Shown here piece after piece: positions 1 through 61,812 of a stretch of DNA of 61,812 nt. Source of the DNA: a virus. The translations under genes were made by a program, and so were the position numbers. The stretch is taken from the IMG/VR virus record IMGVR_UViG_3300045988_111035; one strand, given 5' to 3'. The notes under the pieces were generated by a model. That model was not told the DNA's origin and did not search any database. It saw only the letters and a program-made list of their open reading frames with translations. Each line of letters starts with the position of its first letter. Within the stretch, counting starts at the first letter, position 1.

Positions 1-50
1 ATATTGGTAACGGACTTGTCGGCTATCTTTTCCGTAGTTACCGAATTGTC
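1..50. repeat. Terminal 50-bp direct repeat, copy 1 (circular-assembly overlap)
   Basis: Bases 1-50 are identical to 61763-61812. A minus-strand ORF is in frame across the join. Confidence 0.9.
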
Positions 51-674
51 TGCCAACTTGATATTGGTGATACTGCCATCAGCAATTTTCTCAGAAGTAA
101 TAGCACCATTCTTTATCTGGTTGGTCTCTAGTTGGTCTGTCTTATTGACTTTCTTATTAAGTTCTTCTTTAACATCCTCCTCGTTGGCTTTTTTATTGAG
201 TTCAGAAGTCAAAATTTTCTGGCTAATGACCTTGTTTAGATTTTCTCCAAACTCCTGTGCCACTTCCAAAAGTATATGGCTTCTCCATAACTTTCCGTCT
301 TCCGTGTACAACACACTGATTCCCCATGGAATCAGGATGCTTCCGAAATTTACGTAAGTACCATTTTCCGTGGCAAAGTAAAACATTCTATCGCAAGCTG
401 TGCTAGGAACAGTATCAGGATGTGCCAATCCAAAATACGAGCCACCGAAGGCGTTAAATTTTTCTACGATACCAGCAATAACCTCATCCCAATAGGAGTC
501 ACGTCTGGCATTCACACACCATGTACCTCGGTCTGCATTCCAATAATGCGCCCAACCGTTAATTTCCACAAAGTCACCTTCAACACCACCTGTTGGGAAC
601 TTTTTGTTCACCTCATAGATGTTTCCGAACGTGCCCTTATAGTGCTCGCTATTCTTGTCTATATCATTTGCCAT
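1..674 (-). CDS. Tail fibre-like protein, N-terminal part; the ORF leaves the left edge and resumes at 61762
   Basis: ATG at 674..672. The reverse-complement translation is MANDIDKNSEHYKGTF...ITSEKIADGSITNIKLADNSVTTEKIADKSVTNI. 674 nt plus 385 nt (61378..61762) gives 1059 nt, which is 353 codons in frame. The plus-strand ORFs 4..357 and 420..683 are antisense to it. Confidence 0.8.
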   Translation of the reverse strand, partial: MANDIDKNSEHYKGTFGNIYEVNKKFPTGGVEGDFVEINGWAHYWNADRGTWCVNARRDSYWDEVIAGIVEKFNAFGGSYFGLAHPDTVPSTACDRMFYFATENGTYVNFGSILIPWGISVLYTEDGKLWRSHILLEVAQEFGENLNKVISQKILTSELNKKANEEDVKEELNKKVNKTDQLETNQIKNGAITSEKIADGSITNIKLADNSVTTEKIADKSVTN

Positions 675-679
675 ATACG

Positions 680-1402
680 TTAAAATTGAGATAATTGATT
701 AAATCTGTCAGCTAAATCTTCTTCCTTTTTGCTCGCCAAATAAATGGAAACAGCTCGATAAACAAGATACTTGCGACATTCATCAATGAGAGCAAGGTCT
801 AAAGCCGTTCCTATATAAATAGGTTTGTCATTCTTCTCGTCAGTAGAAAACACATCAACAACCTTTTGATAAGGTATATATGTAAAGACCTCAATCTCAT
901 GGTCGTACACCTTGCCTTGTGGTGCATGATTTGGCTCGTATTTACCAGCAGTCCAATATGTCAGCACTCGATTTCCCTGTGGAGACATCGTTATCATGCC
1001 TTTTGGTTTTTGGGGAGTTCCCCTAGTCCACCTGCTTGCTTGCATATAAGCTTCCTTGCTATCAGGACTCATTAATGTCCTAAGTGAGTTTTGCCAACTT
1101 TTCAGTCTAAGTTCAACTAGCCTCAGCCAGTCATCGGGAATGACAAGTTCACCATGCCCATCAGTATATTGAGTCTGAATGGCATCGTAATCTTGTACCC
1201 CTTCACTCAATGACACCTTTACCCTATGTGGCACAAGCATCTGTAGAGGAGCTTGCAACAACAACTGTTGTGCTGCCGTCTCTATCGCTTGTTTCATTTC
1301 AACATCGGAATCATCTGAAATGATGTCATTCACATCATCATGTAACACTTCATCCATGGCAATACGCATCTCTTTCACAAGGTCGCTCATCAATGCTTCC
1401 AT
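680..1402 (-). CDS. Hypothetical virion protein (head-tail adaptor/head completion candidate)
   Basis: 240-aa ORF packed between the capsid genes and the fibre gene. The call rests on position only. Confidence 0.35.
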   Translation of the reverse strand: MEALMSDLVKEMRIAMDEVLHDDVNDIISDDSDVEMKQAIETAAQQLLLQAPLQMLVPHRVKVSLSEGVQDYDAIQTQYTDGHGELVIPDDWLRLVELRLKSWQNSLRTLMSPDSKEAYMQASRWTRGTPQKPKGMITMSPQGNRVLTYWTAGKYEPNHAPQGKVYDHEIEVFTYIPYQKVVDVFSTDEKNDKPIYIGTALDLALIDECRKYLVYRAVSIYLASKKEEDLADRFNQLSQF

Positions 1403-1419
1403 ATCATATGCTTTAAATG

Positions 1420-1809
1420 TTAGAAATCTATCTCGATGCCATTCTTGCTCGCCTCGTCCTTCACGCTCTGCGGACTCTTCAACTTGCGTGTATCTACGCC
1501 GAAGGTCTTGGCAAGGTAGTTTTTCGCCTTGGTGATGTTGTCGAAGCGAAGTACGTTCCTGTCCTGTTTCTTCTTCTCCACCGCCTTGGCTACCTGCTCT
1601 TCCTCGGGTTGGCTCTTGTCTATGATTCGTCCGCTCCTTACGAGGGGATGGCGGCGGATAGCCTCAGCCACCTCCTTCTGCGAGGTCTGGAAACCATACA
1701 CGCCCTTGCCTGTCTCGTCAAACTCGATGTCCTTCACCAGTCCGCTGGCAAGCGTCACCGTGAAGATGAGCATACTGTGGGCAACAAACTCGTAATTCAT
1801 ATATGTCAT
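1420..1809 (-). CDS. Hypothetical protein downstream of the major capsid gene
   Basis: 129-aa ORF with an ATG at 1809, in the same-strand head operon. Confidence 0.5.
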   Translation of the reverse strand: MTYMNYEFVAHSMLIFTVTLASGLVKDIEFDETGKGVYGFQTSQKEVAEAIRRHPLVRSGRIIDKSQPEEEQVAKAVEKKKQDRNVLRFDNITKAKNYLAKTFGVDTRKLKSPQSVKDEASKNGIEIDF

Positions 1810-1892
1810 GGTGTTTATGGTAAGGAGATAGTGTCACCTTTCGGCTCTGCTATCCCCTTGGTTCATATATCTAGAAAACTATCAGTGCACCG

Positions 1893-3437
1893 TTAAGCCG
1901 CAATCTCCTCGTCGGTCACTGCGTCGGCATTGTCAAACACAGGGCGTGACACACGGGCATGGGCGTTCGGATAGGTAAGTACCCAACAACTGTATTCCTC
2001 CATGACCACACCGTTCGAGTTGCGAATGAGCAAGTCCTTCAAGTTGTACTCCTTGCGACTCCAAGCACCGAAGACGTACTTGTCAAGATAACGCTCGTCC
2101 AAGCAGAAGGCACGTCCGTCCATGCCCCACATGTTGAAGGAGTCGTGACGGTAGATGAGAATCTTGGTGCCCATGGAAGTGAAGGTCTCGAAGTCGAGCT
2201 TCCATCCTTGGTAGTCCTTCTCGGTCTCGGTGATGACACGTCTCGTTGAGCGAAGGTTTGCGAAAGCTTGGTAAATGAGGTTGTCAACGAAGAGCAACTT
2301 GGTACGGCTGGAGTTACCTGCGTCCTTCAAGATGGCTGAAATGAATCGGGTCAAGTCCTTCTCTGAAATGACGTACTCATACACCTTCTTTTCTACAGTT
2401 CCACCACTTCCGTTAGAGACTTTCGCCGTCACAGGAATCTTGTTGCCGTTCTCGTCAATCTCCATCTTAGGCTGCCAATGGCCCACGGTAATGTCCTTAC
2501 CTGCCATCCAGTAGATGCCGCCCATCGTATAGACCGCACCAATCTCCTTGTTTGGAGTAGATACGCTGCGATAACCGAACAAGCCGCTTCGCTCCTGACC
2601 GTAGCGCATATCGTCCATCGCCATCTTCTCCTGACGTGTGAACGTCCACTGCACTTGTGTCTTGCTCATACGGTCGATGATGGACTGCTCCACCATCATG
2701 ATGAAACGCTGGCAATACTGCCAAGACTTGTCGGGCATGGTGTAGTAAGAACCTGTCTCCACCTCTTTCTCACCTGCCGCTCTTCCCAATCGAAGGAGGG
2801 TCGTGCCCTTCTTGATGGCTGGGATGTCATAGCGGTTGCCCTTGCTGGTGTTCTTCTTGCCGTTCAAGGCATAGCAGATAGGGTTGTTATCGACATCGCT
2901 GTCAATGACACGCAACTGCAAAGGAACCATGGTGCTTCGGGTTGTACCATCGTCGTTATAGCCCATCACGCCATCCACCATGATGATGTCGCCAACGTCG
3001 AACGCCGTGCTGTTCACCACCTTCAAGGTCACGGTCGTACCCTTGCTGCTCTCGGCTAAGTCCTCCTCCAAGGTTGACTTGATTGGACGCTGGCCGATGC
3101 TGTAGAACTCCACACGGATGGAATCGACTGGCGTGACCTTCTTGGCGGCACGCAAAATCTGGTCGATAGGGCAACTCTCGAGTTTCAACTCCACGATGGA
3201 CGGATTCACATACGCCATGTAGTAGTCGAAGTTACCCATCTCCTCCTGTGCTTGGCGAGAACCTGCCTCGGTCTTCATGCCTGTTCCACCGATGCCAGGA
3301 CCCTCCACAGGTCCAGTTGTGCCACCGTCACCAGGCGAGGCTGGAGGTGTCTCAGCCATGGCATACATGCTGCCACCACTCAGAATCATGACGAGAATCG
3401 CCATCATGAAACCAAACCATTTCTTTAACTTTTTCAT
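1893..3437 (-). CDS. Major capsid protein (HK97-fold, SU10/DUF5309-like pattern)
   Basis: 514 aa, directly after the scaffold gene. Segments such as VEFYSIGQRP, YCQRFIMMVEQSI and TMGGIYWM, and the C-terminal FETFTSMGTKILIYRHDSF..CLDERYLDKYVF, resemble this MCP family from memory. The N-terminus carries a hydrophobic, signal-like extension. Confidence 0.7.
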   Translation of the reverse strand: MKKLKKWFGFMMAILVMILSGGSMYAMAETPPASPGDGGTTGPVEGPGIGGTGMKTEAGSRQAQEEMGNFDYYMAYVNPSIVELKLESCPIDQILRAAKKVTPVDSIRVEFYSIGQRPIKSTLEEDLAESSKGTTVTLKVVNSTAFDVGDIIMVDGVMGYNDDGTTRSTMVPLQLRVIDSDVDNNPICYALNGKKNTSKGNRYDIPAIKKGTTLLRLGRAAGEKEVETGSYYTMPDKSWQYCQRFIMMVEQSIIDRMSKTQVQWTFTRQEKMAMDDMRYGQERSGLFGYRSVSTPNKEIGAVYTMGGIYWMAGKDITVGHWQPKMEIDENGNKIPVTAKVSNGSGGTVEKKVYEYVISEKDLTRFISAILKDAGNSSRTKLLFVDNLIYQAFANLRSTRRVITETEKDYQGWKLDFETFTSMGTKILIYRHDSFNMWGMDGRAFCLDERYLDKYVFGAWSRKEYNLKDLLIRNSNGVVMEEYSCWVLTYPNAHARVSRPVFDNADAVTDEEIAA

Positions 3438-3479
3438 ACTTTTGAAAATTTGTTATTGATTAAACTTAAAAACTTATCG

Positions 3480-4274
3480 TCACATTCCTCTCATGCGCTC
3501 GTAGGCAAGTTCCGTATCAGACTTCTCACGTGGCAACGAGGCTGGACCGCCTCCACCGCTCACGCTCACGTTCTTGCCGCCCTTCGTACCGTCATGGAGT
3601 TTCTTCTGCTGGTCTATCTTCTCGTTGCGACCACGCTTGTAGCCCTTGTCCTCGGCATCGGCAACCGCCTTGTCGAAGTCCTTGATTTGCATCAGACGCT
3701 TGAAGTCATCCTTGGTGAGCTGGTACTTGGCGGCACGCCAGATGAAGCCCTCCTTGCCTTCCTCGTGACCATACATCCATTCTATCATAGACTTGATGTC
3801 CTCGGGCTTAATCTTTGCCTCCTTGATGAAGGCTTCCAGCTCGGCATCCTCCTTGTCCATGGCTGCGGCAAGCTCCTCGTTGCTCTTGGCTAGTTTCTCG
3901 CTAGCCTCCACCTCGTCCTTCTCCTTCTTCTTCAAGCGTGCCCTAGCCTCATCGTCGCCATTGATGGCATCGATGAAGTCCTGCCCTAGGTTGTCTATCA
4001 GATAGTCGGTGAAACTGAACTCGCTTCCGTCGGGGTTCTTTCGGGTTGACATGCCAGTGATAAGACCGGGTGCTTGCGGAAAATCCCTCAACATGTTGTT
4101 GAAGTCATCCATCCTTTGGTTATTCTGGTCAAACTGGTCGTAATCGGTCGAAAACTGACCATAAACGGCATCCTCATCATCCATGTTGATGTTGGGATAA
4201 CGCTTTGAAAAACGCTCCCTGAAAGCGTCTCTCTTCGATTTAACGTTTTGATTTTCAGTCGTTTCCTTTGCCAT
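3480..4274 (-). CDS. Scaffolding protein candidate
   Basis: 264 aa, highly acidic/basic with coiled-coil-like composition (D/E/K rich), immediately upstream of the MCP. Confidence 0.5.
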   Translation of the reverse strand: MAKETTENQNVKSKRDAFRERFSKRYPNINMDDEDAVYGQFSTDYDQFDQNNQRMDDFNNMLRDFPQAPGLITGMSTRKNPDGSEFSFTDYLIDNLGQDFIDAINGDDEARARLKKKEKDEVEASEKLAKSNEELAAAMDKEDAELEAFIKEAKIKPEDIKSMIEWMYGHEEGKEGFIWRAAKYQLTKDDFKRLMQIKDFDKAVADAEDKGYKRGRNEKIDQQKKLHDGTKGGKNVSVSGGGGPASLPREKSDTELAYERMRGM

Positions 4275-4300
4275 AGCACATATACATTAATAATTTGCGG

Positions 4301-4345
4301 TAAAATTAAAGAAAATTTCGCATTACTTTTTGATATTTTGCGCAA
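4301..4345 (-). promoter_or_regulatory. Late-type promoter unit 1: TTGCGCAA core (4338..4345) + 29 nt + -7 box TAATTTTA (4308..4301)
   Basis: Same core-spacer-box geometry as four other sites. It lies upstream of the scaffold/MCP operon (ATG at 4274). Confidence 0.65.
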
Positions 4346-4355
4346 CTCGCTGTAT

Positions 4356-4363
4356 TAACTTTG
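4356..4363 (+). promoter_or_regulatory. Bacteroidota -7 box TAACTTTG
   Basis: Perfect TAnnTTTG match 2 nt before the ATG at 4366, with TTTG at 4337..4340 upstream. This would imply a very short or absent leader. Confidence 0.4.
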
Positions 4364-4365
4364 CC

Positions 4366-4806
4366 ATGATGAAACACCTAAACTCCATATCGCAAATCAA
4401 CCTGGAGAGAGACCGCGAGATGCTTCGGCTCTATCGGAAGGCAAGGGAGGTGGCTACATACCCCACCACCTCAGTCAAGCTGTGCGAGATTGTCGCCTCG
4501 CTGCCCACGTCCTGCTACTACATATCCGACACGTCGGCGGCTAGGTACGTCTCCAACCGACTCAAAGGAAAGATTCCCAAGTTCGGGGCGGCGTTCGAGA
4601 AGAAACGGATGCTATACGAAGCCTTCTACACGGACTTCCTCAAAGTGAGGCAGATGGACGGAAACCAACGGAAGTGCATCAGCCAACTCGTTGACATTGC
4701 GTTGCTGCGACCTGCGCCCTGTCTGGGTCTCTCCTGCCGCTCCATTAGACAAAAGATTTCCGCCCACCTCAACAAGAGCAAGGGCAAGCTCATTCTCGCC
4801 AAATAA
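4366..4806 (+). CDS. Putative DNA-binding protein at the head of the packaging operon (small terminase or regulator candidate)
   Basis: First ATG of ORF 4330..4806. It has an HTH-like segment (VKLCEIVASLPTSCYYISDTSAARYVSNRL) and lies two genes upstream of TerL. Confidence 0.35.
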   Translation: MMKHLNSISQINLERDREMLRLYRKAREVATYPTTSVKLCEIVASLPTSCYYISDTSAARYVSNRLKGKIPKFGAAFEKKRMLYEAFYTDFLKVRQMDGNQRKCISQLVDIALLRPAPCLGLSCRSIRQKISAHLNKSKGKLILAK

Positions 4807-4818
4807 AAAATCATCCAC

Positions 4819-5298
4819 ATGCGTACATTATATATTACCATACTCCTCATCGCCTTGATGGCTCTCGCCATTCCGTTGCACGACAAGTTGGCGGTATCGC
4901 CGACCACACCGACATACACCCACCTCGTCTATATGTTCGGGCACGCTGGCTTCATCCATTGGGCGGTCAACTCATGGTGCATCCTCATGCTTCACCACCA
5001 GTTCAAGCCCCACCGTGTCATTGCCTCATGGCTAGGCTCGGTCGTGCTCTCCTTCCTATATTACCCATCGCTGCCAGTCTTGGGTGCGTCCGTCATAATT
5101 TCATTCTTCATGGGGATTACCTCGCCATGGCTCTACAGGTACAAGCGTCTTGCCTTCTGGCAGATGGTCGTGCTCCTTGCCATCGGCTGCGTCCTGCCGC
5201 ACATAGCTGGCACTTACCACCTCGTCCTCTTCGCCTTCGGTTTTCTCTACGCCAAGGTGGAGAGTTTCATCCATCACGCCAACAACCTAAAGATATAG
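4819..5298 (+). CDS. Rhomboid-family intramembrane serine protease-like protein (compact 6-TM core)
   Basis: FGHAGFIHWAVNSW matches the GlpG TM2 pattern H-x4-H-x3-N. LGASVII matches GxSx (catalytic Ser) and LPHIAG matches the AHxxG catalytic His helix. About six hydrophobic segments are present. Confidence 0.65.
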   Translation: MRTLYITILLIALMALAIPLHDKLAVSPTTPTYTHLVYMFGHAGFIHWAVNSWCILMLHHQFKPHRVIASWLGSVVLSFLYYPSLPVLGASVIISFFMGITSPWLYRYKRLAFWQMVVLLAIGCVLPHIAGTYHLVLFAFGFLYAKVESFIHHANNLKI

Positions 5299-5302
5299 CA
5301 TC

Positions 5303-7480
5303 GTGTCTGTAGCAAAGTCTTCATTGAAGGTCAAGCCTCAGCCAAGCATCTCTGAGAAAAAGCTAAGGGAGATACTTGACGAGAGTACGGAGAGATTGAG
5401 AAGTCTCTTCGCTACCTACCGTCCTATCACTGGAGAGAACGCCCCTGGCCTTCGGTTCGAGTGTACGATTTCCGACTTCCTCGACGGTAAGAAGCTATGG
5501 TTGCCTGTGGAGATGCTAAAGTCCAAGAAATTCTGCGCCATCGTCAACTGCGGCTCCATCGACAAGTTCTGCCAGAAGTTCCTGCCAAGCCAAGATGCTG
5601 AGAAGGCACGTGACGCTGTCTTCCGCTACATCATCAGGCTGCGCTGCAAGCACGACTTCTATTTCTTCGCATACGCCTACGCCCGAATCAAGAACAAGGA
5701 CGGTGGCAAGGACATTCCTTTCCTGCTGCGACCTGCACAGGTCAAGCTCGTCAAGGTGTTTGAGGAAATGCGGCTTCACGGCGAGTTCCATCACATACGA
5801 GTGATTCTGTTGAAGTGCCGCCAGTGGGGTGGCTCTACCGCTACAGACATCTACATGTCGTGGATTCAGATATTCTGGAAGACCAACTGGAACTCCAACA
5901 TCATCGGTCACCAGTCTTCGTCCGCCACACAGGTGTTCGACATGTACGAGAAACTGATAAACGCCATCCCTATGTGGCTCTTCTACGACATCGGTCAGCC
6001 TTTCAAGAACGACGCTCGCAAGTTGAAGACATCGGGCACCATCCAAAACATCAAGTATCTCCTTCCACGTGACTGCAAGATACAGACTGGCTCTGCACGA
6101 AACCCAGAGTCGTGTCGCTCGGGCGACGCTGCCATGGCTCACATCACGGAGGAGGCGTTCTTCCCGAACACAACGGAATGGACTCCTGCCAAGGTAATCA
6201 AGGCGGCTGCGTCTTCCATCCAGACGGACCCGCTCACCTTCATCGTGCGTGAGTCAACGCCTAACGGACGTGAGAACGAGTTCCACGACGCTTGGGTGAA
6301 GGCAAACTCCTTCGACAAGGACGGCAAGCGCATGTCGGCGTTTACCCCTGTCTTCGTGGCTTGGTTCGAGATTGAGAAATACACCCTTCCCTTCAAGAGC
6401 GAGGACGAGAAGGCGAACTTCGCCATCTGGCTTTGGGAGAATCGTGAGGACGAGCAATTCCACGGCAAATACTTCTGGTGGCTCTTCGACATCAAGGGGG
6501 CTACATTGGAAGGCATCCATTGGTACATCGAGAAGTCCAAGGAATACGAGTCATTGGACGATATGCGCCAAGAGTACCCTTCCGACGATGTGGAAGCCTT
6601 CCTGTTCTCGGGCACTACCGTCTTCGACCCATACAAGTTAAAGGAGATGGAGGAGGACTGCAAGGGCGTTGAGCCTATCATGGTGGGTGACATCGAGGGA
6701 GATTCCTACGATGCCGCCGACCCAACTTGCATGGACAACATCAGATTGGTGGAACGCTCGGGTGGCCCATTCAAGGTTTGGTCAGGACCCGACAATAGCG
6801 AGATTGTCAAGCACCGCTACATCGTCTCTTGCGATATTGGCGGCTCTCACAAGACTTCCGACTTCTCCGACATCGTTGTTCTTGATCGATATGATGAGAT
6901 ATACGGCGGCGTGCCTGAGTTGGTGGCTGAGTGGCACGGTCACTGCGACGCTGACCAACTCGCCATGAGGTGCGCACAGATTGCACACTTCTACAACGAC
7001 GCTCTGTTGGTGATTGAGAACAATACGGCATACTCTCGCATGAACAATACTGAGGGAAACCAGTCCGAACTGTTCTTCCCTATCCTCTTGCCACTGTACT
7101 CCAACCTTTACAGTGCCTCTCAGTCCAAGTTGAAGAAGGTGAAGAACATCGAGCAAAAATGGGGATTCAACACCAACAAGGCGACCAAGGTGGCGGTGGT
7201 GAAGACCATGGCACGCATCATCCGTGACGGCGGCTATATGGAGCGTGAGCCTGCCGCCATCGACGAAAGCACCTACTACCTCTACTATCAGCAAAACGAT
7301 TGCTACGGTGCGGTGGCTGGCAAGCACGATGACCGTGTCATGGCACGTGCCATCGCCCTCTACGTGGAGAAGGACATGCCTGTGCCTGAGATTGTTCCGT
7401 TCAAGAGCAAGGAAGAGAAGGAACGTGAGGCACTTCGCCGCAAGAGACCTGTCGTTGCTGAGCTGGCAGGAATGGGATAA
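5303..7480 (+). CDS. terL: Terminase large subunit
   Basis: 725 aa. It has a Walker-A-like KCRQWGGST, an RNaseH-like nuclease region (SCDIGGSHKTSDFSDIVVLD) and a C-terminal GKHDDRVMARAIAL typical of TerL. The start codon is GTG. Confidence 0.85.
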   Translation: MSVAKSSLKVKPQPSISEKKLREILDESTERLRSLFATYRPITGENAPGLRFECTISDFLDGKKLWLPVEMLKSKKFCAIVNCGSIDKFCQKFLPSQDAEKARDAVFRYIIRLRCKHDFYFFAYAYARIKNKDGGKDIPFLLRPAQVKLVKVFEEMRLHGEFHHIRVILLKCRQWGGSTATDIYMSWIQIFWKTNWNSNIIGHQSSSATQVFDMYEKLINAIPMWLFYDIGQPFKNDARKLKTSGTIQNIKYLLPRDCKIQTGSARNPESCRSGDAAMAHITEEAFFPNTTEWTPAKVIKAAASSIQTDPLTFIVRESTPNGRENEFHDAWVKANSFDKDGKRMSAFTPVFVAWFEIEKYTLPFKSEDEKANFAIWLWENREDEQFHGKYFWWLFDIKGATLEGIHWYIEKSKEYESLDDMRQEYPSDDVEAFLFSGTTVFDPYKLKEMEEDCKGVEPIMVGDIEGDSYDAADPTCMDNIRLVERSGGPFKVWSGPDNSEIVKHRYIVSCDIGGSHKTSDFSDIVVLDRYDEIYGGVPELVAEWHGHCDADQLAMRCAQIAHFYNDALLVIENNTAYSRMNNTEGNQSELFFPILLPLYSNLYSASQSKLKKVKNIEQKWGFNTNKATKVAVVKTMARIIRDGGYMEREPAAIDESTYYLYYQQNDCYGAVAGKHDDRVMARAIALYVEKDMPVPEIVPFKSKEEKEREALRRKRPVVAELAGMG

Positions 7481-7541
7481 TCGCCAATAGATTGAAAATA
7501 ACGACAAACAATTGAATTATTCATCAATAAAACTGCATATT

Positions 7542-8009
7542 ATGAAACAGACTTATTCCAATGGGCTTCGCAAGATTATGATTGCCTTCTATCAGCCCAT
7601 CATCACACGCATCGAGTTGTTCCGTGCCACAAGGATGTGGCGCAAGGGAGTGAAGGCGACCATCGCCAAGTACAAGGAGGGCGGTGCTCCACGCTTCTAC
7701 ATGCTCTTCGACTTATCGCACAAAGACTGGGCCATCATGACATACGACCCGAACCGAAAACGGCTGCTCTCCTACAGGCGACTGGTTCAACTAGGCAAGT
7801 GGAAGGCCTCACGCTACTTCAAGAACGTGGAGGACATCAAGAAGGCAAGCTTCTACTACACGCCGTCCAAGTGGGGTGCGCTCGGCTGCGACGAGGACAA
7901 CGGCGTGCGTGAGGAGAAACTGCGCTTGTGGCAGAAGTTCTACATGTTCAAGGTCTCCACCATGATGGAGAAGCTGCGTGCCTACAAACGCAAGCACCAC
8001 ATCAAGTAA
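7542..8009 (+). CDS. Hypothetical basic protein after terL
   Basis: First ATG in ORF 7512..8009, followed by the hairpin at 8016..8047. Confidence 0.5.
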   Translation: MKQTYSNGLRKIMIAFYQPIITRIELFRATRMWRKGVKATIAKYKEGGAPRFYMLFDLSHKDWAIMTYDPNRKRLLSYRRLVQLGKWKASRYFKNVEDIKKASFYYTPSKWGALGCDEDNGVREEKLRLWQKFYMFKVSTMMEKLRAYKRKHHIK

Positions 8010-8015
8010 ACGTAA

Positions 8016-8047
8016 GAAGGCAGAGGGCTTCACAGCTCCCTGCCTTC
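8016..8047. terminator. Hairpin between convergent genes (7542..8009 plus strand, portal minus strand)
   Basis: GAAGGCAGaGGG / CCCTGCCTTC forms a 10-bp stem with one bulge. Confidence 0.5.
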
Positions 8048-8135
8048 GACTTTTACCTTAAAACCTAATACAAATCTATTAACTAATATAACCTAAACTT
8101 AATTTTTATCGTTTTTGAACTAGAAGTATTTTTTT

Positions 8136-10187
8136 CTATGATGCCGATGGAAGCTCCGCCAATCCGTTAAGACTTGCGCCCGAATCCTTCAAGTGGGCTG
8201 CGCCCTGTGCGGACGGCTGTGGCATGTTGGCGGTCGGAACTTCACCATTGGCAGCTTGCTGCGCCGCAAGAGCCTCAGCCTTGTCCATCTGCTCTTTCAA
8301 GTACTTGCGTATGCGGTACGTGCCAGGGAAGTTTCCGTTGGTCAGCATGGTGTAAGCGTCTATCTTGCCCTGTGACATCAACTGCCATAGCAAGTCGTTG
8401 ATTTGGTCTCTGATGATGGCACTGTAGGAATCCAAGTCCATAGCCACGTCCAAGTCCATGTCTCGCATGGTCTCGGGATTGAACGCCGTGCGGAAGTTGT
8501 CGCCTGTCAGTTGGATGCTGTCGTGCTCGTCACAGAACTCCTGTATGAGATAAATCTTCTTCTTCGCCTCACGAAGCTTGAAACTGTTGAAACTCTCCGC
8601 GAAATCGGTCACTGAGGTCGATGCGGACTCTCTTTCAAATTGGTATTGCTTTCCGCTGGTGTTGTGGTGTACGCCCTGCAACGCTCCCTGCACGCCACTG
8701 CCCTCGCCCGACATCTGCTTTGCGAAGTTTATCATGAACTCCACACCTGCTGGTATGCTCTTGTTGACCAATACCTGAGGCGGCTTGCCTCCGTTCTTGG
8801 AGTTCCAGAAGACCGTTCCGTTGGTCTTCACGTAGTTGACCTGCATTTCCTCGAAGGACTGGCGTTCGCTCATGGCGTTCTCGTCAAAGACCATCGTGCC
8901 CTTTGCGCCGTTGGCTACGAGGAAGTTCACCATCATCATGTAGTGGTTCAGCGTGCGTTGGTTGTTCTCCATCCTCATCACGAAGCTGCGAACCTCGCCC
9001 TGCAAGGCTGGGTAGGCTAGGAAGGTGTACGGATGGATGTAGGTACGATAGCCACCTCTTAATATATAATAAGGTGATTCCCTCGCATCGAGCAAGTAAC
9101 CGTTCGGGGTGACATATCGGCGATACCAGAAGGTCTCCAACTGTTTCTCATACTCTATCAGTTCCAACTCGTCGGGGGCTACGTATGTGATTGGCTCGCC
9201 GTTCTCGTCAAGCACAGGCAAGCCGTTCTCGTCCTTCATGATGTTGTCCTGCTTGCGCTGCTCGTTCTCAGCGTCTATCGCCGCTTGGTCTGCCAACGCT
9301 CTGAAACCAGCCTCACCGCTCAGACGGTCATGCACCCATAGGGATTGGCGGCTCTCCTTCGTCCACGCCTCTATGACACGGTACTTGCCCACGATGGAAG
9401 AGTGCAAGAAGTCCTCCAAGCCACTCAGCTGCGCCTCGCCTGTGTAGGCATAGCCCTGTTCGGGAGCGTAATGGCTCTGCGTCTGGATGTAGATGGAGTT
9501 GAGTTCGTTCTTCTCTCTCTCGCTGCCGTCGGTGAACTTCTCCAGTATCTGCCGCCATGTGAGGTCGTGAGCCTCTGCGATAAACTCGATGTCGCTCAGG
9601 TCTGACTTGTAGAACGGCGGTATGGCAAGCTTGAATATGTCAACCTCGTCGTTGAAGATGGTCTCCCTGCCATCCCTTCGGTCGTGGACGGTCTTCAATC
9701 CTATCAATCCGAAGCAACAGAAAGCGTAGAACAGGCGTGCGTCTCGCTCCTGTCGGTCGTTGTTGTTGTCGTTCTGCCGTAGGTACTCGTTGAAGAAGGA
9801 GATATATTGCTCCTCGTTCGGGTCAACGGCACGGCACGAAGCCGTGGAACGCTGCTGGCGTACCAAGCCGACAAGGGAAATGAGTTTGTCGCTCAACGTG
9901 TCGTACTCCAGTATCGGCATACCCTGCAACTCCATGTACTTACGCAAGGGCATTTTCCTTCCATTGTACTCCACTGGCTCTTCCAACTGTCTTCCCATGA
10001 TGAAGTCATCGGCACGCTTCCACTTCTTGCGAAGCTCCGACATGTCATCGAAGTAACGGCACGCCCATTGCAGGATGCGAAGGCACGACTCACTCTGCTT
10101 GAACCTAGCCGTGCTCACGCCTTTCAGCGAGTCGGGTCCAGCCTCAGCATAGTTGGTTATATCATTTATGAGACGATAATCAGGCAT
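8136..10187 (-). CDS. Portal protein candidate
   Basis: 683 aa, divergent from the terL operon. The start is set at MPDYRLIND (ATG at 10187) because the promoter elements occupy 10206..10256. The call rests on size and position only. Confidence 0.55.
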   Translation of the reverse strand: MPDYRLINDITNYAEAGPDSLKGVSTARFKQSESCLRILQWACRYFDDMSELRKKWKRADDFIMGRQLEEPVEYNGRKMPLRKYMELQGMPILEYDTLSDKLISLVGLVRQQRSTASCRAVDPNEEQYISFFNEYLRQNDNNNDRQERDARLFYAFCCFGLIGLKTVHDRRDGRETIFNDEVDIFKLAIPPFYKSDLSDIEFIAEAHDLTWRQILEKFTDGSEREKNELNSIYIQTQSHYAPEQGYAYTGEAQLSGLEDFLHSSIVGKYRVIEAWTKESRQSLWVHDRLSGEAGFRALADQAAIDAENEQRKQDNIMKDENGLPVLDENGEPITYVAPDELELIEYEKQLETFWYRRYVTPNGYLLDARESPYYILRGGYRTYIHPYTFLAYPALQGEVRSFVMRMENNQRTLNHYMMMVNFLVANGAKGTMVFDENAMSERQSFEEMQVNYVKTNGTVFWNSKNGGKPPQVLVNKSIPAGVEFMINFAKQMSGEGSGVQGALQGVHHNTSGKQYQFERESASTSVTDFAESFNSFKLREAKKKIYLIQEFCDEHDSIQLTGDNFRTAFNPETMRDMDLDVAMDLDSYSAIIRDQINDLLWQLMSQGKIDAYTMLTNGNFPGTYRIRKYLKEQMDKAEALAAQQAANGEVPTANMPQPSAQGAAHLKDSGASLNGLAELPSAS

Positions 10188-10205
10188 ATTCTTAATATTT
10201 TTCGG

Positions 10206-10287
10206 TAAAATTACTGCATTTTGCCCTCTCGCTTGTGATAAGTTGCGCAACTTATCGTTGTTTTTCCACTTTTTATGTCTATTTTTG
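10206..10287. promoter_or_regulatory. Bidirectional late-type promoter unit 2: perfect 20-bp palindrome GATAAGTTGCGCAACTTATC (10237..10256) flanked by -7 boxes
   Basis: The core is at 10243..10250. TAATTTTA lies on the minus strand at 10213..10206 and TATTTTTG on the plus strand at 10280..10287, each exactly 29 nt from the core. Confidence 0.7.
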
Positions 10288-10314
10288 TTCCGCTTTAATT
10301 AAATACGTATTTTT

Positions 10315-10779
10315 ATGAGTAAACTAGTTGACGTTCATGAAGCCTGCGTCATCACCAAGGATGACAAGGGCAATCTGTCTCTTGTGGGGAAGGCGAAGGA
10401 AGCCTTGACCTCCATGAGCAAGCATAAGGTCTCCGTGTCCATCCTTGTCTGTGAAAACAAGAAAGAAGACGTGGAGAAGTTCCTAAAGGAAAACGACGTG
10501 CCTTTCGCATCCATCCGCTCCAAGGGAGAGGAAAGCAAGGGCGAGGACGGCAAGGAGTCGAAGGCTGACGTTGCCGTCATGCCTGGCTCGAAGGTGGTCA
10601 CGCTAGACGGCGACTGGCAATGGTGTCTTGACCGCATCGTCCAACGCCTGTGGGGTGAGAAGAAGAAGGAATCCCCGAAGAGTGAACAGCAGCGCATGGA
10701 TGCCGCCATGGACGATTACATCAAGTGGGCGAAGCCTACCAAGAAGACCACTGGCGACATGATTCAAAGCGGCGGCTGA
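10315..10779 (+). CDS. Hypothetical acidic protein
   Basis: 154-aa ORF driven by the plus arm of promoter unit 2. Confidence 0.55.
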   Translation: MSKLVDVHEACVITKDDKGNLSLVGKAKEALTSMSKHKVSVSILVCENKKEDVEKFLKENDVPFASIRSKGEESKGEDGKESKADVAVMPGSKVVTLDGDWQWCLDRIVQRLWGEKKKESPKSEQQRMDAAMDDYIKWAKPTKKTTGDMIQSGG

Positions 10780-10850
10780 TACTTCAAAAGGCAAAGTTTA
10801 TTTTAGATATTACTGTTTTTTTTATTTGGTTAGAATTTTACATAACTATC

Positions 10851-10882
10851 AAAGGCGACCCGTTGTGAAACGAGCCGCCTTT
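10851..10882. terminator. Bidirectional terminator hairpin
   Basis: AAAGGCG..CGTT gtga AACG..CGCCTTT followed by TTTTC, between convergent genes (10779 and 10908). Confidence 0.6.
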
Positions 10883-10907
10883 TTCTATATCTGGGAGCGA
10901 CGAGGGC

Positions 10908-13900
10908 TTACTCTAACTTCCTCACATGCTCCATTCCGTTCAAGTCCTTCAAGAGTTGCTGACGTGTCGAACGTATCTGTCTCAGCAGCTCCTTGTCCTC
11001 CTTTCCGCCCAACTTCTTCTTCAATCGGTTCATCTTGCTTGTGGCACGGCTGATGGCTTGGCGAGCCTTGAATATCCTTGCGTATGTCTCTCGGAACGAC
11101 TGAGCCTTGCCTGGGTCCGATTCCCTCAGCTCCGCCAATCGGTCGGCATATTGCTTGGTGCTGCTCTTGACACTCTGAATGCGCCAATCCTCGGTCACGT
11201 CCTTGGAGTCGGCAACCATCAGATACTTGTCATCCGCTTTCGTCAAGTCCTTGATGTCCTCGCCTTGCTGGTAAGCATCTACCATGTCCTTCGCCTCCTG
11301 CCAAGTAAATGCCTTGTACTCGCTTTGCGAGAGGAACTTTCTCATCTTTTCCCTCATCTTGCGTTTCTCGGTCACGCTCTTGGCTTCGTCAAAGCGTTGG
11401 GTGGCTATCTGCAACGAGGTTACACCGTCCTGCATTTCCTTCGATTCAAGTGCCTTGATGGAAGAGATTGCAGCTTGCAGTTGCTTCTCGGCATCAAGTC
11501 CATTTCGTTGGCAACTCTGATAGGTGAGGAACACGCCTTCCATGTCACCGCTTAGGATGAAGTTCTTGAAGTAGTCCTGTGCCTTCCAGTTGCTGAATCC
11601 CTTCGAGGATGGGAAGAAGAAGTCAACCGCCTTGAACTCCTTGTTTTCTTGGCTCGGAATCAAGAAAGGTGCCCAGTAGAGCGCATCCTTGTAAAGCAAA
11701 CCGATGGTCTTGCCATACTTGCGTTGTATCTCTTGGTCGGCATGGCTGGCTTGGAAGTCGCTCAAATAGTTGATGTCATCAAGCACCATTCTTGCCATTG
11801 GGTTAGCCTTACCTAGCATTCTCTGCACCATTGGGCCAGGGAACTCCAGTTCTCCCTTCGAGTTGAAAAGATACTCTGGAACCTCACGGAACTGCTTGCC
11901 ATGACGCACATACATTTCCGTGCCATCGGCATAGCGTCCTGCAAATATCTTGCTCTGCTGTCCTGCCGTGTTCCCTCTCATCAAATAGTCGTACCACTTC
12001 ATTCCGTCTGGATATGCCAATTCGTATGGACTCTTGTAACTAGGATTGGTCTTCCGTATCTCCTTGGCTTTCTCATTTTCCTTTTCCTCGTCCATCGCAC
12101 GGAAGGCGGTATTGATGCCATTGGCAAATGCCTCATAAAATCCAAAGCCTATCAAATAGCAGATTAATGCTGACACCTGTCTCTGCTTCCTACCAAAATA
12201 TTCAGGTGGAAGAGCTTCTTTCTTTCTAGCTGCTGCCCATACGTGGTTATAGTAATTCTTGAAGCTATCCAAGGTCGCCTCGTTCCAGATAGAGCCGAAA
12301 CCTGTAAGAGCCAAGAAATGGCGAGTCGTAGAGGCGTTCCAGTCTGGAGATAGAAGACAGCGACCAGCTATTTTCAAGGTTCGATGGCTTGCTCCCAGTA
12401 CATCCCAGTGCTGACCTCCAAACATATCGTTCACAAACTGACCATCCTCGTCCAAGGCTTTGCTTAGTTGCTCGCCCGTCCAACCGTATTTCTTGGCACG
12501 TTCTTTGGTTCTGTCCGCACGCATACGATAAGTGGCAAGTTTCAAACCATCATGCAAGAAGTCCCACAATGCCACGTCCATACCTTTATTGAGCATAGAA
12601 ACCATCTGCGTGGCTACCTCGAAAGGAATGGTTGCAGCACCTACTGCCGTTCCTATCTTGCCTCGCTCTCCCAATTTCTGTTGCAGTTTTTGGGCAAAAC
12701 CACGCCAGTTGTCAAACATATTCTGCACGTCCGCCGCCGCATAGTCGTTGGTCGCTCCAAACTTCACTAGGTGGGATGCCGCCTCCTGAAAGTCCTCGGG
12801 ATTGGCGAAACATGGCAACTGGTGCGTCCTCATGGTGTCAATGAAGATGTATTTCATAAAGTTGGCCATTGCCTTCTTGGGACCGAACTCTATCAGATTC
12901 TGGACCATATACACCTCGGTCAACGCTCCTGCATGGAATCCACTGAAACCAAGCTCAATCTTCTTGGCACTCGAAGCGGCGGTGTCGAACGCTCTCCAGA
13001 ATGGGGATGACTCATAAGTGTCGAACACCACCCCGAAACGGTCGGCTGCGCTCTTCTCGCTATATAGCACATACTCCTTGCCTGTGATTGGGTTCTTTAC
13101 CTTCACTTGCTTAGGGGAAACGTTATACACCCATACTGGACCTATGCCTGGAACCTCGAAGTACTTGTATTGCTCCAAGTTGAACGGTGCGACAGAAGAA
13201 AGAATCGGGTCGCTCGAAATGATGTCGCCGTTCTCGTCTCTCTCCACCACGTTCAAGCCGCTCACCTCTTGCAGCATGGTCTTGTTAGCCCACGCCTCGA
13301 TGTTGCTACGGCTGTAGTATGCCATCATCTTGGTGATGTCGGTGGTCTTCGGCACAAGTCCTAGGTTGATTCCCTCCATCAAGGTACTGATGGTTCTTGG
13401 CTTCTCGTTCGGGCTTTTCGTGCGCTGACGGTTCTCCACATACATCTTGTATGCCTCGGGATTGGACTTCTCCTTATCCCAGATGTGGTTTACGTAGTCG
13501 GCGGTGAAGCCAGTGTCCTCACGCAAGGTGTGGTTGTCCTTCAACCAGTCGTAGGTATAGTTGTACCAGTCGTGGATGGCATCAAGCGTTGACTTCATTT
13601 CCTCGGAAAGGTTCTCGTACTCGATACCCTTTGGAACGATTCTCGTATGGGCAATGAGCGGCTTCACTTGGTCTGTAAGGATGTCCGTGCCGTCAAGAGG
13701 AACAAAGCCAACGTCCAACTTGTGGTTCTCGTTGATGGCGTTCGCTATCTTGCTGGCTTGCTCGCTCACGGCGTGTACATCGTCGTACTCTGGCACAAGC
13801 TTCTCCTCGCCTCCCTTCTTCACCGTCTTGTAGTGGAATCTGCCTATCAATTCCTCGAAGTCATCGATGTAAGGTTGAATGTCTCTCACGTCCTTAGGAG

Positions 13901-16900
13901 TGATATGAATGTGCCCCTTGGCGAACACGCCTGTACTATTCAAGTCGAAAGCCAAGTCACGGATTCTTCTCGGTGCTTCTATTATATAAGGTATAGCCTC
14001 AGCGAGTGCATCTGCCTTAGAAGACTTCCCCTTATATTCCGAATAGAGCTTGTCGAAGACACCGCTTCCTGCCATGCCCTCGATGCGTCTCTTGATGTCG
14101 TTGATGTAGATGGCATCGTCGGCACTCGCCTCCTCCATGTTCTTTCGTCGGTGGATGACGGCATGTTTCACGGTTCGGGCTGCGCCTTCCTTGCTCACGT
14201 CCGTACTCGTCACCTCCGCCATGGCATCCATCACCCTCTTGTCAAGGTCTGCCGCCTCTGGTGAGGTCTCGGCTGGATATACCTTTCCCTCGTAAAGGTC
14301 TAGGTCGGCGGTCTCCTGCTCGTTCAGCTCATGTCGGGTCAGCCAATCCTCATAGCGTTGGGTTGCCTCCACTTGCTTCTGCTTCTCCCATGCGAACATG
14401 TCTGGCATAGGGTCTTCCTTGTCGTTGATGGCGTTCTGCCATTTCTCATATTCCTTGTAACGTGGGAAGAAGGATTCATCGCTCTCTCCTTCCTCTCGTT
14501 TTGGCAACGAAGGCATATCGTCGCCGACAAGTCCATGACGGTCACGCCAGTCCTTGTTGAGCTGTTCCCATTCCTTCTTGCCCTCCACGTCCTTGTCTAT
14601 GTCATAGAACTGAGGTGGCTCTGGGTCGTTGGTGTCCTCTCGGGCATCCTTCCACCGCTGCCACTCACGCACACGCTTCATGTATTGGATAGGACTCTCA
14701 CCCTTCTTCATGCGTGGTTTGCCACTGCCCTTGTCACTGAGCGCATTCTTGATGTCATCGCCTGTGGCTTGGCGCATGATGGCATCTTGCTTGTCCTTAG
14801 ACATGTTATCCCAAACGTGCAGAGCCTTCCCTGCCTTCATCAGGTAATAGCGCAAGTCCTTGTCGTTGAGAAGACCAGGAACACGGATTCCCAACTTCTT
14901 CAACGCCTTGATGAGATAGTGCTTCATCTTAGTCCAAAGGGTGAAGTCCTTTGCCGTCTTAGGGCCATCCTCCGCCAAGTGGGCGATGTATTCCTGGGTT
15001 GCCTCGTTGAGACGGTCGGCATTCTTCCATTCAGGGTCGTACTTGTTGGCGAAGTCGAGAATTTTGCCACGTGTGTCACCATCCACCGATTTATACACAA
15101 AGTTGGCGAAGTCTCTCACACCTTGCTCACCACCTAGAAGCACCTCCATGCCCTCGTGTCCCACCTTCTCATGGAAGACGGTGCGCTGCGCATCGTTGGC
15201 ATCCTCACAGTTAGGGAGATAGACATGAACGGTGTGGTTGCTTGGGTCGTACCATCCCTTTGCGCCACGTTCCACGTCCGCACGATACTCCTCAGGAACA
15301 CTCTCCACGGAAGCATAAACGTTAGCCTCAGCACCTCCAAGAGTGTTGGCTACATTCTTCACCACATCTAGTGTGTCCTTGCCGATAACAGAGCCATTGT
15401 TTCTCATGCCGTCGCCCAAGCGTGCCTTGGTCTTCTTTGCTTTCTTGCCATACACCTTGGAATAGTGAGTACCTGCATGTTCCCCTTCAAGAAGAACACC
15501 CTTGTTGTCGGTCTCGACAAAAGGAACGCCAAGTTTCTCCAACTCTTTTCTGAGACTTGGAGTTACCACGTTGGAAGGCATGATAACCTTTTTGTCCTTA
15601 AACATGTCGTTCACAATAACATCAGCTACCTCACTGTCAGGCACGATACGCACAGGTTTATCCCAACGAGAGAGAATCAGCTTACGTTTGCCTGTCAACT
15701 GTCCTTGGATAATACCTGCCTTCCACTCGACTTCACCCACAGCATCCTTGGCTTTGTCAGCCTTGTAACCACTGGTGAGCTCGCTCTTTGGCACCTCAAC
15801 CTCTACAGTTACAATGTTTGGACGATTCTGAGCCTCGCTAAACTGGTCATTCAGTGGGGTACGAGAAGTATGAAGGTAAGGATTGTAAGCAGCCTTTAGT
15901 GACTTACCGTTACCCTTGTTTAGGGTAAACATACCCTTATCGTCAGCAAGTTCTGGTCGCTCGTCTGCCTGTTCCCATTTACCAAGTTCGATAGGCTGCA
16001 CAAACTTGCCCTTCACCTTTGCAGCCATCGGTGGATAGAGTTTTCCATCATCACCAAGTTGCATGGCACGATACACTTTTACAGTGTCCTCATTATCAAG
16101 TTTCTTGATGGTCTTAGGGTCAGTCACAACTGAATAGCTGGCACCGCCTCCATCCATGACAATCTGGTCGCCTCTATCCACATCCTCTGTATCAGATGCC
16201 AATGAGTTTCTTCGTTCCTCGTCTGTCATGCCCATACGAGACATAACGTTTCGAGCCTCAACCTCTCCTGCAAGATTATAATAAAGTTCGTCATCAGAAA
16301 GATTCTTCAAGGCATCTTTCAGTTTGTTATTGATACCCAAGGCATCTTTGTTCCCCTTCGGAATCGAGTTCCAAACTTCGTCTGCCAAACGGTTGAGTTC
16401 ATTGATTGCCTCATCCACGTGATAGCCAGTTTCGGCAATTTGCTTGGCATTCAAGTCACTAAGTTGGTCATAGTCATTTACCAACTTCGAGTTTTCTTCA
16501 CCGTCCAATAGGTTCATGGCATCCCAATAGTACTCAATAGCCTTATCCTTAATGAAAGGATTGTCACTATTGATTAGCCCCTTGAACTTACCCAAATTCA
16601 ATGCTGTTTTTTTGAAGTCAACCCATGTCTTCATCTTTTGTAGGGCATAATCCGCATACTCAGAGTTTTCATCAATGATTTTCTGAATCCTCTTACGGAC
16701 ATCATTTGAGTTTCCACCCTTGGCAAAACCCTCGATATATTGGATTGCATGCTGCACTTCATGTGCAAGAACCTTTTTACCATAATCGTTCAATGAAATT
16801 TGTGTACCAAGGAACTTCACACCTTTTTCTAGAGGGATTGCATTTAATAGACGCACGACCTTAGCAACTTTCGGCATATCTTTCTCTATTTTATTAAAGA

Positions 16901-19900
16901 GTTCATCTGCCTTTAACTCATCCTCGGTATATCCACCAAACTGATCTATAGCATCATCCGCCCAACTTTTTGTATCATCAGGAAAGGAAGCACACGCATC
17001 CATAAATTTCTTTTTAGCAACCTCGATGTCCTTGAAATTAGATGGCTTAGAATATTTCTTCTCCACGGTAAACATATCCGTTCTTAACGCAATGTTATTG
17101 TGGAGATTATCATACATTCCTTGCAAATCCGTTTTCCCCACCATCTGAACATCAACGTTCTTTAGAGATGGATAAGCATCAAACAGCCCTTTATCATCAA
17201 TGAGGTCAGACAACTTACACAAAGGTTCGTTGTAAGGAGCATAAGGACCTACATGAACAATATTTATATCTTTATCTACAGTTATTGGCTTCTCTGATTT
17301 AAAATCAGGGATTTCATATCTCCATTTTCCATCAGCACCACGTTCCCAACCTGTTGCAAACTTTATGACTTTTGGTGTTAGAGCATTATTTTCCATCGCT
17401 TTTGCTACTTGCAGGTTATCCATGCGGATGGTTTGCTCCTCTGCCTTGTCAGCCTCAGCAGCTCCCTTCTCACCTGCAAACATGAAGCGAATGCCCTCAG
17501 AGTTATTGATGGCATCCATCGTAACCTTTTCACGTTCTTCCTTCCCATCATAAGTATGCACATCAATGCCAGCCTTCTTCAAGGCATCCACCACGTCCTT
17601 AGGAGTGTCCTTTGGCACAATAGCCTTCTCAAATTCATCAAGACCATAAGGACGCATGAACTTGGTCTCGAAATAGATGGAAGGCTTCTCATTCTTGACA
17701 GCATCAATCAATTCATTCAACTTGTCGATGTCCTCGTCAGTCAAGTCCACACCATACTCATCCTTAGCATATTTCTTTGGATTCTTCTGTGTGGCAGCCT
17801 CTTCCAATCTATCCATGCCATAGCTTTCAAATGGACCAGCATCAGGTTGCATCTTATCAGCCAACTCATCATAGACAGGTTGCCATTTTTCTTGGAACTT
17901 CTCAACGTCCTCATAGTTGTCGGTCAAATTGCCCTTCTTCTTGCGAATTTGGTCAAGAGTCCCCATAGGTTTCAATATGGATGCTACGAAATGACTGAAA
18001 GAAGCCGAACCAACGGAAGCATTCTTGCCATCTTGTTTCATTACCTTCACAGCATTCTCCACAGTGTTAGGCAGATACTTACGATTGCCATCTGGCTTAT
18101 ATCCAGCAAAGATAACCTCCTCCACATTATAGCGGTCATTAAGTTTTTCTTTCCATGAATCGAAGTCTTCCTTCATACTATTGTCCTGAATGTATTGTTG
18201 TGCAGCTTTCATCGTTGCATTCTCGTCCACCTTACCAGAAGTCTCTGCATCACGCAGTATGCCATCAACGAAACGAGACAAAGCCCCATAGTCATAGCCA
18301 TGTTCCTTCATCCAATCAACATCAAGTTGTTTGTTCTTGGCAATATTGGAGTTTGGTCTTTTTTTGATAAACTCCTCATCCTTCTTGATGAAGTTCTTGA
18401 TGTCATTGTCAAACTCCTCCCGATTACCATCATATACCTCACGAATGAACAAATCAAGAAGCTTTTCCTTCTGTTCATCAGTAGTTGAATAGATACTATC
18501 CAATTTTCCCAAGATGCCTTTCACCTCATCATGGAGTTCCTTTGGATATTTACCTTCCACATGCACCAACTCAGGAGCTTTTCCTTTCTCATGCAAATAG
18601 AGATAAGCCAAGCTGTTTGTATCACGACCATCCATGAAGCTGTTGATGGCATTTCTTGTGAGACTTTGCATTTCCTTTGGAACAGACTCGATGTCAATGT
18701 AAGCCACATCACTACCATTTCCGCCAAACTTTTTCTCTACAGGTGGATAGATAGGAGTCCACGCATCAGCAGCATAAGTACCGATGTTCTTGCCTGTTCT
18801 CTTGGCTATCTTTTCTGCCTTCGGTATCAGTGTAATCTCACCAAAGCCCGAATATATTCCGTTTTTGGAGTCTATTACACCCATGGAAGGAGCAGCAAAG
18901 CCACCTTGCTTGATAGCTTTGCGTAGCTTGTCAAGGCTGATGTTGTGCATACCAAACATGGTTTTGTCCGCATCCCTTGAAGCCTTAGCAGCCTTGGCAG
19001 CCTCTCGTGGGTCAATGCCATCGAGCAAGTCCTTCATCACACGGTCTGCTACCTCCTCAGCTGTGGTGAAGTGGATGTGAAGGAAGTCGGCAACCTTCTT
19101 CCAGAACTTGGCAAGAACCTTCTTCAACCGTTGAAGGGCATAGAGTGCCTTCGCCTTCTCCGTGACGCTACCATCACCGTCGAGGATGGCATCATACTCC
19201 TCACGGATTCGCTCCGCACCTCTCTTGCCTGAATATTGGGCAAGTACCTCGTCGGCGATGTCGCTGTCAGTCTCCAAGTGAGGATATTCCCTCCTCACCT
19301 TATCCCACACAGGCTTCAAGCCCTTCATGAGGTTCACGATGTTCTCCCACTCCTTAGAATTGCCAGAACGCACCGCCTCAGCCCACAAGTGGGCATATTC
19401 ATGGATAGGAGTTTCACTGTTCGCAATACGAGGGTCGATGTAAATCTTGCCATCTACGGTGTAACCGTATGCCTCACCGTTAGGAGTGCGGAAAAACTTC
19501 ACATGATTCTTTATCTGCATATCCTCTGGCTTGAAGATGACATAGTTAGTGTCACCTTCCTCTGCACCGCTACCATGATATACTCGCTGTTCACGAATGT
19601 AGTTGGCATTCACCTCCTGCTTCTCAGCAAGTCCAGTCGTGTCCTTGAACTCACCACTATACAGTGCTTGCTTGATAGAATTAGCGATGTCTGCCAAAGG
19701 TTTGCCCTCAGCCTTGCGCAACTTAATGGCATTATAGTAGAACTCAACGATATGAGCATCACCATCATTGGTAATACCTTTGTTGTCCTTATTGGTAACA
19801 ACGACACTGATAGCATCTGATTGTCCGTTTGTGTCTAGGTTGGAGACGGTTGCGTTATGGTCGCTGACACGGACAGTTACCACATTGCCATTCTTACACT

Positions 19901-22900
19901 CAAACGTGGCATACTTGCTAGACTTATCTTTCATGTCTATGCCAAGAGCGTCTGCCATTTCTCCTATGAAAGTTTTCGGCTGAGTTGGAGAGTTTTCTAA
20001 ATTCTTGACAAGACTATCAAGATTTTTTAGTATCTTTGCACCGTCAGCACTTGAAATGGCAGTTAATGACCTTGGATTTGCTCCAAGCGAGGCGGTTTCA
20101 AGTGCTCTCTTTTTCTTGGCACTCATTCTTACACCGTTCTCCATTTCAATCACTCTCTGCCCTTCTTCCACGTCGGTAATCACGTCCATGCCGCCCTCAC
20201 GTAATTTGTCGATGACGGCATCACGCAACACCTCTTCCTGACGTGTTGGTTTCAAGGCAGAGCTGCCCTTCTGATAACGCTCATCGGACTTGCGAGAGTT
20301 GAAACGTTGAGACAAAGGAATGACATTTCCCTTGTCATCGTATGTGACGGCATCAAGTAACTTTCGGTTGTTCTTGGTGTTCTTATAGGCAAAATCGGTG
20401 TCATTGGCATAGTCCTCTTCACGACCATAGCCCCATTCAGCTATATCGTTACCATCCCACCATATTTCATCAACAGGAACTTTCTGTTCAATAATATTGA
20501 AGTTATCACCCCAACCATGAACCTTAGCATTATCAACCGCATAAGCACGACTTGGAGTAACCCAATCACCATTTCTGAAAGAACCTTCCTTAACATCAGA
20601 AGGAACACTTCTATACATGGTAATAGTCTCACTCTTCTTCTGGATAGCGTTACGCACGTTATCAATAGCCTCCTTGCGCATAGGGTCAGCTGCACGATAA
20701 TTACGAGGGTCTAATGCTATGAAATCGAGATTCATCGCATCTATACCACGATGGATATAATCACCCAAAGTTTGGTCTCCGTCATATTCATCATTATCCC
20801 ACGCCTCCTTGCGCTCTTCCTTGGTCAAGAAGTAGCCATTGCCCCAAGGTGCAGAACCATTGAAGGCAGAAGTGCCCTGATAGCTGGAATCGGTAGAATA
20901 GCCAGCAGCCTCGGCAGCTTCATTCACCATTTTCTGAGCCTTTTCCATGTCGCCACGATTAACCGCATCAAGGTAATCTGCATCAAGCTGAGCCTGTTCG
21001 TCTGATACCTTGCTGAACCTAATCCTAGGATGTTGGTTCTCGTTCTCCTTGATTACCGCCTTGATGATAGCCGCCTCGTTAGGAGAAAGGATGATTTCTC
21101 CCTTCTCGTATGCGTTCCACAACGGCACACCACTCTTGTAGTCTTCCAACAAGGTTTCTATCATGTCACGCTCCGCCGTGGTAGAGCCATAACGATTCTT
21201 GCCGATAGTCCAAACCACGTCGTGACTTTCAGCATGTTTCTTTACTCTACCCCTGTATTTCTCTGGCTCACCAGTGGCATTCCACTTCTCACCCTTGATG
21301 ATTGAAGCCGCCTTGGGCTTCACCTCGCTCTTCACCATGGCATAGTTGGCAAACGGCTTTGTCTTGCGGTCTGAGGATTGCAGCCACTTGTCGAAGGTAG
21401 CCTTAGGCACGGAAGTAACCTCACCAAGACCTTTCCATCCTGGAGAATAGTTCTGCAAGTAAGCGTTCTTGGCATCCTCCTCGGAAGGATAGCCATACAT
21501 CACCTTGTGCTCGTCAAACTCGCCAGTCTGAGGATTCACTTGGTCGATGACGAACACGTTGCCGTCGAACGTGTCAAGGTCGGCGGCATCGTTGATGAAC
21601 ATGTCGATGTGGTCGCCATCAACACCTATCTTGCCAAGGACATAGCCATACGTGTCGTGCATGGTCACGCTCCAAGGCTTGCCACTCTCGTCCTTTCCGC
21701 TTCGGGTTACGCCCTTAGGTGTCTCCACCGTGAAATCATAGCCACCAAACTTCAAGTGACCTTTCTTGTAGTTGCCAGCCTTCTTCTGCGCCTCAGTAGG
21801 CTCAGTTTCCGTCTCGGCAATGGCGTTCTTTAGACGTTCTCCGAAGGATGCTTCTTGCGGTAGATGTGAAGTTCTATCAACTGTGCCTTCGCTAGATTCC
21901 ACGCTGCCAGTCTCTGGTCGCCTTTCGCTGACTTGATTAGATGTTGTTTCAGGCGAGGACTTATCAGAAACTTCTCGTCTGCCAGCTTCTTCGCCTTGGC
22001 TACTTCCTTCAACAACTCCTCTCCGTGCAGTGTCGCTATCCAGTCCACCGCCTCCTGCATTCTCTGCTTCTGTTCTTCTGTCATCATACTCTGATAGTTC
22101 TGGTAATATTGATTTTACGTAATCTTTATATTGATTCTCACGCTCCTGCTCAAACATGATTTGGTCATATTCCATACCATAGATGTTGTTCAGTTCGCTT
22201 TCAGATGGCAAAGATACTGCTTTATCTTGAATAAACGAATCAAACGCCTCTATTTCTGCCTGTCTTTCGTTAATTTCACGGTCTTTCTGAGCCTCATAAT
22301 ACTCTTCCTCAGTAGAAAGCTCGTTTTCCGCCTGTGCGATTCGATTAATCAAGGCGACATTCATCATGTCCTTCACGCTGTCGTATGTCTTGAACATATC
22401 AAGAAGTGCATTGCGAACATCTTGGTCAGTATAACCCATATTCTCCAAGTTTGGAGGAAGGTTCTCCCAAACACGCTTTGAAATGCTGGCTACAGTCTCA
22501 CCCTCGCCTTTCTTGGCCAAAAGATAATTGAACTTGTTGGAGTCATATCCCTTGCCTATGCCATACTTGAAGCTGTCCTTTCCAAGTTCCTGCTGCAAGG
22601 ATTCCGCATTGATGCCATGAACAGGAAGACGCTCGGATATGGCTTCTTCCAATGTCTGAGGTGTCAGGTCGGTAACATCAGTTGGAGCATCCTTGTAAAT
22701 TTGGGCGATGGCATTCATATCTCCCTTTGCCAAAGCCTTCTTGACTTGCTCACGTCTTTGCTCTGATGGGGTCATGCCTAAGTTTGACATTTCCGCCGCA
22801 TCAAGTTCATCCTTATAAAGCCTATTCAACTTGCTTGCTTGCGCCTTCAATTCCTTGGCAGAGTCGGTCAAGCCTTGCTGACGTGCCTCCAACTGAGCCT

Positions 22901-25900
22901 TGGTGGTGTTTATTTCCTTGATTTGCTCTGGCTCCAGCTCTATCTCACCGTTCTTGTATTGTTCCAACACATCCTTTATCCCATCTATCTGAGGTTGAAC
23001 CTCGTTGGATTGCAAGTCGTAGATACGCTTTCGCTCAGAGGCAATATGGTTGCTAGCCTCATCCAAAGTAGGATATTGCTTCTTCAATTCGTCATTTGAC
23101 AAAACAGAGACCTCACGCTCATCGGAAGGAGCGATGGCACTTTCATCCACACCAACGTCCTTGATTGTCTTGGTGCGCTCATCCTTCATCGCCCTGATTT
23201 CATCGGGAGTCATCACGGAATTGCGGATAGTGTTCCAATTTTTGTAGCGAGTGGAAAGGTCATCCATCTGCTCTTTCACAAGGTTCAGCTCGTCTGTCAC
23301 CTTCTGAGCCTTCGATGGGTCTAGGTCGGCATTGGTGTCAAGCCAGTCCTCGTACTCGGCTGCTTGCTTTCTCTTGTTGTCAAGTTGCTCCTTGATGTCG
23401 GCACGACTACCATTGATAAGGCTCAACAGTTTCCCATGATCCTCGCCATACTCGTCCTGCAAGTACTCAGCCACCACCTTAGGGTCTGACTCCTTGGATG
23501 AATAGTCCATCTTGCCGTCCTCATATCCCACGATTCCATCAGCGAAACGTTGTTTCTTCTCGGTCTCAGCCTTGGCAACGGCATCGTTCTCACGCTGCAC
23601 CTCCTCTGCGTCAAGTTCGGCATTGATGGACGCTTGCATGGCGTTGTTGCGCATTTGTGCGAACTCCTCCTTTGTGAGTGCTATTTGGTCTTTGCCATCG
23701 GAAAGCACAATACGCCCATCTTGGGTATATCCTGCAAACGACATGGAAATAGAGTCAGTTCCTGACTCCATGGCTATCTCCACGGTTTGCCCTGGTTGCA
23801 AGTTGCTTCCGTCAAACATGGAAGTGAACTTCTGGACAGTTGCAGCATGATTCTGCTCCGCCAGTTGGTTCACATAGTCTTGGAAAGGAATTGGGTTGCC
23901 TATTTCCTTGATTTCAGATGTATGTATCTGCCTAATCGTAGGTTGACCATTCTCGTCGGTGGTGGTTACGAAAGTGCCTCCATACTCGTTAGCCTTCTTC
24001 AAGAATGCCGTCGTACCATCCAAAAGGGTAACAGGAACAATGTTTCCGTCTTCGGTGGCGTATGGCCAAAGCTGCTCTGTCATAGCCTCGGCATAGCCAT
24101 CATCGGCGTGGTCAATACCATAGAGCACACCTTGCTTGGCTTGATGTGCGTCGGCATACTTGCGTATGGCATCACGCTGCACCTCATTGAGCATGTTGGC
24201 TTTCTGGGCGATAAACTGCTCCATGTCCTTACCTTCATCAATAGCATTGTATATCGTCTGTAGCAAGGTCTCGTTCCCCTTGAAGGCACGCTGCAACCTA
24301 GCCTCAGCCACATCGTCGGCATGGTATATTGCCGTCAAGGTCTCGCTATCTACATTGGCAACCGCATCCTGACCACGCTTGTACGCATCACTGACGGAAG
24401 GAGTTTCACCACCTACTGATGAAGAAGGTGGGGTTGGAGGTGTTGGCGGAGTCGTTGTAGGCTCTGTAGGAGGAACACCACTTGCTACCTCTTGGCTATT
24501 TTCGGCTATATTGCGGACATTTTCGGCTATTTTTTGACCGTTTTCTTCCACTGGAGTTGTTTGAGGTGTCGTTTCTGTTGGATTTTCTCCTTCTGCTGTA
24601 ACACCGCTTTTCCCGATTTGCTTCTGCCCTTCGCTATGAGACTGGCGGTAAAGGTCATCCACCGTCTGTTTCATTTCACGTTTCAGTACGATGTCGTTAT
24701 AGAGCTGCTTCTGGTATGCCTCAACAAGTTTCTGCTGCTTCTCGGTGCGTTTCTTGCCATCACCTTCCAAAGCCTCACGAAGTGTCCCATGTGGCACGCC
24801 TTGCGAATCCTCGAAGGTGCGCACATAGTCACGCATGATGCTGCTATTCTCGAAGGCACTGTCATAGAAGTGGCGATAGCCATTCAGAAGTTGTTGCTCC
24901 TGCTCGGTCAACTCCATACCACTCTGCTGCTTTTGCATGATGTCACCTATTGCATTGGCATTCTGGTGCAAGTAGATGGCTGCTTTGTCCTCGTCGGTCA
25001 AACCTTCGCCCATACCATATTTCTCCCTTGCCTTGGCATAGACATCATCCAAGTGCTCCTGCAAGGCATCGGTATGGTAGGCGTTTTCGTAAGCGGAAGT
25101 GAGATTGAGAGACTTTTCGTAGTCAAGGCTTTTCTCAGCCTTCTTGGCTTCATCGTATGAGGAGAATGATTTGCGGTCGATAATTCCACCGTCCTTGTTC
25201 AACGTCTCCAGATACACCTTGCCGTCCATCGGTTGCACGATGATGCTGTCTATGACTGGCGAGAAGGACTGAGGACGCTTGCCCTCGACCACCGCCATCA
25301 TCTTTGCCTTCAACACCTCAGGAACGGATTTGTCGCTCATCAAGTCCATGTACTTCTTAGTGAGTTGTCCCATCAATTCAGCATCACCATTGATACTGTT
25401 GCCGTTGATGCCCAAATCCTCGAAGGCGGTGCGTAGGTCATCGTAGCCGAATCGTCTCAACTGGGCTAAGTCCTCATCGTTGAAGTCATATTTGCGGTTG
25501 AACTCCCTCGCATCCTTGAAATGTGCGTACTTGCCCATCATGCCAGGAAGACCGATTGCCGTGAGGTTTGCCATGCTTTCCAAGAAACTCTCGGCGGCAT
25601 CCTTGCCTGTTGGCTTGAAATTAGGGTCTTGCGCCATGTGCTCAATCAACGCCTGACCTGTCATGATGCTGGAGTCAACGGCTTTCCCACCCACGTCTGC
25701 GAGAATGTTGGCTGCAAGACCTCTTCCCTTGCCTATCATGTTGGCAAGAGTGCCACCTGGCATGATAGTGCCAAGTGCAGCTCCCTTGGTCACCTCTCCT
25801 ATTGTTTTGGCGAGAACCTTTTCAACCGATGTATGGTATGGCTTTCCGTTCTCGTCAAACTGACCGTCACGGTAAACCTCATTGATAGGCGTGGAAATGG

Positions 25901-27698
25901 CAGACTGACCACCAAACGTTACCGCTCCATGGGCTGCCCCAGTCTTCAACGCCGTGGTCTTGCTTCTTCCGACGAGCATCTTGGCGGCACGCTCAGCCAT
26001 CTTGCGCTCCATGCCCTTTGCCATCAAGTCACCTGCAAGCTTGCCCTCAGCCTTGGCAATCATACTCTTGGTAATCTTGCCTCCTGCCGCACCTGGTAGC
26101 CAATAACTCCAAGCGTCACCTGCGAAGGTAAGAGCACCGCTAGCCACGTTCTCCCAAAATCCAGGCTGATACTGTTGGTTGGCCATGTCCTCCAACCAAT
26201 TCTGATAATCGGTCTGCATCAGTTTGCGTGACACCTTGCCAACGATAGTATTGCCCAAGCCAGTCTTCATGATGTACTCGAAACTGTTATGAGGAATGAG
26301 CTTCTTCATTTCCAAACGGTCAAGTTCTCCCTTGATAGAGGCGTTGAGCATAGGTTTCACGTATGTCTTGACAAAATCATCTATCTTGTCATAACTATAG
26401 CCACGTTTGTCCATCACCTTGACCAACGCCAAGGTGAAATCAGGGTCATCCACGATACCGCTCAACTGCTTGGTAAGCAAGTTGAGAACCTTCTGAGGGT
26501 CACGCATCTTGTTGTACTCACCCATAGCCGTTGCAGTCTGAGGTGAAGCCGCATCTACAGAATAGAATCCACTATAGGTGTCGTTGTACTTCTGTAAATA
26601 GCTGTTTGCCTCTGCCTCAGCCTTATTGATGGCATCAGCTACTGGTTGCTTGATGAATTGGTTGATGATGGACGCTGCATCATTGTAGTTGTCATTTTGC
26701 TCTAGCTGGCTATCCACATCACCCTCATGAGCATAAAGGCGTGTGGCAACGTCCTCGGCTATCTTTCGGTAGTTGCTGCCATACTTCTCCACAAGGCTCT
26801 CCACCATGGCTGGCTTCACGAAGTGGGCAATGTAGTCATCATAGCTGATACCCATGCGTGTAGCCTCGTCCTTCAAGTTGTCCTGCACGTCGTGGCTATA
26901 CCACTGGGAGTTTATGACATCACCCACATTGCCCGAATTGTCGGCGTTCAATGAGGAGACAAACTGATTGGTGGTCTGCTTCGCCAAGATGTCAGCCGTG
27001 CCAAACAAACCTTGCTTAGCCATTTCGATGGCTTCTTCTGGCGTTTTCGCCCTGCCATCAGCCAACAAGTCGGATGCGGTCTGCTGCAAGGCATCCACGT
27101 CACCGCCTTGGCTGAGATAGTTGCCATACTTGGCTACGATGTCGTTGGACGTATCGTTTGTCACCACGTCTGGCTTCACTTGTTGTGTTGGTGTCGCAAC
27201 CTCTTCCTGCTGATTTCCTTCCACAACCGACTGAGGAATGGAAGGAGAAGGTTGTAATGTTCCGTTGCTGGTCTGCACGCCCTTCGGAATCATTCCCATG
27301 GCTTGCGAAATGAGACCGATCTTTCCCTCCTCTGAGGATGGTTGCTCCACTTGATTGGTGGCAACAGGTGCGTTAACTGGCTTCTGTTGCACCGTTTGCT
27401 GTTGGGTTGGCAGTGTCTGAGGTTGCTGACCGCTAGCCACTGGTTGCCCACTCGTTGGAACGGAAGTAGAAGAAGGAGCTGCTTGCGAGGTGGAACTGGA
27501 AGGAGTAGGCTCCAACACCATATTGTCGAAGTCCTGCGAACTTCCCACATCGTAACCCATGCTCTTGGCTTCGTTATAGTACCAGTCACGGTCTTCCTTG
27601 TTATTCAAGTCTTTCTTGAAGTCATCATAGCTGCCTACTTGGTAGCCGTTCTTTTTGAACTCCTCATAGAAATACTTTCTGTCTTGCTCGTCATACAT
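10908..27698 (-). CDS. Giant polyvalent-type virion/ejection protein (5,596 aa)
   Basis: A single uninterrupted 16.8-kb ORF. It has a Gly-rich hydrophobic N-terminal region, an inorganic-pyrophosphatase-like segment, an R-S-E ART-like segment, two HExxH zincin motifs and a C-terminal hydrophobic/coiled-coil region. All other ORFs in this span are antisense or off-frame. Confidence 0.85.
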   Translation of the reverse strand: MYDEQDRKYFYEEFKKNGYQVGSYDDFKKDLNNKEDRDWYYNEAKSMGYDVGSSQDFDNMVLEPTPSSSTSQAAPSSTSVPTSGQPVASGQQPQTLPTQQQTVQQKPVNAPVATNQVEQPSSEEGKIGLISQAMGMIPKGVQTSNGTLQPSPSIPQSVVEGNQQEEVATPTQQVKPDVVTNDTSNDIVAKYGNYLSQGGDVDALQQTASDLLADGRAKTPEEAIEMAKQGLFGTADILAKQTTNQFVSSLNADNSGNVGDVINSQWYSHDVQDNLKDEATRMGISYDDYIAHFVKPAMVESLVEKYGSNYRKIAEDVATRLYAHEGDVDSQLEQNDNYNDAASIINQFIKQPVADAINKAEAEANSYLQKYNDTYSGFYSVDAASPQTATAMGEYNKMRDPQKVLNLLTKQLSGIVDDPDFTLALVKVMDKRGYSYDKIDDFVKTYVKPMLNASIKGELDRLEMKKLIPHNSFEYIMKTGLGNTIVGKVSRKLMQTDYQNWLEDMANQQYQPGFWENVASGALTFAGDAWSYWLPGAAGGKITKSMIAKAEGKLAGDLMAKGMERKMAERAAKMLVGRSKTTALKTGAAHGAVTFGGQSAISTPINEVYRDGQFDENGKPYHTSVEKVLAKTIGEVTKGAALGTIMPGGTLANMIGKGRGLAANILADVGGKAVDSSIMTGQALIEHMAQDPNFKPTGKDAAESFLESMANLTAIGLPGMMGKYAHFKDAREFNRKYDFNDEDLAQLRRFGYDDLRTAFEDLGINGNSINGDAELMGQLTKKYMDLMSDKSVPEVLKAKMMAVVEGKRPQSFSPVIDSIIVQPMDGKVYLETLNKDGGIIDRKSFSSYDEAKKAEKSLDYEKSLNLTSAYENAYHTDALQEHLDDVYAKAREKYGMGEGLTDEDKAAIYLHQNANAIGDIMQKQQSGMELTEQEQQLLNGYRHFYDSAFENSSIMRDYVRTFEDSQGVPHGTLREALEGDGKKRTEKQQKLVEAYQKQLYNDIVLKREMKQTVDDLYRQSHSEGQKQIGKSGVTAEGENPTETTPQTTPVEENGQKIAENVRNIAENSQEVASGVPPTEPTTTPPTPPTPPSSSVGGETPSVSDAYKRGQDAVANVDSETLTAIYHADDVAEARLQRAFKGNETLLQTIYNAIDEGKDMEQFIAQKANMLNEVQRDAIRKYADAHQAKQGVLYGIDHADDGYAEAMTEQLWPYATEDGNIVPVTLLDGTTAFLKKANEYGGTFVTTTDENGQPTIRQIHTSEIKEIGNPIPFQDYVNQLAEQNHAATVQKFTSMFDGSNLQPGQTVEIAMESGTDSISMSFAGYTQDGRIVLSDGKDQIALTKEEFAQMRNNAMQASINAELDAEEVQRENDAVAKAETEKKQRFADGIVGYEDGKMDYSSKESDPKVVAEYLQDEYGEDHGKLLSLINGSRADIKEQLDNKRKQAAEYEDWLDTNADLDPSKAQKVTDELNLVKEQMDDLSTRYKNWNTIRNSVMTPDEIRAMKDERTKTIKDVGVDESAIAPSDEREVSVLSNDELKKQYPTLDEASNHIASERKRIYDLQSNEVQPQIDGIKDVLEQYKNGEIELEPEQIKEINTTKAQLEARQQGLTDSAKELKAQASKLNRLYKDELDAAEMSNLGMTPSEQRREQVKKALAKGDMNAIAQIYKDAPTDVTDLTPQTLEEAISERLPVHGINAESLQQELGKDSFKYGIGKGYDSNKFNYLLAKKGEGETVASISKRVWENLPPNLENMGYTDQDVRNALLDMFKTYDSVKDMMNVALINRIAQAENELSTEEEYYEAQKDREINERQAEIEAFDSFIQDKAVSLPSESELNNIYGMEYDQIMFEQERENQYKDYVKSILPELSEYDDRRTEAENAGGGGLDSDTARRGVVEGSSQGEEAGRREVSDKSSPETTSNQVSERRPETGSVESSEGTVDRTSHLPQEASFGERLKNAIAETETEPTEAQKKAGNYKKGHLKFGGYDFTVETPKGVTRSGKDESGKPWSVTMHDTYGYVLGKIGVDGDHIDMFINDAADLDTFDGNVFVIDQVNPQTGEFDEHKVMYGYPSEEDAKNAYLQNYSPGWKGLGEVTSVPKATFDKWLQSSDRKTKPFANYAMVKSEVKPKAASIIKGEKWNATGEPEKYRGRVKKHAESHDVVWTIGKNRYGSTTAERDMIETLLEDYKSGVPLWNAYEKGEIILSPNEAAIIKAVIKENENQHPRIRFSKVSDEQAQLDADYLDAVNRGDMEKAQKMVNEAAEAAGYSTDSSYQGTSAFNGSAPWGNGYFLTKEERKEAWDNDEYDGDQTLGDYIHRGIDAMNLDFIALDPRNYRAADPMRKEAIDNVRNAIQKKSETITMYRSVPSDVKEGSFRNGDWVTPSRAYAVDNAKVHGWGDNFNIIEQKVPVDEIWWDGNDIAEWGYGREEDYANDTDFAYKNTKNNRKLLDAVTYDDKGNVIPLSQRFNSRKSDERYQKGSSALKPTRQEEVLRDAVIDKLREGGMDVITDVEEGQRVIEMENGVRMSAKKKRALETASLGANPRSLTAISSADGAKILKNLDSLVKNLENSPTQPKTFIGEMADALGIDMKDKSSKYATFECKNGNVVTVRVSDHNATVSNLDTNGQSDAISVVVTNKDNKGITNDGDAHIVEFYYNAIKLRKAEGKPLADIANSIKQALYSGEFKDTTGLAEKQEVNANYIREQRVYHGSGAEEGDTNYVIFKPEDMQIKNHVKFFRTPNGEAYGYTVDGKIYIDPRIANSETPIHEYAHLWAEAVRSGNSKEWENIVNLMKGLKPVWDKVRREYPHLETDSDIADEVLAQYSGKRGAERIREEYDAILDGDGSVTEKAKALYALQRLKKVLAKFWKKVADFLHIHFTTAEEVADRVMKDLLDGIDPREAAKAAKASRDADKTMFGMHNISLDKLRKAIKQGGFAAPSMGVIDSKNGIYSGFGEITLIPKAEKIAKRTGKNIGTYAADAWTPIYPPVEKKFGGNGSDVAYIDIESVPKEMQSLTRNAINSFMDGRDTNSLAYLYLHEKGKAPELVHVEGKYPKELHDEVKGILGKLDSIYSTTDEQKEKLLDLFIREVYDGNREEFDNDIKNFIKKDEEFIKKRPNSNIAKNKQLDVDWMKEHGYDYGALSRFVDGILRDAETSGKVDENATMKAAQQYIQDNSMKEDFDSWKEKLNDRYNVEEVIFAGYKPDGNRKYLPNTVENAVKVMKQDGKNASVGSASFSHFVASILKPMGTLDQIRKKKGNLTDNYEDVEKFQEKWQPVYDELADKMQPDAGPFESYGMDRLEEAATQKNPKKYAKDEYGVDLTDEDIDKLNELIDAVKNEKPSIYFETKFMRPYGLDEFEKAIVPKDTPKDVVDALKKAGIDVHTYDGKEEREKVTMDAINNSEGIRFMFAGEKGAAEADKAEEQTIRMDNLQVAKAMENNALTPKVIKFATGWERGADGKWRYEIPDFKSEKPITVDKDINIVHVGPYAPYNEPLCKLSDLIDDKGLFDAYPSLKNVDVQMVGKTDLQGMYDNLHNNIALRTDMFTVEKKYSKPSNFKDIEVAKKKFMDACASFPDDTKSWADDAIDQFGGYTEDELKADELFNKIEKDMPKVAKVVRLLNAIPLEKGVKFLGTQISLNDYGKKVLAHEVQHAIQYIEGFAKGGNSNDVRKRIQKIIDENSEYADYALQKMKTWVDFKKTALNLGKFKGLINSDNPFIKDKAIEYYWDAMNLLDGEENSKLVNDYDQLSDLNAKQIAETGYHVDEAINELNRLADEVWNSIPKGNKDALGINNKLKDALKNLSDDELYYNLAGEVEARNVMSRMGMTDEERRNSLASDTEDVDRGDQIVMDGGGASYSVVTDPKTIKKLDNEDTVKVYRAMQLGDDGKLYPPMAAKVKGKFVQPIELGKWEQADERPELADDKGMFTLNKGNGKSLKAAYNPYLHTSRTPLNDQFSEAQNRPNIVTVEVEVPKSELTSGYKADKAKDAVGEVEWKAGIIQGQLTGKRKLILSRWDKPVRIVPDSEVADVIVNDMFKDKKVIMPSNVVTPSLRKELEKLGVPFVETDNKGVLLEGEHAGTHYSKVYGKKAKKTKARLGDGMRNNGSVIGKDTLDVVKNVANTLGGAEANVYASVESVPEEYRADVERGAKGWYDPSNHTVHVYLPNCEDANDAQRTVFHEKVGHEGMEVLLGGEQGVRDFANFVYKSVDGDTRGKILDFANKYDPEWKNADRLNEATQEYIAHLAEDGPKTAKDFTLWTKMKHYLIKALKKLGIRVPGLLNDKDLRYYLMKAGKALHVWDNMSKDKQDAIMRQATGDDIKNALSDKGSGKPRMKKGESPIQYMKRVREWQRWKDAREDTNDPEPPQFYDIDKDVEGKKEWEQLNKDWRDRHGLVGDDMPSLPKREEGESDESFFPRYKEYEKWQNAINDKEDPMPDMFAWEKQKQVEATQRYEDWLTRHELNEQETADLDLYEGKVYPAETSPEAADLDKRVMDAMAEVTSTDVSKEGAARTVKHAVIHRRKNMEEASADDAIYINDIKRRIEGMAGSGVFDKLYSEYKGKSSKADALAEAIPYIIEAPRRIRDLAFDLNSTGVFAKGHIHITPKDVRDIQPYIDDFEELIGRFHYKTVKKGGEEKLVPEYDDVHAVSEQASKIANAINENHKLDVGFVPLDGTDILTDQVKPLIAHTRIVPKGIEYENLSEEMKSTLDAIHDWYNYTYDWLKDNHTLREDTGFTADYVNHIWDKEKSNPEAYKMYVENRQRTKSPNEKPRTISTLMEGINLGLVPKTTDITKMMAYYSRSNIEAWANKTMLQEVSGLNVVERDENGDIISSDPILSSVAPFNLEQYKYFEVPGIGPVWVYNVSPKQVKVKNPITGKEYVLYSEKSAADRFGVVFDTYESSPFWRAFDTAASSAKKIELGFSGFHAGALTEVYMVQNLIEFGPKKAMANFMKYIFIDTMRTHQLPCFANPEDFQEAASHLVKFGATNDYAAADVQNMFDNWRGFAQKLQQKLGERGKIGTAVGAATIPFEVATQMVSMLNKGMDVALWDFLHDGLKLATYRMRADRTKERAKKYGWTGEQLSKALDEDGQFVNDMFGGQHWDVLGASHRTLKIAGRCLLSPDWNASTTRHFLALTGFGSIWNEATLDSFKNYYNHVWAAARKKEALPPEYFGRKQRQVSALICYLIGFGFYEAFANGINTAFRAMDEEKENEKAKEIRKTNPSYKSPYELAYPDGMKWYDYLMRGNTAGQQSKIFAGRYADGTEMYVRHGKQFREVPEYLFNSKGELEFPGPMVQRMLGKANPMARMVLDDINYLSDFQASHADQEIQRKYGKTIGLLYKDALYWAPFLIPSQENKEFKAVDFFFPSSKGFSNWKAQDYFKNFILSGDMEGVFLTYQSCQRNGLDAEKQLQAAISSIKALESKEMQDGVTSLQIATQRFDEAKSVTEKRKMREKMRKFLSQSEYKAFTWQEAKDMVDAYQQGEDIKDLTKADDKYLMVADSKDVTEDWRIQSVKSSTKQYADRLAELRESDPGKAQSFRETYARIFKARQAISRATSKMNRLKKKLGGKEDKELLRQIRSTRQQLLKDLNGMEHVRKLE

Positions 27699-27722
27699 AG
27701 CTTGAATATCTTTTTGTTATAC

Positions 27723-29027
27723 TTATTTCTTTCGTCTCGAAGGTGGAACCTTGCTGTTGCCTCCTCCACCGTTTCTGCGAGAAGGTGGTGTCATGCGGCG
27801 TGTACGTGCAATCTGCTCCTTAGCCCACTTGGTCGCCTGTTGGCGGTTCTTCTCGTTAGCCCAAGTGCCACCCTTTCCATCATCCCGATTGTTGCCTACC
27901 GCCATGCCGTTGTTATTAGCCCATCGGTCTGCATGTTTCTTAAACTCTGGGTCGTTGGCGTATAGGTTGTTGAAGTCATCGGCATCCTTTTGGTTGGCGT
28001 TCTTCTGTTCCTGCCCTTCCGTCTGTGATTTGATGTGCTTGACTTGTGCGCCCTTGACGGCGATACCTGCCCGATGGTCGGCGGCGGCGGCGTTCTGATT
28101 GTTGGTCTGACCTTTGAGGAGATTCTTCTTGTCTGGTCGAAGTTCGTTCTCCGTCTTGGTCTTGGCGGTGCTCAGCCCTGCCAAAGCGTTCGAGGCGTTT
28201 TGCTTGGCTATCTCGGTGGCTACCTTCTGAGGTGTCAAGGCATCCACTTGGTTCTTCTGCGAACCATAGTATTCGGCTTGCGCTTGCTTTGCCTTGGCTG
28301 CTGCATCGGCTTGCATCTGTGCTTGCTTGTCCTGCCGCTCCTTCCAGATGTTCACCATCATCTGGTCGTAGCCTTTCTGACGAAGGGCATCGGTGGATTC
28401 ACGAATCTTGCGCTGACGTTCGGTTAGCTCCTTGGCGGATTCTATCTGCTGAGAAGGTGCACCGATTGCAGTACCGACAAAGTTTCCTATATGACTAAAA
28501 AGATTTCCTAGCTGTTCCCACTTGGCTTGACGCTCGGCTTTCTTCGCCAAAATGTCATTAGCCTCAACGGTCTTGTCGGGGTCTCCATACTTGCTAAGCC
28601 ATGGCATAAACTCAGACCACTTGCCATCACCATTCTTGGAGTAATCCTTCATGATGTCGTAAGGTGTCATCTGGCGCAAGATTGGATTCTGCTCTATCTG
28701 ACTGTAGGGCTTGCTCCAGTCTATCTGTATGCCTTGCCCAGGTGTTACCTGCGCCACTTCCGCCGTTGGCTGTTGCGTGAAACTCACGCCTTGCGTTCCG
28801 TTCTGAGGACTTGGCACGCTAGGAGAAGGCGTTGTGCTTTCTCCTGTTGGCGAAGGGGTCGCCACGCTTGAATCCGTTGGAGAATCAGAAGGGGTGGTTT
28901 GCAGCTCACTCGCCGCCTCCACTACAGGGGAAGGGGCGGACGTTCCGCCGTCGTTTGAAGGAAAGTCCGTCACTGGAGTTATCGGCGAGGACGATTGTCT
29001 CTCAAATATATTTTTGAATACTCCCAT
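27723..29027 (-). CDS. Low-complexity internal virion/ejection protein candidate
   Basis: 434 aa with a P/S/T-rich N-terminus, a Q/A/K-rich coiled-coil middle and a basic C-terminus (PPSRRNGGGGNSKVPPSRRKK). It lies just upstream of the giant ORF. Confidence 0.5.
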   Translation of the reverse strand: MGVFKNIFERQSSSPITPVTDFPSNDGGTSAPSPVVEAASELQTTPSDSPTDSSVATPSPTGESTTPSPSVPSPQNGTQGVSFTQQPTAEVAQVTPGQGIQIDWSKPYSQIEQNPILRQMTPYDIMKDYSKNGDGKWSEFMPWLSKYGDPDKTVEANDILAKKAERQAKWEQLGNLFSHIGNFVGTAIGAPSQQIESAKELTERQRKIRESTDALRQKGYDQMMVNIWKERQDKQAQMQADAAAKAKQAQAEYYGSQKNQVDALTPQKVATEIAKQNASNALAGLSTAKTKTENELRPDKKNLLKGQTNNQNAAAADHRAGIAVKGAQVKHIKSQTEGQEQKNANQKDADDFNNLYANDPEFKKHADRWANNNGMAVGNNRDDGKGGTWANEKNRQQATKWAKEQIARTRRMTPPSRRNGGGGNSKVPPSRRKK

Positions 29028-29042
29028 ATCTACCTCCTTCCC

Positions 29043-29546
29043 TTACCATGGCAAACTGTTGGCTGCGCTCGCCAACCCACCTGCCGCCTGACCGATTGCC
29101 TTAGCCTGACCTATGCCACGTTCCTTCTGCGTGGAAGCGATGTACTCCGTCATCTTGCCTATCTGGCTGTCGGCGTTGTTCCATACGTTCTCCTTGTTCT
29201 GAGCACCTTGAACCGCTGCGTCCTGCATCATCTTGCCCACCTGCTCCTGCGCCGCTTGCTTGCTGAGCGCAACCGACTCGTCGCTGCCACCTGTCACGAT
29301 GTTCGTGCCCTTGGCTTTCTTCGTGGCATCGTCAAGCACCTTCTGTGCGTTCGTCACCGCCACTTGGTTCTCTGCGCTCTGCGTCGGGTCTTGGTAGTAG
29401 AGGGCATCACGATGGTCCTTTACGTCCTGCATACGGTTCTGATATGTCTTCAAGGCTTGGTCGTATGCCTTGTTCATTGCTTTTGCTGAAAGAACGCCAC
29501 CCACTGCCGAGGTGAGTCCACCAGCTATACTTCCTATCAATCCCAT
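29043..29546 (-). CDS. Glycine-zipper membrane-active internal protein candidate
   Basis: 167 aa. The N-terminus is GLIGSIAGGLTSAVGGVLSA and the C-terminus is GQAAGGLASAANSLPW. It is the first gene after the minus arm of promoter unit 3. Confidence 0.5.
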   Translation of the reverse strand: MGLIGSIAGGLTSAVGGVLSAKAMNKAYDQALKTYQNRMQDVKDHRDALYYQDPTQSAENQVAVTNAQKVLDDATKKAKGTNIVTGGSDESVALSKQAAQEQVGKMMQDAAVQGAQNKENVWNNADSQIGKMTEYIASTQKERGIGQAKAIGQAAGGLASAANSLPW

Positions 29547-29579
29547 AATATCCGAATATAAAAATGTTTAAACATGCGT

Positions 29580-29661
29580 CAAAAGTAATGTGTTTTTCAC
29601 TATCTCTTGCGATATATTGCGCAACTCAGAGCACAACTATTGAAAGTTTTCGCTATATTTG
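29580..29661. promoter_or_regulatory. Bidirectional late-type promoter unit 3: TTGCGCAA core (29617..29624) flanked by -7 boxes
   Basis: TACTTTTG lies on the minus strand at 29587..29580 and TATATTTG on the plus strand at 29654..29661. Both are perfect TAnnTTTG matches and both lie 29 nt from the core. Confidence 0.7.
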
Positions 29662-29690
29662 CACTCGATTTCACATAAACACCGAAGCAA

Positions 29691-30074
29691 ATGAAGAAAG
29701 AAGAAGGAAACAACAAGACTCCAAAGGAGAAAAGGAAGAAGACTGGAGGACGCAAGGCTGGAACGCCAAACAAGGTGACGAAGGCGGTGCGTGAGAGCTT
29801 GAAGGATGCCATCACTGGTTATCTCAACGGCATGAACGAGAAAGGTTTCTCGCTCGCACAGGACTTGTACGCCATCGAGGAGCCTGCTGGAAGGCTGGCG
29901 ATGATTGCCAAGTTCCTGCCATACGTCGCTCCTAAGCTACAGTCCATATCGTTCAACAGTGACGATACGAGAAGCCTCACGGTCGAGGAGACTTTGATGA
30001 AGCTGGATGAGAACTTCAAGAAGGAGGAGACCACCATCAACATCAAGAACCTCAAGATTGTTAACAATGGCTAA
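29691..30074 (+). CDS. Basic N-terminal DNA-binding-like protein (small terminase or regulator candidate)
   Basis: 127 aa. The N-terminus KEKRKKTGGRKAGTPNKVTKAVRESL resembles GRPxGxxNK-type DNA-binding arms. Confidence 0.3.
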   Translation: MKKEEGNNKTPKEKRKKTGGRKAGTPNKVTKAVRESLKDAITGYLNGMNEKGFSLAQDLYAIEEPAGRLAMIAKFLPYVAPKLQSISFNSDDTRSLTVEETLMKLDENFKKEETTINIKNLKIVNNG

Positions 30075-30082
30075 CTACGCAA

Positions 30083-30133
30083 AAAGGGTAGCCCTCTCTA
30101 AAATTTTCGCTTGTTTAGAGAAGACTACCCTTT
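30083..30133. terminator. Long bidirectional hairpin between 29691..30074 and the integrase gene
   Basis: AAAGGGTAG/CTACCCTTT (9 bp) plus an inner CTCTAAA/TTTAGAG (7 bp). Confidence 0.6.
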
Positions 30134-30218
30134 GGAATGATATGTTGGGAATGCGTACCGAAATAAAACTATTTTAACACAATTTACACAATAAGCGTAC
30201 CAAAAACATCTTAATCCG

Positions 30219-31715
30219 TCATTTTTGTGTGTTTAAGGTGTCACGAACTCTCTCAAAGTACTTGGTCTGTCCTTTGGTCATGTTCACCACCTTGATTTGG
30301 ATGGTGCATTTGTCGGGCACGCCGTCCTTGATGGAGTCCATGAGCTGGTCAATAATCTCATCAGTGTCGTGGTAGCCCTTGCCATCCACATGAGCCACCA
30401 CCTCACCCATGAAGTAAGCGTCCGCACACAACTCAAACTTTTCCTCCACCTTGTCAAAGGTTGGAAGATGGTGCTCCTCCAGTCGCTTGCTCTTGTCGTT
30501 GGTGAAGAAAATCTTCTCCACCACCCTCTCGTTTAGTTCCCACGCCCGAGAGAAATCAGGCTTCACGTAGCCCATCGTCACCTTGTGTGTGCTGATGTGG
30601 TTCATGGCAAAGCCAATCTCCTCGTAGCTTGCCCCCAAGTCGTTCTGTGCGATGGTCGCCCAAGTATGCCTAAAGGTGTAAGGAGTGTATTGGCTACCAG
30701 TTATATGTAAAATCTCGCATAGTTCCTTCAAACTACGGCTCAACTTGGAAGTAAGCGTTCCTAAAGGATTTCGCTTATGAAAGTAAAACAGAAACTCGTC
30801 ATCCTGGGTGGAAAAATATTTTTCCATGGTAGGCAGAAGCATGTCGGGCACTTTCATTTCAATATAGGCATGGTCTTCCCTTTTTGTCCTCGTCTTTCTT
30901 CTCTCATAGTGGAGAATCCCATCAAAGTAATCTTTCTTTTTCATTGAATATAGGTCTGCTACATTGATTCCTGCCAAACACAAAATCATCTTGCATACAT
31001 CAATCGTGAGTATCAAGGACTTTTTCTTGGGCATCAAGGAAAAGAACACACGGCATTCCTCCATGGTAATGGCTTTCTTTTCAGGTCTTTCCAACTTGGG
31101 AATCACAATTTTCTGCCAAGGATTGTTTTTGACAAGTATAATGTCATTGTCGTAGTCATTGTACTTCTTCAATCCCTCGTTGAATATGCGCTTGATATAA
31201 AGTGGATATACAAACTTGCAGGAACGAAAATCTTTTAGGGATTTAATCCAGTTTGAAACAAGAAGCGTTGTCAGTTGTCTAAACATTATTTTACTGGAGC
31301 CAGTGAAAGCTTCCAAACTATTCAAGGAGTTTTCGTAATTTAGGATTGAACGAGGTTGCAACGAGTCTCGCAAGGAATCGATGTATTCTCTAGCAAAGGC
31401 GGAGAAATCTATATCCTCGTTCTCTTGTTGGAGATATTTATGCACTTCCGACACTGACCATTTGGAACAATCAACCTTGTTCAGTTTGTCGTACCACTTG
31501 TTGATAATGGGCATCAGCTCATTGACGACAAATGTATCTTTGACATCTTTAGTTCCCTTCACGATACCTTTGTCATTAACCATTTTGTCCGTCTTTACGA
31601 ACATAACCTTTCGATTATGGGTCAGCCTGATGTAAACTGTATAAAAGCCATCTGAACGCTTATACTGTACGACTACCTTAAATGTTGCCATATTTCCTAA
31701 ACTATTTATAAACAT
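30219..31715 (-). CDS. int: Tyrosine recombinase/integrase (Bacteroidota phage-type with N-terminal arm-binding domain)
   Basis: The N-terminus FKVVVQYKRSDGFYTVYIRLTHNRK is arm-domain-like. The catalytic region has YTFRHTWAT (HxxR box) and NHISTHKVTMGYV (H...Y). About 100 aa of extra C-terminal sequence follow. An alternative start lies at 31691. Confidence 0.85.
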   Translation of the reverse strand: MFINSLGNMATFKVVVQYKRSDGFYTVYIRLTHNRKVMFVKTDKMVNDKGIVKGTKDVKDTFVVNELMPIINKWYDKLNKVDCSKWSVSEVHKYLQQENEDIDFSAFAREYIDSLRDSLQPRSILNYENSLNSLEAFTGSSKIMFRQLTTLLVSNWIKSLKDFRSCKFVYPLYIKRIFNEGLKKYNDYDNDIILVKNNPWQKIVIPKLERPEKKAITMEECRVFFSLMPKKKSLILTIDVCKMILCLAGINVADLYSMKKKDYFDGILHYERRKTRTKREDHAYIEMKVPDMLLPTMEKYFSTQDDEFLFYFHKRNPLGTLTSKLSRSLKELCEILHITGSQYTPYTFRHTWATIAQNDLGASYEEIGFAMNHISTHKVTMGYVKPDFSRAWELNERVVEKIFFTNDKSKRLEEHHLPTFDKVEEKFELCADAYFMGEVVAHVDGKGYHDTDEIIDQLMDSIKDGVPDKCTIQIKVVNMTKGQTKYFERVRDTLNTQK

Positions 31716-31980
31716 TTCGCTTCATTCTACGCAAAAAGTGATAATTCTGCATAGTTCTTATTACTGATGGATTGGATGCGAAAACCTTGACAAATACCTA
31801 TATATCGGTACTTTGGGCGTTTTTTGAACTTAAAATGACGATTTTTATAACGTTGATACTGCAAAGATACAAACATCTTATTTATCGGACTTTCAGCAAT
31901 CTTTTCTAAACAATTCATTAATTTTTATCAGTCATTATAGTCCATTTTACCCTTATAATGAGCCTTTATTTCGTAACAAC

Positions 31981-32085
31981 TTAGAGACTGTCTATCCATT
32001 TCTGGCCAGACTTGGTATTAAACCAAATAGCCATTCCTCCACCTATAGCAAGAGCTATAGAGAATATAAATGTCATTAAATCCAT
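31981..32085 (-). CDS. Small single-TM protein (34 aa)
   Basis: MDLMTFIFSIALAIGGGMAIWFNTKSGQKWIDSL. It is not in the ORF track (under 60 aa) and is packed 5 nt after the upstream gene. Confidence 0.35.
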   Translation of the reverse strand: MDLMTFIFSIALAIGGGMAIWFNTKSGQKWIDSL

Positions 32086-32090
32086 AACTA

Positions 32091-32321
32091 TTAATATTTA
32101 TCGTTATACTTCATTATTCTATTGGCACAATACGCAAACACAATAGCCGCCAACGAGCCTATTGCCGCACAAATATAATTGGAGGTTGTCATCTCTTTTC
32201 CCGTTATCAATGGGGACAAGCCTCCGATTCCTACACCACTTATGAGCAAGTTCGATACGCCGTACAAGTAATCGCTTAACTTAGAACGCCTATCGTGCTC
32301 TTTCACAGACTTACTTACCAT
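32091..32321 (-). CDS. Small two-TM membrane protein (moron)
   Basis: 76 aa with two Gly-rich hydrophobic helices, in the AT-rich lysogeny-module region. Confidence 0.55.
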   Translation of the reverse strand: MVSKSVKEHDRRSKLSDYLYGVSNLLISGVGIGGLSPLITGKEMTTSNYICAAIGSLAAIVFAYCANRIMKYNDKY

Positions 32322-32403
32322 TATTTTGCAAATTTACGATTTTTATTTTAATTTCAACAACGCTTCGGCGAAAAGATTGCATCCGTAGCCTCAGCAAAGA
32401 ATG

Positions 32404-33030
32404 CTATTCCTTAGAGAAGTCAAAGACGTAAGTGTTTCCATTTACAGGAACTTTGACTATCATATTCTGTGCCTTTGGGTTCTTTGCCACAATCATGCCC
32501 TGCTGCGTCTGCCTTGCAAGAATTGTAACACGCTTGAAATATTTAGCATTAATATTCGCCTCAGCCTCAGCACGTGCCTCATCATTAGCCCCTGTCCTTA
32601 TATTAGCTTTTGTTTCTATTGTCGTATTCTGCCCATTTGAGCTACTAACCTCTGTCTTCACAGTTTGAGTCTCAGTATTGTTCGGACCCCAAAGAAGGAT
32701 TCTTGTCTTTTCCTTTTTCACCCACTCATCACAAGTATAAACTGCACATGATTCCACCTTACCCTTATTCGTAGCCTCAACTATAATTTTGGTTGGGTCG
32801 AAATTAAAAGTACTTTGTCCATTATTAACAACCATAACATGAAGTTCCTGGTGCTTCAACACCTTGTTGTCATCTTTCTTTGAGACAACAACTGAGATTC
32901 CATTGTCGCCTTCAACACATACAGCCTTTTGACCATAACTGTAGCCAACAACACACTTGTCAAATGTTTTCTGAGCCATTGATGAAACACTACCTAGTAG
33001 CATTACCATCGAAAGTAAAATCATTTTCAT
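32404..33030 (-). CDS. Secreted/periplasmic protein with signal peptide (moron)
   Basis: MKMILLSMVMLLGSVSSMAQK looks like a signal peptide. 208 aa, beta-rich. Confidence 0.6.
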   Translation of the reverse strand: MKMILLSMVMLLGSVSSMAQKTFDKCVVGYSYGQKAVCVEGDNGISVVVSKKDDNKVLKHQELHVMVVNNGQSTFNFDPTKIIVEATNKGKVESCAVYTCDEWVKKEKTRILLWGPNNTETQTVKTEVSSSNGQNTTIETKANIRTGANDEARAEAEANINAKYFKRVTILARQTQQGMIVAKNPKAQNMIVKVPVNGNTYVFDFSKE

Positions 33031-33033
33031 AAT

Positions 33034-33378
33034 CTACAAACTAAATATTAAGAAAAGAACCCCCAAAATTAATACAGCAATATTTGCAAAAGCAAGATAT
33101 AGCCAATATCCGACAGTCCTTTTATCATTTGTTTTTATATGCTCCCCAATAATGCCTCCTATGCTTCCACCTACAAAAAGAGACAAGATTAAGCTTAGAT
33201 TCCAACTTAGTATAATACTAAGGGCATCATTCATTTTAGCTAGGAAAGATAAATAATAACAAAAACAAAGTTGAATCAAGAAAGCCCCTACGATTTGGCT
33301 ATCCCTGTTCTTTATATGACATGCTGCTATAACAGCATATATAAAAGAAATTATTGTCAGTACTATAAATGTTTCCAT
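33034..33378 (-). CDS. Four-TM membrane protein (moron)
   Basis: 114 aa, almost entirely hydrophobic helices, starting 10 nt after the repressor stop codon. Confidence 0.6.
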   Translation of the reverse strand: METFIVLTIISFIYAVIAACHIKNRDSQIVGAFLIQLCFCYYLSFLAKMNDALSIILSWNLSLILSLFVGGSIGGIIGEHIKTNDKRTVGYWLYLAFANIAVLILGVLFLIFSL

Positions 33379-33388
33379 TGCATTTTAA

Positions 33389-33721
33389 TTATCCGACACG
33401 TTTCTGACTTCTTGCAGATAGACCTTGCATTTCTCTCAAAAGATTGTTCTCAGCTTTTAATGCAATGTTTTCTTTCTCCAACTCCAACAAGTCAGTTGGA
33501 GTTGAAGCATTTTTTATCACTGGAGTTTGAACAGCGGAATCGAAGAACTCCGCTACACTTACTCCCAAAACATCAGCAAGACTTTCTACAGTGCTAACTT
33601 TTACATCAGCACCATTCAATAGATTGTCAAGCGTAGTTCTGCTGACTTTCATCTTAGCAGCAATATCTATCTTGCTAAGTTTATTAGACACAATAATGTC
33701 CACTATTCTTTGCACATTCAT
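33389..33721 (-). CDS. CI-like repressor, XRE-family HTH
   Basis: KIDIAAKMKVSRTTLDNLLNGADVKVSTVESLADVLGVSVAEFF is a typical HTH_3 motif. The gene is divergent from the early plus-strand operon. Confidence 0.7.
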   Translation of the reverse strand: MNVQRIVDIIVSNKLSKIDIAAKMKVSRTTLDNLLNGADVKVSTVESLADVLGVSVAEFFDSAVQTPVIKNASTPTDLLELEKENIALKAENNLLREMQGLSARSQKRVG

Positions 33722-33807
33722 AGCAAATATATCTTAAATGTTCAACAAAGTGGGTTAATAATTCTTAATATTGTCCACTAAACCATACATATACAAAAAG
33801 TTTATTG

Positions 33808-33815
33808 TACTTTTG
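33808..33815 (+). promoter_or_regulatory. Early rightward promoter -7 box TACTTTTG
   Basis: Perfect TAnnTTTG match 52 nt upstream of the ATG at 33868. Confidence 0.5.
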
Positions 33816-33823
33816 CACCGTAA

Positions 33824-33844
33824 AGTTAGTAAATTAGTTAGTAA
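33824..33844. promoter_or_regulatory. Operator candidate: AGTTAGTAA direct repeat x2 (33824..33832, 33836..33844)
   Basis: Two exact 9-mers separated by 3 nt, just downstream of the early -7 box in the repressor/early divergent region. Confidence 0.4.
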
Positions 33845-33867
33845 CTACCAAATAAAAAAGAAGAAAA

Positions 33868-34401
33868 ATGAAAGAAATCTGCAAAAATTCAGAAATCGCA
33901 TCTTTCCTTGATGCTGCCTGGCACGACCCAATCAAGGAGACACCAAGCAAGGACGGAGCACTTTGCATCGTTTGCTACGGAGTTGACGAGAACGGCAAGG
34001 ACACCTACGACCTCTTCACTTGGGATGAGAAAATGAAGGCGTTCGACACTGGCGTTGGACACTACATAGACGAAGACCTAAAGGGAAAGCACGCATGGAT
34101 TTGCCCCGAGGGATGCACAAGATGGTGCTACATCGAAGACCTGCTGCCAGAGACCAAGGAGTTGGGAGATTGCGAGGATGCAGACCCGAACAAGCTTGCA
34201 AAGCGGTTCTGGCTTAGAACTGAACTTTACAAATATTATGGCGCACCGCACATCAAGGAAATGGAAGAAGCATTCTTCTGGATATACAATGCGCCACTAG
34301 AGGACTGGGAAAACATGCTGCTGTGTATTACACATCCAGACAACAAAACGTTTCCTAAGCCATTAGAGGATGCCAAGAAGCTATTCGACCTTCTCAGTTA
34401 G
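33868..34401 (+). CDS. Hypothetical early protein, paralogous motifs with 44146..44517 (DUF551-like)
   Basis: AWHDPIKETP and RWCYIEDLLPETKE match LWHDAKEEP and RWLYIEDLLPKKGG in the other gene. Confidence 0.55.
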   Translation: MKEICKNSEIASFLDAAWHDPIKETPSKDGALCIVCYGVDENGKDTYDLFTWDEKMKAFDTGVGHYIDEDLKGKHAWICPEGCTRWCYIEDLLPETKELGDCEDADPNKLAKRFWLRTELYKYYGAPHIKEMEEAFFWIYNAPLEDWENMLLCITHPDNKTFPKPLEDAKKLFDLLS

Positions 34402-34572
34402 CAAGGTCACGGAAATATAAGGATTGCCATTCCGCGCAAAGGTGTTTTGGAAGACTTGCTTAATAACCCAACCTTGGTTAGTGATGTTGGAAACTTCCTC
34501 ACTAAAGTCAAAGGTCACAGAGGCTGCAACCTTATCAACTTTCTTGCAAATTGTAAATACATTTTGCACCAT
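34381..34572 (-). CDS. Possible small ORF (63 aa) convergent on 33868..34401
   Basis: ATG-initiated ORF with TAATTTTA-like boxes upstream on the minus strand. No recognisable motif. Confidence 0.3.
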   Translation of the reverse strand: MVQNVFTICKKVDKVAASVTFDFSEEVSNITNQGWVIKQVFQNTFARNGNPYISVTLLTEKVE

Positions 34573-34580
34573 AATCCGTA

Positions 34581-34662
34581 AAATTTAAAATTAAGTCGGT
34601 GCAAAGATAAACAAAAATAATTAATCGGGCAACGATGGGAAGATGAAATTTAAAATTAAGTC
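34581..34662. repeat. Two exact 17-bp direct repeats AAATTTAAAATTAAGTC (34581..34597, 34646..34662)
   Basis: Exact copies 65 bp apart in the 150-bp gap before 34723. The 8-bp inverted pair CGATGGGA/TCCCATCG (34633..34640, 34686..34693) brackets the second copy. Confidence 0.8.
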
Positions 34663-34722
34663 ACGTAAATACATCTGTCTCGGAATCCCATCGCCCCGAT
34701 TCCAAAAGAAAGGAAATGAATC

Positions 34723-35124
34723 ATGAAAGAGAAACTACATGCCATCCTCCATTACGTTAGTGAAGCCAAGACTTCATTAAAAGAAATAGATGCGTTCAAT
34801 GCCTTCGACCGTTCGGCAACCAAAGACACCGTGCTTTACTACCTTAACAATGCCATCACAGACATCGAAGCCGCAATAAAGGAAGACGAGGAAGAGCCAA
34901 CCGAACGCTTCGAGGTCAGAAAGAAGCTCGTCCAGATACTTGGATTACCTTCAACCAAAGACGAATGCCATAGATTTGAAGAAGCCTTTGACTGGGTAAT
35001 GGACGGAAAGAAGGTTGACCGAGACGGCAAGCTGTTCTGCCTAGAATATGCAAGAAAGCATGAAAGCCCCAATTCCGCAAGCGTATTGGAAAAGGCTAAG
35101 AGCATCTTCAATGTTTTACTCTAA
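34723..35124 (+). CDS. Hypothetical early protein
   Basis: 133-aa ATG ORF in the early operon. Confidence 0.55.
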   Translation: MKEKLHAILHYVSEAKTSLKEIDAFNAFDRSATKDTVLYYLNNAITDIEAAIKEDEEEPTERFEVRKKLVQILGLPSTKDECHRFEEAFDWVMDGKKVDRDGKLFCLEYARKHESPNSASVLEKAKSIFNVLL

Positions 35125-35136
35125 AACTTTAGAATC

Positions 35137-35412
35137 ATGGAGATTACAAAAACCGTAGAACAATATTTTGAGACTGACGTGACGGTGGACGTTGACCCAG
35201 AGGACGTGCTTGACGAAATGACAACCAAGGATATTGAAGACTACCTCAACAAAAGAAAAAAGGAAGACTTGCAATATTCAAAGCCAAACGGAGACGAGGG
35301 CTACTTCATCCTGATGGCTTGCAAAGGTCACATTCCTCGCAACGTCATTCCTTCCAACAAGGATGTCAAGGAGGCAATCAACAGCATCATCGACATGGTG
35401 TTTCCATCGTAA
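35137..35412 (+). CDS. Hypothetical acidic early protein
   Basis: 91-aa ORF, tightly packed. Confidence 0.5.
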   Translation: MEITKTVEQYFETDVTVDVDPEDVLDEMTTKDIEDYLNKRKKEDLQYSKPNGDEGYFILMACKGHIPRNVIPSNKDVKEAINSIIDMVFPS

Positions 35413-35430
35413 GACAAAAAATCCAAAGAC

Positions 35431-35622
35431 ATGAAAGAAGAAAAGTTACCAATCCTGCCACGGCTGAGAAAGATGAAGGTGGGCGAAAAGATAAACTTCC
35501 CCATCATACAACTCAACTCGGTCAAGAATGCCTGTTCCAACATCGGGCTTCTATACGAGCGCAAGTACAAGACCATGCTCTGCCGAAAGGAAAAGACAAT
35601 AATCGTTACACGCATTAAATAA
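35431..35622 (+). CDS. Hypothetical small basic protein
   Basis: 63-aa ORF, tightly packed. Confidence 0.45.
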   Translation: MKEEKLPILPRLRKMKVGEKINFPIIQLNSVKNACSNIGLLYERKYKTMLCRKEKTIIVTRIK

Positions 35623-35630
35623 ACATAGTC

Positions 35631-35906
35631 ATGAGCCAAGTAGCACAAATCCAATTCCAAGACAAGATGATTTCATTCGCCACGTTCATGGATGCCATCC
35701 GAAACGTGGTGAGGGAAGAGGTGTCCAACATCGTCGGGGTGAGCGACACCATGTCACAGAGGCAAGCTTACTCCAAGTACGGTCAGGCACGTGTCAACCA
35801 CTGGAAACAGAAGGGGCTTCTCCATCCATCCAAGACACGTGGCAAGGTACTCTACAAGCTGTCGGAGTTGGAGACGTGCAAGCTTCGCATACAGGACTAT
35901 CTATGA
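35631..35906 (+). CDS. Excisionase/MerR-like HTH DNA-binding protein candidate
   Basis: SQRQAYSKYGQARVNHWKQKGLLHPSKTRGKVLYKLSELE resembles excisionase-family HTH_17. It is adjacent to the tRNA-like fragment. Confidence 0.4.
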   Translation: MSQVAQIQFQDKMISFATFMDAIRNVVREEVSNIVGVSDTMSQRQAYSKYGQARVNHWKQKGLLHPSKTRGKVLYKLSELETCKLRIQDYL

Positions 35907-36212
35907 CATACGATGAAGCTCATATATTAATGATTATAATGTATTGTTTAAATTAGGATTAGTCATTTTACCGTGAAGTAAGGTTGCTTTCTAAGCATGG
36001 ACTGCATGGGGAAATATCACTGCGAAGACTGGTGCTCTACAGGCGCAAGACATCTTCGTTTTGTCAAACCAAATAAGCATTTGCGCCGCTCCCATGCCTC
36101 CCTTTCCTTTAACTACATTGCACAAGGCGCACGGATGCCCAAGCCACACGGCGTGGCAACGACCCATAACAATAATCAAATTACAACTCAATCGATGTAT
36201 TATATACGAGAA

Positions 36213-36233
36213 TTTCCGTTCCGTTATTTCCGT
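36213..36233 (+). repeat. Short direct repeats TTTCCGT (36213..36219, 36227..36233) with TCCGTT between
   Basis: ATTTCCGTTCCGTTATTTCCGTG lies immediately upstream of the tRNA-like 3' fragment. These are possible recombinase arm sites. Confidence 0.35.
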
Positions 36234-36260
36234 GAAAAAGGGTCTCTGCGGATGAGGGCT

Positions 36261-36285
36261 GAGGGTTCGACTCCCTCCTGCGCCA
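36261..36285 (+). other. tRNA 3'-end-like fragment (T arm + acceptor 3' strand): attP core candidate
   Basis: GAGGG-TTCGACT-CCCTC followed by CTGCGCC-A. No matching 5' acceptor strand (GGCGCAG), D arm or anticodon arm lies within 100 nt upstream. Confidence 0.45.
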
Positions 36286-36316
36286 CTAATTTACAAACAT
36301 TTAAAGATTTACAAAC

Positions 36317-36538
36317 ATGAAGAAATTCAAGACATTATCCTGCATCGCCGTTTGGGCGATTCTCATTTGGATGGGACTGAGCAAGCTATCGACCGCCATA
36401 CATGACGAGAACGTGGTGGCACAAATGTCGCAATCCACCTACGACGAGATTGTGGACACGCTCACCATCAACAACAACGGCTTTGCCCCTAGCGAGCACC
36501 AGATAGTGACATACTATTATGAACGCTACGCCAAGTAA
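36317..36538 (+). CDS. Small membrane protein
   Basis: 73 aa with an N-terminal TM segment (LSCIAVWAILIWMGL). Confidence 0.5.
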   Translation: MKKFKTLSCIAVWAILIWMGLSKLSTAIHDENVVAQMSQSTYDEIVDTLTINNNGFAPSEHQIVTYYYERYAK

Positions 36539-36674
36539 GCCCTACATTCATGCGGAGTGCAACCTATGCGAGCATGGGCGCAACTGCATCAACGGCAAGT
36601 ACTGCCTTGCACACAAGATGTACGTCCAGCTCATAGAGAAACTTCCGTGCAAACAACAACAAACAATCAAGTGA
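36519..36674 (+). CDS. Small Cys-rich (zinc-ribbon-like) protein, 51 aa
   Basis: MNATPSKPYIHAECNLCEHGRNCINGKYCLAHK... It overlaps the previous stop codon, ends 3 nt before the MTase start, and is not in the ORF track. Confidence 0.45.
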   Translation: MNATPSKPYIHAECNLCEHGRNCINGKYCLAHKMYVQLIEKLPCKQQQTIK

Positions 36675-36677
36675 TAT

Positions 36678-37934
36678 ATGAATCACGCAAGTTTATTCAG
36701 CGGAATCGGTGGGGCTGAGGTAGCCGCATCTTGGATGGGATGGCACAACGCCTTCCACTGCGAGATACAGGAGTTTCCCCGAAAGGTCCTGGAATACTGG
36801 TTCCCAAACTCAGAAAGTTATGAAGACATTACCAAAACAGACTTCACAAAGTGGCACGGCAAGGTCGATGTTCTCACAGGAGGATTCCCCTGCCAACCTT
36901 TCTCCCTCGCTGGTCGAAGAAAGGGAGCGGACGATAACCGCTACCTCTGGCCGCACATGCTTCGGGCGATTCGGGAAATTCAGCCCACTTGGGTCGTTGG
37001 TGAGAACGTTGCTGGAATCAAGACGATGGTGGAGTCCTGCCAAGTCGCTAAGTTGGGGCGTTCAGACGATATATTCGAGGAGAATCACATATACCGAGAG
37101 GAAAGCAAGTTCACACTCGACAAAATCTGCCAAGACCTTGAAGAAGCTGGATATTCCGTCCAACCGCTTGTTATTCCAGCTTGTGCCGTCGGAGCACCGC
37201 ACAGAAGAGACAGGGTTTGGATTGTTGCCCACCGTGCAGACGCAAGGGCTGAAACAATGCAACAAGGACGGCAAGACGGAGTTCATGCCGCTAGACCTTC
37301 TGCCGACTCCCAATGCAATGGACTTTCCACACAAGGGAATGGAAATCAACGAGAAGGGAAGAAGGAATCCCAAGAAGGGCAAGACAGACCACAGCCTAGG
37401 TCTAGAAGACATGGCAGTGGCACAACTCCTTCCTACGCCCACGGCACTCGACAAAGGAGGAGGAAGAATAAACAAGAGCCTTTCACCGAATGCAGCAGAA
37501 CGCCCAACCTTGGCACTCGCCGCTCGAAAAGGCTTGCTTCCCACTCCTACAGCAATGGAAGCCACGAAGTTCACCAAGACCATCAATCCCAATTCCCAGA
37601 TGGGGCAAGGACTAACAGCCTTGGCGGTCAACGGTCTTCTCCTCATTCCAAGTGCAACAGATGGTCTCAGAAGTACAATGACAATGGATTCTTTGAAGAG
37701 CCACAACAAGGAGAATGCCAACCTAGCGGAGCAGATAGCCCACAAAGTAGGTGGCGGAACTTCCCAACTCAATCCCCTGTTTGTAGAGGAAATGATGGGA
37801 TTCCCTTTGATGTGGACAGCCTTACCATTTCTTTCCCCAAGTGGCGACAAGAATCCATAAAGGCATACGGCAACGCATGGGTGCCACAAGTGGCATACGA
37901 GATATTCCGTGCCATAGAGGAAATATCCCTCTAA
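36678..37934 (+). CDS. DNA (cytosine-5)-methyltransferase, frame 0
   Basis: Motif I is LFSGIGG. Motif IV is GGFPCQPFS (PCQ at 36888..36896). Motif VI is GENV (37002..37010). Motif VIII is APHRRDRVWIVA. Motif X is YGNAWVPQVAYEIF. The middle ~190 codons are R/Q/S/G/H-rich low complexity. Confidence 0.9.
   Translation: MNHASLFSGIGGAEVAASWMGWHNAFHCEIQEFPRKVLEYWFPNSESYEDITKTDFTKWHGKVDVLTGGFPCQPFSLAGRRKGADDNRYLWPHMLRAIREIQPTWVVGENVAGIKTMVESCQVAKLGRSDDIFEENHIYREESKFTLDKICQDLEEAGYSVQPLVIPACAVGAPHRRDRVWIVAHRADARAETMQQGRQDGVHAARPSADSQCNGLSTQGNGNQREGKKESQEGQDRPQPRSRRHGSGTTPSYAHGTRQRRRKNKQEPFTECSRTPNLGTRRSKRLASHSYSNGSHEVHQDHQSQFPDGARTNSLGGQRSSPHSKCNRWSQKYNDNGFFEEPQQGECQPSGADSPQSRWRNFPTQSPVCRGNDGIPFDVDSLTISFPKWRQESIKAYGNAWVPQVAYEIFRAIEEISL
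36820..37860 (+). CDS. Overlapping +1-frame ORF (346 codons) with LLPTPxAxD repeats and an MGFPxxW motif
   Basis: Five spaced repeats: LLPTVQTQG (37222), LLPTPNAMD (37297), LLPTPTALD (37426), LLPTPTAME (37534) and LLLIPSATDG (37636). NPLFVEEMMGFPLMWT also occurs, with MMGFPLMWT at 37792..37818. Internal ATGs lie at 36820 and 36868. Confidence 0.5.
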   Translation: MKTLPKQTSQSGTARSMFSQEDSPANLSPSLVEERERTITATSGRTCFGRFGKFSPLGSLVRTLLESRRWWSPAKSLSWGVQTIYSRRITYTERKASSHSTKSAKTLKKLDIPSNRLLFQLVPSEHRTEETGFGLLPTVQTQGLKQCNKDGKTEFMPLDLLPTPNAMDFPHKGMEINEKGRRNPKKGKTDHSLGLEDMAVAQLLPTPTALDKGGGRINKSLSPNAAERPTLALAARKGLLPTPTAMEATKFTKTINPNSQMGQGLTALAVNGLLLIPSATDGLRSTMTMDSLKSHNKENANLAEQIAHKVGGGTSQLNPLFVEEMMGFPLMWTALPFLSPSGDKNP

Positions 37935-37966
37935 GTTATGCAAATTGACTAACCAAGTAAAGAACA

Positions 37967-39331
37967 ATGAAATCAGACGGCTACATCATCACTCCCGAGC
38001 TGTTGCAGTGGAGATACTTCCATCGCCCAGTGGTCGTGCAGGTGCTCATCCATGTGCTCCTGTCTTCCACCCACAACGAGGCATCCGCTGCGACCCTCTC
38101 CTACCGTGACCTTGCCTTGCAGCTCCATGCGACGGTGAAGGCGGTACGCTGCGCCATTGACGTGCTCGTAGCCGAGAGAATCATCACCAAATGCACCTCC
38201 CCAAGGTCTTCCACCAAACTCTATATTAACAGTTCACACCCTCTATCCCACTGCGTCATACCATGGCAAAATGACATTAGGGCACAAGCCACGGCACAGA
38301 TTGGGGCACAACAAGGGGCACAGTTTTCACATTTACAACACGCTGACAATCAAGGTTGTAAGGTGTATTACCAAGACGGTAGGGGCACAGATAGGGGCAC
38401 GGCTACGGCACACATTAGGGCACAGCAAAAACGTGGGGCACAAGCTACGGCACAGATTGGGGCACAGATTTCACACTCCAAAACCCCTTTAAATAAAGGT
38501 GTTCCCGAGGATTTTGAGCCAAGCAAGGGCACAGATGAGGACACAAGCAAGGGCACAGGAGTAAGAGGAAAGAAACAAAGAAAAGAAAACACTTCCCCTG
38601 AAACCCCTATAAAAGAAAACAAACAAAGAAAGCAGAAAGCCCCCACCCAAACACCCAAAAAAGAAAAAAAAAAAAAGTTGGTGGATGCCGAAGCTCAGTT
38701 CTTGGAAGTGCTAAGGCTCTTCAACCGCCTGTTCATGGGCACGCAAGTAAAGTCAATCTCGAAGATGACACCCGACCGCAAGAAGCTGGTCGCCAAGTTT
38801 ATCTCAGATTACTCCTACGAGGACATAGAGCCAATGCTTCGGAAGGCACTCAATTCCGACCTTCTTTCTGGGCGCAAGGATGGAGACTGCTACATTTCCT
38901 TCAACTGGCTCTTCAATCCCAAGAACTACGAGCCTCTGATGGAAGGCACATTCGACAACCCGAAGGTTGCAGCCTCAGCGAGAAAGAAGGCATCAGCCAT
39001 GGCTCAACCCACAGTCTCAGCACCGTCTCCACCTTCCGAGCCTCAGCGACAACTGAGCTACGAGGAGTCCGAGGCGTTGAAGACCAAGCTGAGGGAAGAC
39101 AAGGAGAAGGCTGACAAGGAGAAGCTAAGGCAAAGGTATCTGGACTACATCGAGGCAAGCAAGGACAATCCAAACGGCACGATGGCGAAGATTGTGCGCC
39201 AAGCCTACCAAGACGGCACGCTGGCAAACCTAGGAATCGTGTGGAATCCGTCCATCGAGGAAGAAAACCAGTCGCTCCTAGACTTGGATGACCAGACACA
39301 GAGTTACCTACAGAGCATTTTATCAGATTGA
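37967..39331 (+). CDS. Replication initiator/replisome-organiser-like protein with internal iterons
   Basis: 454 aa. It has an N-terminal wHTH-like region, a central AQ-rich tandem repeat, a K-rich linker, and a C-terminal ...CYISFNWLFNPKNYEPLMEGTFDN typical of phage replication-organiser C-termini (from memory). Confidence 0.5.
   Translation: MKSDGYIITPELLQWRYFHRPVVVQVLIHVLLSSTHNEASAATLSYRDLALQLHATVKAVRCAIDVLVAERIITKCTSPRSSTKLYINSSHPLSHCVIPWQNDIRAQATAQIGAQQGAQFSHLQHADNQGCKVYYQDGRGTDRGTATAHIRAQQKRGAQATAQIGAQISHSKTPLNKGVPEDFEPSKGTDEDTSKGTGVRGKKQRKENTSPETPIKENKQRKQKAPTQTPKKEKKKKLVDAEAQFLEVLRLFNRLFMGTQVKSISKMTPDRKKLVAKFISDYSYEDIEPMLRKALNSDLLSGRKDGDCYISFNWLFNPKNYEPLMEGTFDNPKVAASARKKASAMAQPTVSAPSPPSEPQRQLSYEESEALKTKLREDKEKADKEKLRQRYLDYIEASKDNPNGTMAKIVRQAYQDGTLANLGIVWNPSIEEENQSLLDLDDQTQSYLQSILSD
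38276..38560. repeat. Iteron-like array: 13 GGCAC(A/G) units at about 12-bp phasing in three clusters
   Basis: Units start at 38281, 38293, 38305, 38316, 38382, 38394, 38406, 38418, 38435, 38447, 38459, 38527 and 38551. There is also a 31-nt near-repeat GGCACAAGC(C/T)ACGGCACAGATTGGGGCACA at 38281 and 38435. Confidence 0.8.
38664..38676 (+). repeat. A13 homopolymer inside the replication gene
   Basis: AAGAAAAAAAAAAAAAGTTGG, encoding a KKKK stretch about 100 bp after the iteron array. Confidence 0.9.
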
Positions 39332-39352
39332 CAACTTAAAAATTTCATCATC

Positions 39353-39904
39353 ATGAACAAAGAACAATTACAGCAGCTCCTCAACGGAAAGATGGAGCAA
39401 GAGAAAAAGCCTCATCAGAGGAAGGTTCAGCGTGAGGGCGGTTTGCAAATCGCATGTGTGCAGTGGTTTCGCTACCAGTACCCATCATTTGCCAAGCTTC
39501 TCTTCCATCCCAAGAACGAGGCTGACGGAGCACAAGGCAAGAAGATTGCCATCAATGCCGCCGCTGGTGTGGTGGCTGGCGTTCCAGACCTCATCCTTGC
39601 GCTACCTGCAATCACGGTTGACGGAAACGATTACGACTACGTGCATGGCTTGGGCATCGAACTGAAATACGGTCACACCAATAACCAGTCCTTCCATCAG
39701 AAGCAGTTCCAGGAGCATTGGGAGACCGCTGGCTACGTCTATAAGCTATGCCGCTCGTTGGAGGACTTCCAAGAGGTTGTCAACGCCTACATGAAGGAAG
39801 TGCCAAAGCTGACGAAGGAATGTCTATGCGAACTGCACCGCAAGGACGAGGACACCGAATCCAACAAACTATTGTTGAAGAAAATCACAAGAAAGGAGGC
39901 ATGA
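39353..39904 (+). CDS. VRR-NUC domain nuclease (PD-(D/E)xK)
   Basis: GVPDLILAL ... GIELKYG gives the D...ExK motif. The N-terminal QIACVQWFRYQYP is typical of VRR-NUC. Confidence 0.65.
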   Translation: MNKEQLQQLLNGKMEQEKKPHQRKVQREGGLQIACVQWFRYQYPSFAKLLFHPKNEADGAQGKKIAINAAAGVVAGVPDLILALPAITVDGNDYDYVHGLGIELKYGHTNNQSFHQKQFQEHWETAGYVYKLCRSLEDFQEVVNAYMKEVPKLTKECLCELHRKDEDTESNKLLLKKITRKEA

Positions 39905-39905
39905 C

Positions 39906-40175
39906 ATGGAACTAGGATTCATCATGGCAATGGCTTGTCTAGTCACGGTAGGTTGCATATACCTCTGCCTCATTGTCAAGAACGAACGCCGAAAATGCGG
40001 TTCATGCAAGTTCTTCACGCCCAAAGGCAAGTATTGCGGCACATGCAACGGATTCGGCGAATCCCGATTCAAGTGGGAACTCTGCGGACATTGGAAACGC
40101 ATCCCGAAAGAAGAAAGCAAGGAGGAGAGTTTCAAAAAAAGGAGATTGGGTAAGAATTGTTGCGTATCACAATGA
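39906..40175 (+). CDS. TM + Cys-rich (CxxC..CxxC) small protein
   Basis: 89 aa: MELGFIMAMACLVTVGCIYLCLIV then RKCGSCKFFTPKGKYCGTCNGFG. Confidence 0.55.
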   Translation: MELGFIMAMACLVTVGCIYLCLIVKNERRKCGSCKFFTPKGKYCGTCNGFGESRFKWELCGHWKRIPKEESKEESFKKRRLGKNCCVSQ

Positions 40176-40398
40176 CTACATCTTATCCTGGGTAGGTCCA
40201 ATAAAGAACAGCTCTGAGTATTGCATCCTTTTCGACTTCTGTATCTGTGGTGGATATGATGTAAGAATGAATTTTATTGTCAAACTTACAGACATGGGAG
40301 ACGAGCGTTTTGCATACAAGATTCCGAAGGAAGAAATCGAGATAATAAAAAAATACCTTGCCATGACTGTCATGAGCAAGAAACAAATGAGAAAGTAA
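40141..40398 (+). other. Protein-like open frame (+1 relative to 39906 ORF) lacking its own start until 40267; possible frameshift continuation at the A7 run
   Basis: GDWVRIVAYHNDYILSWVGPIKNSSEYCILFDF... is open from the A7 tract (40134..40140). The first in-frame ATG after the tract is at 40267. Confidence 0.35.
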
Positions 40399-40442
40399 CG
40401 CAAGAAGCTGCCAGGGGCGTATGGTATTGAGTAATTAACCAA

Positions 40443-40471
40443 TCCTCTCCTTGGTGACAGCAGGGAGAGGA
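40443..40471 (+). terminator. Hairpin at the left boundary of the AT-rich SD-bearing island
   Basis: TCCTCTCC / GGAGAGGA forms an 8-bp stem with a 13-nt loop, 45 nt after the stop codon at 40398. Confidence 0.5.
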
Positions 40472-40486
40472 ATAATAAAGAAGAAT

Positions 40487-40633
40487 ATGAATGTAGATAA
40501 AGCAAAGAGAAACATCAGAAAAGTATATAAAGATATTCAGACAGAATCTGCTTATGGCAGTGCAGCTAGTGTTAGCAAGATGAATGAATGGGCAGAAATA
40601 CTTGATGATGCACTTGCATTCTTAGGAGACTGA
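40487..40633 (+). CDS. Small helical protein (48 aa)
   Basis: ATG within ORF 40451..40633, in the AT-rich island. Confidence 0.45.
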   Translation: MNVDKAKRNIRKVYKDIQTESAYGSAASVSKMNEWAEILDDALAFLGD

Positions 40634-40727
40634 CTTATGAATAAAATGTATCAGATAGACCAAGACCTCAAAGACAAGCTAGTCAAAATGAGTTAGCCTT
40701 GGCAATTAAGGAATTAGGGGATTGATT

Positions 40728-41015
40728 ATGAAGAAAATTTATATGATTATAAGAATTTTAACTTGTAAGAAAGTTATTCTTATCTCAGAGTTAAGTGAAA
40801 AATTCTATAAAATATCTTTTGATGGTTTAGACGAGATTGAAGCAACCAGAATTATTAAAAATATTATTGTAACAATGAATAGTATGAATAAAGAATTTAT
40901 AAAAGGTCAGCTTAAAGGTGCTTTGTATTGGCTTAATAAGTCAAATACAGAGAAAGACGTCTTGCACGCTAAAGATAGTATAAATATGGCACTTAAAGAA
41001 TTGGAGGAAGAATAA
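40728..41015 (+). CDS. Small hypothetical protein (95 aa)
   Basis: ATG preceded by AGGGGATTGATT (SD-like). The C-terminus is ..MALKELEEE. Confidence 0.5.
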   Translation: MKKIYMIIRILTCKKVILISELSEKFYKISFDGLDEIEATRIIKNIIVTMNSMNKEFIKGQLKGALYWLNKSNTEKDVLHAKDSINMALKELEEE

Positions 41016-41146
41016 TGAGTAAGGAAAAAGCTATCGAGAAAATCCATAAAAGTATTGACATACTTAAATGGTATCGTGTGTCAAAGAATGAGAAGAATAA
41101 AGCTATTTGTTTTTTGCGTGAGGCAATTAACGAGTTGGAGGAGTAA
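41015..41146 (+). CDS. Small hypothetical protein (43 aa)
   Basis: TAATG overlap with the previous gene and the SD TTGGAGGAAG 5 nt upstream. The C-terminus is ..REAINELEE. Not in the ORF track. Confidence 0.45.
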   Translation: MSKEKAIEKIHKSIDILKWYRVSKNEKNKAICFLREAINELEE

Positions 41147-41149
41147 ATT

Positions 41150-41338
41150 ATGGCTACATCAAGAAAGAAACAACTATGGTATCTTTGGATAGCGAGAGAT
41201 AAACGTCAACTACACCCAAAATACCATGATGAATTGGAGCTACATGGTAAGCTCCATGTATTTTATGACTCACCAATATTAAAAAATGGCAAATGGACAT
41301 CTGCGAGACAATTAGGCGGAGAGATCCGTCTTAAATGA
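41150..41338 (+). CDS. Small hypothetical protein (62 aa)
   Basis: SD GTTGGAGGAG 6 nt upstream. Confidence 0.5.
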   Translation: MATSRKKQLWYLWIARDKRQLHPKYHDELELHGKLHVFYDSPILKNGKWTSARQLGGEIRLK

Positions 41339-41343
41339 TAAAT

Positions 41344-41514
41344 ATGACAAGAGAAGAATTATAAAATGAACTTGGCGATGCTGTCTGTGAGTATTGCAAT
41401 AAGAACATCATTTCAGCCTATAACCTTGGTATAGGCTGGCTTTGTGAAGGGCATTATTGTGAAGAAGCACAAGATGGCTACGCAGATGAAAATAATATAG
41501 AGTTGGAGGATTGA
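41344..41514 (+). pseudogene. Zinc-ribbon-like small gene interrupted by an in-frame TAA (41362..41364)
   Basis: ATG ACA AGA GAA GAA TTA TAA AAT GAA CTT.. translates as MTREEL*NELGDAVCEYCNKNIISAYNLGIGWLCEGHYCEEAQDGYADENNIELED. There is no in-frame start codon after the stop. Confidence 0.4.
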
Positions 41515-41516
41515 TT

Positions 41517-41897
41517 ATGGATAGAAATCAAGCAAAAGAGCTACTGCCTATTATTACGGCATACAGCGAAGGAAAGGAAATACAAATACAGCATATTGAT
41601 GGTACGTGGCAAGATGCTAAATATCTCAACCTTGGCAGAGGTTTGATTTACCGCATCAAGCCAGAGCCTACCTACCGCCCTTTTGCCAACGCAGAAGAGT
41701 GCTGGCATGAAATAAGAAAACATGAGCCGTTCATTAAATACAAGACCATAGAAAGTAGTAAGGACGTTTATCTCATTATTCAAAGAATAAAGACTGACGG
41801 AATCGAAACAGATGTTGAACGGCTTGATTTTGAAACGGCTTTTGAATGTTTTACATTTGCTGATGGAACACCATTTGGAATTTTAGAGGAGGAATAG
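41517..41897 (+). CDS. Hypothetical prophage protein (126 aa)
   Basis: SD GTTGGAGGATTG upstream. KPEPTYRPFANAEECWHE...FTFADGTPFG is a pattern common in prophage accessory proteins (from memory). Confidence 0.55.
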   Translation: MDRNQAKELLPIITAYSEGKEIQIQHIDGTWQDAKYLNLGRGLIYRIKPEPTYRPFANAEECWHEIRKHEPFIKYKTIESSKDVYLIIQRIKTDGIETDVERLDFETAFECFTFADGTPFGILEEE

Positions 41898-41899
41898 AT

Positions 41900-42133
41900 A
41901 TGACAAAAACCAAGATAGTAAGAAGTTGGGATAAGGAGAAAAAGGAAGAGGTATATACTTTCTATGAGTACTTCCAATGTATTTTCTTTCCTTTTGTTGG
42001 TAGTTGGGTTAAAGACCCAATGAGAACAAATGTGAATGGTAAAAGAATGGTAGAGTTAGCTTCTATTCTTCTTAATATGGATGAAGAAACTATTATTACA
42101 GAAGTTGACTATAAATCTTATAAGGAGGAATAG
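41900..42133 (+). CDS. Small hypothetical protein (77 aa)
   Basis: SD AGAGGAGGAA upstream. Confidence 0.5.
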   Translation: MTKTKIVRSWDKEKKEEVYTFYEYFQCIFFPFVGSWVKDPMRTNVNGKRMVELASILLNMDEETIITEVDYKSYKEE

Positions 42134-42135
42134 TT

Positions 42136-42526
42136 ATGAGAGAAATCAAGTTTAAGGCTAAACGCCTCGATAACGGAGAATGGTGTGAAGGCTATTTCTA
42201 CGAAGAAAATGGCAATACATACATCATCGAGAACCGACAGAAAGAAAGTATGCTAAACCGGTATGCTAAACCGAAATGTTGTCCATCAGGTTGACCGTTC
42301 TACGGTCTGCCAGTTCACAGGGCTGAAAGACTGCGATGGAACGGACATCTTTGAGGGAGACCTTCTGGCAGAAAAAAGATTTCCTATGTATGAAGTAGGA
42401 TATGTCGATAGTGAATTTGCGGCTTCTTACATTGGAGAAAACACATTTATATTCAAACTCCCTGCTTTAAGCAAGGACTGTGTGGTCTGTGGCTCAATAT
42501 ACGACAGAAAGGAAGGTGAAAAATGA
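42136..42526 (+). pseudogene. yopX: YopX-family gene disrupted by a 13-bp tandem duplication
   Basis: The N-terminus MREIKFKAKRLDNGEWCEGYFYEENGNTYII is in one frame. The C-terminus VHQVDRSTVCQFTGLKDCDGTDIFEGDLL (the YopX hallmark) is in another. GTATGCTAAACCG occurs at 42248..42260 and again at 42261..42273, and removing one copy restores the frame. Confidence 0.75.
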
Positions 42527-42675
42527 TAAAGCAAGTTTATTTAGTCACATATAATGAACGCTTTGGGTATGCTGATACACTTGAAAAAGCAAAAGCATTG
42601 GAAAGTCAATTTATTTCATCTTTTAGCCCTCCTTGTGAGGCAAGAACTTGCAGTAGAAAGGAAGGTGAAAAATGA
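42523..42675 (+). CDS. Small hypothetical protein (50 aa) bounded by 21-bp repeats
   Basis: ATGA overlaps at both ends. The exact repeat AGAAAGGAAGGTGAAAAATGA occurs at 42506..42526 and 42655..42675. Confidence 0.45.
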   Translation: MIKQVYLVTYNERFGYADTLEKAKALESQFISSFSPPCEARTCSRKEGEK

Positions 42676-42905
42676 AGAAAGTAACTGTAAATATTATATT
42701 TTCCATTGTAATTTTCTTTATGGTGGTGGCAATACCATTCTTCTTAGTATCTTGTATTTTCTATAGAATTGCAGGGTTCTTCGTGAGATTTATAATACCA
42801 TCTATAGGTATTTTACATGAGTGGCAAAAAAATCTTGTGTTAAGTTTAGATAAACTATTATTGGTTTGTCTGTATTCACAGAGAAAGGACACGATTATCT
42901 GGTAG
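42672..42905 (+). CDS. Small membrane protein (77 aa)
   Basis: Two hydrophobic helices and the SD AAGGAAGGTG upstream. Confidence 0.5.
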   Translation: MKKVTVNIIFSIVIFFMVVAIPFFLVSCIFYRIAGFFVRFIIPSIGILHEWQKNLVLSLDKLLLVCLYSQRKDTIIW

Positions 42906-42973
42906 TGGACACGAAACACGGAGTTTGTGTTATTCACGCAAGAAGTTGTCCTTGTCATAAAAAGAAGTAGTGT

Positions 42974-43123
42974 ATGAAGGTTAGATTAGCAAAGAAGATA
43001 AATAAAGGATTAGACAAGTTATCTCCCTATTGGCTGCATCAATCTCTTATTTATATTGCAGGGAATGGAGATAAGGGAGACCACCGCATCATCAAGGCGA
43101 TAAGTTTAACTAAAAATAAGTAG
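42974..43123 (+). CDS. Small hypothetical protein (49 aa)
   Basis: MKVRLAKKINKGLDKLSPYW... It is bounded by TAG(T/C)GTATG junctions. Not in the ORF track. Confidence 0.4.
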   Translation: MKVRLAKKINKGLDKLSPYWLHQSLIYIAGNGDKGDHRIIKAISLTKNK

Positions 43124-43126
43124 CGT

Positions 43127-43351
43127 ATGAAAAAGTTAATATTAGTAGTACTTGCAACTATTCTAATAGTAGGTTGCAGAGAGAACGGAACTCCAGTTAA
43201 AACAACTGATTCCGAATACAACTTTAATGTTGTTAAGCTATTTGAGATTGATGGAGTTTCAGTGTACCGTTTTTATGATGGTGGTAAATATGTATATTTC
43301 ACGAATAGCAATGGTAAAGTACAATCTATAAGCAGACATACACATTATTAG
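43127..43351 (+). CDS. Small lipoprotein (74 aa)
   Basis: MKKLILVVLATILIVGC has a lipobox (LIVGC). Confidence 0.6.
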   Translation: MKKLILVVLATILIVGCRENGTPVKTTDSEYNFNVVKLFEIDGVSVYRFYDGGKYVYFTNSNGKVQSISRHTHY

Positions 43352-43453
43352 CGTATGCCATAAGACGGACTACAAGCCGAACCTAAGAGATAAGCGAAAG
43401 TTTAACGCTGAGTTAAGAAGAGACAGAAATATAATGATTAAAACATTCTGAGT

Positions 43454-43765
43454 ATGGAAAATCTAGAAGACATTAAGGTAGGAGACAAGGTTATCCTATA
43501 CTTTGACAATGTGCAATCTATGTGTGAGGTCAAGCGACTGTTCAAGAATATTGTCTGCACCATTGGTGGCGACAAGTTCCGAAAGAAAGACGGAACTATG
43601 GTAGGTGCCATAAGCAATCCTCCACCATACATACGTGAGGCTACACAAGAACGTATTTTAGAGTTCGAGCACAGAAAAGAACTTTTATGTAAAATACACG
43701 ACTACCCTTTTGGAAAGCTATCAACCGAGGTGCTTGAAAAAGTGTATAAACTGATTAAAAAATAA
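43454..43765 (+). CDS. Hypothetical protein (103 aa)
   Basis: ATG ORF in the accessory plus-strand operon. Confidence 0.5.
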   Translation: MENLEDIKVGDKVILYFDNVQSMCEVKRLFKNIVCTIGGDKFRKKDGTMVGAISNPPPYIREATQERILEFEHRKELLCKIHDYPFGKLSTEVLEKVYKLIKK

Positions 43766-43769
43766 GCGT

Positions 43770-44144
43770 ATGGAAAAGAAAGTACTGACCCTATCGGTCA
43801 AAAAGGAATGGTTTGACAAAATCGTGTCGAACGAAAAGACGGAAGAGTATCGGGAGATTAAGCCGTATTGGGTAGCACGATTGTTTCAAGACAATAGCAA
43901 TATTGTTGATGTGCAATATTTAGCTTCAGGTTTAATAGGGCGCACGGATTTGCTTAAAGGCTATATTGACGCACATAGAATAGTACCAAAGCCTTATACT
44001 CACGTCCTCTTCATCAATGGCTACCGCAAGGATAGCCCACGAATTAAGAAGGAGATTGAGAGCATCGCCATCGGCAAGCCAAAGAAAGGACTTTGCCCTT
44101 ACAAGTGGCTAGATAAGGAATTTTTCATCATTAAATTTAAGTAG
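43770..44144 (+). CDS. ASCH-domain-like protein
   Basis: LTLSVKKEWFDKIVSNEKTEEYREIKPYW resembles the ASCH/PUA-like N-terminal motif. Confidence 0.45.
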   Translation: MEKKVLTLSVKKEWFDKIVSNEKTEEYREIKPYWVARLFQDNSNIVDVQYLASGLIGRTDLLKGYIDAHRIVPKPYTHVLFINGYRKDSPRIKKEIESIAIGKPKKGLCPYKWLDKEFFIIKFK

Positions 44145-44145
44145 T

Positions 44146-44517
44146 ATGATAACAGACAAACAGATAGAAAAAGCTGCAATCGCATGTGCTGATGAATATT
44201 ATGCCATTGATTTAGGTAAAGATAGGGAAGAAACCAACAGAGAACTATTCACAAGAGGTGCTCACTGGGCAATCGAGCAATTCTTGAAGGACTTGTGGCA
44301 TGATGCAAAGGAAGAGCCTATAAATGGAGATATTTTAGTGGAATCCACATACACATCTGATGGGTTTTCTCAAAAGTGCTATTCTGTAGAATATATTGCT
44401 GATTTTGACATTACATATTACGATTGGAAAGAATATGTAGAACAGAATTGTGTCACTCGTTGGCTATACATCGAAGACCTCTTGCCAAAGAAAGGAGGCT
44501 CTGATGGGAAGACGTAA
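44146..44517 (+). CDS. Hypothetical protein, paralogue-like of 33868..34401 (DUF551-like)
   Basis: Shared WHDxxEEP and RW(C/L)YIEDLLP motifs. Confidence 0.55.
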   Translation: MITDKQIEKAAIACADEYYAIDLGKDREETNRELFTRGAHWAIEQFLKDLWHDAKEEPINGDILVESTYTSDGFSQKCYSVEYIADFDITYYDWKEYVEQNCVTRWLYIEDLLPKKGGSDGKT

Positions 44518-45232
44518 GAAGACTGACGAGGAGATACGAGAGTACCACAAGAAGTACTACCGTGAGCACAAGGAGCATCTTTTGGCACAGATGGCCATAT
44601 ACCGAGAGGCCAACGCCGAGAGAATCAAAGCCAACAAAAAGTACAACAGTAAAAAGAACAAGAGGCTAAGAGCCTTGAAGAAACTAAACTTACAGACAAT
44701 GGAAAAATTAAGCAAGAAGACAGTGTTGTTCATCGACTTGGACGGCACGCTAATCAAGACGGTATCGGGCAAGACGTTCCCCGAGGACTGCACCGACTTC
44801 CGAATCAGAAAGGAAGTGCTCGACAAAATCGCAAAGGTGTTCACCAAGCTTGAACTTGTCGGCATCGTGACAAATCAAGGAGGAATACCAGAGTACGTTT
44901 CCAAAAACGACTTTTGGGCGAAGTTCCAAAGCATCATGCAGTTCTTAAGTGCTTACTTGATTGACAAGTACCAAGACGGAAAGTTGTTCCGTCCTGAGGT
45001 GGATGGTTGGTACTGCATTTCAACCGACATGGAAGACCCTCTCCGCAAACCAAACGTGGGAATGCTGGAGAAAATCCTAGAGTTTCATCCTAACAACAAA
45101 CATTCCAAGAAAGAAATGGTCATGATTGGGGATGCCAGTGGAAAGCCAGGGCAATTCTCCGACTCAGACAAGAAATGTGCCGAAAATTTCGGTATCGACT
45201 ACATAGACGTGGAAGACTTCATCAACCTATAG
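44504..45232 (+). CDS. HAD-superfamily polynucleotide 3'-phosphatase (PNK3P-like) with a basic N-terminal extension
   Basis: Motif I is FIDLDGTLI. Motif II is IVTNQGG. Motif III is MIGDASGKPGQFSDSDKKCAENFGIDYIDVEDF, which matches the PNK3P pattern GDAAGR..DFS..D..FA.N.G. Confidence 0.6.
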   Translation: MGRRKKTDEEIREYHKKYYREHKEHLLAQMAIYREANAERIKANKKYNSKKNKRLRALKKLNLQTMEKLSKKTVLFIDLDGTLIKTVSGKTFPEDCTDFRIRKEVLDKIAKVFTKLELVGIVTNQGGIPEYVSKNDFWAKFQSIMQFLSAYLIDKYQDGKLFRPEVDGWYCISTDMEDPLRKPNVGMLEKILEFHPNNKHSKKEMVMIGDASGKPGQFSDSDKKCAENFGIDYIDVEDFINL

Positions 45233-45236
45233 CACC

Positions 45237-45479
45237 ATGGGTAATAGAATACAGAACCAAGTCGCCAACGTCTCCCGAGAGGAACAGGCGAGGAAAAAGA
45301 TTGAGGAGGCGAGAATCCGAATCACAGAGAGGGAGAAGGACGCACACTACAAGTACGTCAAGGTGAGCAACGGACTATCCAAGCTCACCCTGCTCTGCAA
45401 GACGGACGATGAAGGAAACCTCGTTCCATCAGAGGTAAAGAGAATCAACAGACTAAAGAAAATACTGGGAATAAAATGA
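45237..45479 (+). CDS. Hypothetical protein (80 aa)
   Basis: ATG ORF with a 4-nt overlap with the next gene. Confidence 0.5.
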   Translation: MGNRIQNQVANVSREEQARKKIEEARIRITEREKDAHYKYVKVSNGLSKLTLLCKTDDEGNLVPSEVKRINRLKKILGIK

Positions 45480-46012
45480 GTGAAGAATCAGCAAAAGCAT
45501 TCCACAAGCTAGTGAGTGCCATGCGCACGTCACAGAAGGAGTTCTGGAGAACACGGAACAAGTACGCCCTCAAACAGTCCATCGAGCTGGAGAAGCAAGT
45601 GGACGAGACCATCATGGAGGCGAGCGCATCCGATGTTCCCGACAACGAGAACGGCAAATTCTTTTTGGAGGTGGCGCAACTACGCACCACCACCAAGCTC
45701 TACTTCGCCGAGAAGAAGAAATGTGATGCCGACAAGGAGAAAATCAACGCTTGGTTCAAGTCCATCAAGGAGGGGGAAACCAAGGTTGACAAGATGCTGG
45801 TCAAGTGGTTCGACGAGCTGGCAATCAAGGAAGGCAAGCGCATCGTCTGGCACGTCATGGAGAGATTCCCCAACGCCAAGGAGGCAAGGAGCATCTTCGA
45901 CAACACCGACGAGCAAATGGCGAGAATCGAGCTTAACGACCACCTCAGGAAACCAGCCTGTCCTGGCACCATGTACTTCATAGCCAAGGAATACAAGGAG
46001 GTCAAGAAATGA
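45476..46012 (+). CDS. Hypothetical protein (178 aa)
   Basis: ATG ORF with ATGA overlaps on both sides. Confidence 0.55.
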   Translation: MSEESAKAFHKLVSAMRTSQKEFWRTRNKYALKQSIELEKQVDETIMEASASDVPDNENGKFFLEVAQLRTTTKLYFAEKKKCDADKEKINAWFKSIKEGETKVDKMLVKWFDELAIKEGKRIVWHVMERFPNAKEARSIFDNTDEQMARIELNDHLRKPACPGTMYFIAKEYKEVKK

Positions 46013-46593
46013 TACATACAGTAACAATCAAAAATCACAAGATTATGGAAAAGAAACAAGATGCTCCTGCAAAGGAGAAGTTCACCGACAAGGGTGACGG
46101 TAAATCATTGCGCTCACGCACTGGCACATGGTTCGAGTGCAAGGTGAAGTACGAGAAGACACAGGAAGACGGAACGAAAAAGCCTGTACTGGAGGCATAC
46201 ACCGTGGATGCCCTCTCCTTCACCGAGGCAGAGGCACGCATCTTAGACGAAATGAGCGTCTATGTGTCTGGAGAGTTCAGAATCATCAACATCGACCCTG
46301 CCAAGTATGGGGAGATATTCTTCTCCGACATCGACGATGATGACCTTTGGTTCAAGGCGAAGCTAGCCTTCATCACCATCGACGAGAAGACACAGAAGGA
46401 AAAACGCTCCTACAACAACTTCCTTGTTCAAGCCAAGTCACTGGAGCGTGCAAGAAGATACGTGGACACCGTCATGGGCAAAACCATGATAGACTATGAA
46501 ATCAAGAGCCTCATCGAGACCAAAATCATGGACGTGTTCGAGCATGACTTGAAAGTGAGCATCAACGTCTGTGACAAGGGCGACAACAAGTAA
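46009..46593 (+). CDS. DUF4494-like conserved Bacteroidota protein
   Basis: WFECKVKYEKTQEDGTKKPVLEAYTVDALSFTEAEARI...FITIDEKTQKEKRS..LVQA...IMDVF matches the DUF4494 pattern recalled from memory. Confidence 0.5.
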   Translation: MIHTVTIKNHKIMEKKQDAPAKEKFTDKGDGKSLRSRTGTWFECKVKYEKTQEDGTKKPVLEAYTVDALSFTEAEARILDEMSVYVSGEFRIINIDPAKYGEIFFSDIDDDDLWFKAKLAFITIDEKTQKEKRSYNNFLVQAKSLERARRYVDTVMGKTMIDYEIKSLIETKIMDVFEHDLKVSINVCDKGDNK

Positions 46594-46602
46594 CCATCTT
46601 TG

Positions 46603-46634
46603 GCGCAATTCGGCTATACGTAACCGAGTTGCGC
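46603..46634 (+). terminator. Hairpin after 46009..46593 that overlaps the left half of late-promoter core 4
   Basis: GCGCAATTCGG / CCGAGTTGCGC forms an 11-bp stem (one G-U pair) with a 10-nt loop. Confidence 0.5.
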
Positions 46635-46673
46635 AACTTATCAACACTACCCCACTTAAAACATGTAACTTAG
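46629..46673 (+). promoter_or_regulatory. Late-type promoter unit 4: TTGCGCAA core (46629..46636) + 29 nt + TAACTTAG (46666..46673)
   Basis: GAGTTGCGCAACTTATC is 16/17 identical to unit 2 and has the same 29-nt spacing. The ATG at 46678 follows 4 nt later. Confidence 0.6.
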
Positions 46674-46677
46674 CGAC

Positions 46678-47004
46678 ATGAAAAAGATTAAGAGATACCT
46701 CATTTACCTGCGCCTCTGGTTCATCAAGCGCATGGGCTACAAGCTCCCCTCGCTGAGAGAAGCCGAATACATAGTTCCTGGTCAACTCTATGACCACTTC
46801 GCATACGTCGTACGTGCCGTTTATGACAAGAAGAGGCTTCCCCTACAGAATAATCCAGCATTAGCCCAAGACCCAAAATGTTATTTTTGCGACTTCCACA
46901 GAAAGGGAATACCTTGCAACTTCTGCCACAAGATGGCGAACGGAAGCGACATCTGCGACAAGCATGTGTTCGAGATTATCTGCAAGAATACCGACAATAT
47001 ATAA
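46678..47004 (+). CDS. Hypothetical Cys/His-containing protein (108 aa)
   Basis: First ORF after promoter unit 4. An alternative start lies at 46732. Confidence 0.5.
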   Translation: MKKIKRYLIYLRLWFIKRMGYKLPSLREAEYIVPGQLYDHFAYVVRAVYDKKRLPLQNNPALAQDPKCYFCDFHRKGIPCNFCHKMANGSDICDKHVFEIICKNTDNI

Positions 47005-47016
47005 TAATGTATAGCT

Positions 47017-47745
47017 ATGAAGAAAGAAAAGCCCAATTACAAGATTGACAAGAAGACTGGTCACGTCCTCGAAGTACCCACGTCCAAGCAAGTGCGTGAG
47101 AAGGTCAAGAAGGCACGTGAGAAGAAAACCGCCGATGCCAAGACCGAGGAACAGCCTCAGCAACAGAAGAAGGTCTTCAACAAGAAGGCGTTCGACAAGA
47201 TGCAAGCGGTCATAGACCGTATGCACGCCAAGGCGAAACTCCCCGACTGCCTCACAATGGCTAGTAGAAAGTACCTATCCACCGTATGCGTCATCAACAA
47301 GGACGGAAAGAAGCGTGAATTGCTCCCCGACAAGAAAGGTCGCCACGTCATGCTCTGCCATGGCAAGATGGCACGCATCTTCACCAATGATTTCTGCCAG
47401 ATAGTGAAAATCCAAAAGTCCTTCTCCAACGATAAAACAAAACGTGAACTATGGAACGATGGAAGCTGGGCGATTGTACCATGTCGTGTGGAAATCTCCA
47501 ACAGCACCACCATACAGGAGGTACGCCGCCGTCCGTGGTTCTTCCTGCACCGCTACTGGTATGAGATAACCTTCGATGGTCATGTGCAACCTGCCATGAT
47601 GATGGTCGATTACAACCTGCACCCCGAGCGCAAGAAACAACACTTCTGGGTCACACGTGAGTACATCAAGGTAAGGAACACGGATGCAGAGAACGACTAT
47701 TTGCGATTCTGGTACAACAAACCTACCGCCTATGGAAACGAATGA
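47017..47745 (+). CDS. Hypothetical protein (242 aa), basic N-terminus
   Basis: ATG ORF in the plus-strand late-type operon. Confidence 0.55.
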   Translation: MKKEKPNYKIDKKTGHVLEVPTSKQVREKVKKAREKKTADAKTEEQPQQQKKVFNKKAFDKMQAVIDRMHAKAKLPDCLTMASRKYLSTVCVINKDGKKRELLPDKKGRHVMLCHGKMARIFTNDFCQIVKIQKSFSNDKTKRELWNDGSWAIVPCRVEISNSTTIQEVRRRPWFFLHRYWYEITFDGHVQPAMMMVDYNLHPERKKQHFWVTREYIKVRNTDAENDYLRFWYNKPTAYGNE

Positions 47746-48133
47746 TGTCATCATCCTCAACCGTCCACGCCAACAGAAGCGTGGACTCTCCATCAACGTC
47801 AACGGTCGCATTACCCTTCGCTCCGCCCCCTGCAAGCTGTTGGGGCTAAAGCCAGGCGATTTCCTCTCCTTCGCCAGTCGTGGCTCACAGACCTACATCA
47901 TCAAGTGTGGAGACATAGAGAATGCAATCAGGCTCTTTGGAAGACCAGGACAACTACACGGCAACAGTACCGCAACGGCAAAGTACCTGTTCATGGTTAT
48001 CTACAATATGCCGATAGCCGCCAAGGAAGTTGATTTGGTTGTCTCCAGACAAGTGGAAAGCATACAGATAGGAGATACATCCTACCCTGCGCTGGCTTTC
48101 ATCAATAGGTGCGACAAGGAACATTATAGATAG
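47732..48133 (+). CDS. AbrB/SpoVT-like DNA-binding protein candidate
   Basis: GRITLRSAPCKLLGLKPGDFLSF resembles the looped-hinge-helix motif of AbrB/MazE. The ATG lies within ORF 47684..48133. Confidence 0.4.
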   Translation: METNDVIILNRPRQQKRGLSINVNGRITLRSAPCKLLGLKPGDFLSFASRGSQTYIIKCGDIENAIRLFGRPGQLHGNSTATAKYLFMVIYNMPIAAKEVDLVVSRQVESIQIGDTSYPALAFINRCDKEHYR

Positions 48134-48164
48134 ATTCTTCATTTTTTTATAACAACATACAAGC

Positions 48165-51047
48165 ATGCAACAGTTAATCAGATTCAAGGGGCTGAGCCTC
48201 ACACCTGATGAAATGGCGGTCGAGAACGGTGCGTTGTCCTTGTGCGGCAACTTGGAGCTGCACGACGGCGCACTGCGACCTTCCATCCTACAGGGGACGA
48301 AACTTCCCTCTCCATTGGTCGTAAGCGGCACCGTGGCAAGACTCACCTACGTACACGAGACTTCGGAATACAAGCACCTCATCGCCATCAGTGGCTCAGA
48401 TGTCTATTGGTTCAACCAAGAGGGAGTCCTTGGCTCCTCATCCCCCATCAAGTACTTCGACTACCAAGCCACCGTGCTCTCCATCAACTCCAGCGGCAAC
48501 ACGCTCGTCATCGTGGCTACCGATGGGCTTCACTATGTACTATGGTTGGAAGGTAGCTATCACTATCTGGGGCAAAAGCCACCGTTCATTGATATTTCCT
48601 TCAATATTTCAGTGGCTGACTACTATGAGGACTATGACACTGGTGGTGTGGATGCTGACGGAAGTAAATACGGTTTCGACCATGCCTTTCAACAAACCAC
48701 GCTTTCTTGTGGTGACGCTTACAGTAAAGTGGCAGGAACAAGTTGGAATCCTGGCGATTTGTGCGTAAATATCAAGGAAGACAAGCAATCGGACTTGACG
48801 CAAAGCATTTACGCCTTGGTAAATCGCACAAACAACTTGATTGCTCGCAAAGGACGTTTCTATGCAAACTTCTTCATTCGATATTGCTACCGAATGTATG
48901 ATGGAACCATGTTCATGCACTCATGCCCTGTTTTCATTCCTGTGCAAGTGCCAAACAACTACGATGTATATGCAGCGAACTTCTATTTTCCAAAATCATC
49001 AATACAAGACAATGGAAGTATTAAGAATGCGGAAGTCAATTGGAAAGATAAGCTCAACTTCAAACGTCCAGATGCTTCTGGCACAACATTGAACGTGAAA
49101 GTCTCAAATGCCACGTTCTACTATCATCCCAGAAATGTTTCCTTGTCATATTTTATGAGAACAGTCAACAATGACACGTTTACAGAGCTCGAGAAATGGA
49201 AGGACATAATTAAATCCGTGGATTTCTTTATAACTCCCCCTATCACAAACGTAGATACATCTGAGAAAATATCAAATCTGCAAATCGCAGACGCTAATTA
49301 TTCTCTTGGATATGGCGAACGAAAATTTCAATACGCTACTGACGATGATACATATGGCTACGTCAAGGTAAAATTCCCGGCAACAGCAGAAGACACGTAC
49401 AGAAAGAAACTCCTCAACTCTTCCTCATATTTCAAGGTATGCTCTATCCAAACCAATGAGATTAGAACGAAAAGCTCAGGCGAACTTCCTGTAGATAAAA
49501 ATGCAGTCTATCAAGTCTCATTGCAGGAGCAAATGAAGGATGATTATAAGACGCACAACCACCTTTACGCACAGGGAAGTTATGTGTATAATCATCGCCT
49601 CAACTTATACGGTTGCAAGGAGAAACTCTTTGAGGGCTTTTCCAATCTAACATTACTCCCAAATGCTAGTTTCATTAAGAAGCCTGTTTTTAATAATCCC
49701 ATCTTTGGAAATGGGGAACAAAGCTATAGTATTAAAAAGATAGTCGTTCGGTTAAATACCACTTCGGGGACGAAGTATGTGGAGAAAGAAAGATTTTACC
49801 TCGCTGGCATATTTTCTGGTGGAATGGAACAATACATGCTTTGCAATTGCTCAAAGTTTTACCCAGACACAAGGGCTGACAAAATGGTGTTCTTCACGGT
49901 AGATGGGGATGGAAAAGAAGTAATCTTCGCCTTCGACCTCACTGAGTGCGACGAGTTGAATGGAGCAATCCACATGGGAACCTTCGAGGATGACGGCAGC
50001 CAATACAAAGTAAGCTCATTTGATTACACCGTGGATGACATCGTGGCCCTAAACAACAAAATCTACACCTCTGAGGCAGACAATCCCTATTATTTCCCTG
50101 TCAACGCCATCAACACCGTGGGAATAGGAACTATCCTAGGCATAGCCTCATCGACAAGGGCACTCAGCCAAGGTCAGTTTGGACAATATCCTTTGATGGC
50201 TTTCACCACCGATGGTGTCTGGGCTCTCAATGTGTCGGCAAATGGCACGTACTCCAACATCCACCCTATTTCGAGGGAAGTGTGCTCCAACGTCAAGTCC
50301 ATCACCCAACTGGACCAGTCCGTGCTCTTCACCACCGACCGTACGCTCAACAAGATTGTGGAATCTCAGATAGCGTCCTTCTCAGATGTCTTGGATGGCC
50401 CATACTTCAACATAGCGTCCATGATGCCAGAGGCGTTCGATTGGATAAAGGAGAACACCACGCTGCAAAAGCTAATTGATTTCGACAAGTCGCCGATTTC
50501 CTTCTTCCAGGATTGCCAGTTCATCTACGACTACAAGAACTCACGCATCTTCTGCATCGACACAGACACGGCTTCCACCAATGACAAGACCACGGTCGCC
50601 CTCTGTTACTCGCTGCGTGACGGCACATGGAGCACGCTACTCGTCGGTTCTCCGCTTGTCGCCCTCAACTCCTACCCACATCCTTACATACAGTACAAGG
50701 ACGGTAGCGTCACCTGCCTCGACAAGGGGTACGACTACAACGACGGGAACGCCTATGACGGCATCATCGTCACCCGAACGCTCAAACTTGACGAGGACGA
50801 ATGCCCCGACTCCATCACTGGCTACGTCCACTCGCTCACCTCTAAGACGATTCCGCTGATGTGGCTGTATGGGAGCAACGACAATCAAAACTGGCACTAC
50901 ATCGGTCGTGTGGGAGGTTACAAGTCCAACTACATGGCGACCAAGAGCTACCGATATTTCCGCATCGGCATCTTCATGAGGATGCTCGCCAAGTCGCAAT
51001 ACATGGCAACTCGCCTTAACTTCGTTCGCAAGTTCGGCAAGATATAA
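48165..51047 (+). CDS. Large (960 aa) structural protein candidate (tail/baseplate-like), function unknown
   Basis: Long beta-rich ORF at the end of the operon driven by late-type promoter unit 4, with an AT-richer central part. Confidence 0.45.
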   Translation: MQQLIRFKGLSLTPDEMAVENGALSLCGNLELHDGALRPSILQGTKLPSPLVVSGTVARLTYVHETSEYKHLIAISGSDVYWFNQEGVLGSSSPIKYFDYQATVLSINSSGNTLVIVATDGLHYVLWLEGSYHYLGQKPPFIDISFNISVADYYEDYDTGGVDADGSKYGFDHAFQQTTLSCGDAYSKVAGTSWNPGDLCVNIKEDKQSDLTQSIYALVNRTNNLIARKGRFYANFFIRYCYRMYDGTMFMHSCPVFIPVQVPNNYDVYAANFYFPKSSIQDNGSIKNAEVNWKDKLNFKRPDASGTTLNVKVSNATFYYHPRNVSLSYFMRTVNNDTFTELEKWKDIIKSVDFFITPPITNVDTSEKISNLQIADANYSLGYGERKFQYATDDDTYGYVKVKFPATAEDTYRKKLLNSSSYFKVCSIQTNEIRTKSSGELPVDKNAVYQVSLQEQMKDDYKTHNHLYAQGSYVYNHRLNLYGCKEKLFEGFSNLTLLPNASFIKKPVFNNPIFGNGEQSYSIKKIVVRLNTTSGTKYVEKERFYLAGIFSGGMEQYMLCNCSKFYPDTRADKMVFFTVDGDGKEVIFAFDLTECDELNGAIHMGTFEDDGSQYKVSSFDYTVDDIVALNNKIYTSEADNPYYFPVNAINTVGIGTILGIASSTRALSQGQFGQYPLMAFTTDGVWALNVSANGTYSNIHPISREVCSNVKSITQLDQSVLFTTDRTLNKIVESQIASFSDVLDGPYFNIASMMPEAFDWIKENTTLQKLIDFDKSPISFFQDCQFIYDYKNSRIFCIDTDTASTNDKTTVALCYSLRDGTWSTLLVGSPLVALNSYPHPYIQYKDGSVTCLDKGYDYNDGNAYDGIIVTRTLKLDEDECPDSITGYVHSLTSKTIPLMWLYGSNDNQNWHYIGRVGGYKSNYMATKSYRYFRIGIFMRMLAKSQYMATRLNFVRKFGKI

Positions 51048-51124
51048 AAACAAGCCCTCTCCTCCAAGGATTTCTCCAAGGGGCGAGGGCTTTTCCATAA
51101 ACACCTAAACTAACAATGAAGTCA

Positions 51125-51763
51125 TCAAGAAAAACTTGGGCGTCTCATCGTGTAGTTGTCACGACTTAGGAGGTCTGACTGAATGTTTCCATAGTCATCA
51201 GCCACCCTTTGGGCATACTGTCCAGCCTTGTCCGCATATTGGTCTTGTAGGAACTGGCTCATCACATAATCTACAATATAGCGGTGCATGTGGCTCTTCA
51301 AACCATCTGTCACAGCGATATTCCAATTTGGAATATACAAGACAAGGGTAACCACCTCATAGATTGTTTCATCACGTTCCTCACCTTTCTTGGTTACGAT
51401 GGTTGTCTCTTCTGAAACTTCTCCATCTTTGGTAACCTTTACAACTTCCGTCCAAGTACCGTTTTTATTGTCGATGTAAGAATACGAATTGACTCTATTA
51501 ACCAATCGTTCCAAGTTGTTGTTGTCTTCTGTACGTCCAACGGTCAAATATCGTTGTGCCGCAATCTTTAAATTTCCAAAAGCTTCCGTGACAGCACGGT
51601 TAATTATGCTCTGAGTTTCCTTTGCATCAGGACTTTCTATCGCTGCCCGAATGTCTTTTTGCGCATCCTCCACCAAACTTTGGCTTACAACATAGCACCT
51701 AGCAAGTATATCATTGCATACTTGCCCCAAGTCAAACTTTAACGTAATTTCCTTTTTATCCAT
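51125..51763 (-). CDS. Hypothetical late protein (212 aa)
   Basis: ATG ORF at the end of the minus-strand late block. Confidence 0.55.
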   Translation of the reverse strand: MDKKEITLKFDLGQVCNDILARCYVVSQSLVEDAQKDIRAAIESPDAKETQSIINRAVTEAFGNLKIAAQRYLTVGRTEDNNNLERLVNRVNSYSYIDNKNGTWTEVVKVTKDGEVSEETTIVTKKGEERDETIYEVVTLVLYIPNWNIAVTDGLKSHMHRYIVDYVMSQFLQDQYADKAGQYAQRVADDYGNIQSDLLSRDNYTMRRPSFS

Positions 51764-51787
51764 AATTGCTGCTTGTTTTGAAAAGTA

Positions 51788-52537
51788 TTATTTTAACCTA
51801 TAAGGTGGTCTTCCACCACTCCAATCCACCTTTTCATGTCGAAAGTGCTGTCGGGCAAAATCCTTCGACCTACTCGAAACCACCGTCACATTGTCCCCCT
51901 TACTTCTTCCATCACCCAAACGAGATAAAGAATCTAATTTATTGCCATCTTTTTTCTCCCCCTCCTTCTCTCTATCAAAAAATCGTTGACCGACATCAGA
52001 CTTTGCATCAGAATCACCGTCACGATTTGCCAAGTCTCTTTCCAAAAGCACATTTTTAAGTCCGCCGTCTTCATGCCTAGCATCTTCTAAAAACGTGAAA
52101 TCTTTCTTCAATAAAATTTCCTTGACTGCTTGCAAATCAGAAACACCCATGGAGGCATAGTCCATTGCCTTTATGTCAGGAAAATCAGACAACCAACCAG
52201 ACATGACTGCATGAACAAGATAGTTTTGAATCTGATTGGTCAGAAGTCCAGACAATCGAGTTGGCCAATAGGCCAAAGTCTCTATTACCAAACTAAAATC
52301 ATCAGCCAAGGATTGAAGGTCAAACTTTTCCATTGTTGACGCAGAGAAACTAGACAGTTCATTTTCCAAGTCTGTAATGGCTTCCCTATAGTATATGTCA
52401 AGTTTTGGCTCTTCGCTATCACTCGCCCAGATAGTTTCAAAATCCACATCTGGATTATGCGCAGCAATGGTTGTTGTCAACCCCTCGACAACTCCCATTA
52501 CGCTTTTCTTTAATATATTTATTTTTATTGTATTCAT
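51788..52537 (-). CDS. Hypothetical late protein (249 aa)
   Basis: ATG ORF with a 4-nt overlap with the spanin gene. Confidence 0.55.
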   Translation of the reverse strand: MNTIKINILKKSVMGVVEGLTTTIAAHNPDVDFETIWASDSEEPKLDIYYREAITDLENELSSFSASTMEKFDLQSLADDFSLVIETLAYWPTRLSGLLTNQIQNYLVHAVMSGWLSDFPDIKAMDYASMGVSDLQAVKEILLKKDFTFLEDARHEDGGLKNVLLERDLANRDGDSDAKSDVGQRFFDREKEGEKKDGNKLDSLSRLGDGRSKGDNVTVVSSRSKDFARQHFRHEKVDWSGGRPPYRLK

Positions 52538-53106
52538 AAGCTATTTTTACACTTTTTCCAAACAAAGAATACAATTATCGATACTACATACAGGACGATA
52601 GGCACACCCAGCAACTTCTCCAAGGTGTCACACCGTTCCAGGAACGTGGTCACGTTCTTCCTCAACTCGTTGATAGAATCCTTGCTAGCAACCAGTAAGG
52701 AATCCTTGCTAGCTCGCAACTCCTGCAAACTGTCCACCGTCTGCCTCAGCACCGATACAGAATCCCTCAGTTTGGTCGTTTCCTTGCTTTCCTTGTTGGT
52801 CACTTCCGAATGCCAACGCTCGGTCTTTATCGGCTTTCCATCGGCATCCACCGTGGTAGATACGCTGTCCTTCACTTGGCTCATCTCCCTCACGCTCGCC
52901 TCACGTAGGCTGCTCTGGTATCTCGCCATCTGCTCGAACGCTTGGATGAAACGGCTCTGCAAGGTCGTGTCTGTGTGGCTGCTGGTTCGGTCGTAGGCTA
53001 CATATCTGTCCATCGCCACAGTCCGTGTCCTGCAACTCGTAAGGAACAGGATGAACAGGAACATCATCCATATTCCAATATAGTATATGATATGTCTCAG
53101 TCTCAT
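52534..53106 (-). CDS. Unimolecular spanin candidate (N-terminal lipoprotein signal + C-terminal TM)
   Basis: The lipobox FLTSC follows a hydrophobic leader. The middle is coiled-coil and the C-terminus is VPIVLYVVSIIVFFVW. It lies immediately downstream of the endolysin. Confidence 0.5.
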   Translation of the reverse strand: MRLRHIIYYIGIWMMFLFILFLTSCRTRTVAMDRYVAYDRTSSHTDTTLQSRFIQAFEQMARYQSSLREASVREMSQVKDSVSTTVDADGKPIKTERWHSEVTNKESKETTKLRDSVSVLRQTVDSLQELRASKDSLLVASKDSINELRKNVTTFLERCDTLEKLLGVPIVLYVVSIIVFFVWKKCKNSL

Positions 53107-53630
53107 GCTATTCCCAATGTTTTCTTTGCCCTTTCAAGATATTTCTTTCTGTCCTCCAGACCATTGTAACCACCATTTATCTTTCGTGTCACCTTGCGTA
53201 TATCGTTCTGGTCTGCAAGCTCGTTGCAGCCGTGCGTGCACCAGTACCACATGGATGAGCGAACCGCCCCGAGGGGTCTCTCGAGTAGTTCGGGGTTGCT
53301 TACAACGTCAAAGCCGCAATATCGGGCATATGCCTGATAATTGGCACAACCTGTTATCTGTATCAACCCACGCCCCTTGTAGCGCACGCCATCGCCCTTG
53401 TGGGTGTTCCCTAGGTCGGCACGCCACTCGTATGCCTTTCCACTCGCTATCTCCTTTGTATATCGTAACTCTTCGCTCTCATGGGCTATCTGAGCCAAGT
53501 AGTGAGCCATGCGCAAGGGCGTTGTGATTCCAAACTCCTTGGCATAGCCGTTGATGTAACCGATGTATTGCTCTGCCCTGCTCTTGGCATTAGGCATTAT
53601 TGCCGTCAGGTGTTCCTTCGTTATCGTCAT
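53103..53630 (-). CDS. Endolysin, glycoside hydrolase family 19 (chitinase-like)
   Basis: AHYLAQIAHESEEL, YKGRGLIQITGCANY and KINGGYNGLEDR are GH19 hallmark segments. Confidence 0.85.
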   Translation of the reverse strand: MTITKEHLTAIMPNAKSRAEQYIGYINGYAKEFGITTPLRMAHYLAQIAHESEELRYTKEIASGKAYEWRADLGNTHKGDGVRYKGRGLIQITGCANYQAYARYCGFDVVSNPELLERPLGAVRSSMWYWCTHGCNELADQNDIRKVTRKINGGYNGLEDRKKYLERAKKTLGIA

Positions 53631-54111
53631 GGTTCTCTGTGTTTGGTTTGTCGTTCGATTCCTTTCTCTTGTACTCCTGGTAACTCTTGAAATACGGTAT
53701 GTCCTCTATGAACTTCGCCGACAAGATGTAATACAGGAAGTCAACCAACTTGTACCATGTAGAGTCAGGCTTCAAGATGTTGCGCCAGTTCCGCAAGATG
53801 TTCGTACCGAAGAAGTATGTGGTCGCCCAACATACATATTGCACGGCACTCACCGCCCTATCGTCACAGTGCAGCCACTTGCCAATAACAAAGATGCTCA
53901 CCACTATCACGAAGAACACGGCGGCAAAGATGAAGCACATCCCTGCCTTCTTCCAATCCCACTTCTCGCCATTGAGCCGTGCAGCCACAAGGCCGAATAT
54001 AAAATTCAGCCCCAGGAGCAACAGCATGGCAAAGATAAAGTCCATGATGGGGCTTAGCATGGCAAGCACCGCCCCAATCGCCATTACGACATAACTACGA
54101 ATATCATTCAT
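53590..54111 (-). CDS. Holin candidate
   Basis: 173 aa with 3-4 TM helices and a charged C-terminal tail. It overlaps the endolysin start and is the first gene after promoter unit 5. Confidence 0.55.
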   Translation of the reverse strand: MNDIRSYVVMAIGAVLAMLSPIMDFIFAMLLLLGLNFIFGLVAARLNGEKWDWKKAGMCFIFAAVFFVIVVSIFVIGKWLHCDDRAVSAVQYVCWATTYFFGTNILRNWRNILKPDSTWYKLVDFLYYILSAKFIEDIPYFKSYQEYKRKESNDKPNTENHDDNEGTPDGNNA

Positions 54112-54155
54112 ACCTTCTTGTTTTGTTACGTACCCACTCCGTTGTGGTCACAATG

Positions 54156-54200
54156 CAAATATAGCGGATTATCCACTCCCATTTGTGATAATTTGCGCAA
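54156..54200 (-). promoter_or_regulatory. Late-type promoter unit 5: TTGCGCAA core (54193..54200) + 29 nt + TATATTTG (54163..54156)
   Basis: GAGTTGCGCAAATTATC lies on the minus strand with a perfect -7 box, 44 nt upstream of the holin ATG. Confidence 0.65.
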
Positions 54201-54214
54201 CTCATGACGAAAAA

Positions 54215-54247
54215 GGGAACGCAAGCCCTTCCCATGGCTGCGTTCCC
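54215..54247 (-). terminator. Strong hairpin between 54292..54786 and the lysis-cassette promoter
   Basis: GGGAACGCA/TGCGTTCCC (9 bp) plus an inner GCC/GGC with an 8-nt loop. Confidence 0.6.
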
Positions 54248-54291
54248 ATTCGATAGTCTTCTTATTCTGTCCTTTAGGTGTTATGGTTATC

Positions 54292-54786
54292 TCACTTGTG
54301 GTTGAAGTAGCCCCACGCCTTGCAGTTGCCGTATGGGTTATCATCGTCATTGAGCCAACTGACCGCCATGTCAACCACCTTGTCGGTCATCTGCTCGTCC
54401 GTGGCTTCTGGAAACCACTTGCTCAGCAGATTGTGGTTGTCGCTATAGACCATGTTCAGCACCACGGCGAAGTCGTGTTGGTTATATGGGCGCACCTCGT
54501 CCTTCACGGTCTCGTATATCTCCAATGTCCTTGCATCGGTGAAGTACGGCGCATGTCGTTCCACTCCCTTCTCGTCCTCAAATCGCATGTTCTTGATTTG
54601 AGCCTCGGCGAAGTAGTCGTTGAAGTGTCCGTTGCCGACCACTCCGTAAATGTCCTTGTACAGCTTTAGCAATTCATCCTCCGTGGCGTGTATCGCCACG
54701 AACTCGCCGATTACCTTGGTCACGGCCAACATCTGTTCGTCCGTTGCGTCGGCTTGGTATTTCTTGATTAGCTCCAATAAGTTCAT
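54292..54786 (-). CDS. Hypothetical late protein (164 aa)
   Basis: The start is set at MNLLELIKKYQ (ATG at 54786). The upstream part of ORF 54292..54957 overlaps the preceding gene. Confidence 0.5.
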   Translation of the reverse strand: MNLLELIKKYQADATDEQMLAVTKVIGEFVAIHATEDELLKLYKDIYGVVGNGHFNDYFAEAQIKNMRFEDEKGVERHAPYFTDARTLEIYETVKDEVRPYNQHDFAVVLNMVYSDNHNLLSKWFPEATDEQMTDKVVDMAVSWLNDDDNPYGNCKAWGYFNHK

Positions 54787-54790
54787 AGTC

Positions 54791-55285
54791 TTACGTTTTT
54801 GATTTGACAAATTTGAGGAGCTCTGCCATTCCCTCCTCCAACTTCGACAATCTCTTGTCGGTTGCCTGTTGCTCACGAAACGAGGTGTCGAGCGTTTCCA
54901 ACAGTTTGTTGCAGTCCTCCACGGTCTTCTCAAACTCTGGCACCTTGCCAAGCACATCCTCAGCCTGCGTCTTTAATGCGTTCACCTCATTGATGATGTT
55001 CTCCTTGCTACAGGAGATGACCAAGGTGTTGTGGTACGCCGATTGCTCCGTATCTACGACCAAGTAGGTGTTTTGGTTGCCGTCCTCCGTCTGTACGCAA
55101 ACATCTACATACAACTTGTTGTAGTTCGGCATCCCTGGCATGGGTGGCATCATGCTAGGCTTCTTGGTGGTGTCCATGTCGGGGTGAGGTGGGCTTACGC
55201 TCATCACCTTGCCCTGCTTATATTGTCGGGTCGCCCTATCAAACAGATGGACAGGGAAACCGCTCTTCAAGTCCTTGAATAACAT
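54791..55285 (-). CDS. Hypothetical late protein (164 aa) with C-terminal coiled coil
   Basis: ATG ORF with tight packing. Confidence 0.5.
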   Translation of the reverse strand: MLFKDLKSGFPVHLFDRATRQYKQGKVMSVSPPHPDMDTTKKPSMMPPMPGMPNYNKLYVDVCVQTEDGNQNTYLVVDTEQSAYHNTLVISCSKENIINEVNALKTQAEDVLGKVPEFEKTVEDCNKLLETLDTSFREQQATDKRLSKLEEGMAELLKFVKSKT

Positions 55286-55361
55286 AGTCTTCTATTTTTA
55301 AGTTGTGATTCGGCGAGGGAAACGGTAGCCTCAACACCACCATTTCCCCCTATGTTCGATA

Positions 55362-55799
55362 CTAAGCTGTAGTCAATGCTACTGTTAGGGAATCGTGTAT
55401 GTCAAGCACACGTGCCTTGCCACACACCACATCGTTCGCCTGTTGCATCCTGCCGACACTGGTGATTGTCACCGCCGTAGGAAGTGCCGTCTGACCTTGG
55501 AAAGCCGCCACGAACCGCTCTGAGTAAATCATCGGTTGCGCCCTCGTCACGTTGCGCACGCTTGTTGGCGTTATGATGGATATGGTCGCCACGATTGGAA
55601 CAAACACGGTCGTTCCGTTTAAATAAGGGGTCTCATACCTGTACGTGATGGTCGCCTGAGGTTGTACGGTCGATGTCACACAGAATGGTCGGCAAAGTCT
55701 CTCGCTGAAAGTCGCCAAAACTGAAACTTGGTTTGCTACCAACGCTGTAGCAGACAAACCTACTGGAGATATTTTGTTCATACTACGCTTCTGTTTCAT
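55362..55799 (-). CDS. Hypothetical beta-rich late protein (145 aa)
   Basis: ORF 6 nt downstream of the Cys-rich gene. Confidence 0.5.
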   Translation of the reverse strand: MKQKRSMNKISPVGLSATALVANQVSVLATFSERLCRPFCVTSTVQPQATITYRYETPYLNGTTVFVPIVATISIITPTSVRNVTRAQPMIYSERFVAAFQGQTALPTAVTITSVGRMQQANDVVCGKARVLDIHDSLTVALTTA

Positions 55800-55805
55800 A
55801 CGACA

Positions 55806-56672
55806 TTACTGATAACCGCCTCCCATGGCTGCGCCACATCCACAACCGCCGTTATAGAGGTTGTACATGAAAAGGTTCTGCTGCAACTGGGAGTTCTTAA
55901 ACTTCAAGTCCTGAATCTCGTCGGCTTGCTCCTGTCTCCAATGACCGTTCAAGGTATCGATGATTCGCTGTGCGTTATTCTCACCTGCACGGATGATGTC
56001 ACACTTGTCGGTGCTCATCTGATAGCCAAGACTCGATGCCGCTCTCTCGACACTTCTATTGTTGAAGTCGAAGCCTCGCTGCATGTTGTTGATGATGTCC
56101 TTCTGCCCTAGCTGGTTCTCGTACCCCATCTTGATAATCTGCTGTTGCGTTTGGCAGCAACAGTCCTTCAAGTTCTGAATGAGGTTCAAGTTACCACGCT
56201 CCACGGCGTTGATGACACGTTCTGCGCTGAACCCTACCTGACCGCCTACCTGCTGAATTGCAGCTTGGATGCCACAGACGGAAGTCTGCAAGGCGTTGAA
56301 GTCACAGTTCAAGTTGCTGGCAAGCATCTTCAAGTCGTTGCCGTTGCCTTGGATGGCACCCATCAACAAGTTACTGTTCTGGTTGTCAGCCATCTGGTTG
56401 CGAAGGCTCTCTATCTGGCTCTGAATCTCCGCACGTTGAACGTCTGCGCCGTTGTCACGGTTGTTCCAGTTGTCACCGTACATCCATTTCATCACGCCCA
56501 TCATCATCATGTAGGCAAATGGATTGTTCCACATGTCGGCATCGTCACGGTCACGCATAGCCGCCATCAATGCCAAAGGGTCATTGTTGTTGCGATTTGC
56601 CATCGCTCCTAGCATACCACCCATCATTGCGTCATTGCAACAGGAAGTGGTCTTGATTACTTCTTCTGCCAT
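55806..56672 (-). CDS. Cys/Met/Asn/Gly-rich protein of unknown function (288 aa)
   Basis: The start is set at MAEEVIKTTSCCNDAMMGGM (ATG at 56672). It contains CC, CCC and GGCGCG clusters and ends ..LYNGGCGCGAAMGGGYQ. Confidence 0.55.
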   Translation of the reverse strand: MAEEVIKTTSCCNDAMMGGMLGAMANRNNNDPLALMAAMRDRDDADMWNNPFAYMMMMGVMKWMYGDNWNNRDNGADVQRAEIQSQIESLRNQMADNQNSNLLMGAIQGNGNDLKMLASNLNCDFNALQTSVCGIQAAIQQVGGQVGFSAERVINAVERGNLNLIQNLKDCCCQTQQQIIKMGYENQLGQKDIINNMQRGFDFNNRSVERAASSLGYQMSTDKCDIIRAGENNAQRIIDTLNGHWRQEQADEIQDLKFKNSQLQQNLFMYNLYNGGCGCGAAMGGGYQ

Positions 56673-56856
56673 AATTCCTAAAGAATAAAAAGTTAAACAA
56701 TAATGATAACACACATGTAACCGATTACGACGGCAAAATTAAGGAATAAATAGCAACATGATGATAACTTACCCAAAGATTGTTTAACTCACAGATTATC
56801 AGAACCTAGCGATTTCGTTAAACGGCGAAGCCAAAAGCCTCAACTACAAAATATAA

Positions 56857-56879
56857 GGGAAGTCCACCAAGAACTTCCC
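56857..56879 (-). terminator. Hairpin after 56901..57275
   Basis: GGGAAGT/ACTTCCC forms a 7-bp stem with a 9-nt loop. Confidence 0.5.
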
Positions 56880-56900
56880 CTATCCTACATTTATTTCTCC

Positions 56901-57275
56901 TTACAACAAGCCATATTTCTTCGCTTGCTTGCGAAAGAATCGCTTCTTGTTGGCGATATACTCTATCAAGGCACGATTCCAACGCTGGGCATGCCCATGC
57001 TTCTCCTCCATGCCTTGCGGTATCGTTCCGTCTGCCACATATTTCTCCACCATGCGAGGAGACTTGCCTAATATCTCAGCCACCATGCCCTTGTTGATTG
57101 TTCCATCGTTCAACATGGCTAGTTGCAACACCATCAATTCCATGTCAACGCCCTTGATTCCACAACTACGTGGCTCGCCATTGTCTATGGCGTTAGCCTC
57201 TGCCTCGGCTTGGTCTGCCAAAGTCCGAAGGCTCGCTGCCACTATCCTATATTCGCTTGATTCCAACATAGACAT
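56901..57275 (-). CDS. HTH DNA-binding protein (regulator candidate)
   Basis: GMVAEILGKSPRMVEKYVADGTIP is HTH-like. 124 aa. Confidence 0.45.
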   Translation of the reverse strand: MSMLESSEYRIVAASLRTLADQAEAEANAIDNGEPRSCGIKGVDMELMVLQLAMLNDGTINKGMVAEILGKSPRMVEKYVADGTIPQGMEEKHGHAQRWNRALIEYIANKKRFFRKQAKKYGLL

Positions 57276-57687
57276 ACAATAATAAGGTTAGACCAATGAG
57301 GATGAAATCGAAATAAACCATATCCATGGTGATAATGATGGAGTCATAGAAAAGATGCTCCACGTTAAGTGAGAAAAGATACACCATAGGTATCTTCCAT
57401 CGGAAACAAAGCTCATGGGTGACCGCCTTATCCCACATGTAATAAGGCAGGAATATGTATGCGATGGTATAGAACCACATCACGCAAAACTCATTATCAC
57501 GGTAGTCCATGAATATCTCCCTAGGGTTTGAATAAAAGTCAAACGTGCCATACCATCTTACCAACATGACTATGACTGGCAACCACTTGGCTTTCCACAA
57601 AGAGTTTTCAACTCTCTTTCTCCGACCGCCAAAGCTCATTATGCGATGCAATGCGGTCTTGATTTCTTTTTCGTCATCTTTTTTCAT
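57247..57687 (-). CDS. Membrane protein (146 aa)
   Basis: Four hydrophobic, aromatic-rich segments. Confidence 0.5.
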   Translation of the reverse strand: MKKDDEKEIKTALHRIMSFGGRRKRVENSLWKAKWLPVIVMLVRWYGTFDFYSNPREIFMDYRDNEFCVMWFYTIAYIFLPYYMWDKAVTHELCFRWKIPMVYLFSLNVEHLFYDSIIITMDMVYFDFILIGLTLLLYVYVGIKRI

Positions 57688-57935
57688 TACTGTTCTTCAT
57701 GTTTAACTTATACAATGTTATTATTACGAATGACGCAAACGTACAAAATTATTCATTATCATGCAAGTATTCTGCAAAATTATAGCGTTAAACTATACTA
57801 ACAGTTACAATTTATCACAAAATGGGGGGGTAAATTTTGGTTATTCTTACAATCTGAAAGTAAAATCACAGACAAAACCAATATGCAAAGAGGTGACAAT
57901 GAAACAAAATCCACCATCACCTCATATCCTTTCCA

Positions 57936-58538
57936 TCATATCCACTTAATAACGGTATTACCTTGATACTCCTTATTCCATACAAACCACGCATAACTTA
58001 CTGCGCTTCCTCCACCATCCTTCATCCTCTGAAACTCTCCGTTCTTCGCACAGAGCACCCTTCTGGAAAATTGCAGAACATAATGAGGCGGATTCTTGCT
58101 GAACAGCTCATCATATCTCTTCTGTCCTTCCAAAAAGGTGGTCTTTAGAAACATGATGCAAAGACCATTTTCTGGAAGAAGGTCTAGACTATGCTTGATG
58201 AAGTCCAGGGCATACTTGTATGGCGGATTGGTAAGGATGCAAGTACACCCATTTGGCATTTCCTCTGTTTTCAAGAAGTCTCTTATCCCCCCATATCCCC
58301 TGTTTACAAGGTCGGTGGATATTACTTCATGCCCGAAGTGTTTCAGTCGCTCCGACAAGCAACCTGTGCCACAAGCGCACTCCCATATCTTGTGAGGAAG
58401 TGACATGACACCTACCAACTTGTCTATGGCTATAGGGTCGGTAGCGTAAAAGTCATTGCTCTAACGCTCCTTGTCCGTGTGGTTGGATGCTCCCAACGTC
58501 ACGAACATACTCTTTCCGTTTCCAGTCCAATCTTTCAT
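57936..58538 (-). pseudogene. N6-adenine DNA methyltransferase (NPPY) with an in-frame TAG at 58463..58461
   Basis: The ATG is at 58538. The translation is MKDWTGNGKSMFVTLGASNHTDKER*SNDFYATDPIAIDKLVGV.. and then IWECACGTG (SAM site) and TNPPYKY. The 25 codons upstream of the stop match the conserved N-terminus of this phage MTase family (from memory). Confidence 0.75.
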
Positions 58539-58581
58539 ACTGTTGTTTTTTAGAAAATTTGAAAGTTAACTAACAATATGC

Positions 58582-59199
58582 TTACCTTATGTCTATGAAG
58601 TCCACAAACAAGCAATCCTTATCCGTACCCTTTCGGAAGTTCCTCTTATTGTTCAACCTAGCATACAACCAAGGAAACAAGTCATCAAGGACTGCCAAGA
58701 AACGGCTGTCAGACTCGAAGAGGGAAGTGGTAGATGAATACTTATCATCGAGGGTTGGCTCTGCACCCTTGAAATGATAGAGAACTTTCCAATCATACTT
58801 TCTGTTGCCACCAAAGAAACGAATGCGTTGAAAATGGCACTCCCAGATGCCACAGAGATTTTTAAACTGTTCCTCCTTCAACGTTACCTGCTTGTCTTTC
58901 TTGGTGAAATTGTCCTCCTCTAGGATTATCCTCACATAACAATCCCCCTTGCCATTGAGATACTGCAAGAAATCCACCACGAAAGTTGTGCTTGACTTGA
59001 ACGCCATCAAGCCATGCCTGACTTCCATATTGAGGTTGTCATCAAGCCATACCCTTAGGTCGAAGAGTCTCACTCCGTATTTCTCGTATTGCTCCATATA
59101 GTTTACTCCCTGGCACCTAGCCATGAAGTGAAAGGGCACTTGCCACCACTTCCTTGGTCTTAGGTATGTAAGGGAGTTGTGTGAACCTAGCATCGTCAT
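58582..59199 (-). CDS. PI-PLC X-domain-like phosphodiesterase
   Basis: LGSHNSLTY and GVRLFDLRVWLDDNLNMEVRHG match the catalytic His motifs and the R.lDlRv...HG pattern of PLC-like phosphodiesterases. Confidence 0.55.
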   Translation of the reverse strand: MTMLGSHNSLTYLRPRKWWQVPFHFMARCQGVNYMEQYEKYGVRLFDLRVWLDDNLNMEVRHGLMAFKSSTTFVVDFLQYLNGKGDCYVRIILEEDNFTKKDKQVTLKEEQFKNLCGIWECHFQRIRFFGGNRKYDWKVLYHFKGAEPTLDDKYSSTTSLFESDSRFLAVLDDLFPWLYARLNNKRNFRKGTDKDCLFVDFIDIR

Positions 59200-60485
59200 A
59201 CTATACTAAAACCACCCGAGCCTTCCTGAACACTATTGGTACAATAGAAAGCACCATTATAGTAGATAAACCTCGCACTGCCAACGCTGCTTGAAATACC
59301 GACACTGTGATTTTGCTCTGATCCGTAGAAAATGTAACCACTGAAAGAAGCACTACATCCGCTGCCAACCGGTAGCACTTCCACGATGTCTCCGTCTTCG
59401 TATGTACCACCACTTAGGTTTATGTCTCCATGACCGCCTCCAGTGTTGATAACGACAAGGTGGCTGTAATGCCCTATGCCCGCAGGAAGGCTTCCGTTAC
59501 AAACCATCGGTTTCGTTGCAGTACTGTTAAGTTTGGTTTTATCGGATGCTGTCATAAGACCAGCACTTGATGTAGTAGCACCATCAAAAAATACTACATA
59601 AGGTTTAGGTTGTGATACTTTATATATATTCATAACACCACTATCCGCACCTACTTTAAATTCCATATATTCTATGGTATCTATCTTCCTGGCAAGGGTG
59701 TTTGCGTTAAGAACAGAGCCGTCTGCCACAAGCAACTGATTGGATGTGCCATCATTCTTGATGATACGAGAGGCATAAATATCTACACATGAAAAATCAT
59801 TGCCATCAAGGTCAAGTGAAGTTGTCAAATAAAGTTTTATGTTTTCTTCATCAAATTGAACATAATCAAAAGGAAACTTGTCTATATTTTCTTGTATGGT
59901 CTTAATGACTTCTTGCACTGACTTCACTTTTTTATTTAGTTGCGTACCATTACTGTCTGTAAAAAGATTAGTGCCATCATATCCACCAAGACCAATAAGG
60001 TATTTGCAGCCGTTATTTTCATTATCCACCACAGAATCGCCCGATAGATTACAATAGATTTCCTCAGCGTTTTTTCTACTATAGCCACCACTTCCTATAC
60101 CAATTTGATGAATCGTATGTTTTGAAGGTTTGTTGTAAGCCCCTTGTGCATGTGAGGCAAAACCATTTGCTATAGTATCAGCACCTTCTGAATGTGAAGA
60201 ATTTCCACTTGCAGAAGTGTTTTCACCCTCGGAATGTGAGCAGTTGCCATTTGCATTACTATTACTACCCTCAGCATGAGAATAGTCACCATTTGCTTTA
60301 CTAAACAAACCTTCTGCAAAAGAACCTACTCCTTTTGCATTGCAGCTATTCATCTGCAAGCTATTGTCTCCACTTCCTTTGCTCAACAACGATGAAAGAA
60401 GGAATTTCTCATTACACCATTTCTTCAACGTACCCACTACCTTGGTAAGTCCTGCCGCATCTAAAAATTTACTCATAATCTTCAA
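59196..60485 (-). CDS. Tail fibre protein with YadA/Hep_Hag-like head repeats
   Basis: The N-terminus is FLDAAGLTKVVGTLKKW. The repeats SFAEG..SHAEG..SHSEG..SHSEG..SHAQG lie at 60132..60353. The motif AGLMTASDKTKLN lies at 59527..59565. Confidence 0.6.
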   Translation of the reverse strand: MKIMSKFLDAAGLTKVVGTLKKWCNEKFLLSSLLSKGSGDNSLQMNSCNAKGVGSFAEGLFSKANGDYSHAEGSNSNANGNCSHSEGENTSASGNSSHSEGADTIANGFASHAQGAYNKPSKHTIHQIGIGSGGYSRKNAEEIYCNLSGDSVVDNENNGCKYLIGLGGYDGTNLFTDSNGTQLNKKVKSVQEVIKTIQENIDKFPFDYVQFDEENIKLYLTTSLDLDGNDFSCVDIYASRIIKNDGTSNQLLVADGSVLNANTLARKIDTIEYMEFKVGADSGVMNIYKVSQPKPYVVFFDGATTSSAGLMTASDKTKLNSTATKPMVCNGSLPAGIGHYSHLVVINTGGGHGDINLSGGTYEDGDIVEVLPVGSGCSASFSGYIFYGSEQNHSVGISSSVGSARFIYYNGAFYCTNSVQEGSGGFSIV

Positions 60486-60544
60486 ATTTTAAAATAAATC
60501 CTCCCCTTATGTTGCAAAGAGGAGGACAAATGAAACAATTTGTT

Positions 60545-61360
60545 TTATGCGTCTGCGATAGCAGCCTCGATGTCCTCGTCTGACATTGCACTATCTGCCG
60601 TAGCACTCTCAGCCACTGCGTCAAGCTTAGACTTGTCTTCCTTTGACATCAAGCCGTCAACAGAGGATGAAGCCACTTGGTAGGTGGTGTTCTCCCAAGG
60701 AACATTGACGTATGCCTTGCCGTTTGCATCGACAGCCACAGGATAGTTCTTGCCTGTTGCGGAATAACCGAGCATAATACCACCAAGTACCGTGGTGGTA
60801 GCCTTTGGAAGAGTATAGTTGCTGAGACCGTTGAGCTTGGTCTTGTCTGAAGCCGACATGAGACCTGCGGCTGTTGTTGTGGCAGTAAGAAGGAGAACTG
60901 CCGTTCCTTGTGTGCCGTCTGCCTTGGTGTAAGGGATGCTTACGTTTGTCGCTGTGGTCGTAGGTGTGCCGATAGCACTGACGGCATCGGTCTTCTTGGC
61001 ATAGCCTGAGAGGTCTATGCTACCCTTGTATTCGCCCAGTTGCTCCCACTTACTCTCGTCATAGGCAGCGGAAACATCGCCAGTATATACATACTCCTTG
61101 TAGATGTTCTTGTCGCTTGTCTCATCGGACGGAATCATGTAGATATGTTTCTTGATGCCAGAGGTAGGAAGAGACATGACCACCTCCGCAACCGTTGTGT
61201 CAAGGTTGCCAAGCTGTGCCAATGGGATAAAGCCACTTGCATCAAGTGTAGCCACACCGTTCTTAGCACCCTTCTCCGTTGCTGATATGCGCTTTGCGTC
61301 CTCAGCCTTGACCTTTTTCCACAAGAGGGTGACACCCTTCGAATCTAAATACTTTGCCAT
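60545..61360 (-). CDS. Tail fibre/collar fibre protein
   Basis: The N-terminus is MAKYLDSKGVTLLWKKVK. AGLMSASDKTKLN lies at 60831..60869 and DGLMSKEDKSKLDA at about 60619..60658. Confidence 0.6.
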   Translation of the reverse strand: MAKYLDSKGVTLLWKKVKAEDAKRISATEKGAKNGVATLDASGFIPLAQLGNLDTTVAEVVMSLPTSGIKKHIYMIPSDETSDKNIYKEYVYTGDVSAAYDESKWEQLGEYKGSIDLSGYAKKTDAVSAIGTPTTTATNVSIPYTKADGTQGTAVLLLTATTTAAGLMSASDKTKLNGLSNYTLPKATTTVLGGIMLGYSATGKNYPVAVDANGKAYVNVPWENTTYQVASSSVDGLMSKEDKSKLDAVAESATADSAMSDEDIEAAIADA

Positions 61361-61377
61361 AATGAATAAAATTTAAA

Positions 61378-61762
61378 TTAATTATTGGTATTGTTAAAAA
61401 TATTATCTATATCGTCTTCCGTGATTGGCACACACCCACAAGTACAAGGCTCTATCTCGCCACCGCCTGTGTAAGTGCCATCCAAGATGGAAGCTATTAC
61501 CTCGTCCGCAATAGGAACGCAGCAAGGCTCAGTCTTGGCTATCTCGTCTAGTTCTTCGTCCGTGATGGGAAGGGCTACGCTTCCGTCTGCTTCAAGTAAC
61601 TCATAATCCTTTCCACCAGTCTTGATGAGCCTCTGAGCCTCCAAGTCACCTGTCACCACACCACCAGAACGTGGAACGAAGTCTTCCGTCAAGTCTTCTA
61701 CCAGCTCATCCTTAACTTCGGGGGAAAACTTATCCATAGAGACAGAACCATCCGCCAACTTG
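61378..61762 (-). CDS. Tail fibre-like protein, C-terminal part of the junction-spanning ORF
   Basis: It continues the xEKIADxSVTNIKLAD repeats (..KLADGSVSMDKFSPEV..) and ends in a Cys-rich tip (EPCCVPIADE...EPCTCGCVPI). Confidence 0.8.
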
Positions 61763-61812
61763 ATATTGGTAACGGACTTGTCGGCTATCTTTTCCGTAGT
61801 TACCGAATTGTC
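61763..61812. repeat. Terminal 50-bp direct repeat, copy 2 (circular-assembly overlap)
   Basis: Exact copy of bases 1-50. Confidence 0.9.

Follow-up and report, generated by a model that had tools for sequence, protein, structure and literature searches.

Why would a block of small genes in a Bacteroidales phage carry canonical Shine-Dalgarno (SD) motifs in its gene linkers? The motifs are odd there because the host ribosomes are reported to ignore them. Bacteroidia ribosomes are described as SD-blind, their anti-SD being sequestered (PMC7797042, PMC9976891, PMC13000453), and the title of a paper cited there says that no functional SD interaction can form in Prevotella bryantii. Bacteroidetes genomes have less than 10% SD, overlapping gene pairs included (PMC6728339), and an SD working in coupling is therefore without experimental precedent in the phylum. 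The block lies in a 61,812-nt stretch of viral DNA, the whole of which is called the window here, and a preliminary description had taken it for an AT-rich, SD-led island recently imported from a Firmicutes-like phage. Our analysis makes it probable that the block is instead a native, hyperplastic cassette array of a Bacteroidales phage lineage whose SDs are tied to translational coupling.

Extent and gene content of the slot

The limits of the block are synteny breakpoints against near-identical phages. In blastn comparisons with phages L001–L003, whose replication gene is 96–100% identical to that of the window, matching DNA stops at 40395 and restarts at 43769, which places a hypervariable accessory-gene slot at 40396–43768 on the + strand. 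Between these breakpoints L002 has 3054 bp and L003 2691 bp, mostly different from the window's DNA. The accessory island proposed earlier is thus upheld, since close relatives with near-identical flanks differ at exactly these coordinates and hold different cassettes there. Its AT-richness is equally evident, with 36–37% GC at 40–44 kb against about 47% for the rest (slot, 0.358; rest, 0.473; whole window, 0.467; 0.36–0.37 in each 1-kb window from 40001 to 44000), and the low-GC stretch spans about 40.2 to 44.5 kb, past the earlier end of 43450. Cassette DNA is about 35–38% GC in most backbones examined, which is why the slot is conspicuous in a phage of 47–50% GC. A second low-GC stretch lies at 31–34 kb (0.35–0.40 GC), where the genes called are without SD.

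The region 40396–43768, trailing to about 44.7 kb, is a hyperplastic accessory-gene slot of a temperate phage of roughly 62 kb. Located within a long rightward operon, directly after the replication module, it contains about 14 co-oriented genes of 19–126 aa, at least two of them inactivated. The junctions are mostly gaps of ≤4 nt or ATGA/TAATG overlaps, and the overlaps noticed previously are present at 41015, 42523 and 42672. No excess of promoters or terminators was found in the slot, which is therefore probably transcribed within one operon.

The hairpin near the start of the slot (40443–40471, +; CCTCTCC...GGAGAGG) is real, with an 11-bp stem, −19.3 kcal/mol and z = −4.5. An A-rich linker joins it to the ATG at 40487, and the same stem-loop, in the arrangement TAACTAACCA-CCCTCTCC-loop-GGGAGAGGG-TAAAAAGAAGAGAAT-ATG, is conserved in most of 27 distinct linker-matched sequences from related loci. 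The first cassette, a 48-aa entry of the ORF list (40487–40633) with no Pfam or PHROG match, is followed by a 19-codon mini-ORF (40638–40697), an uncertain gene picked out by inspection, with the 5-nt SD motif AGGAG at 40623. The 95-aa cassette (40728–41015), which 16 further IMG/VR phage contigs share whole or in part (86–97% identity), encodes the SD of the next gene in its tail, ALKELEEE (linker repeat D1). That next gene, a 43-aa cassette of the MSKEKAI... family (41015–41146), starts in a TAATG overlap with GGAGG at 41003; by eye, MSKEK... N-termini and ...ELE(E/K) tails like its own are also seen in L007, L009 and L012. A 62-aa cassette (41150–41338; GGAGG at 41137) shares 62–64% amino acid identity with Prevotella Lak-A/Lak-C megaphages, and its Lak-A2 homologue is without SD. 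The Cys-rich cassette at 41344–41514 is nonsense-inactivated (CAA to TAA at 41362–41364, by alignment with L171 and L006), matches an intact 55-aa L006 gene in tblastn, and holds the SD for the following gene in its tail, IELED*. This following gene, a 126-aa cassette (41517–41897; GGAGG at 41505) with no Pfam, PHROG, PDB or PADLOC match, belongs to a large phage family, p41517, with 526 relatives in IMG/VR.

A 77-aa cassette (41900–42133; GAGGAGG at 41886; linker repeat D3), 100% identical in amino acid sequence in L001 and L003, precedes the YopX-family gene (42136–42526; AGGAGG at 42123). The latter is split by a 13-bp tandem duplication (copies 42248–42260 and 42261–42273, repeat D13), and with one copy removed its product matches Pfam PF09643 at 43.3 bits (cut-off 22.4) over residues 1–122 of 128. 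The 50-aa cassette at 42523–42675 has ATGA overlaps and the same 21-nt linker, AGAAAGGAAGGTGAAAAATGA, on both sides (42506 and 42655), the copies (repeat D6) being 100% identical with a duplex energy of about −16.8 kcal/mol. At 42672–42970, a 77-aa membrane-like ORF (42672–42905) is accompanied by an out-of-frame 34-codon remnant (42866–42970); because this remnant matches the C-terminal end of one single L007 gene (5918–6151) at 88% identity, the gene has probably suffered a frame break in the window or is a mosaic there. SD-less linkers (AAAAAGAAGTAGTGT ATG and AAAAATAAGTAGCGT ATG, respectively) lead a 49-aa basic cassette (42974–43123) with homologues in L006 and L007 and a 74-aa lipoprotein (43127–43351; signal peptide plus Cys). 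The lipoprotein belongs to DUF4884 (Pfam PF16225, 34.3 bits, cut-off 30; PHROG 6360), to our knowledge a Bacteroides-specific family, and weakly matches Cor superinfection exclusion. The last slot gene, also without SD, encodes a 103-aa ProQ C-terminal-like protein (43454–43765; PF24203, 28.1 bits, cut-off 27), and it is at this gene, exactly at 43453, that 94% DNA identity with L169 begins. A 124-aa anchor gene (43770–44144), which has no Pfam match and is conserved in L002–L004 and L007, closes the slot. Beyond it, the AT-rich, partly variable continuation (44146–45232, +) comprises a 123-aa gene of a cassette family and, overlapping it, a PNK3P/HAD phosphatase gene (44504–45232; PF08645), whose strong SD (AAAGAAAGGAGG, −16.3 kcal/mol) is carried by the tail of the first (LPKKGGS...); 44158–44699 is absent from L002.

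Shine-Dalgarno motifs and a probable link to translational coupling

Scored as a match of ≥5 nt to AGAAAGGAGGTG at −20 to −4, an SD motif precedes 9 of 13 slot genes and 4 of 53 genes elsewhere (Fisher p = 1.1e-5), with median anti-SD duplex energies of −10.7 and −2.0 kcal/mol, respectively; only 2.7% of the non-start ATGs of the slot reach −8 kcal/mol. All five GGAGG motifs on the + strand of the slot sit 6–8 nt before a start codon, and all five thus fall within the zone 4–11 nt ahead of a start, which takes in 3% of positions. This quantification of GC and anti-SD complementarity agrees with the preliminary description that SDs lead the slot genes but not most genes of the genome, and every SD site it listed was recovered within ±1 nt. 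Two of its generalizations hold in part. The SD run spans the starts from 40638 to 42672 rather than nearly every start, as the last three slot genes (42974, 43127 and 43454) are without SD, the first two having A-rich '...AAGTAG(C/T)GT ATG' junctions. Among core genes, TerL, portal and the giant ORF have no SD upstream, but strong SDs are present at four non-slot genes, 27723–29027 (−), 34723–35124, 44504–45232 and 46009–46593.

Each slot gene is an independently exchangeable cassette. Single window cassettes reappear in many other phage backbones, and homology blocks stop at gene starts, 49 of 91 distinct block ends lying ≤25 nt from a start against 21% expected (p = 4e-12). The linkers form a small stereotyped set of 14–21 nt, made up of the last codons of the upstream gene, the stop, 2–5 nt and the ATG; several classes contain a canonical SD and other classes are A-rich and SD-less. 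Every stereotyped linker precedes 12–28 distinct downstream genes, and linker repeats also occur inside the window. At the Cys-rich gene, alignment with L171 and L006 gives a 100% conserved linker, a diverged gene body and a different downstream gene.

Across about 100 related loci, many of which are mutually related so that p-values overstate independence, and with crude gene calls outside the window (first ATG, ORFs of at least 38–45 aa), SD frequency is 30.9% at coupled junctions (OR 5.8, p = 3e-28). At other starts it is 9.3% (gaps of 9–40 nt), 7.1% (gaps >40 nt) or 6.5% (leading genes), with a mock SD background of 3.8% in 80 p41517-family loci. The GGAGG-to-ATG spacer peaks at 7 nt (25 of 49 cases). 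Over the four final codons of upstream genes at coupled junctions, Glu is encoded by GAG and GAA in a ratio of 381:297, compared with 5812:8953 in gene bodies (p = 7e-18), and Lys and Glu are enriched about 3-fold in these tails. Within the array genes, SD-like motifs are depleted, as are the control motifs GGGAG and GAGAG.

The likeliest reading of these sequence patterns is that the SDs function in translational coupling or are left over from it. Selection would act on their nucleotide sequence as one component of the stop-start junction; they would most likely promote termination-reinitiation along a polycistronic message, and the shared linkers may also serve as crossover points for cassette shuffling. 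The SD is nevertheless dispensable for expression, because the p41517 family is found equally often without it (strong SD in 39 and none in 38 of 77 full-length homologues) and SD-less linkers are equally tight. That balance would also suit SDs with no translational role in present hosts, either linker microhomology for recombination or decaying relics of an SD-using ancestry, a view we consider rather unlikely. Consistent with it, whole linkers, beyond GGAGG, recur ahead of unrelated genes and form the ends of homology blocks, SD-less classes are as common or commoner, decayed variants exist (e.g. TTGGAAGA, TTGGATGA and TTGGAGAA) and, per published work, host ribosomes ignore the SD (PMC7797042). 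However, the spacer peak is sharp and lies at the functional optimum, upstream tails prefer GAG despite AT-rich codon usage, and SD motifs persist in homologous contexts at only 40–50% protein identity. SD-bearing p41517 junctions also keep GGAGG and its spacing while the 2 nt before and 7–8 nt after vary widely, although the constancy of GGAGG is a weak point because the set was chosen for having the motif.

It is less probable still that the SDs are read by a host ribosome subpopulation with exposed anti-SD, such as subunits lacking bS18 or bS21, or by infection-altered ribosomes, in which case translation of the array would depend on the physiological state or on infection. Ribosomes of Flavobacterium johnsoniae lacking bS21 gain SD recognition (PMC9976891), a strong SD lies upstream of rpsR in 66% of class Bacteroidia genomes and is hypothesized to be read by bS18-depleted subunits (PMC7797042), and complementarity to the 16S tail here extends up to 11–12 nt, as in AGAAAGGAGGTG. 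Against this, roughly 40 window proteins scanned include no ribosomal-protein or ribosome-modifying gene product, and confinement of the SD to coupled junctions points to reinitiation, not de novo recruitment.

Host and gene pool

The phage has a Bacteroidales host, most likely Segatella/Prevotella. For the anchor gene at 43770, the closest genomic relatives are in MAGs, whose host labels are fallible, of Segatella copri (81%) and Prevotella sp. (60%), followed by the isolates Prevotella merdae and Leyella stercorea (46%). Segatella/Prevotella MAG contigs and hundreds of gut phage contigs contain the slot's cassette families and linkers too. L012, a prophage of 36.4% GC with SD arrays of these families, ends in an integrase adjoining hisG/hisD/hisC/ygiQ (50.5% GC, without SD) of a Bacteroidales chromosome whose own genes are without SD, where hisD is 67–71% identical to Phocaeicola, Bacteroides and Parabacteroides. 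In tblastn, seven small island ORFs found no Firmicutes-phage match and instead matched Prevotella Lak phages, a crAss-like virus, uncultured human-gut phages and one Stenotrophomonas phage; homologues come largely from Bacteroidota phages with the same signals, the Lak and crAss-like ones, without SD, being exceptions. The YopX assignment survives, but its tie to Firmicutes is not supported, as relatives in the gut-phage pool are closest (L001, 70%; MT835610, 68% over the N-terminal part; L012, 50%) and Firmicutes phages reach only 27–43%. We infer that the block is native to a Bacteroidales phage lineage.

It is very improbable, and already largely refuted, that the block came in recently from a phage with an SD-dependent, Firmicutes-like host and has yet to adapt to Bacteroidota. 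In favour of this view, the low GC and the extended SDs (e.g. AGAAAGGAGGTGA) recall Firmicutes, GenBank-phage YopX matches are by number mostly to Streptococcus, Listeria and Lactobacillus phages, and two cassettes are already pseudogenes, which could reflect disuse. Against it, alternative fillings between 96–100% identical flanks likewise have SD-led genes and a GC content of about 37%, the arrays occur integrated in a Bacteroidales chromosome as well as in the cultured Bacteroides phage BS-TP4, low-GC gut phage contigs with such arrays have large genes mostly without SD (SD at 2 of 18 in MT835597 and 0 of 7 in MT835610), and Firmicutes loci have the SD at all junction classes (31–59%), here seen only at coupled junctions.

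Comparison with known systems

The slot resembles the hyperplastic regions of T4-type phages, which are shuffled by promoter-early stem-loops, or PeSL (PMC2839356, PMC4122927). In both, conserved core blocks flank clusters of small, largely uncharacterized genes, single genes are inserted or replaced between near-identical phages, and short conserved gene-boundary motifs serve as crossover points, as we infer for the slot; one slot junction class even has a conserved stem-loop (40443–40471). Unlike those regions, the slot has junction motifs that are mostly 14–21-nt stop-start translational linkers with no promoter or terminator, several classes containing an SD, and its phages are temperate, have Bacteroidales hosts and are unrelated to T4. 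Haloarchaea and Cyanobacteria use the SD for reinitiation at overlapping pairs and little for de novo initiation (PMC6728339), and the SDs here similarly fall within the 3′ end of the preceding gene, with an enrichment at stop-start junctions and few cases at leading genes. In contrast, Bacteroidetes are the one group with less than 10% SD in both classes (PMC6728339), and the anti-SD of Bacteroidia ribosomes is reported to be sequestered. The rare SD-led Bacteroidia genes rpsU and rpsR, autoregulated via ribosomes with exposed anti-SD (PMC7797042, PMC9976891, PMC13000453), resemble the slot in that their complementarity to the 16S 3′ tail is strong and extended, in organisms whose other genes have no SD. 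They are single host ribosomal-protein genes under defined feedback, whereas here the phage accessory cassettes number in the dozens and the SD sits at coupled junctions.

A cultured parallel in genome plan, BS-TP4 (PQ571277.1), is a temperate phage of Bacteroides salyersiae. Both it and the window have a giant ORF (>5000 aa) adjoining the portal, together with TerL, integrase, methyltransferase, replication initiator, VRR-NUC and DUF4494, with protein identities of 30–71% (methyltransferase, 71% over the best 133-aa segment). Directly downstream of its methyltransferase gene, in the direction of transcription, BS-TP4 has an AT-rich block of coupled small genes (46951–49675) that contains four of its five SD-led genes. 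Its cassettes differ from those of the window, its SD run is shorter, and DNA similarity between the two is confined to the methyltransferase gene.

A hypervariable slot filled with exchangeable cassettes

The region at 40396–43768 (+) of the window is a hyperplastic array of cassettes, small genes lying in one operon that are swapped singly at conserved stop-start linkers. The replication initiator (37967–39331) is encoded by four IMG/VR contigs, in three of them at 96–100% identity, and the DNA of these three matches the window at 97–99% identity as far as 40395 and from 43769 on, and is mostly different between. Variable small genes are enclosed in this way by conserved blocks, with sharp breakpoints at 40395 and 43769. 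The filling measures 3054 bp in L002 and 2691 bp in L003, two phages near-identical to the window in the slot flanks; both fillings have about 37.6% GC, versus about 45% for the remainder of those loci, and are rich in strong Shine-Dalgarno (SD) motifs such as AAAGGAGGTGA-ATG and GTGAGGAGGTGGTACA-ATG. Pieces common to related slots have separate histories: window 41648–42171 is 98.5% identical in L003, and 41648–42545 is 90.5% identical in L001, a third such phage, whose flanks are 98.7–99.2% identical. The 95-aa cassette at 40728–41015 is present, whole or in part, in 16 other phage contigs at 86–97% identity, and around these copies flanking homology extends to only one or two other cassettes. 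When the slot is compared with all fetched loci, 49 of 91 distinct homology-block ends (54%) are no more than 25 nt from a start, where 21% would be expected (p=4e-12; many of the loci are mutually related, and p-values here overstate independence), and short conserved boundary motifs coincide with these recombination end points.

The boundary motifs are standard linkers of 14–21 nt. Within the window, GGCAnTTAAnGAnTTGGAGGA is repeated three times, AGGAGGAATAGwTATG twice and AGAAAGGAAGGTGAAAAATGA twice at 100% identity. In a census of the 14 nt directly 5′ of ATG in 88 sequences, 87 of them related loci and one the window itself, a small set of 14-mers recurs ahead of many unrelated genes, with 12–28 distinct downstream genes each: AAAAAGTAAAGCGT (57 occurrences, 28 genes), AAAAGAAGTAGCGT (74, 24), GAAGGAGGTGAGCA (48, 16), GTGGAGGAATAGTT (25, 14), TTGGAGGATTGATT (47, 13) and ATGGAGGTGTAGGT (20, 12). 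Each of the SD-type and ...GCGT-type linkers listed consists of the stop codon of the upstream gene, then 2–5 nt, then ATG. Alignment of the Cys-rich cassette gene shows a linker that is 100% conserved, a diverged gene body and a different downstream gene, with the switch falling exactly at the ATG. A handful of linkers before dozens of unrelated genes, in hundreds of gut phage contigs, makes an unusually clean case of modules exchanged through linkers, as has long been proposed for phages. An analogous process is PeSL shuffling in T4-type phages (PMC2839356, PMC4122927), where the units are promoter-stem-loops, whereas here they are translational linkers. A PeSL-type boundary motif, that is, a promoter with a stem-loop or terminator, is not supported for the slot, as a scan for sigma-70-type promoters and terminators finds no excess of such sites in 39–45 kb; matches to the Bacteroidota-type promoter pattern TTTG...TAnnTTTG number 6 versus 1.4 expected, too few to map transcription units. 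A moron or lysogenic-conversion island with its own promoter and terminator is likewise set aside, because the genes are co-oriented in an operon inside the (+) strand block at 33.9–51 kb and the scan, which covered promoters of the sigma-70 type only, shows no excess.

GC content is 46.7% over the 61,812 bp of the window, 36–37% in the four 1-kb windows of 40001–44000 and 42.6% in 44001–45000. The AT-rich block reported in the preliminary description is therefore real, but its end at 43450 was placed too early, as low GC spans about 40.2 to 44.5 kb. The contrast arises because cassette DNA has about 35–38% GC in most backbones examined, irrespective of backbone GC; in the related locus L004, slot and backbone are both about 41% and there is no contrast. 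Near-identical relatives also differ in an AT-rich patch without SDs on the integrase side (32400–33800) and in a patch at 44158–44699 that is missing from L002. At 43340–43453 an orphan linker, TTAGCGT-ATG, leads into just two codons (ATG CCA TAA), after which roughly 100 nt are non-coding; the arrangement resembles a scar left by the deletion of a cassette. The filling of L002 carries a gene resembling Tad2 (Thoeris anti-defence 2-like, PF11195; L002 11085–11315), and with such a gene in the slot of this sister phage, anti-defence genes may concentrate there; the slot is a place to seek them.

Shine-Dalgarno motifs at coupled junctions

Every SD site listed in the preliminary description was recovered to within one base. 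With the first ATG always used, a match of at least 5 nt to AGAAAGGAGGTG at −20 to −4 precedes 9 of the 13 curated (+) strand genes in 40396–43768, compared with 4 of 53 genes elsewhere (Fisher p=1.1e-5), and the median anti-SD duplex energy is −10.7 versus −2.0 kcal/mol, calculated with what we take to be the Bacteroidales 16S tail, on which the motif counts do not depend. An energy of −8 kcal/mol is reached by only 2.7% of 73 non-start ATGs in the slot. All five GGAGG motifs on the slot coding strand lie 4–11 nt upstream of a start, where 3% of positions qualify. The run of SD-led starts spans 40638–42672; the three genes that end the slot (42974, 43127 and 43454) are without SD, and the starts at 42974 and 43127 are preceded by an A-rich junction, ...AAGTAG(C/T)GT ATG. 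TerL (5303–7480), the portal (8136–10250, −) and the giant 5596-aa ORF (10908–27698, −) lack an SD, as had been claimed for the core genes. Strong SDs outside the slot mark 27723–29027 (−), a 434-aa gene directly upstream of the giant ORF whose −17.2 kcal/mol is among the strongest values in the window, together with 34723–35124, 44504–45232 and 46009–46593. AT-richness alone does not bring the motif, since the genes called in a second AT-rich patch at 31–34 kb are without SD. The slot motifs can pair with CCUCC, the canonical core at the 16S 3′ end (PMC7797042), at the distance of 5–9 nt from the start expected of SD sites and well above background.

The slot genes are coupled, with gaps of −4 to +4 nt at 40638, 41015, 41150, 41517, 41900, 42136, 42523 and 42672, so that stop and start overlap or are a few nucleotides apart and the SD falls within the upstream gene. 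Across 2,364 non-redundant starts from about 100 loci, where genes outside the window and the cultured Bacteroides salyersiae phage BS-TP4 (PQ571277.1) were called mechanically (first ATG, ORFs of at least 38–45 aa), an SD of at least 5 nt occurs at 30.9% of junctions where the gap is −8 to +8 nt, 9.3% at gaps of 9–40 nt, 7.1% at gaps above 40 nt and 6.5% of leading genes. The odds ratio for coupled versus other starts is 5.8 (p=3e-28, which overstates independence because the loci are partly related), and the mock background is 3.8% in 80 loci of the p41517 family, a 126-aa cassette family with its window member at 41517–41897 (+). Firmicutes loci treated by the same crude procedure show SDs at 31–59% in all junction classes. 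In other Bacteroidota prophage-like loci (L014–L088) the same crude measure gives 21% at coupled junctions versus 4.5–7% otherwise, and the enrichment may be general to Bacteroidota mobile elements. Large genes carry an SD in 2 of 18 cases in MT835597 and in 0 of 7 in MT835610, low-GC gut phage contigs that both hold long SD-led arrays. In BS-TP4, as annotated by its depositors, an SD precedes 5 of 62 genes. One block of small coupled genes at 46951–49675 contains four of the five; the block has 33–40% GC versus 43% for the genome and, read in the direction of transcription, directly follows the methyltransferase gene.

GGAGG and ATG are 7 nt apart at 25 of 49 distinct junctions and 6–8 nt apart at 42 of them. 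The final four codons of tightly coupled upstream genes are enriched about three-fold in Lys and Glu, and their Glu GAG:GAA usage is 381:297, versus 5812:8953 in gene bodies (p=7e-18). Because the spacer peaks at 7 nt and gene tails are biased to GAG, these data indicate that the linker SDs are probably under selection at the nucleotide level. Internal GGAGG and AGGAG occur at 0.64x and 0.66x of the synonymous-shuffle expectation, with the controls GGGAG and GAGAG equally depleted. Among full-length p41517 homologues, 39 of 77 have a strong SD and 38 of 77 an A/T-rich SD-less leader, and homologues of two island genes in the Lak-A2 megaphage and a crAss-like phage are without SD. On these comparisons the SD follows the junction and not the gene.

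A stem-loop is found in only one junction class and is formed by most of 27 distinct linker-matched sequences. It belongs to a conserved intergenic element at 40425–40490, in which TAACTAACCA is followed by a CCCTCTCC/GGGAGAGGG stem-loop and TAAAAAGAAGAGAAT-ATG, the anti-SD-like 5′ arm pairing with an SD-like 3′ arm. The element is also present in the related loci L006, L007, L009 and L012 and in many IMG/VR loci. Relatives contain a second hairpin class, GCCTTCGGGC with ATAAATAGATAGTAAT-ATG.

Phage lineage, host and origin of the array

The cultured temperate phage BS-TP4 (64.3 kb) has the same genome plan as the window, with an integrase (30219–31715, − in the window), methyltransferase, replication initiator, VRR-NUC and DUF4494 genes and a 5391-aa ORF adjoining the portal; protein identities are 30–71%. 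In position and size, BS-TP4 gp3 (5391 aa) matches the 5596-aa ORF of the window, which lies near the portal with one small ORF between, and the two show no sequence similarity above the tblastx thresholds used. The window also encodes a DNA methyltransferase, a PNK3P-type phosphatase and a DUF4494 protein; tRNA and Rfam scans of it found none. Whole-region DNA searches of GenBank phages returned no close relative, and relatives were obtained from IMG/VR.

The host is assigned to the Bacteroidales, most likely to a member of the Prevotellaceae, because of the anchor gene, a conserved 124-aa gene (43770–44144) that closes the slot, and of an integrase. Scanned against one genome per species, an alignment of the anchor gene matches Segatella copri MAGs (81% and 59%), a Prevotella sp. 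MAG (60% and 47%) and the isolates Prevotella merdae and Leyella stercorea (46%), and the P. merdae locus carries an integrase 43–56% identical to that of the window. Host labels of MAG contigs may be wrong, and one 'Bacilli' contig looks mis-binned. This contig, L011 (CAAGQJ010000014.1, from a 'Bacilli bacterium' MAG), has an anchor gene 63% identical to that of the window; it was rejected as a link to Firmicutes, as it has the mixed start pattern of the Bacteroidales phages here, with about 20–25% SD-led starts by a crude measure, and as several of its large genes have the usual A-rich start with no SD. L011 is probably a Bacteroidales phage placed in the wrong bin. A provisional label of 'ASCH-like' for the anchor gene was dropped, there being no Pfam match. 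L012 provides direct host evidence for the cassette pool: its prophage part (36.4% GC, with SD-led arrays) ends at a tyrosine integrase that adjoins hisG, hisD, hisC and ygiQ, which have 50.5% GC and no SD, and its hisD is 67–71% identical to those of Phocaeicola, Bacteroides and Parabacteroides.

No support was obtained for the earlier suggestion that the block came recently from a Firmicutes-like phage, as the closest homologues are not in Firmicutes phages. In tblastn against 50,697 GenBank phages, seven small island ORFs have no Firmicutes-phage match; the small ORFs match Prevotella Lak phages, a crAss-like virus, uncultured gut phages and one Stenotrophomonas phage, and the YopX protein is 27–43% identical to Firmicutes-phage homologues and 50–70% to those of the gut-phage pool. 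Nor are the SD signals peculiar to this block, since they recur in the L002 and L003 fillings, the L009 and L012 arrays and the BS-TP4 block at 46951–49675. Arrays with SDs recur in, and are native to, this lineage of Bacteroidales phages, and the slot is an ordinary kind of phage feature, native and not imported; what looked like a cross-phylum import is recast as a hypervariable accessory slot.

Possible reading of the linker SDs and decayed cassettes

Well-spaced, extended SDs, present in many of the linkers of phages whose Bacteroidales hosts reportedly do not use the motif, go beyond the ordinary. The best-supported role for the linker SDs, though an inferred one, is termination-reinitiation coupling, which resembles lineages that use SD for reinitiation and not for de novo initiation (PMC6728339). 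An obstacle to it is that Bacteroidia ribosomes sequester the anti-SD and have been reported as SD-blind (PMC7797042, PMC9976891, PMC13000453), and Bacteroidetes genomes have SDs at fewer than 10% even of overlapping gene pairs (PMC6728339); Cellulophaga phages have been noted as being without the feature (bioRxiv 10.1101/2021.04.21.440840). Given such hosts, the linker SDs may be inert passengers of recombination linkers, a reading to be set beside the signs of nucleotide-level selection in spacer and gene tails. Alternatively, by analogy with what has been proposed for Bacteroidia rpsR, they may be recognised solely by ribosomes whose anti-SD is exposed. We consider it rather unlikely, on present evidence, that the full proposal holds, in which phages of Bacteroidales, and apparently also of other Bacteroidota, keep a shared cassette pool with standard linkers whose SDs are read in otherwise SD-blind hosts, via reinitiation or via exposed-anti-SD ribosomes (bS18/bS21-deficient or infection-altered). 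If true, it would be a phage-specific use of a conserved anti-SD that is normally sequestered, and would give the anti-SD a second natural role besides rpsU/rpsR autoregulation and rRNA processing. Functional SDs would also bear on why Bacteroidia retain a canonical anti-SD, and BS-TP4 with its host Bacteroides salyersiae would make SD function directly testable. Standard linkers with canonical SDs concentrated at coupled junctions in phages of SD-blind hosts are undescribed in the literature searched. Gene callers tuned to SD-less Bacteroidota starts may miss or mis-start such tiny genes.

Several cassettes are decayed. The Cys-rich cassette at 41344–41514 (56 codons) is cut off after 6 codons, where CAA in its close homologue L171 is replaced by an in-frame TAA at codon 7 (41362–41364); the gene is dead, yet its tail with the SD remains in place ahead of the following gene, which offers a natural test of coupling. 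The YopX assignment made earlier holds for the family, and the reading frame proves to be broken: with one 13-bp copy removed, the gene scores 43.3 bits against PF09643 (cut-off 22.4; profile positions 1–122 of 128), and a perfect 13-bp tandem duplication (GTATGCTAAACCG twice, 42248–42273) splits it into ORFs of 52 and 87 aa, which reflects either genuine inactivation or an artefact of assembly. The sequence at 42672–42970 likewise looks frame-broken relative to its counterpart gene in MT835597. No function was obtained for most cassettes from scans of Pfam, PHROGs and PADLOC, nor from a profile search of PDB made with the p41517 alignment only. The gene at 43127–43351 encodes a small DUF4884 lipoprotein that in PHROG weakly matches Cor, a superinfection-exclusion protein, and is a candidate exclusion or lysogenic-conversion gene.

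Follow-up and report, generated by a model that had tools for sequence, protein, structure and literature searches.

An amber codon, very probably a recent private mutation, interrupts the adenine methyltransferase gene of a phage genome

Phages of Staphylococcus, Listeria, Rhizobium, Aeromonas and Vibrio as well as rV5-like phages of Escherichia carry proteins that are annotated in the phage collection as DNA or N6-adenine methyltransferases. Members of PHROG 799, such as the enzymes of Staphylococcus phage SEP9, Listeria phage LMTA-94/LMSP-25, Rhizobium phage 16-3 and the rV5-like Escherichia phages, are 27–41% identical to the protein described here over nearly its full length, and they share with it the motifs R-E-x-N-D-F/Y-Y-A-T-P, E-x-x-C-G-x-G and TNPPY/F. 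The order in which such motifs are arranged, i.e. an N-terminal motif X followed by a glycine loop and NPPY, is that of the gamma-type amino-methyltransferases.

For a gene of this kind that contains a stop codon, several known systems can serve as points of comparison. Some gut phages of Bacteroidota, crAss-like ones among them, decode TAG as Gln, and the likeness to the present case lies in an in-frame TAG within a conserved gene and in a Bacteroidota-type host. Amber alleles of non-essential phage genes are another: here, one base change creates an early UAG and no product is made in hosts without a suppressor, with the genome otherwise untouched. Finally, bacteria are known to possess SSR phase-variable methyltransferases (mod/phasevarions), among them the poly-G type IIG enzyme of Campylobacter (PMC4889913).

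Here, we describe a phage methyltransferase gene that is interrupted by an amber codon. The gene lies on the minus strand of IMG/VR virus record IMGVR_UViG_3300045988_111035, the 61,812 nucleotides of which are referred to as the window throughout. We consider it very probable that the stop is real, that it is a derived, recent and strain-private GAG (Glu26) to TAG transversion read under the standard code, and that it leaves the phage with an effectively null accessory methyltransferase.

The window is a complete circular assembly of ~61.76 kb, as follows from an exact 50-nt overlap of its termini (1..50 = 61763..61812) together with relatives that read across the junction of its ends. Its source is a human-gut phage that is probably associated with Segatella/Prevotella; a Segatella copri MAG includes one of the sister contigs. 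The capsid protein shows an SU10_MCP domain in relatives, and the nearest cultured relatives by this protein are the Bacteroides phages BF1-TP2, BKO1-TP3 and BS-TP4 (31–37% identity). A single ORF of 5596 codons (10908..27698, minus strand) takes up 27% of the genome. Its Pfam domains, InPase (E 6e-50), a PBECR5 nuclease (E 6e-16) and LPD23, mark its product as a 'large polyvalent protein', a kind linked to phage–host conflict. Likewise on the minus strand, the gene across the 61812/1 junction differs in length among near-identical relatives (119, 294, 352 and 527 aa; L003, L004 and L005 around 5578–7161), and one of these, L005, holds at least four tandem copies, with a 60-nt period, of a segment matching window positions 1..68. 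Repeat copy-number variation is thereby seen in a probable structural or tail gene adjoining a fibre-like protein.

The methyltransferase ORF runs from the ATG at 58538..58536 to the TGA at 57938..57936, as read from the sequence and its translation (Table 1). It opens with MKDWTGNGKSMFVTLGASNHTDKER and meets TAG as codon 26 at 58463..58461 (minus strand). Past this stop, the frame remains open for 174 codons, SNDFYATDPIAIDKLVGVMSLPHKIWECACGTG...TNPPY...IKWI, passing through CACGTG and NPPY before it ends, which brings the interrupted frame to 200 sense-equivalent codons in all. An earlier note on this DNA, made from the letters alone, had described this arrangement of an ORF from the ATG at 58538 that is broken by a TAG and then continues into the catalytic domain, and both this description and the internal in-frame starts that it listed, a TTG at 58418 and the ATG of Met45 at 58406, are borne out. 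The note had also likened the 25 codons before the TAG to the conserved N-terminus of the family. Indeed, the closest homologues in the alignment share all 25, and the read-through product matches public 200-aa proteins at 90% identity over its full length (E 7.5e-123). On the strength of these alignments, the stop lies within one gene and does not mark two separate ORFs that happen to adjoin in frame.

Table 1. Coordinates of the interrupted methyltransferase gene, its parts and related features in the window
Feature	Position	Strand	Basis
Full N6-adenine DNA methyltransferase frame, 200 codons + TGA, broken at codon 26	57936..58538	-	translation; PHROG 799; 90% identity to 200-aa homologues
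Amber codon TAG, codon 26; very probably from GAG (Glu) via one G->T transversion	58461..58463	-	37 GAG contigs with identical flanks; L010
25 codons 5' of the stop (MKDWTGNGKSMFVTLGASNHTDKER); sole product expected from the normal start	58464..58538	-	identical in intact alleles
Codons 29-35, DFYATDP, conserved N-terminal motif, motif-X-like; would be lost on Met45 restart	58434..58454	-	homologue conservation; model
Residual ORF from ATG Met45, 156 aa; alternative TTG start at 58418	57936..58406	-	reported by gene callers (P0122)
Codons 52-59, WECACGTG, AdoMet-binding motif-I-like glycine loop	58362..58385	-	E53, A55, C56, G57, G59 invariant
Codons 104-107, NPPY, catalytic motif IV of amino-methyltransferases	58218..58229	-	invariant in alignments
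G6 run (GGA TAT GGG GGG ATA), in frame in the window	58287..58292	-	same place as sister G7 tract
Intact C5-cytosine DNA methyltransferase, GFPCQPFS motif	36678..37934	+	PF00145, E 9e-41
Intergenic region, 248 nt, 3' of the methyltransferase gene; two TAATTTTG matches	57688..57935	-	sequence

With the stop masked, the 200-aa product is assigned to PHROG 799 'DNA methyltransferase' over residues 2–200 (E 3.6e-64). A protein search returned 7960 homologues at E<=1e-5, the best of which are 200-aa proteins of 90% identity at 100% coverage, and 562 phage records match the methyltransferase by tblastn. Both TNPPY (codons 103–107) and ECACGTG (codons 53–59) are invariant in the alignments. Searches of Pfam and NCBIfam gave no family at cut-off for the methyltransferase: Pfam Eco57I (PF07669) reached 17.3 bits (E 0.0053) over residues 112–150 only, below its gathering threshold of 25.3 bits. 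Similarly, a PDB sequence search returned nothing significant, and blastn of the locus against the phage collection gave no match, leaving protein-level relatives only in that collection. Among the cultured phages, the Flavobacterium phages FpV9-1.3 and FPSV-S20B (H49/H50) match the methyltransferase in its first 89 residues only, at 58% identity, which is far above any other match in the cultured-phage collection; they may represent a domain-swapped or split relative.

The link to gamma-class N6-adenine enzymes comes from fold comparison, for which an AlphaFold2 model of P0001, a 90%-identical homologue, was used (mean pLDDT 84, pTM 0.84). The model's closest Foldseek matches are the solved gamma-class structures of M.BseCI, M.TaqI and CamA (E 2e-8 to 1e-7, TM 0.5–0.6 on the query), which display the same motif order, and the fold as modelled is that of a class-I methyltransferase nearest to N6-adenine DNA methyltransferases. 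In the phage protein, DFYATDP at the N-terminus is followed by the ECACGTG glycine loop and then by TNPPY. Judged by its position and by the similarity to gamma-class folds (e.g. M.TaqI), the N-terminal segment would be the counterpart of motif X together with the helix that opens the AdoMet-binding domain.

The homologues also indicate what stood at the position of the stop. In 133 fetched homologues, the codon 26 column reads Glu in 128 cases (Gln 2, Ala 2, Asp 1), and alignments of the closest 25 and 45 homologues place Glu in the TAG column and flag it as nearly invariant. The exact 200-aa protein of the window with Glu26 (P0121) is present on six contigs from other samples; the same protein with Gln26 was not found in the public collection that holds the Glu26 version. 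At the nucleotide level, 1/603 nt separates contig L010 from the window gene, namely the first base of codon 26 (G for T), and contigs L008, L009 and L011 differ in 2 nt, i.e. this base and one synonymous site. A 38-mer around codon 26 with the first codon base left free was then scanned in IMG/VR, JGI/ENA metagenome contigs and GTDB genomes, yielding 38 contigs with identical flanks, 37 with GAG and one (L007) with TAG. The TAG-specific 38-mer itself had no match in JGI metagenome contigs and none in IMG/VR.

Together, the 37 sister contigs with GAG, the one-base difference to L010 and the occurrence of the Glu26 protein elsewhere argue that the stop is derived and private. The substitution is G to T on the coding strand, which corresponds to C to A at plus-strand position 58463. 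By this comparison, the TAG is neither a conserved feature nor the product of a CAG-to-TAG transition; the latter, which would have replaced Gln, had been proposed in the earlier note, but the homologous residue is Glu (GAG) and the change a transversion. Of the explanations offered there, that of a nonsense-mutated pseudogene is the one supported by the GAG contigs and the Glu26 protein. Values of dN/dS between the window allele and divergent alleles are low (0.05–0.07), showing that purifying selection normally acts strongly on the gene. As there is no additional decay of the gene 3' of the stop, the nonsense mutation appears to be recent.

A change that is confined to a single base and a single sample lineage could also be a sequencing or consensus error, in which case the phage would truly carry GAG and its methyltransferase would be intact; the presence of GAG in every other contig and the lack of the TAG 38-mer from the JGI metagenome collection would fit this explanation. 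Yet, contig L007, which stems from the Logan assembly of run SRR1761720 (contig SRR1761720_2782), matches the window in 6471/6471 nt, the T among them. Reproduction of the T by a second, different assembler makes an assembler artefact unlikely, with the qualification that the window and the Logan assembly may share one read set, so their agreement speaks to assembly and not to systematic read error. Against the latter, the amber site lies outside any homopolymer, and the ~20 kb that can be compared with near-identical relatives (98–99.9% identity) contain no second disrupted gene, all other genes being intact and of the same length. An error at this base is thus improbable.

If the TAG is genuine, it might still be decoded as an amino acid, be it through reassignment, a suppressor tRNA or programmed read-through, so that a full-length enzyme would be made. 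The precedent of TAG-to-Gln recoding in some Bacteroidota gut phages, Gln at the codon 26 column of 2/133 homologues and an A directly after the stop, which in E. coli favours suppression, can all be cited for this explanation. However, TAG behaves as an ordinary terminator in this genome. The 69 greedy ORFs (table 11) that cover 93% of the window end with TAA in 33, TGA in 20 and TAG in 16 cases, and genes are closely packed behind these TAG stops. Two of them, at 5296..5298 and at the end of the portal gene (8138..8136), had been named as genuine stops in the earlier note, and both do end long ORFs. Its observation that no suppressor tRNA gene is present likewise holds, with ARAGORN detecting neither tRNA nor tmRNA genes anywhere in the window. 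In addition, the ancestral residue is Glu rather than Gln, and the stop is missing from the 37 sister contigs, as expected of a new mutation and not of a conserved recoding site. Standard code without recoding of TAG is the conclusion to be drawn from these observations.

The distribution of in-frame stops leads to the same view. A scan for single stops between long open frames gave mostly noise out of non-coding frames; within it, the methyltransferase was the only homology-supported gene split by TAG, with no other long gene interrupted in this way. The 5596-codon ORF is free of in-frame stops, whether TAG, TAA or TGA. Suppression or recoding, which the earlier note had kept as an option, is accordingly left without support and is exceedingly improbable as the source of a full-length enzyme. 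Rare near-cognate read-through could nevertheless yield some active enzyme, as Gln occurs naturally at this position in two homologues. Elsewhere in the genome, a TAG at 33034..33036 (minus strand) separates same-frame neighbouring ORFs of 114 and 208 aa, with the TAG plus one more codon between them. Neither ORF has a Pfam or PHROG match and chance alone puts one in three neighbouring gene pairs in a common frame, so the pair is likely a chance adjacency and offers no evidence for read-through.

Under the standard code, ribosomes that start at the ATG at 58538 would terminate after 25 codons, and those restarting at TTG41 or Met45 would make a product of 156–160 aa without the invariant N-terminal R-E-x-N-D-F-Y-A-T-P segment. 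In its R-E-x-N-D-F/Y-Y-A-T-P form, this segment is still encoded, but its E codon is the TAG, and neither product contains it: that from the ATG at 58538 stops before the segment and that from Met45 begins after it. A truncated yet active methyltransferase made from the internal TTG (58418) or ATG (58406), as also considered in the earlier note, could draw on these in-frame starts 15 and 19 codons past the stop and on a residual 156 aa that retain motif I (CACGTG) and NPPY; gene callers do annotate the 156-aa ORF. The homologues speak against it. Not one of the 133 fetched starts there (0/133), their lengths cluster at 199–203 aa, and N-terminally short forms are absent from this set except for P0122, which is the window's own. 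Moreover, four phage homologues of 37–41% identity (SEP9, LMTA-94, 16-3 and a GBS phage) use the upstream start and keep R25, D29, Y31, A32 and T33, all of which would be lost on restart, and where distant tblastn matches span most of the query, their alignments start within query residues 1–25. Alignment to homologues, the check suggested along with the truncation option, therefore reveals an upstream segment that is kept and no start at the downstream Met.

The P0001 model adds a structural argument. Residues 31–44 form a confident strand and helix just ahead of beta-1, and a restart would also remove the modelled helix 35–44 that packs there; residues 1–30, Glu26 included, are of low confidence. 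An active enzyme from an internal start is hence very unlikely. Given that the product of a Met45 restart would lack an N-terminal segment kept by every homologue, the TAG allele is most likely null.

Loss of the enzyme should be tolerated by the phage because the methyltransferase would be dispensable for replication, its presumed role being to protect phage DNA from host restriction. A second methyltransferase, predicted to act on C5 of cytosine, would still be available; the phage encodes two orphan methyltransferases, and only the adenine one is broken. Consequences for the neighbouring gene appear equally limited. TAnnTTTG is the known -7 promoter consensus of Bacteroidota, and TAATTTTG matches to it are found at 57775..57782 and 57744..57751 within the 248-nt spacer. 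The next gene thus probably has its own putative promoter and the nonsense codon need not be polar, so that no polar effect on this gene would be expected.

While the window's gene is disrupted by a base substitution, a different kind of change is seen in a sister allele class of ~81% nucleotide identity (L012–L027, L032–L048). Alleles of this class contain an intragenic G7 tract at codons 83–85 (GGC TAT GGG GGG GCA), which among 20 distinct gene haplotypes is present as G7 in 15, G8 in three and G6 in two. Lengths other than G7 shift the frame with no compensating change, and one haplotype was seen in both a G6 and a G7 version; going by their names, several of these contigs are covered 30–110x. 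This pattern suggests recurrent, slippage-driven on/off switching of the methyltransferase or, alternatively, homopolymer miscalls in the assemblies. In the allele class of the window, the tract is interrupted, with G6 followed by A (58287..58292), and G6 is found in 8/8 contigs with no length variation.

These observations raise the question as to whether the knockout in the window is itself adaptive, i.e. a loss of m6A modification that was selected, for example, by methylation-dependent (type IV) restriction in the host. The frameshifts in 5/20 sister haplotypes, the haplotype with both tract lengths, the coverage of some of these contigs and the otherwise strong purifying selection, which fits on/off use better than decay, are in favour of such selection. 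On the other hand, the window's own G6+A class is invariant in eight contigs, homopolymer lengths in assemblies can be wrong and a single nonsense allele cannot separate drift from selection. We therefore regard an adaptive origin of the knockout as rather unlikely. Equally tentative is the broader proposal that Segatella/Prevotella phages repeatedly switch an orphan adenine methyltransferase of their own on and off under selection, via poly-G in the sisters (at least five haplotype backgrounds) and via nonsense in this lineage, with the amber codon as one such case. Should it be true, the phage population would hedge between hosts with methylation-sensitive and those with methylation-dependent restriction, providing a phage counterpart of the bacterial phase-variable methyltransferases. 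A literature search on phage-borne phase-variable methyltransferases returned bacterial examples only (e.g. PMC4889913) and none for Prevotella/Bacteroides phages or Bacteroidota orphan enzymes.

A further difference between alleles concerns the L001–L006 allele, where 54/57 gene differences to the window fall into one 147-nt block (58248..58394, minus strand; gene nt 145–291). The block comprises codons 49–97, from motif I through the poly-G site, and the flanking DNA is 99–99.9% identical. It looks like a recombined cassette in the AdoMet-binding half of the enzyme.

Overall, the finding is an ordinary knockout of an accessory phage gene. For annotation, the locus is best labelled as a disrupted adenine methyltransferase gene with a nonsense codon at position 26, and neither as a 156-aa hypothetical protein nor as part of a stop-codon-recoded genome. 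At the same time, it provides two naturally occurring phage genotypes with methyltransferase genes one base apart, one intact and one presumably null, and this pair could be used to identify the target motif of the enzyme and its value against host restriction. Wider interest attaches only to the repeated inactivation through changes in poly-G length in the sister phages.

Compared to the systems described above, the locus combines familiar elements in its own way. Unlike the other PHROG 799 enzymes, the copy in the window is broken at codon 26, and unlike M.TaqI, M.BseCI and CamA, to which its identity is 14–19%, the phage protein is 200 aa long and without their large C-terminal DNA-recognition domain. 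Recoded gut phages differ in that here there is one such TAG, which replaces Glu and is missing from the sister genomes, and in that TAG is a frequent true terminator in a genome with no suppressor tRNA. In contrast to laboratory amber alleles, this one comes from a metagenome and not from a selection experiment, and no suppressor host is known or implied. As for SSR phase-variable methyltransferases such as the type IIG enzyme of Campylobacter (PMC4889913), the likeness resides in the sister G7 tract, which varies by +/-1 and shifts the frame. Yet, this tract is short (7 G), its variation is known between contigs, the gene sits in a phage genome and lacks a restriction partner, and the window allele is off by base substitution, a change with no high-frequency reversion.
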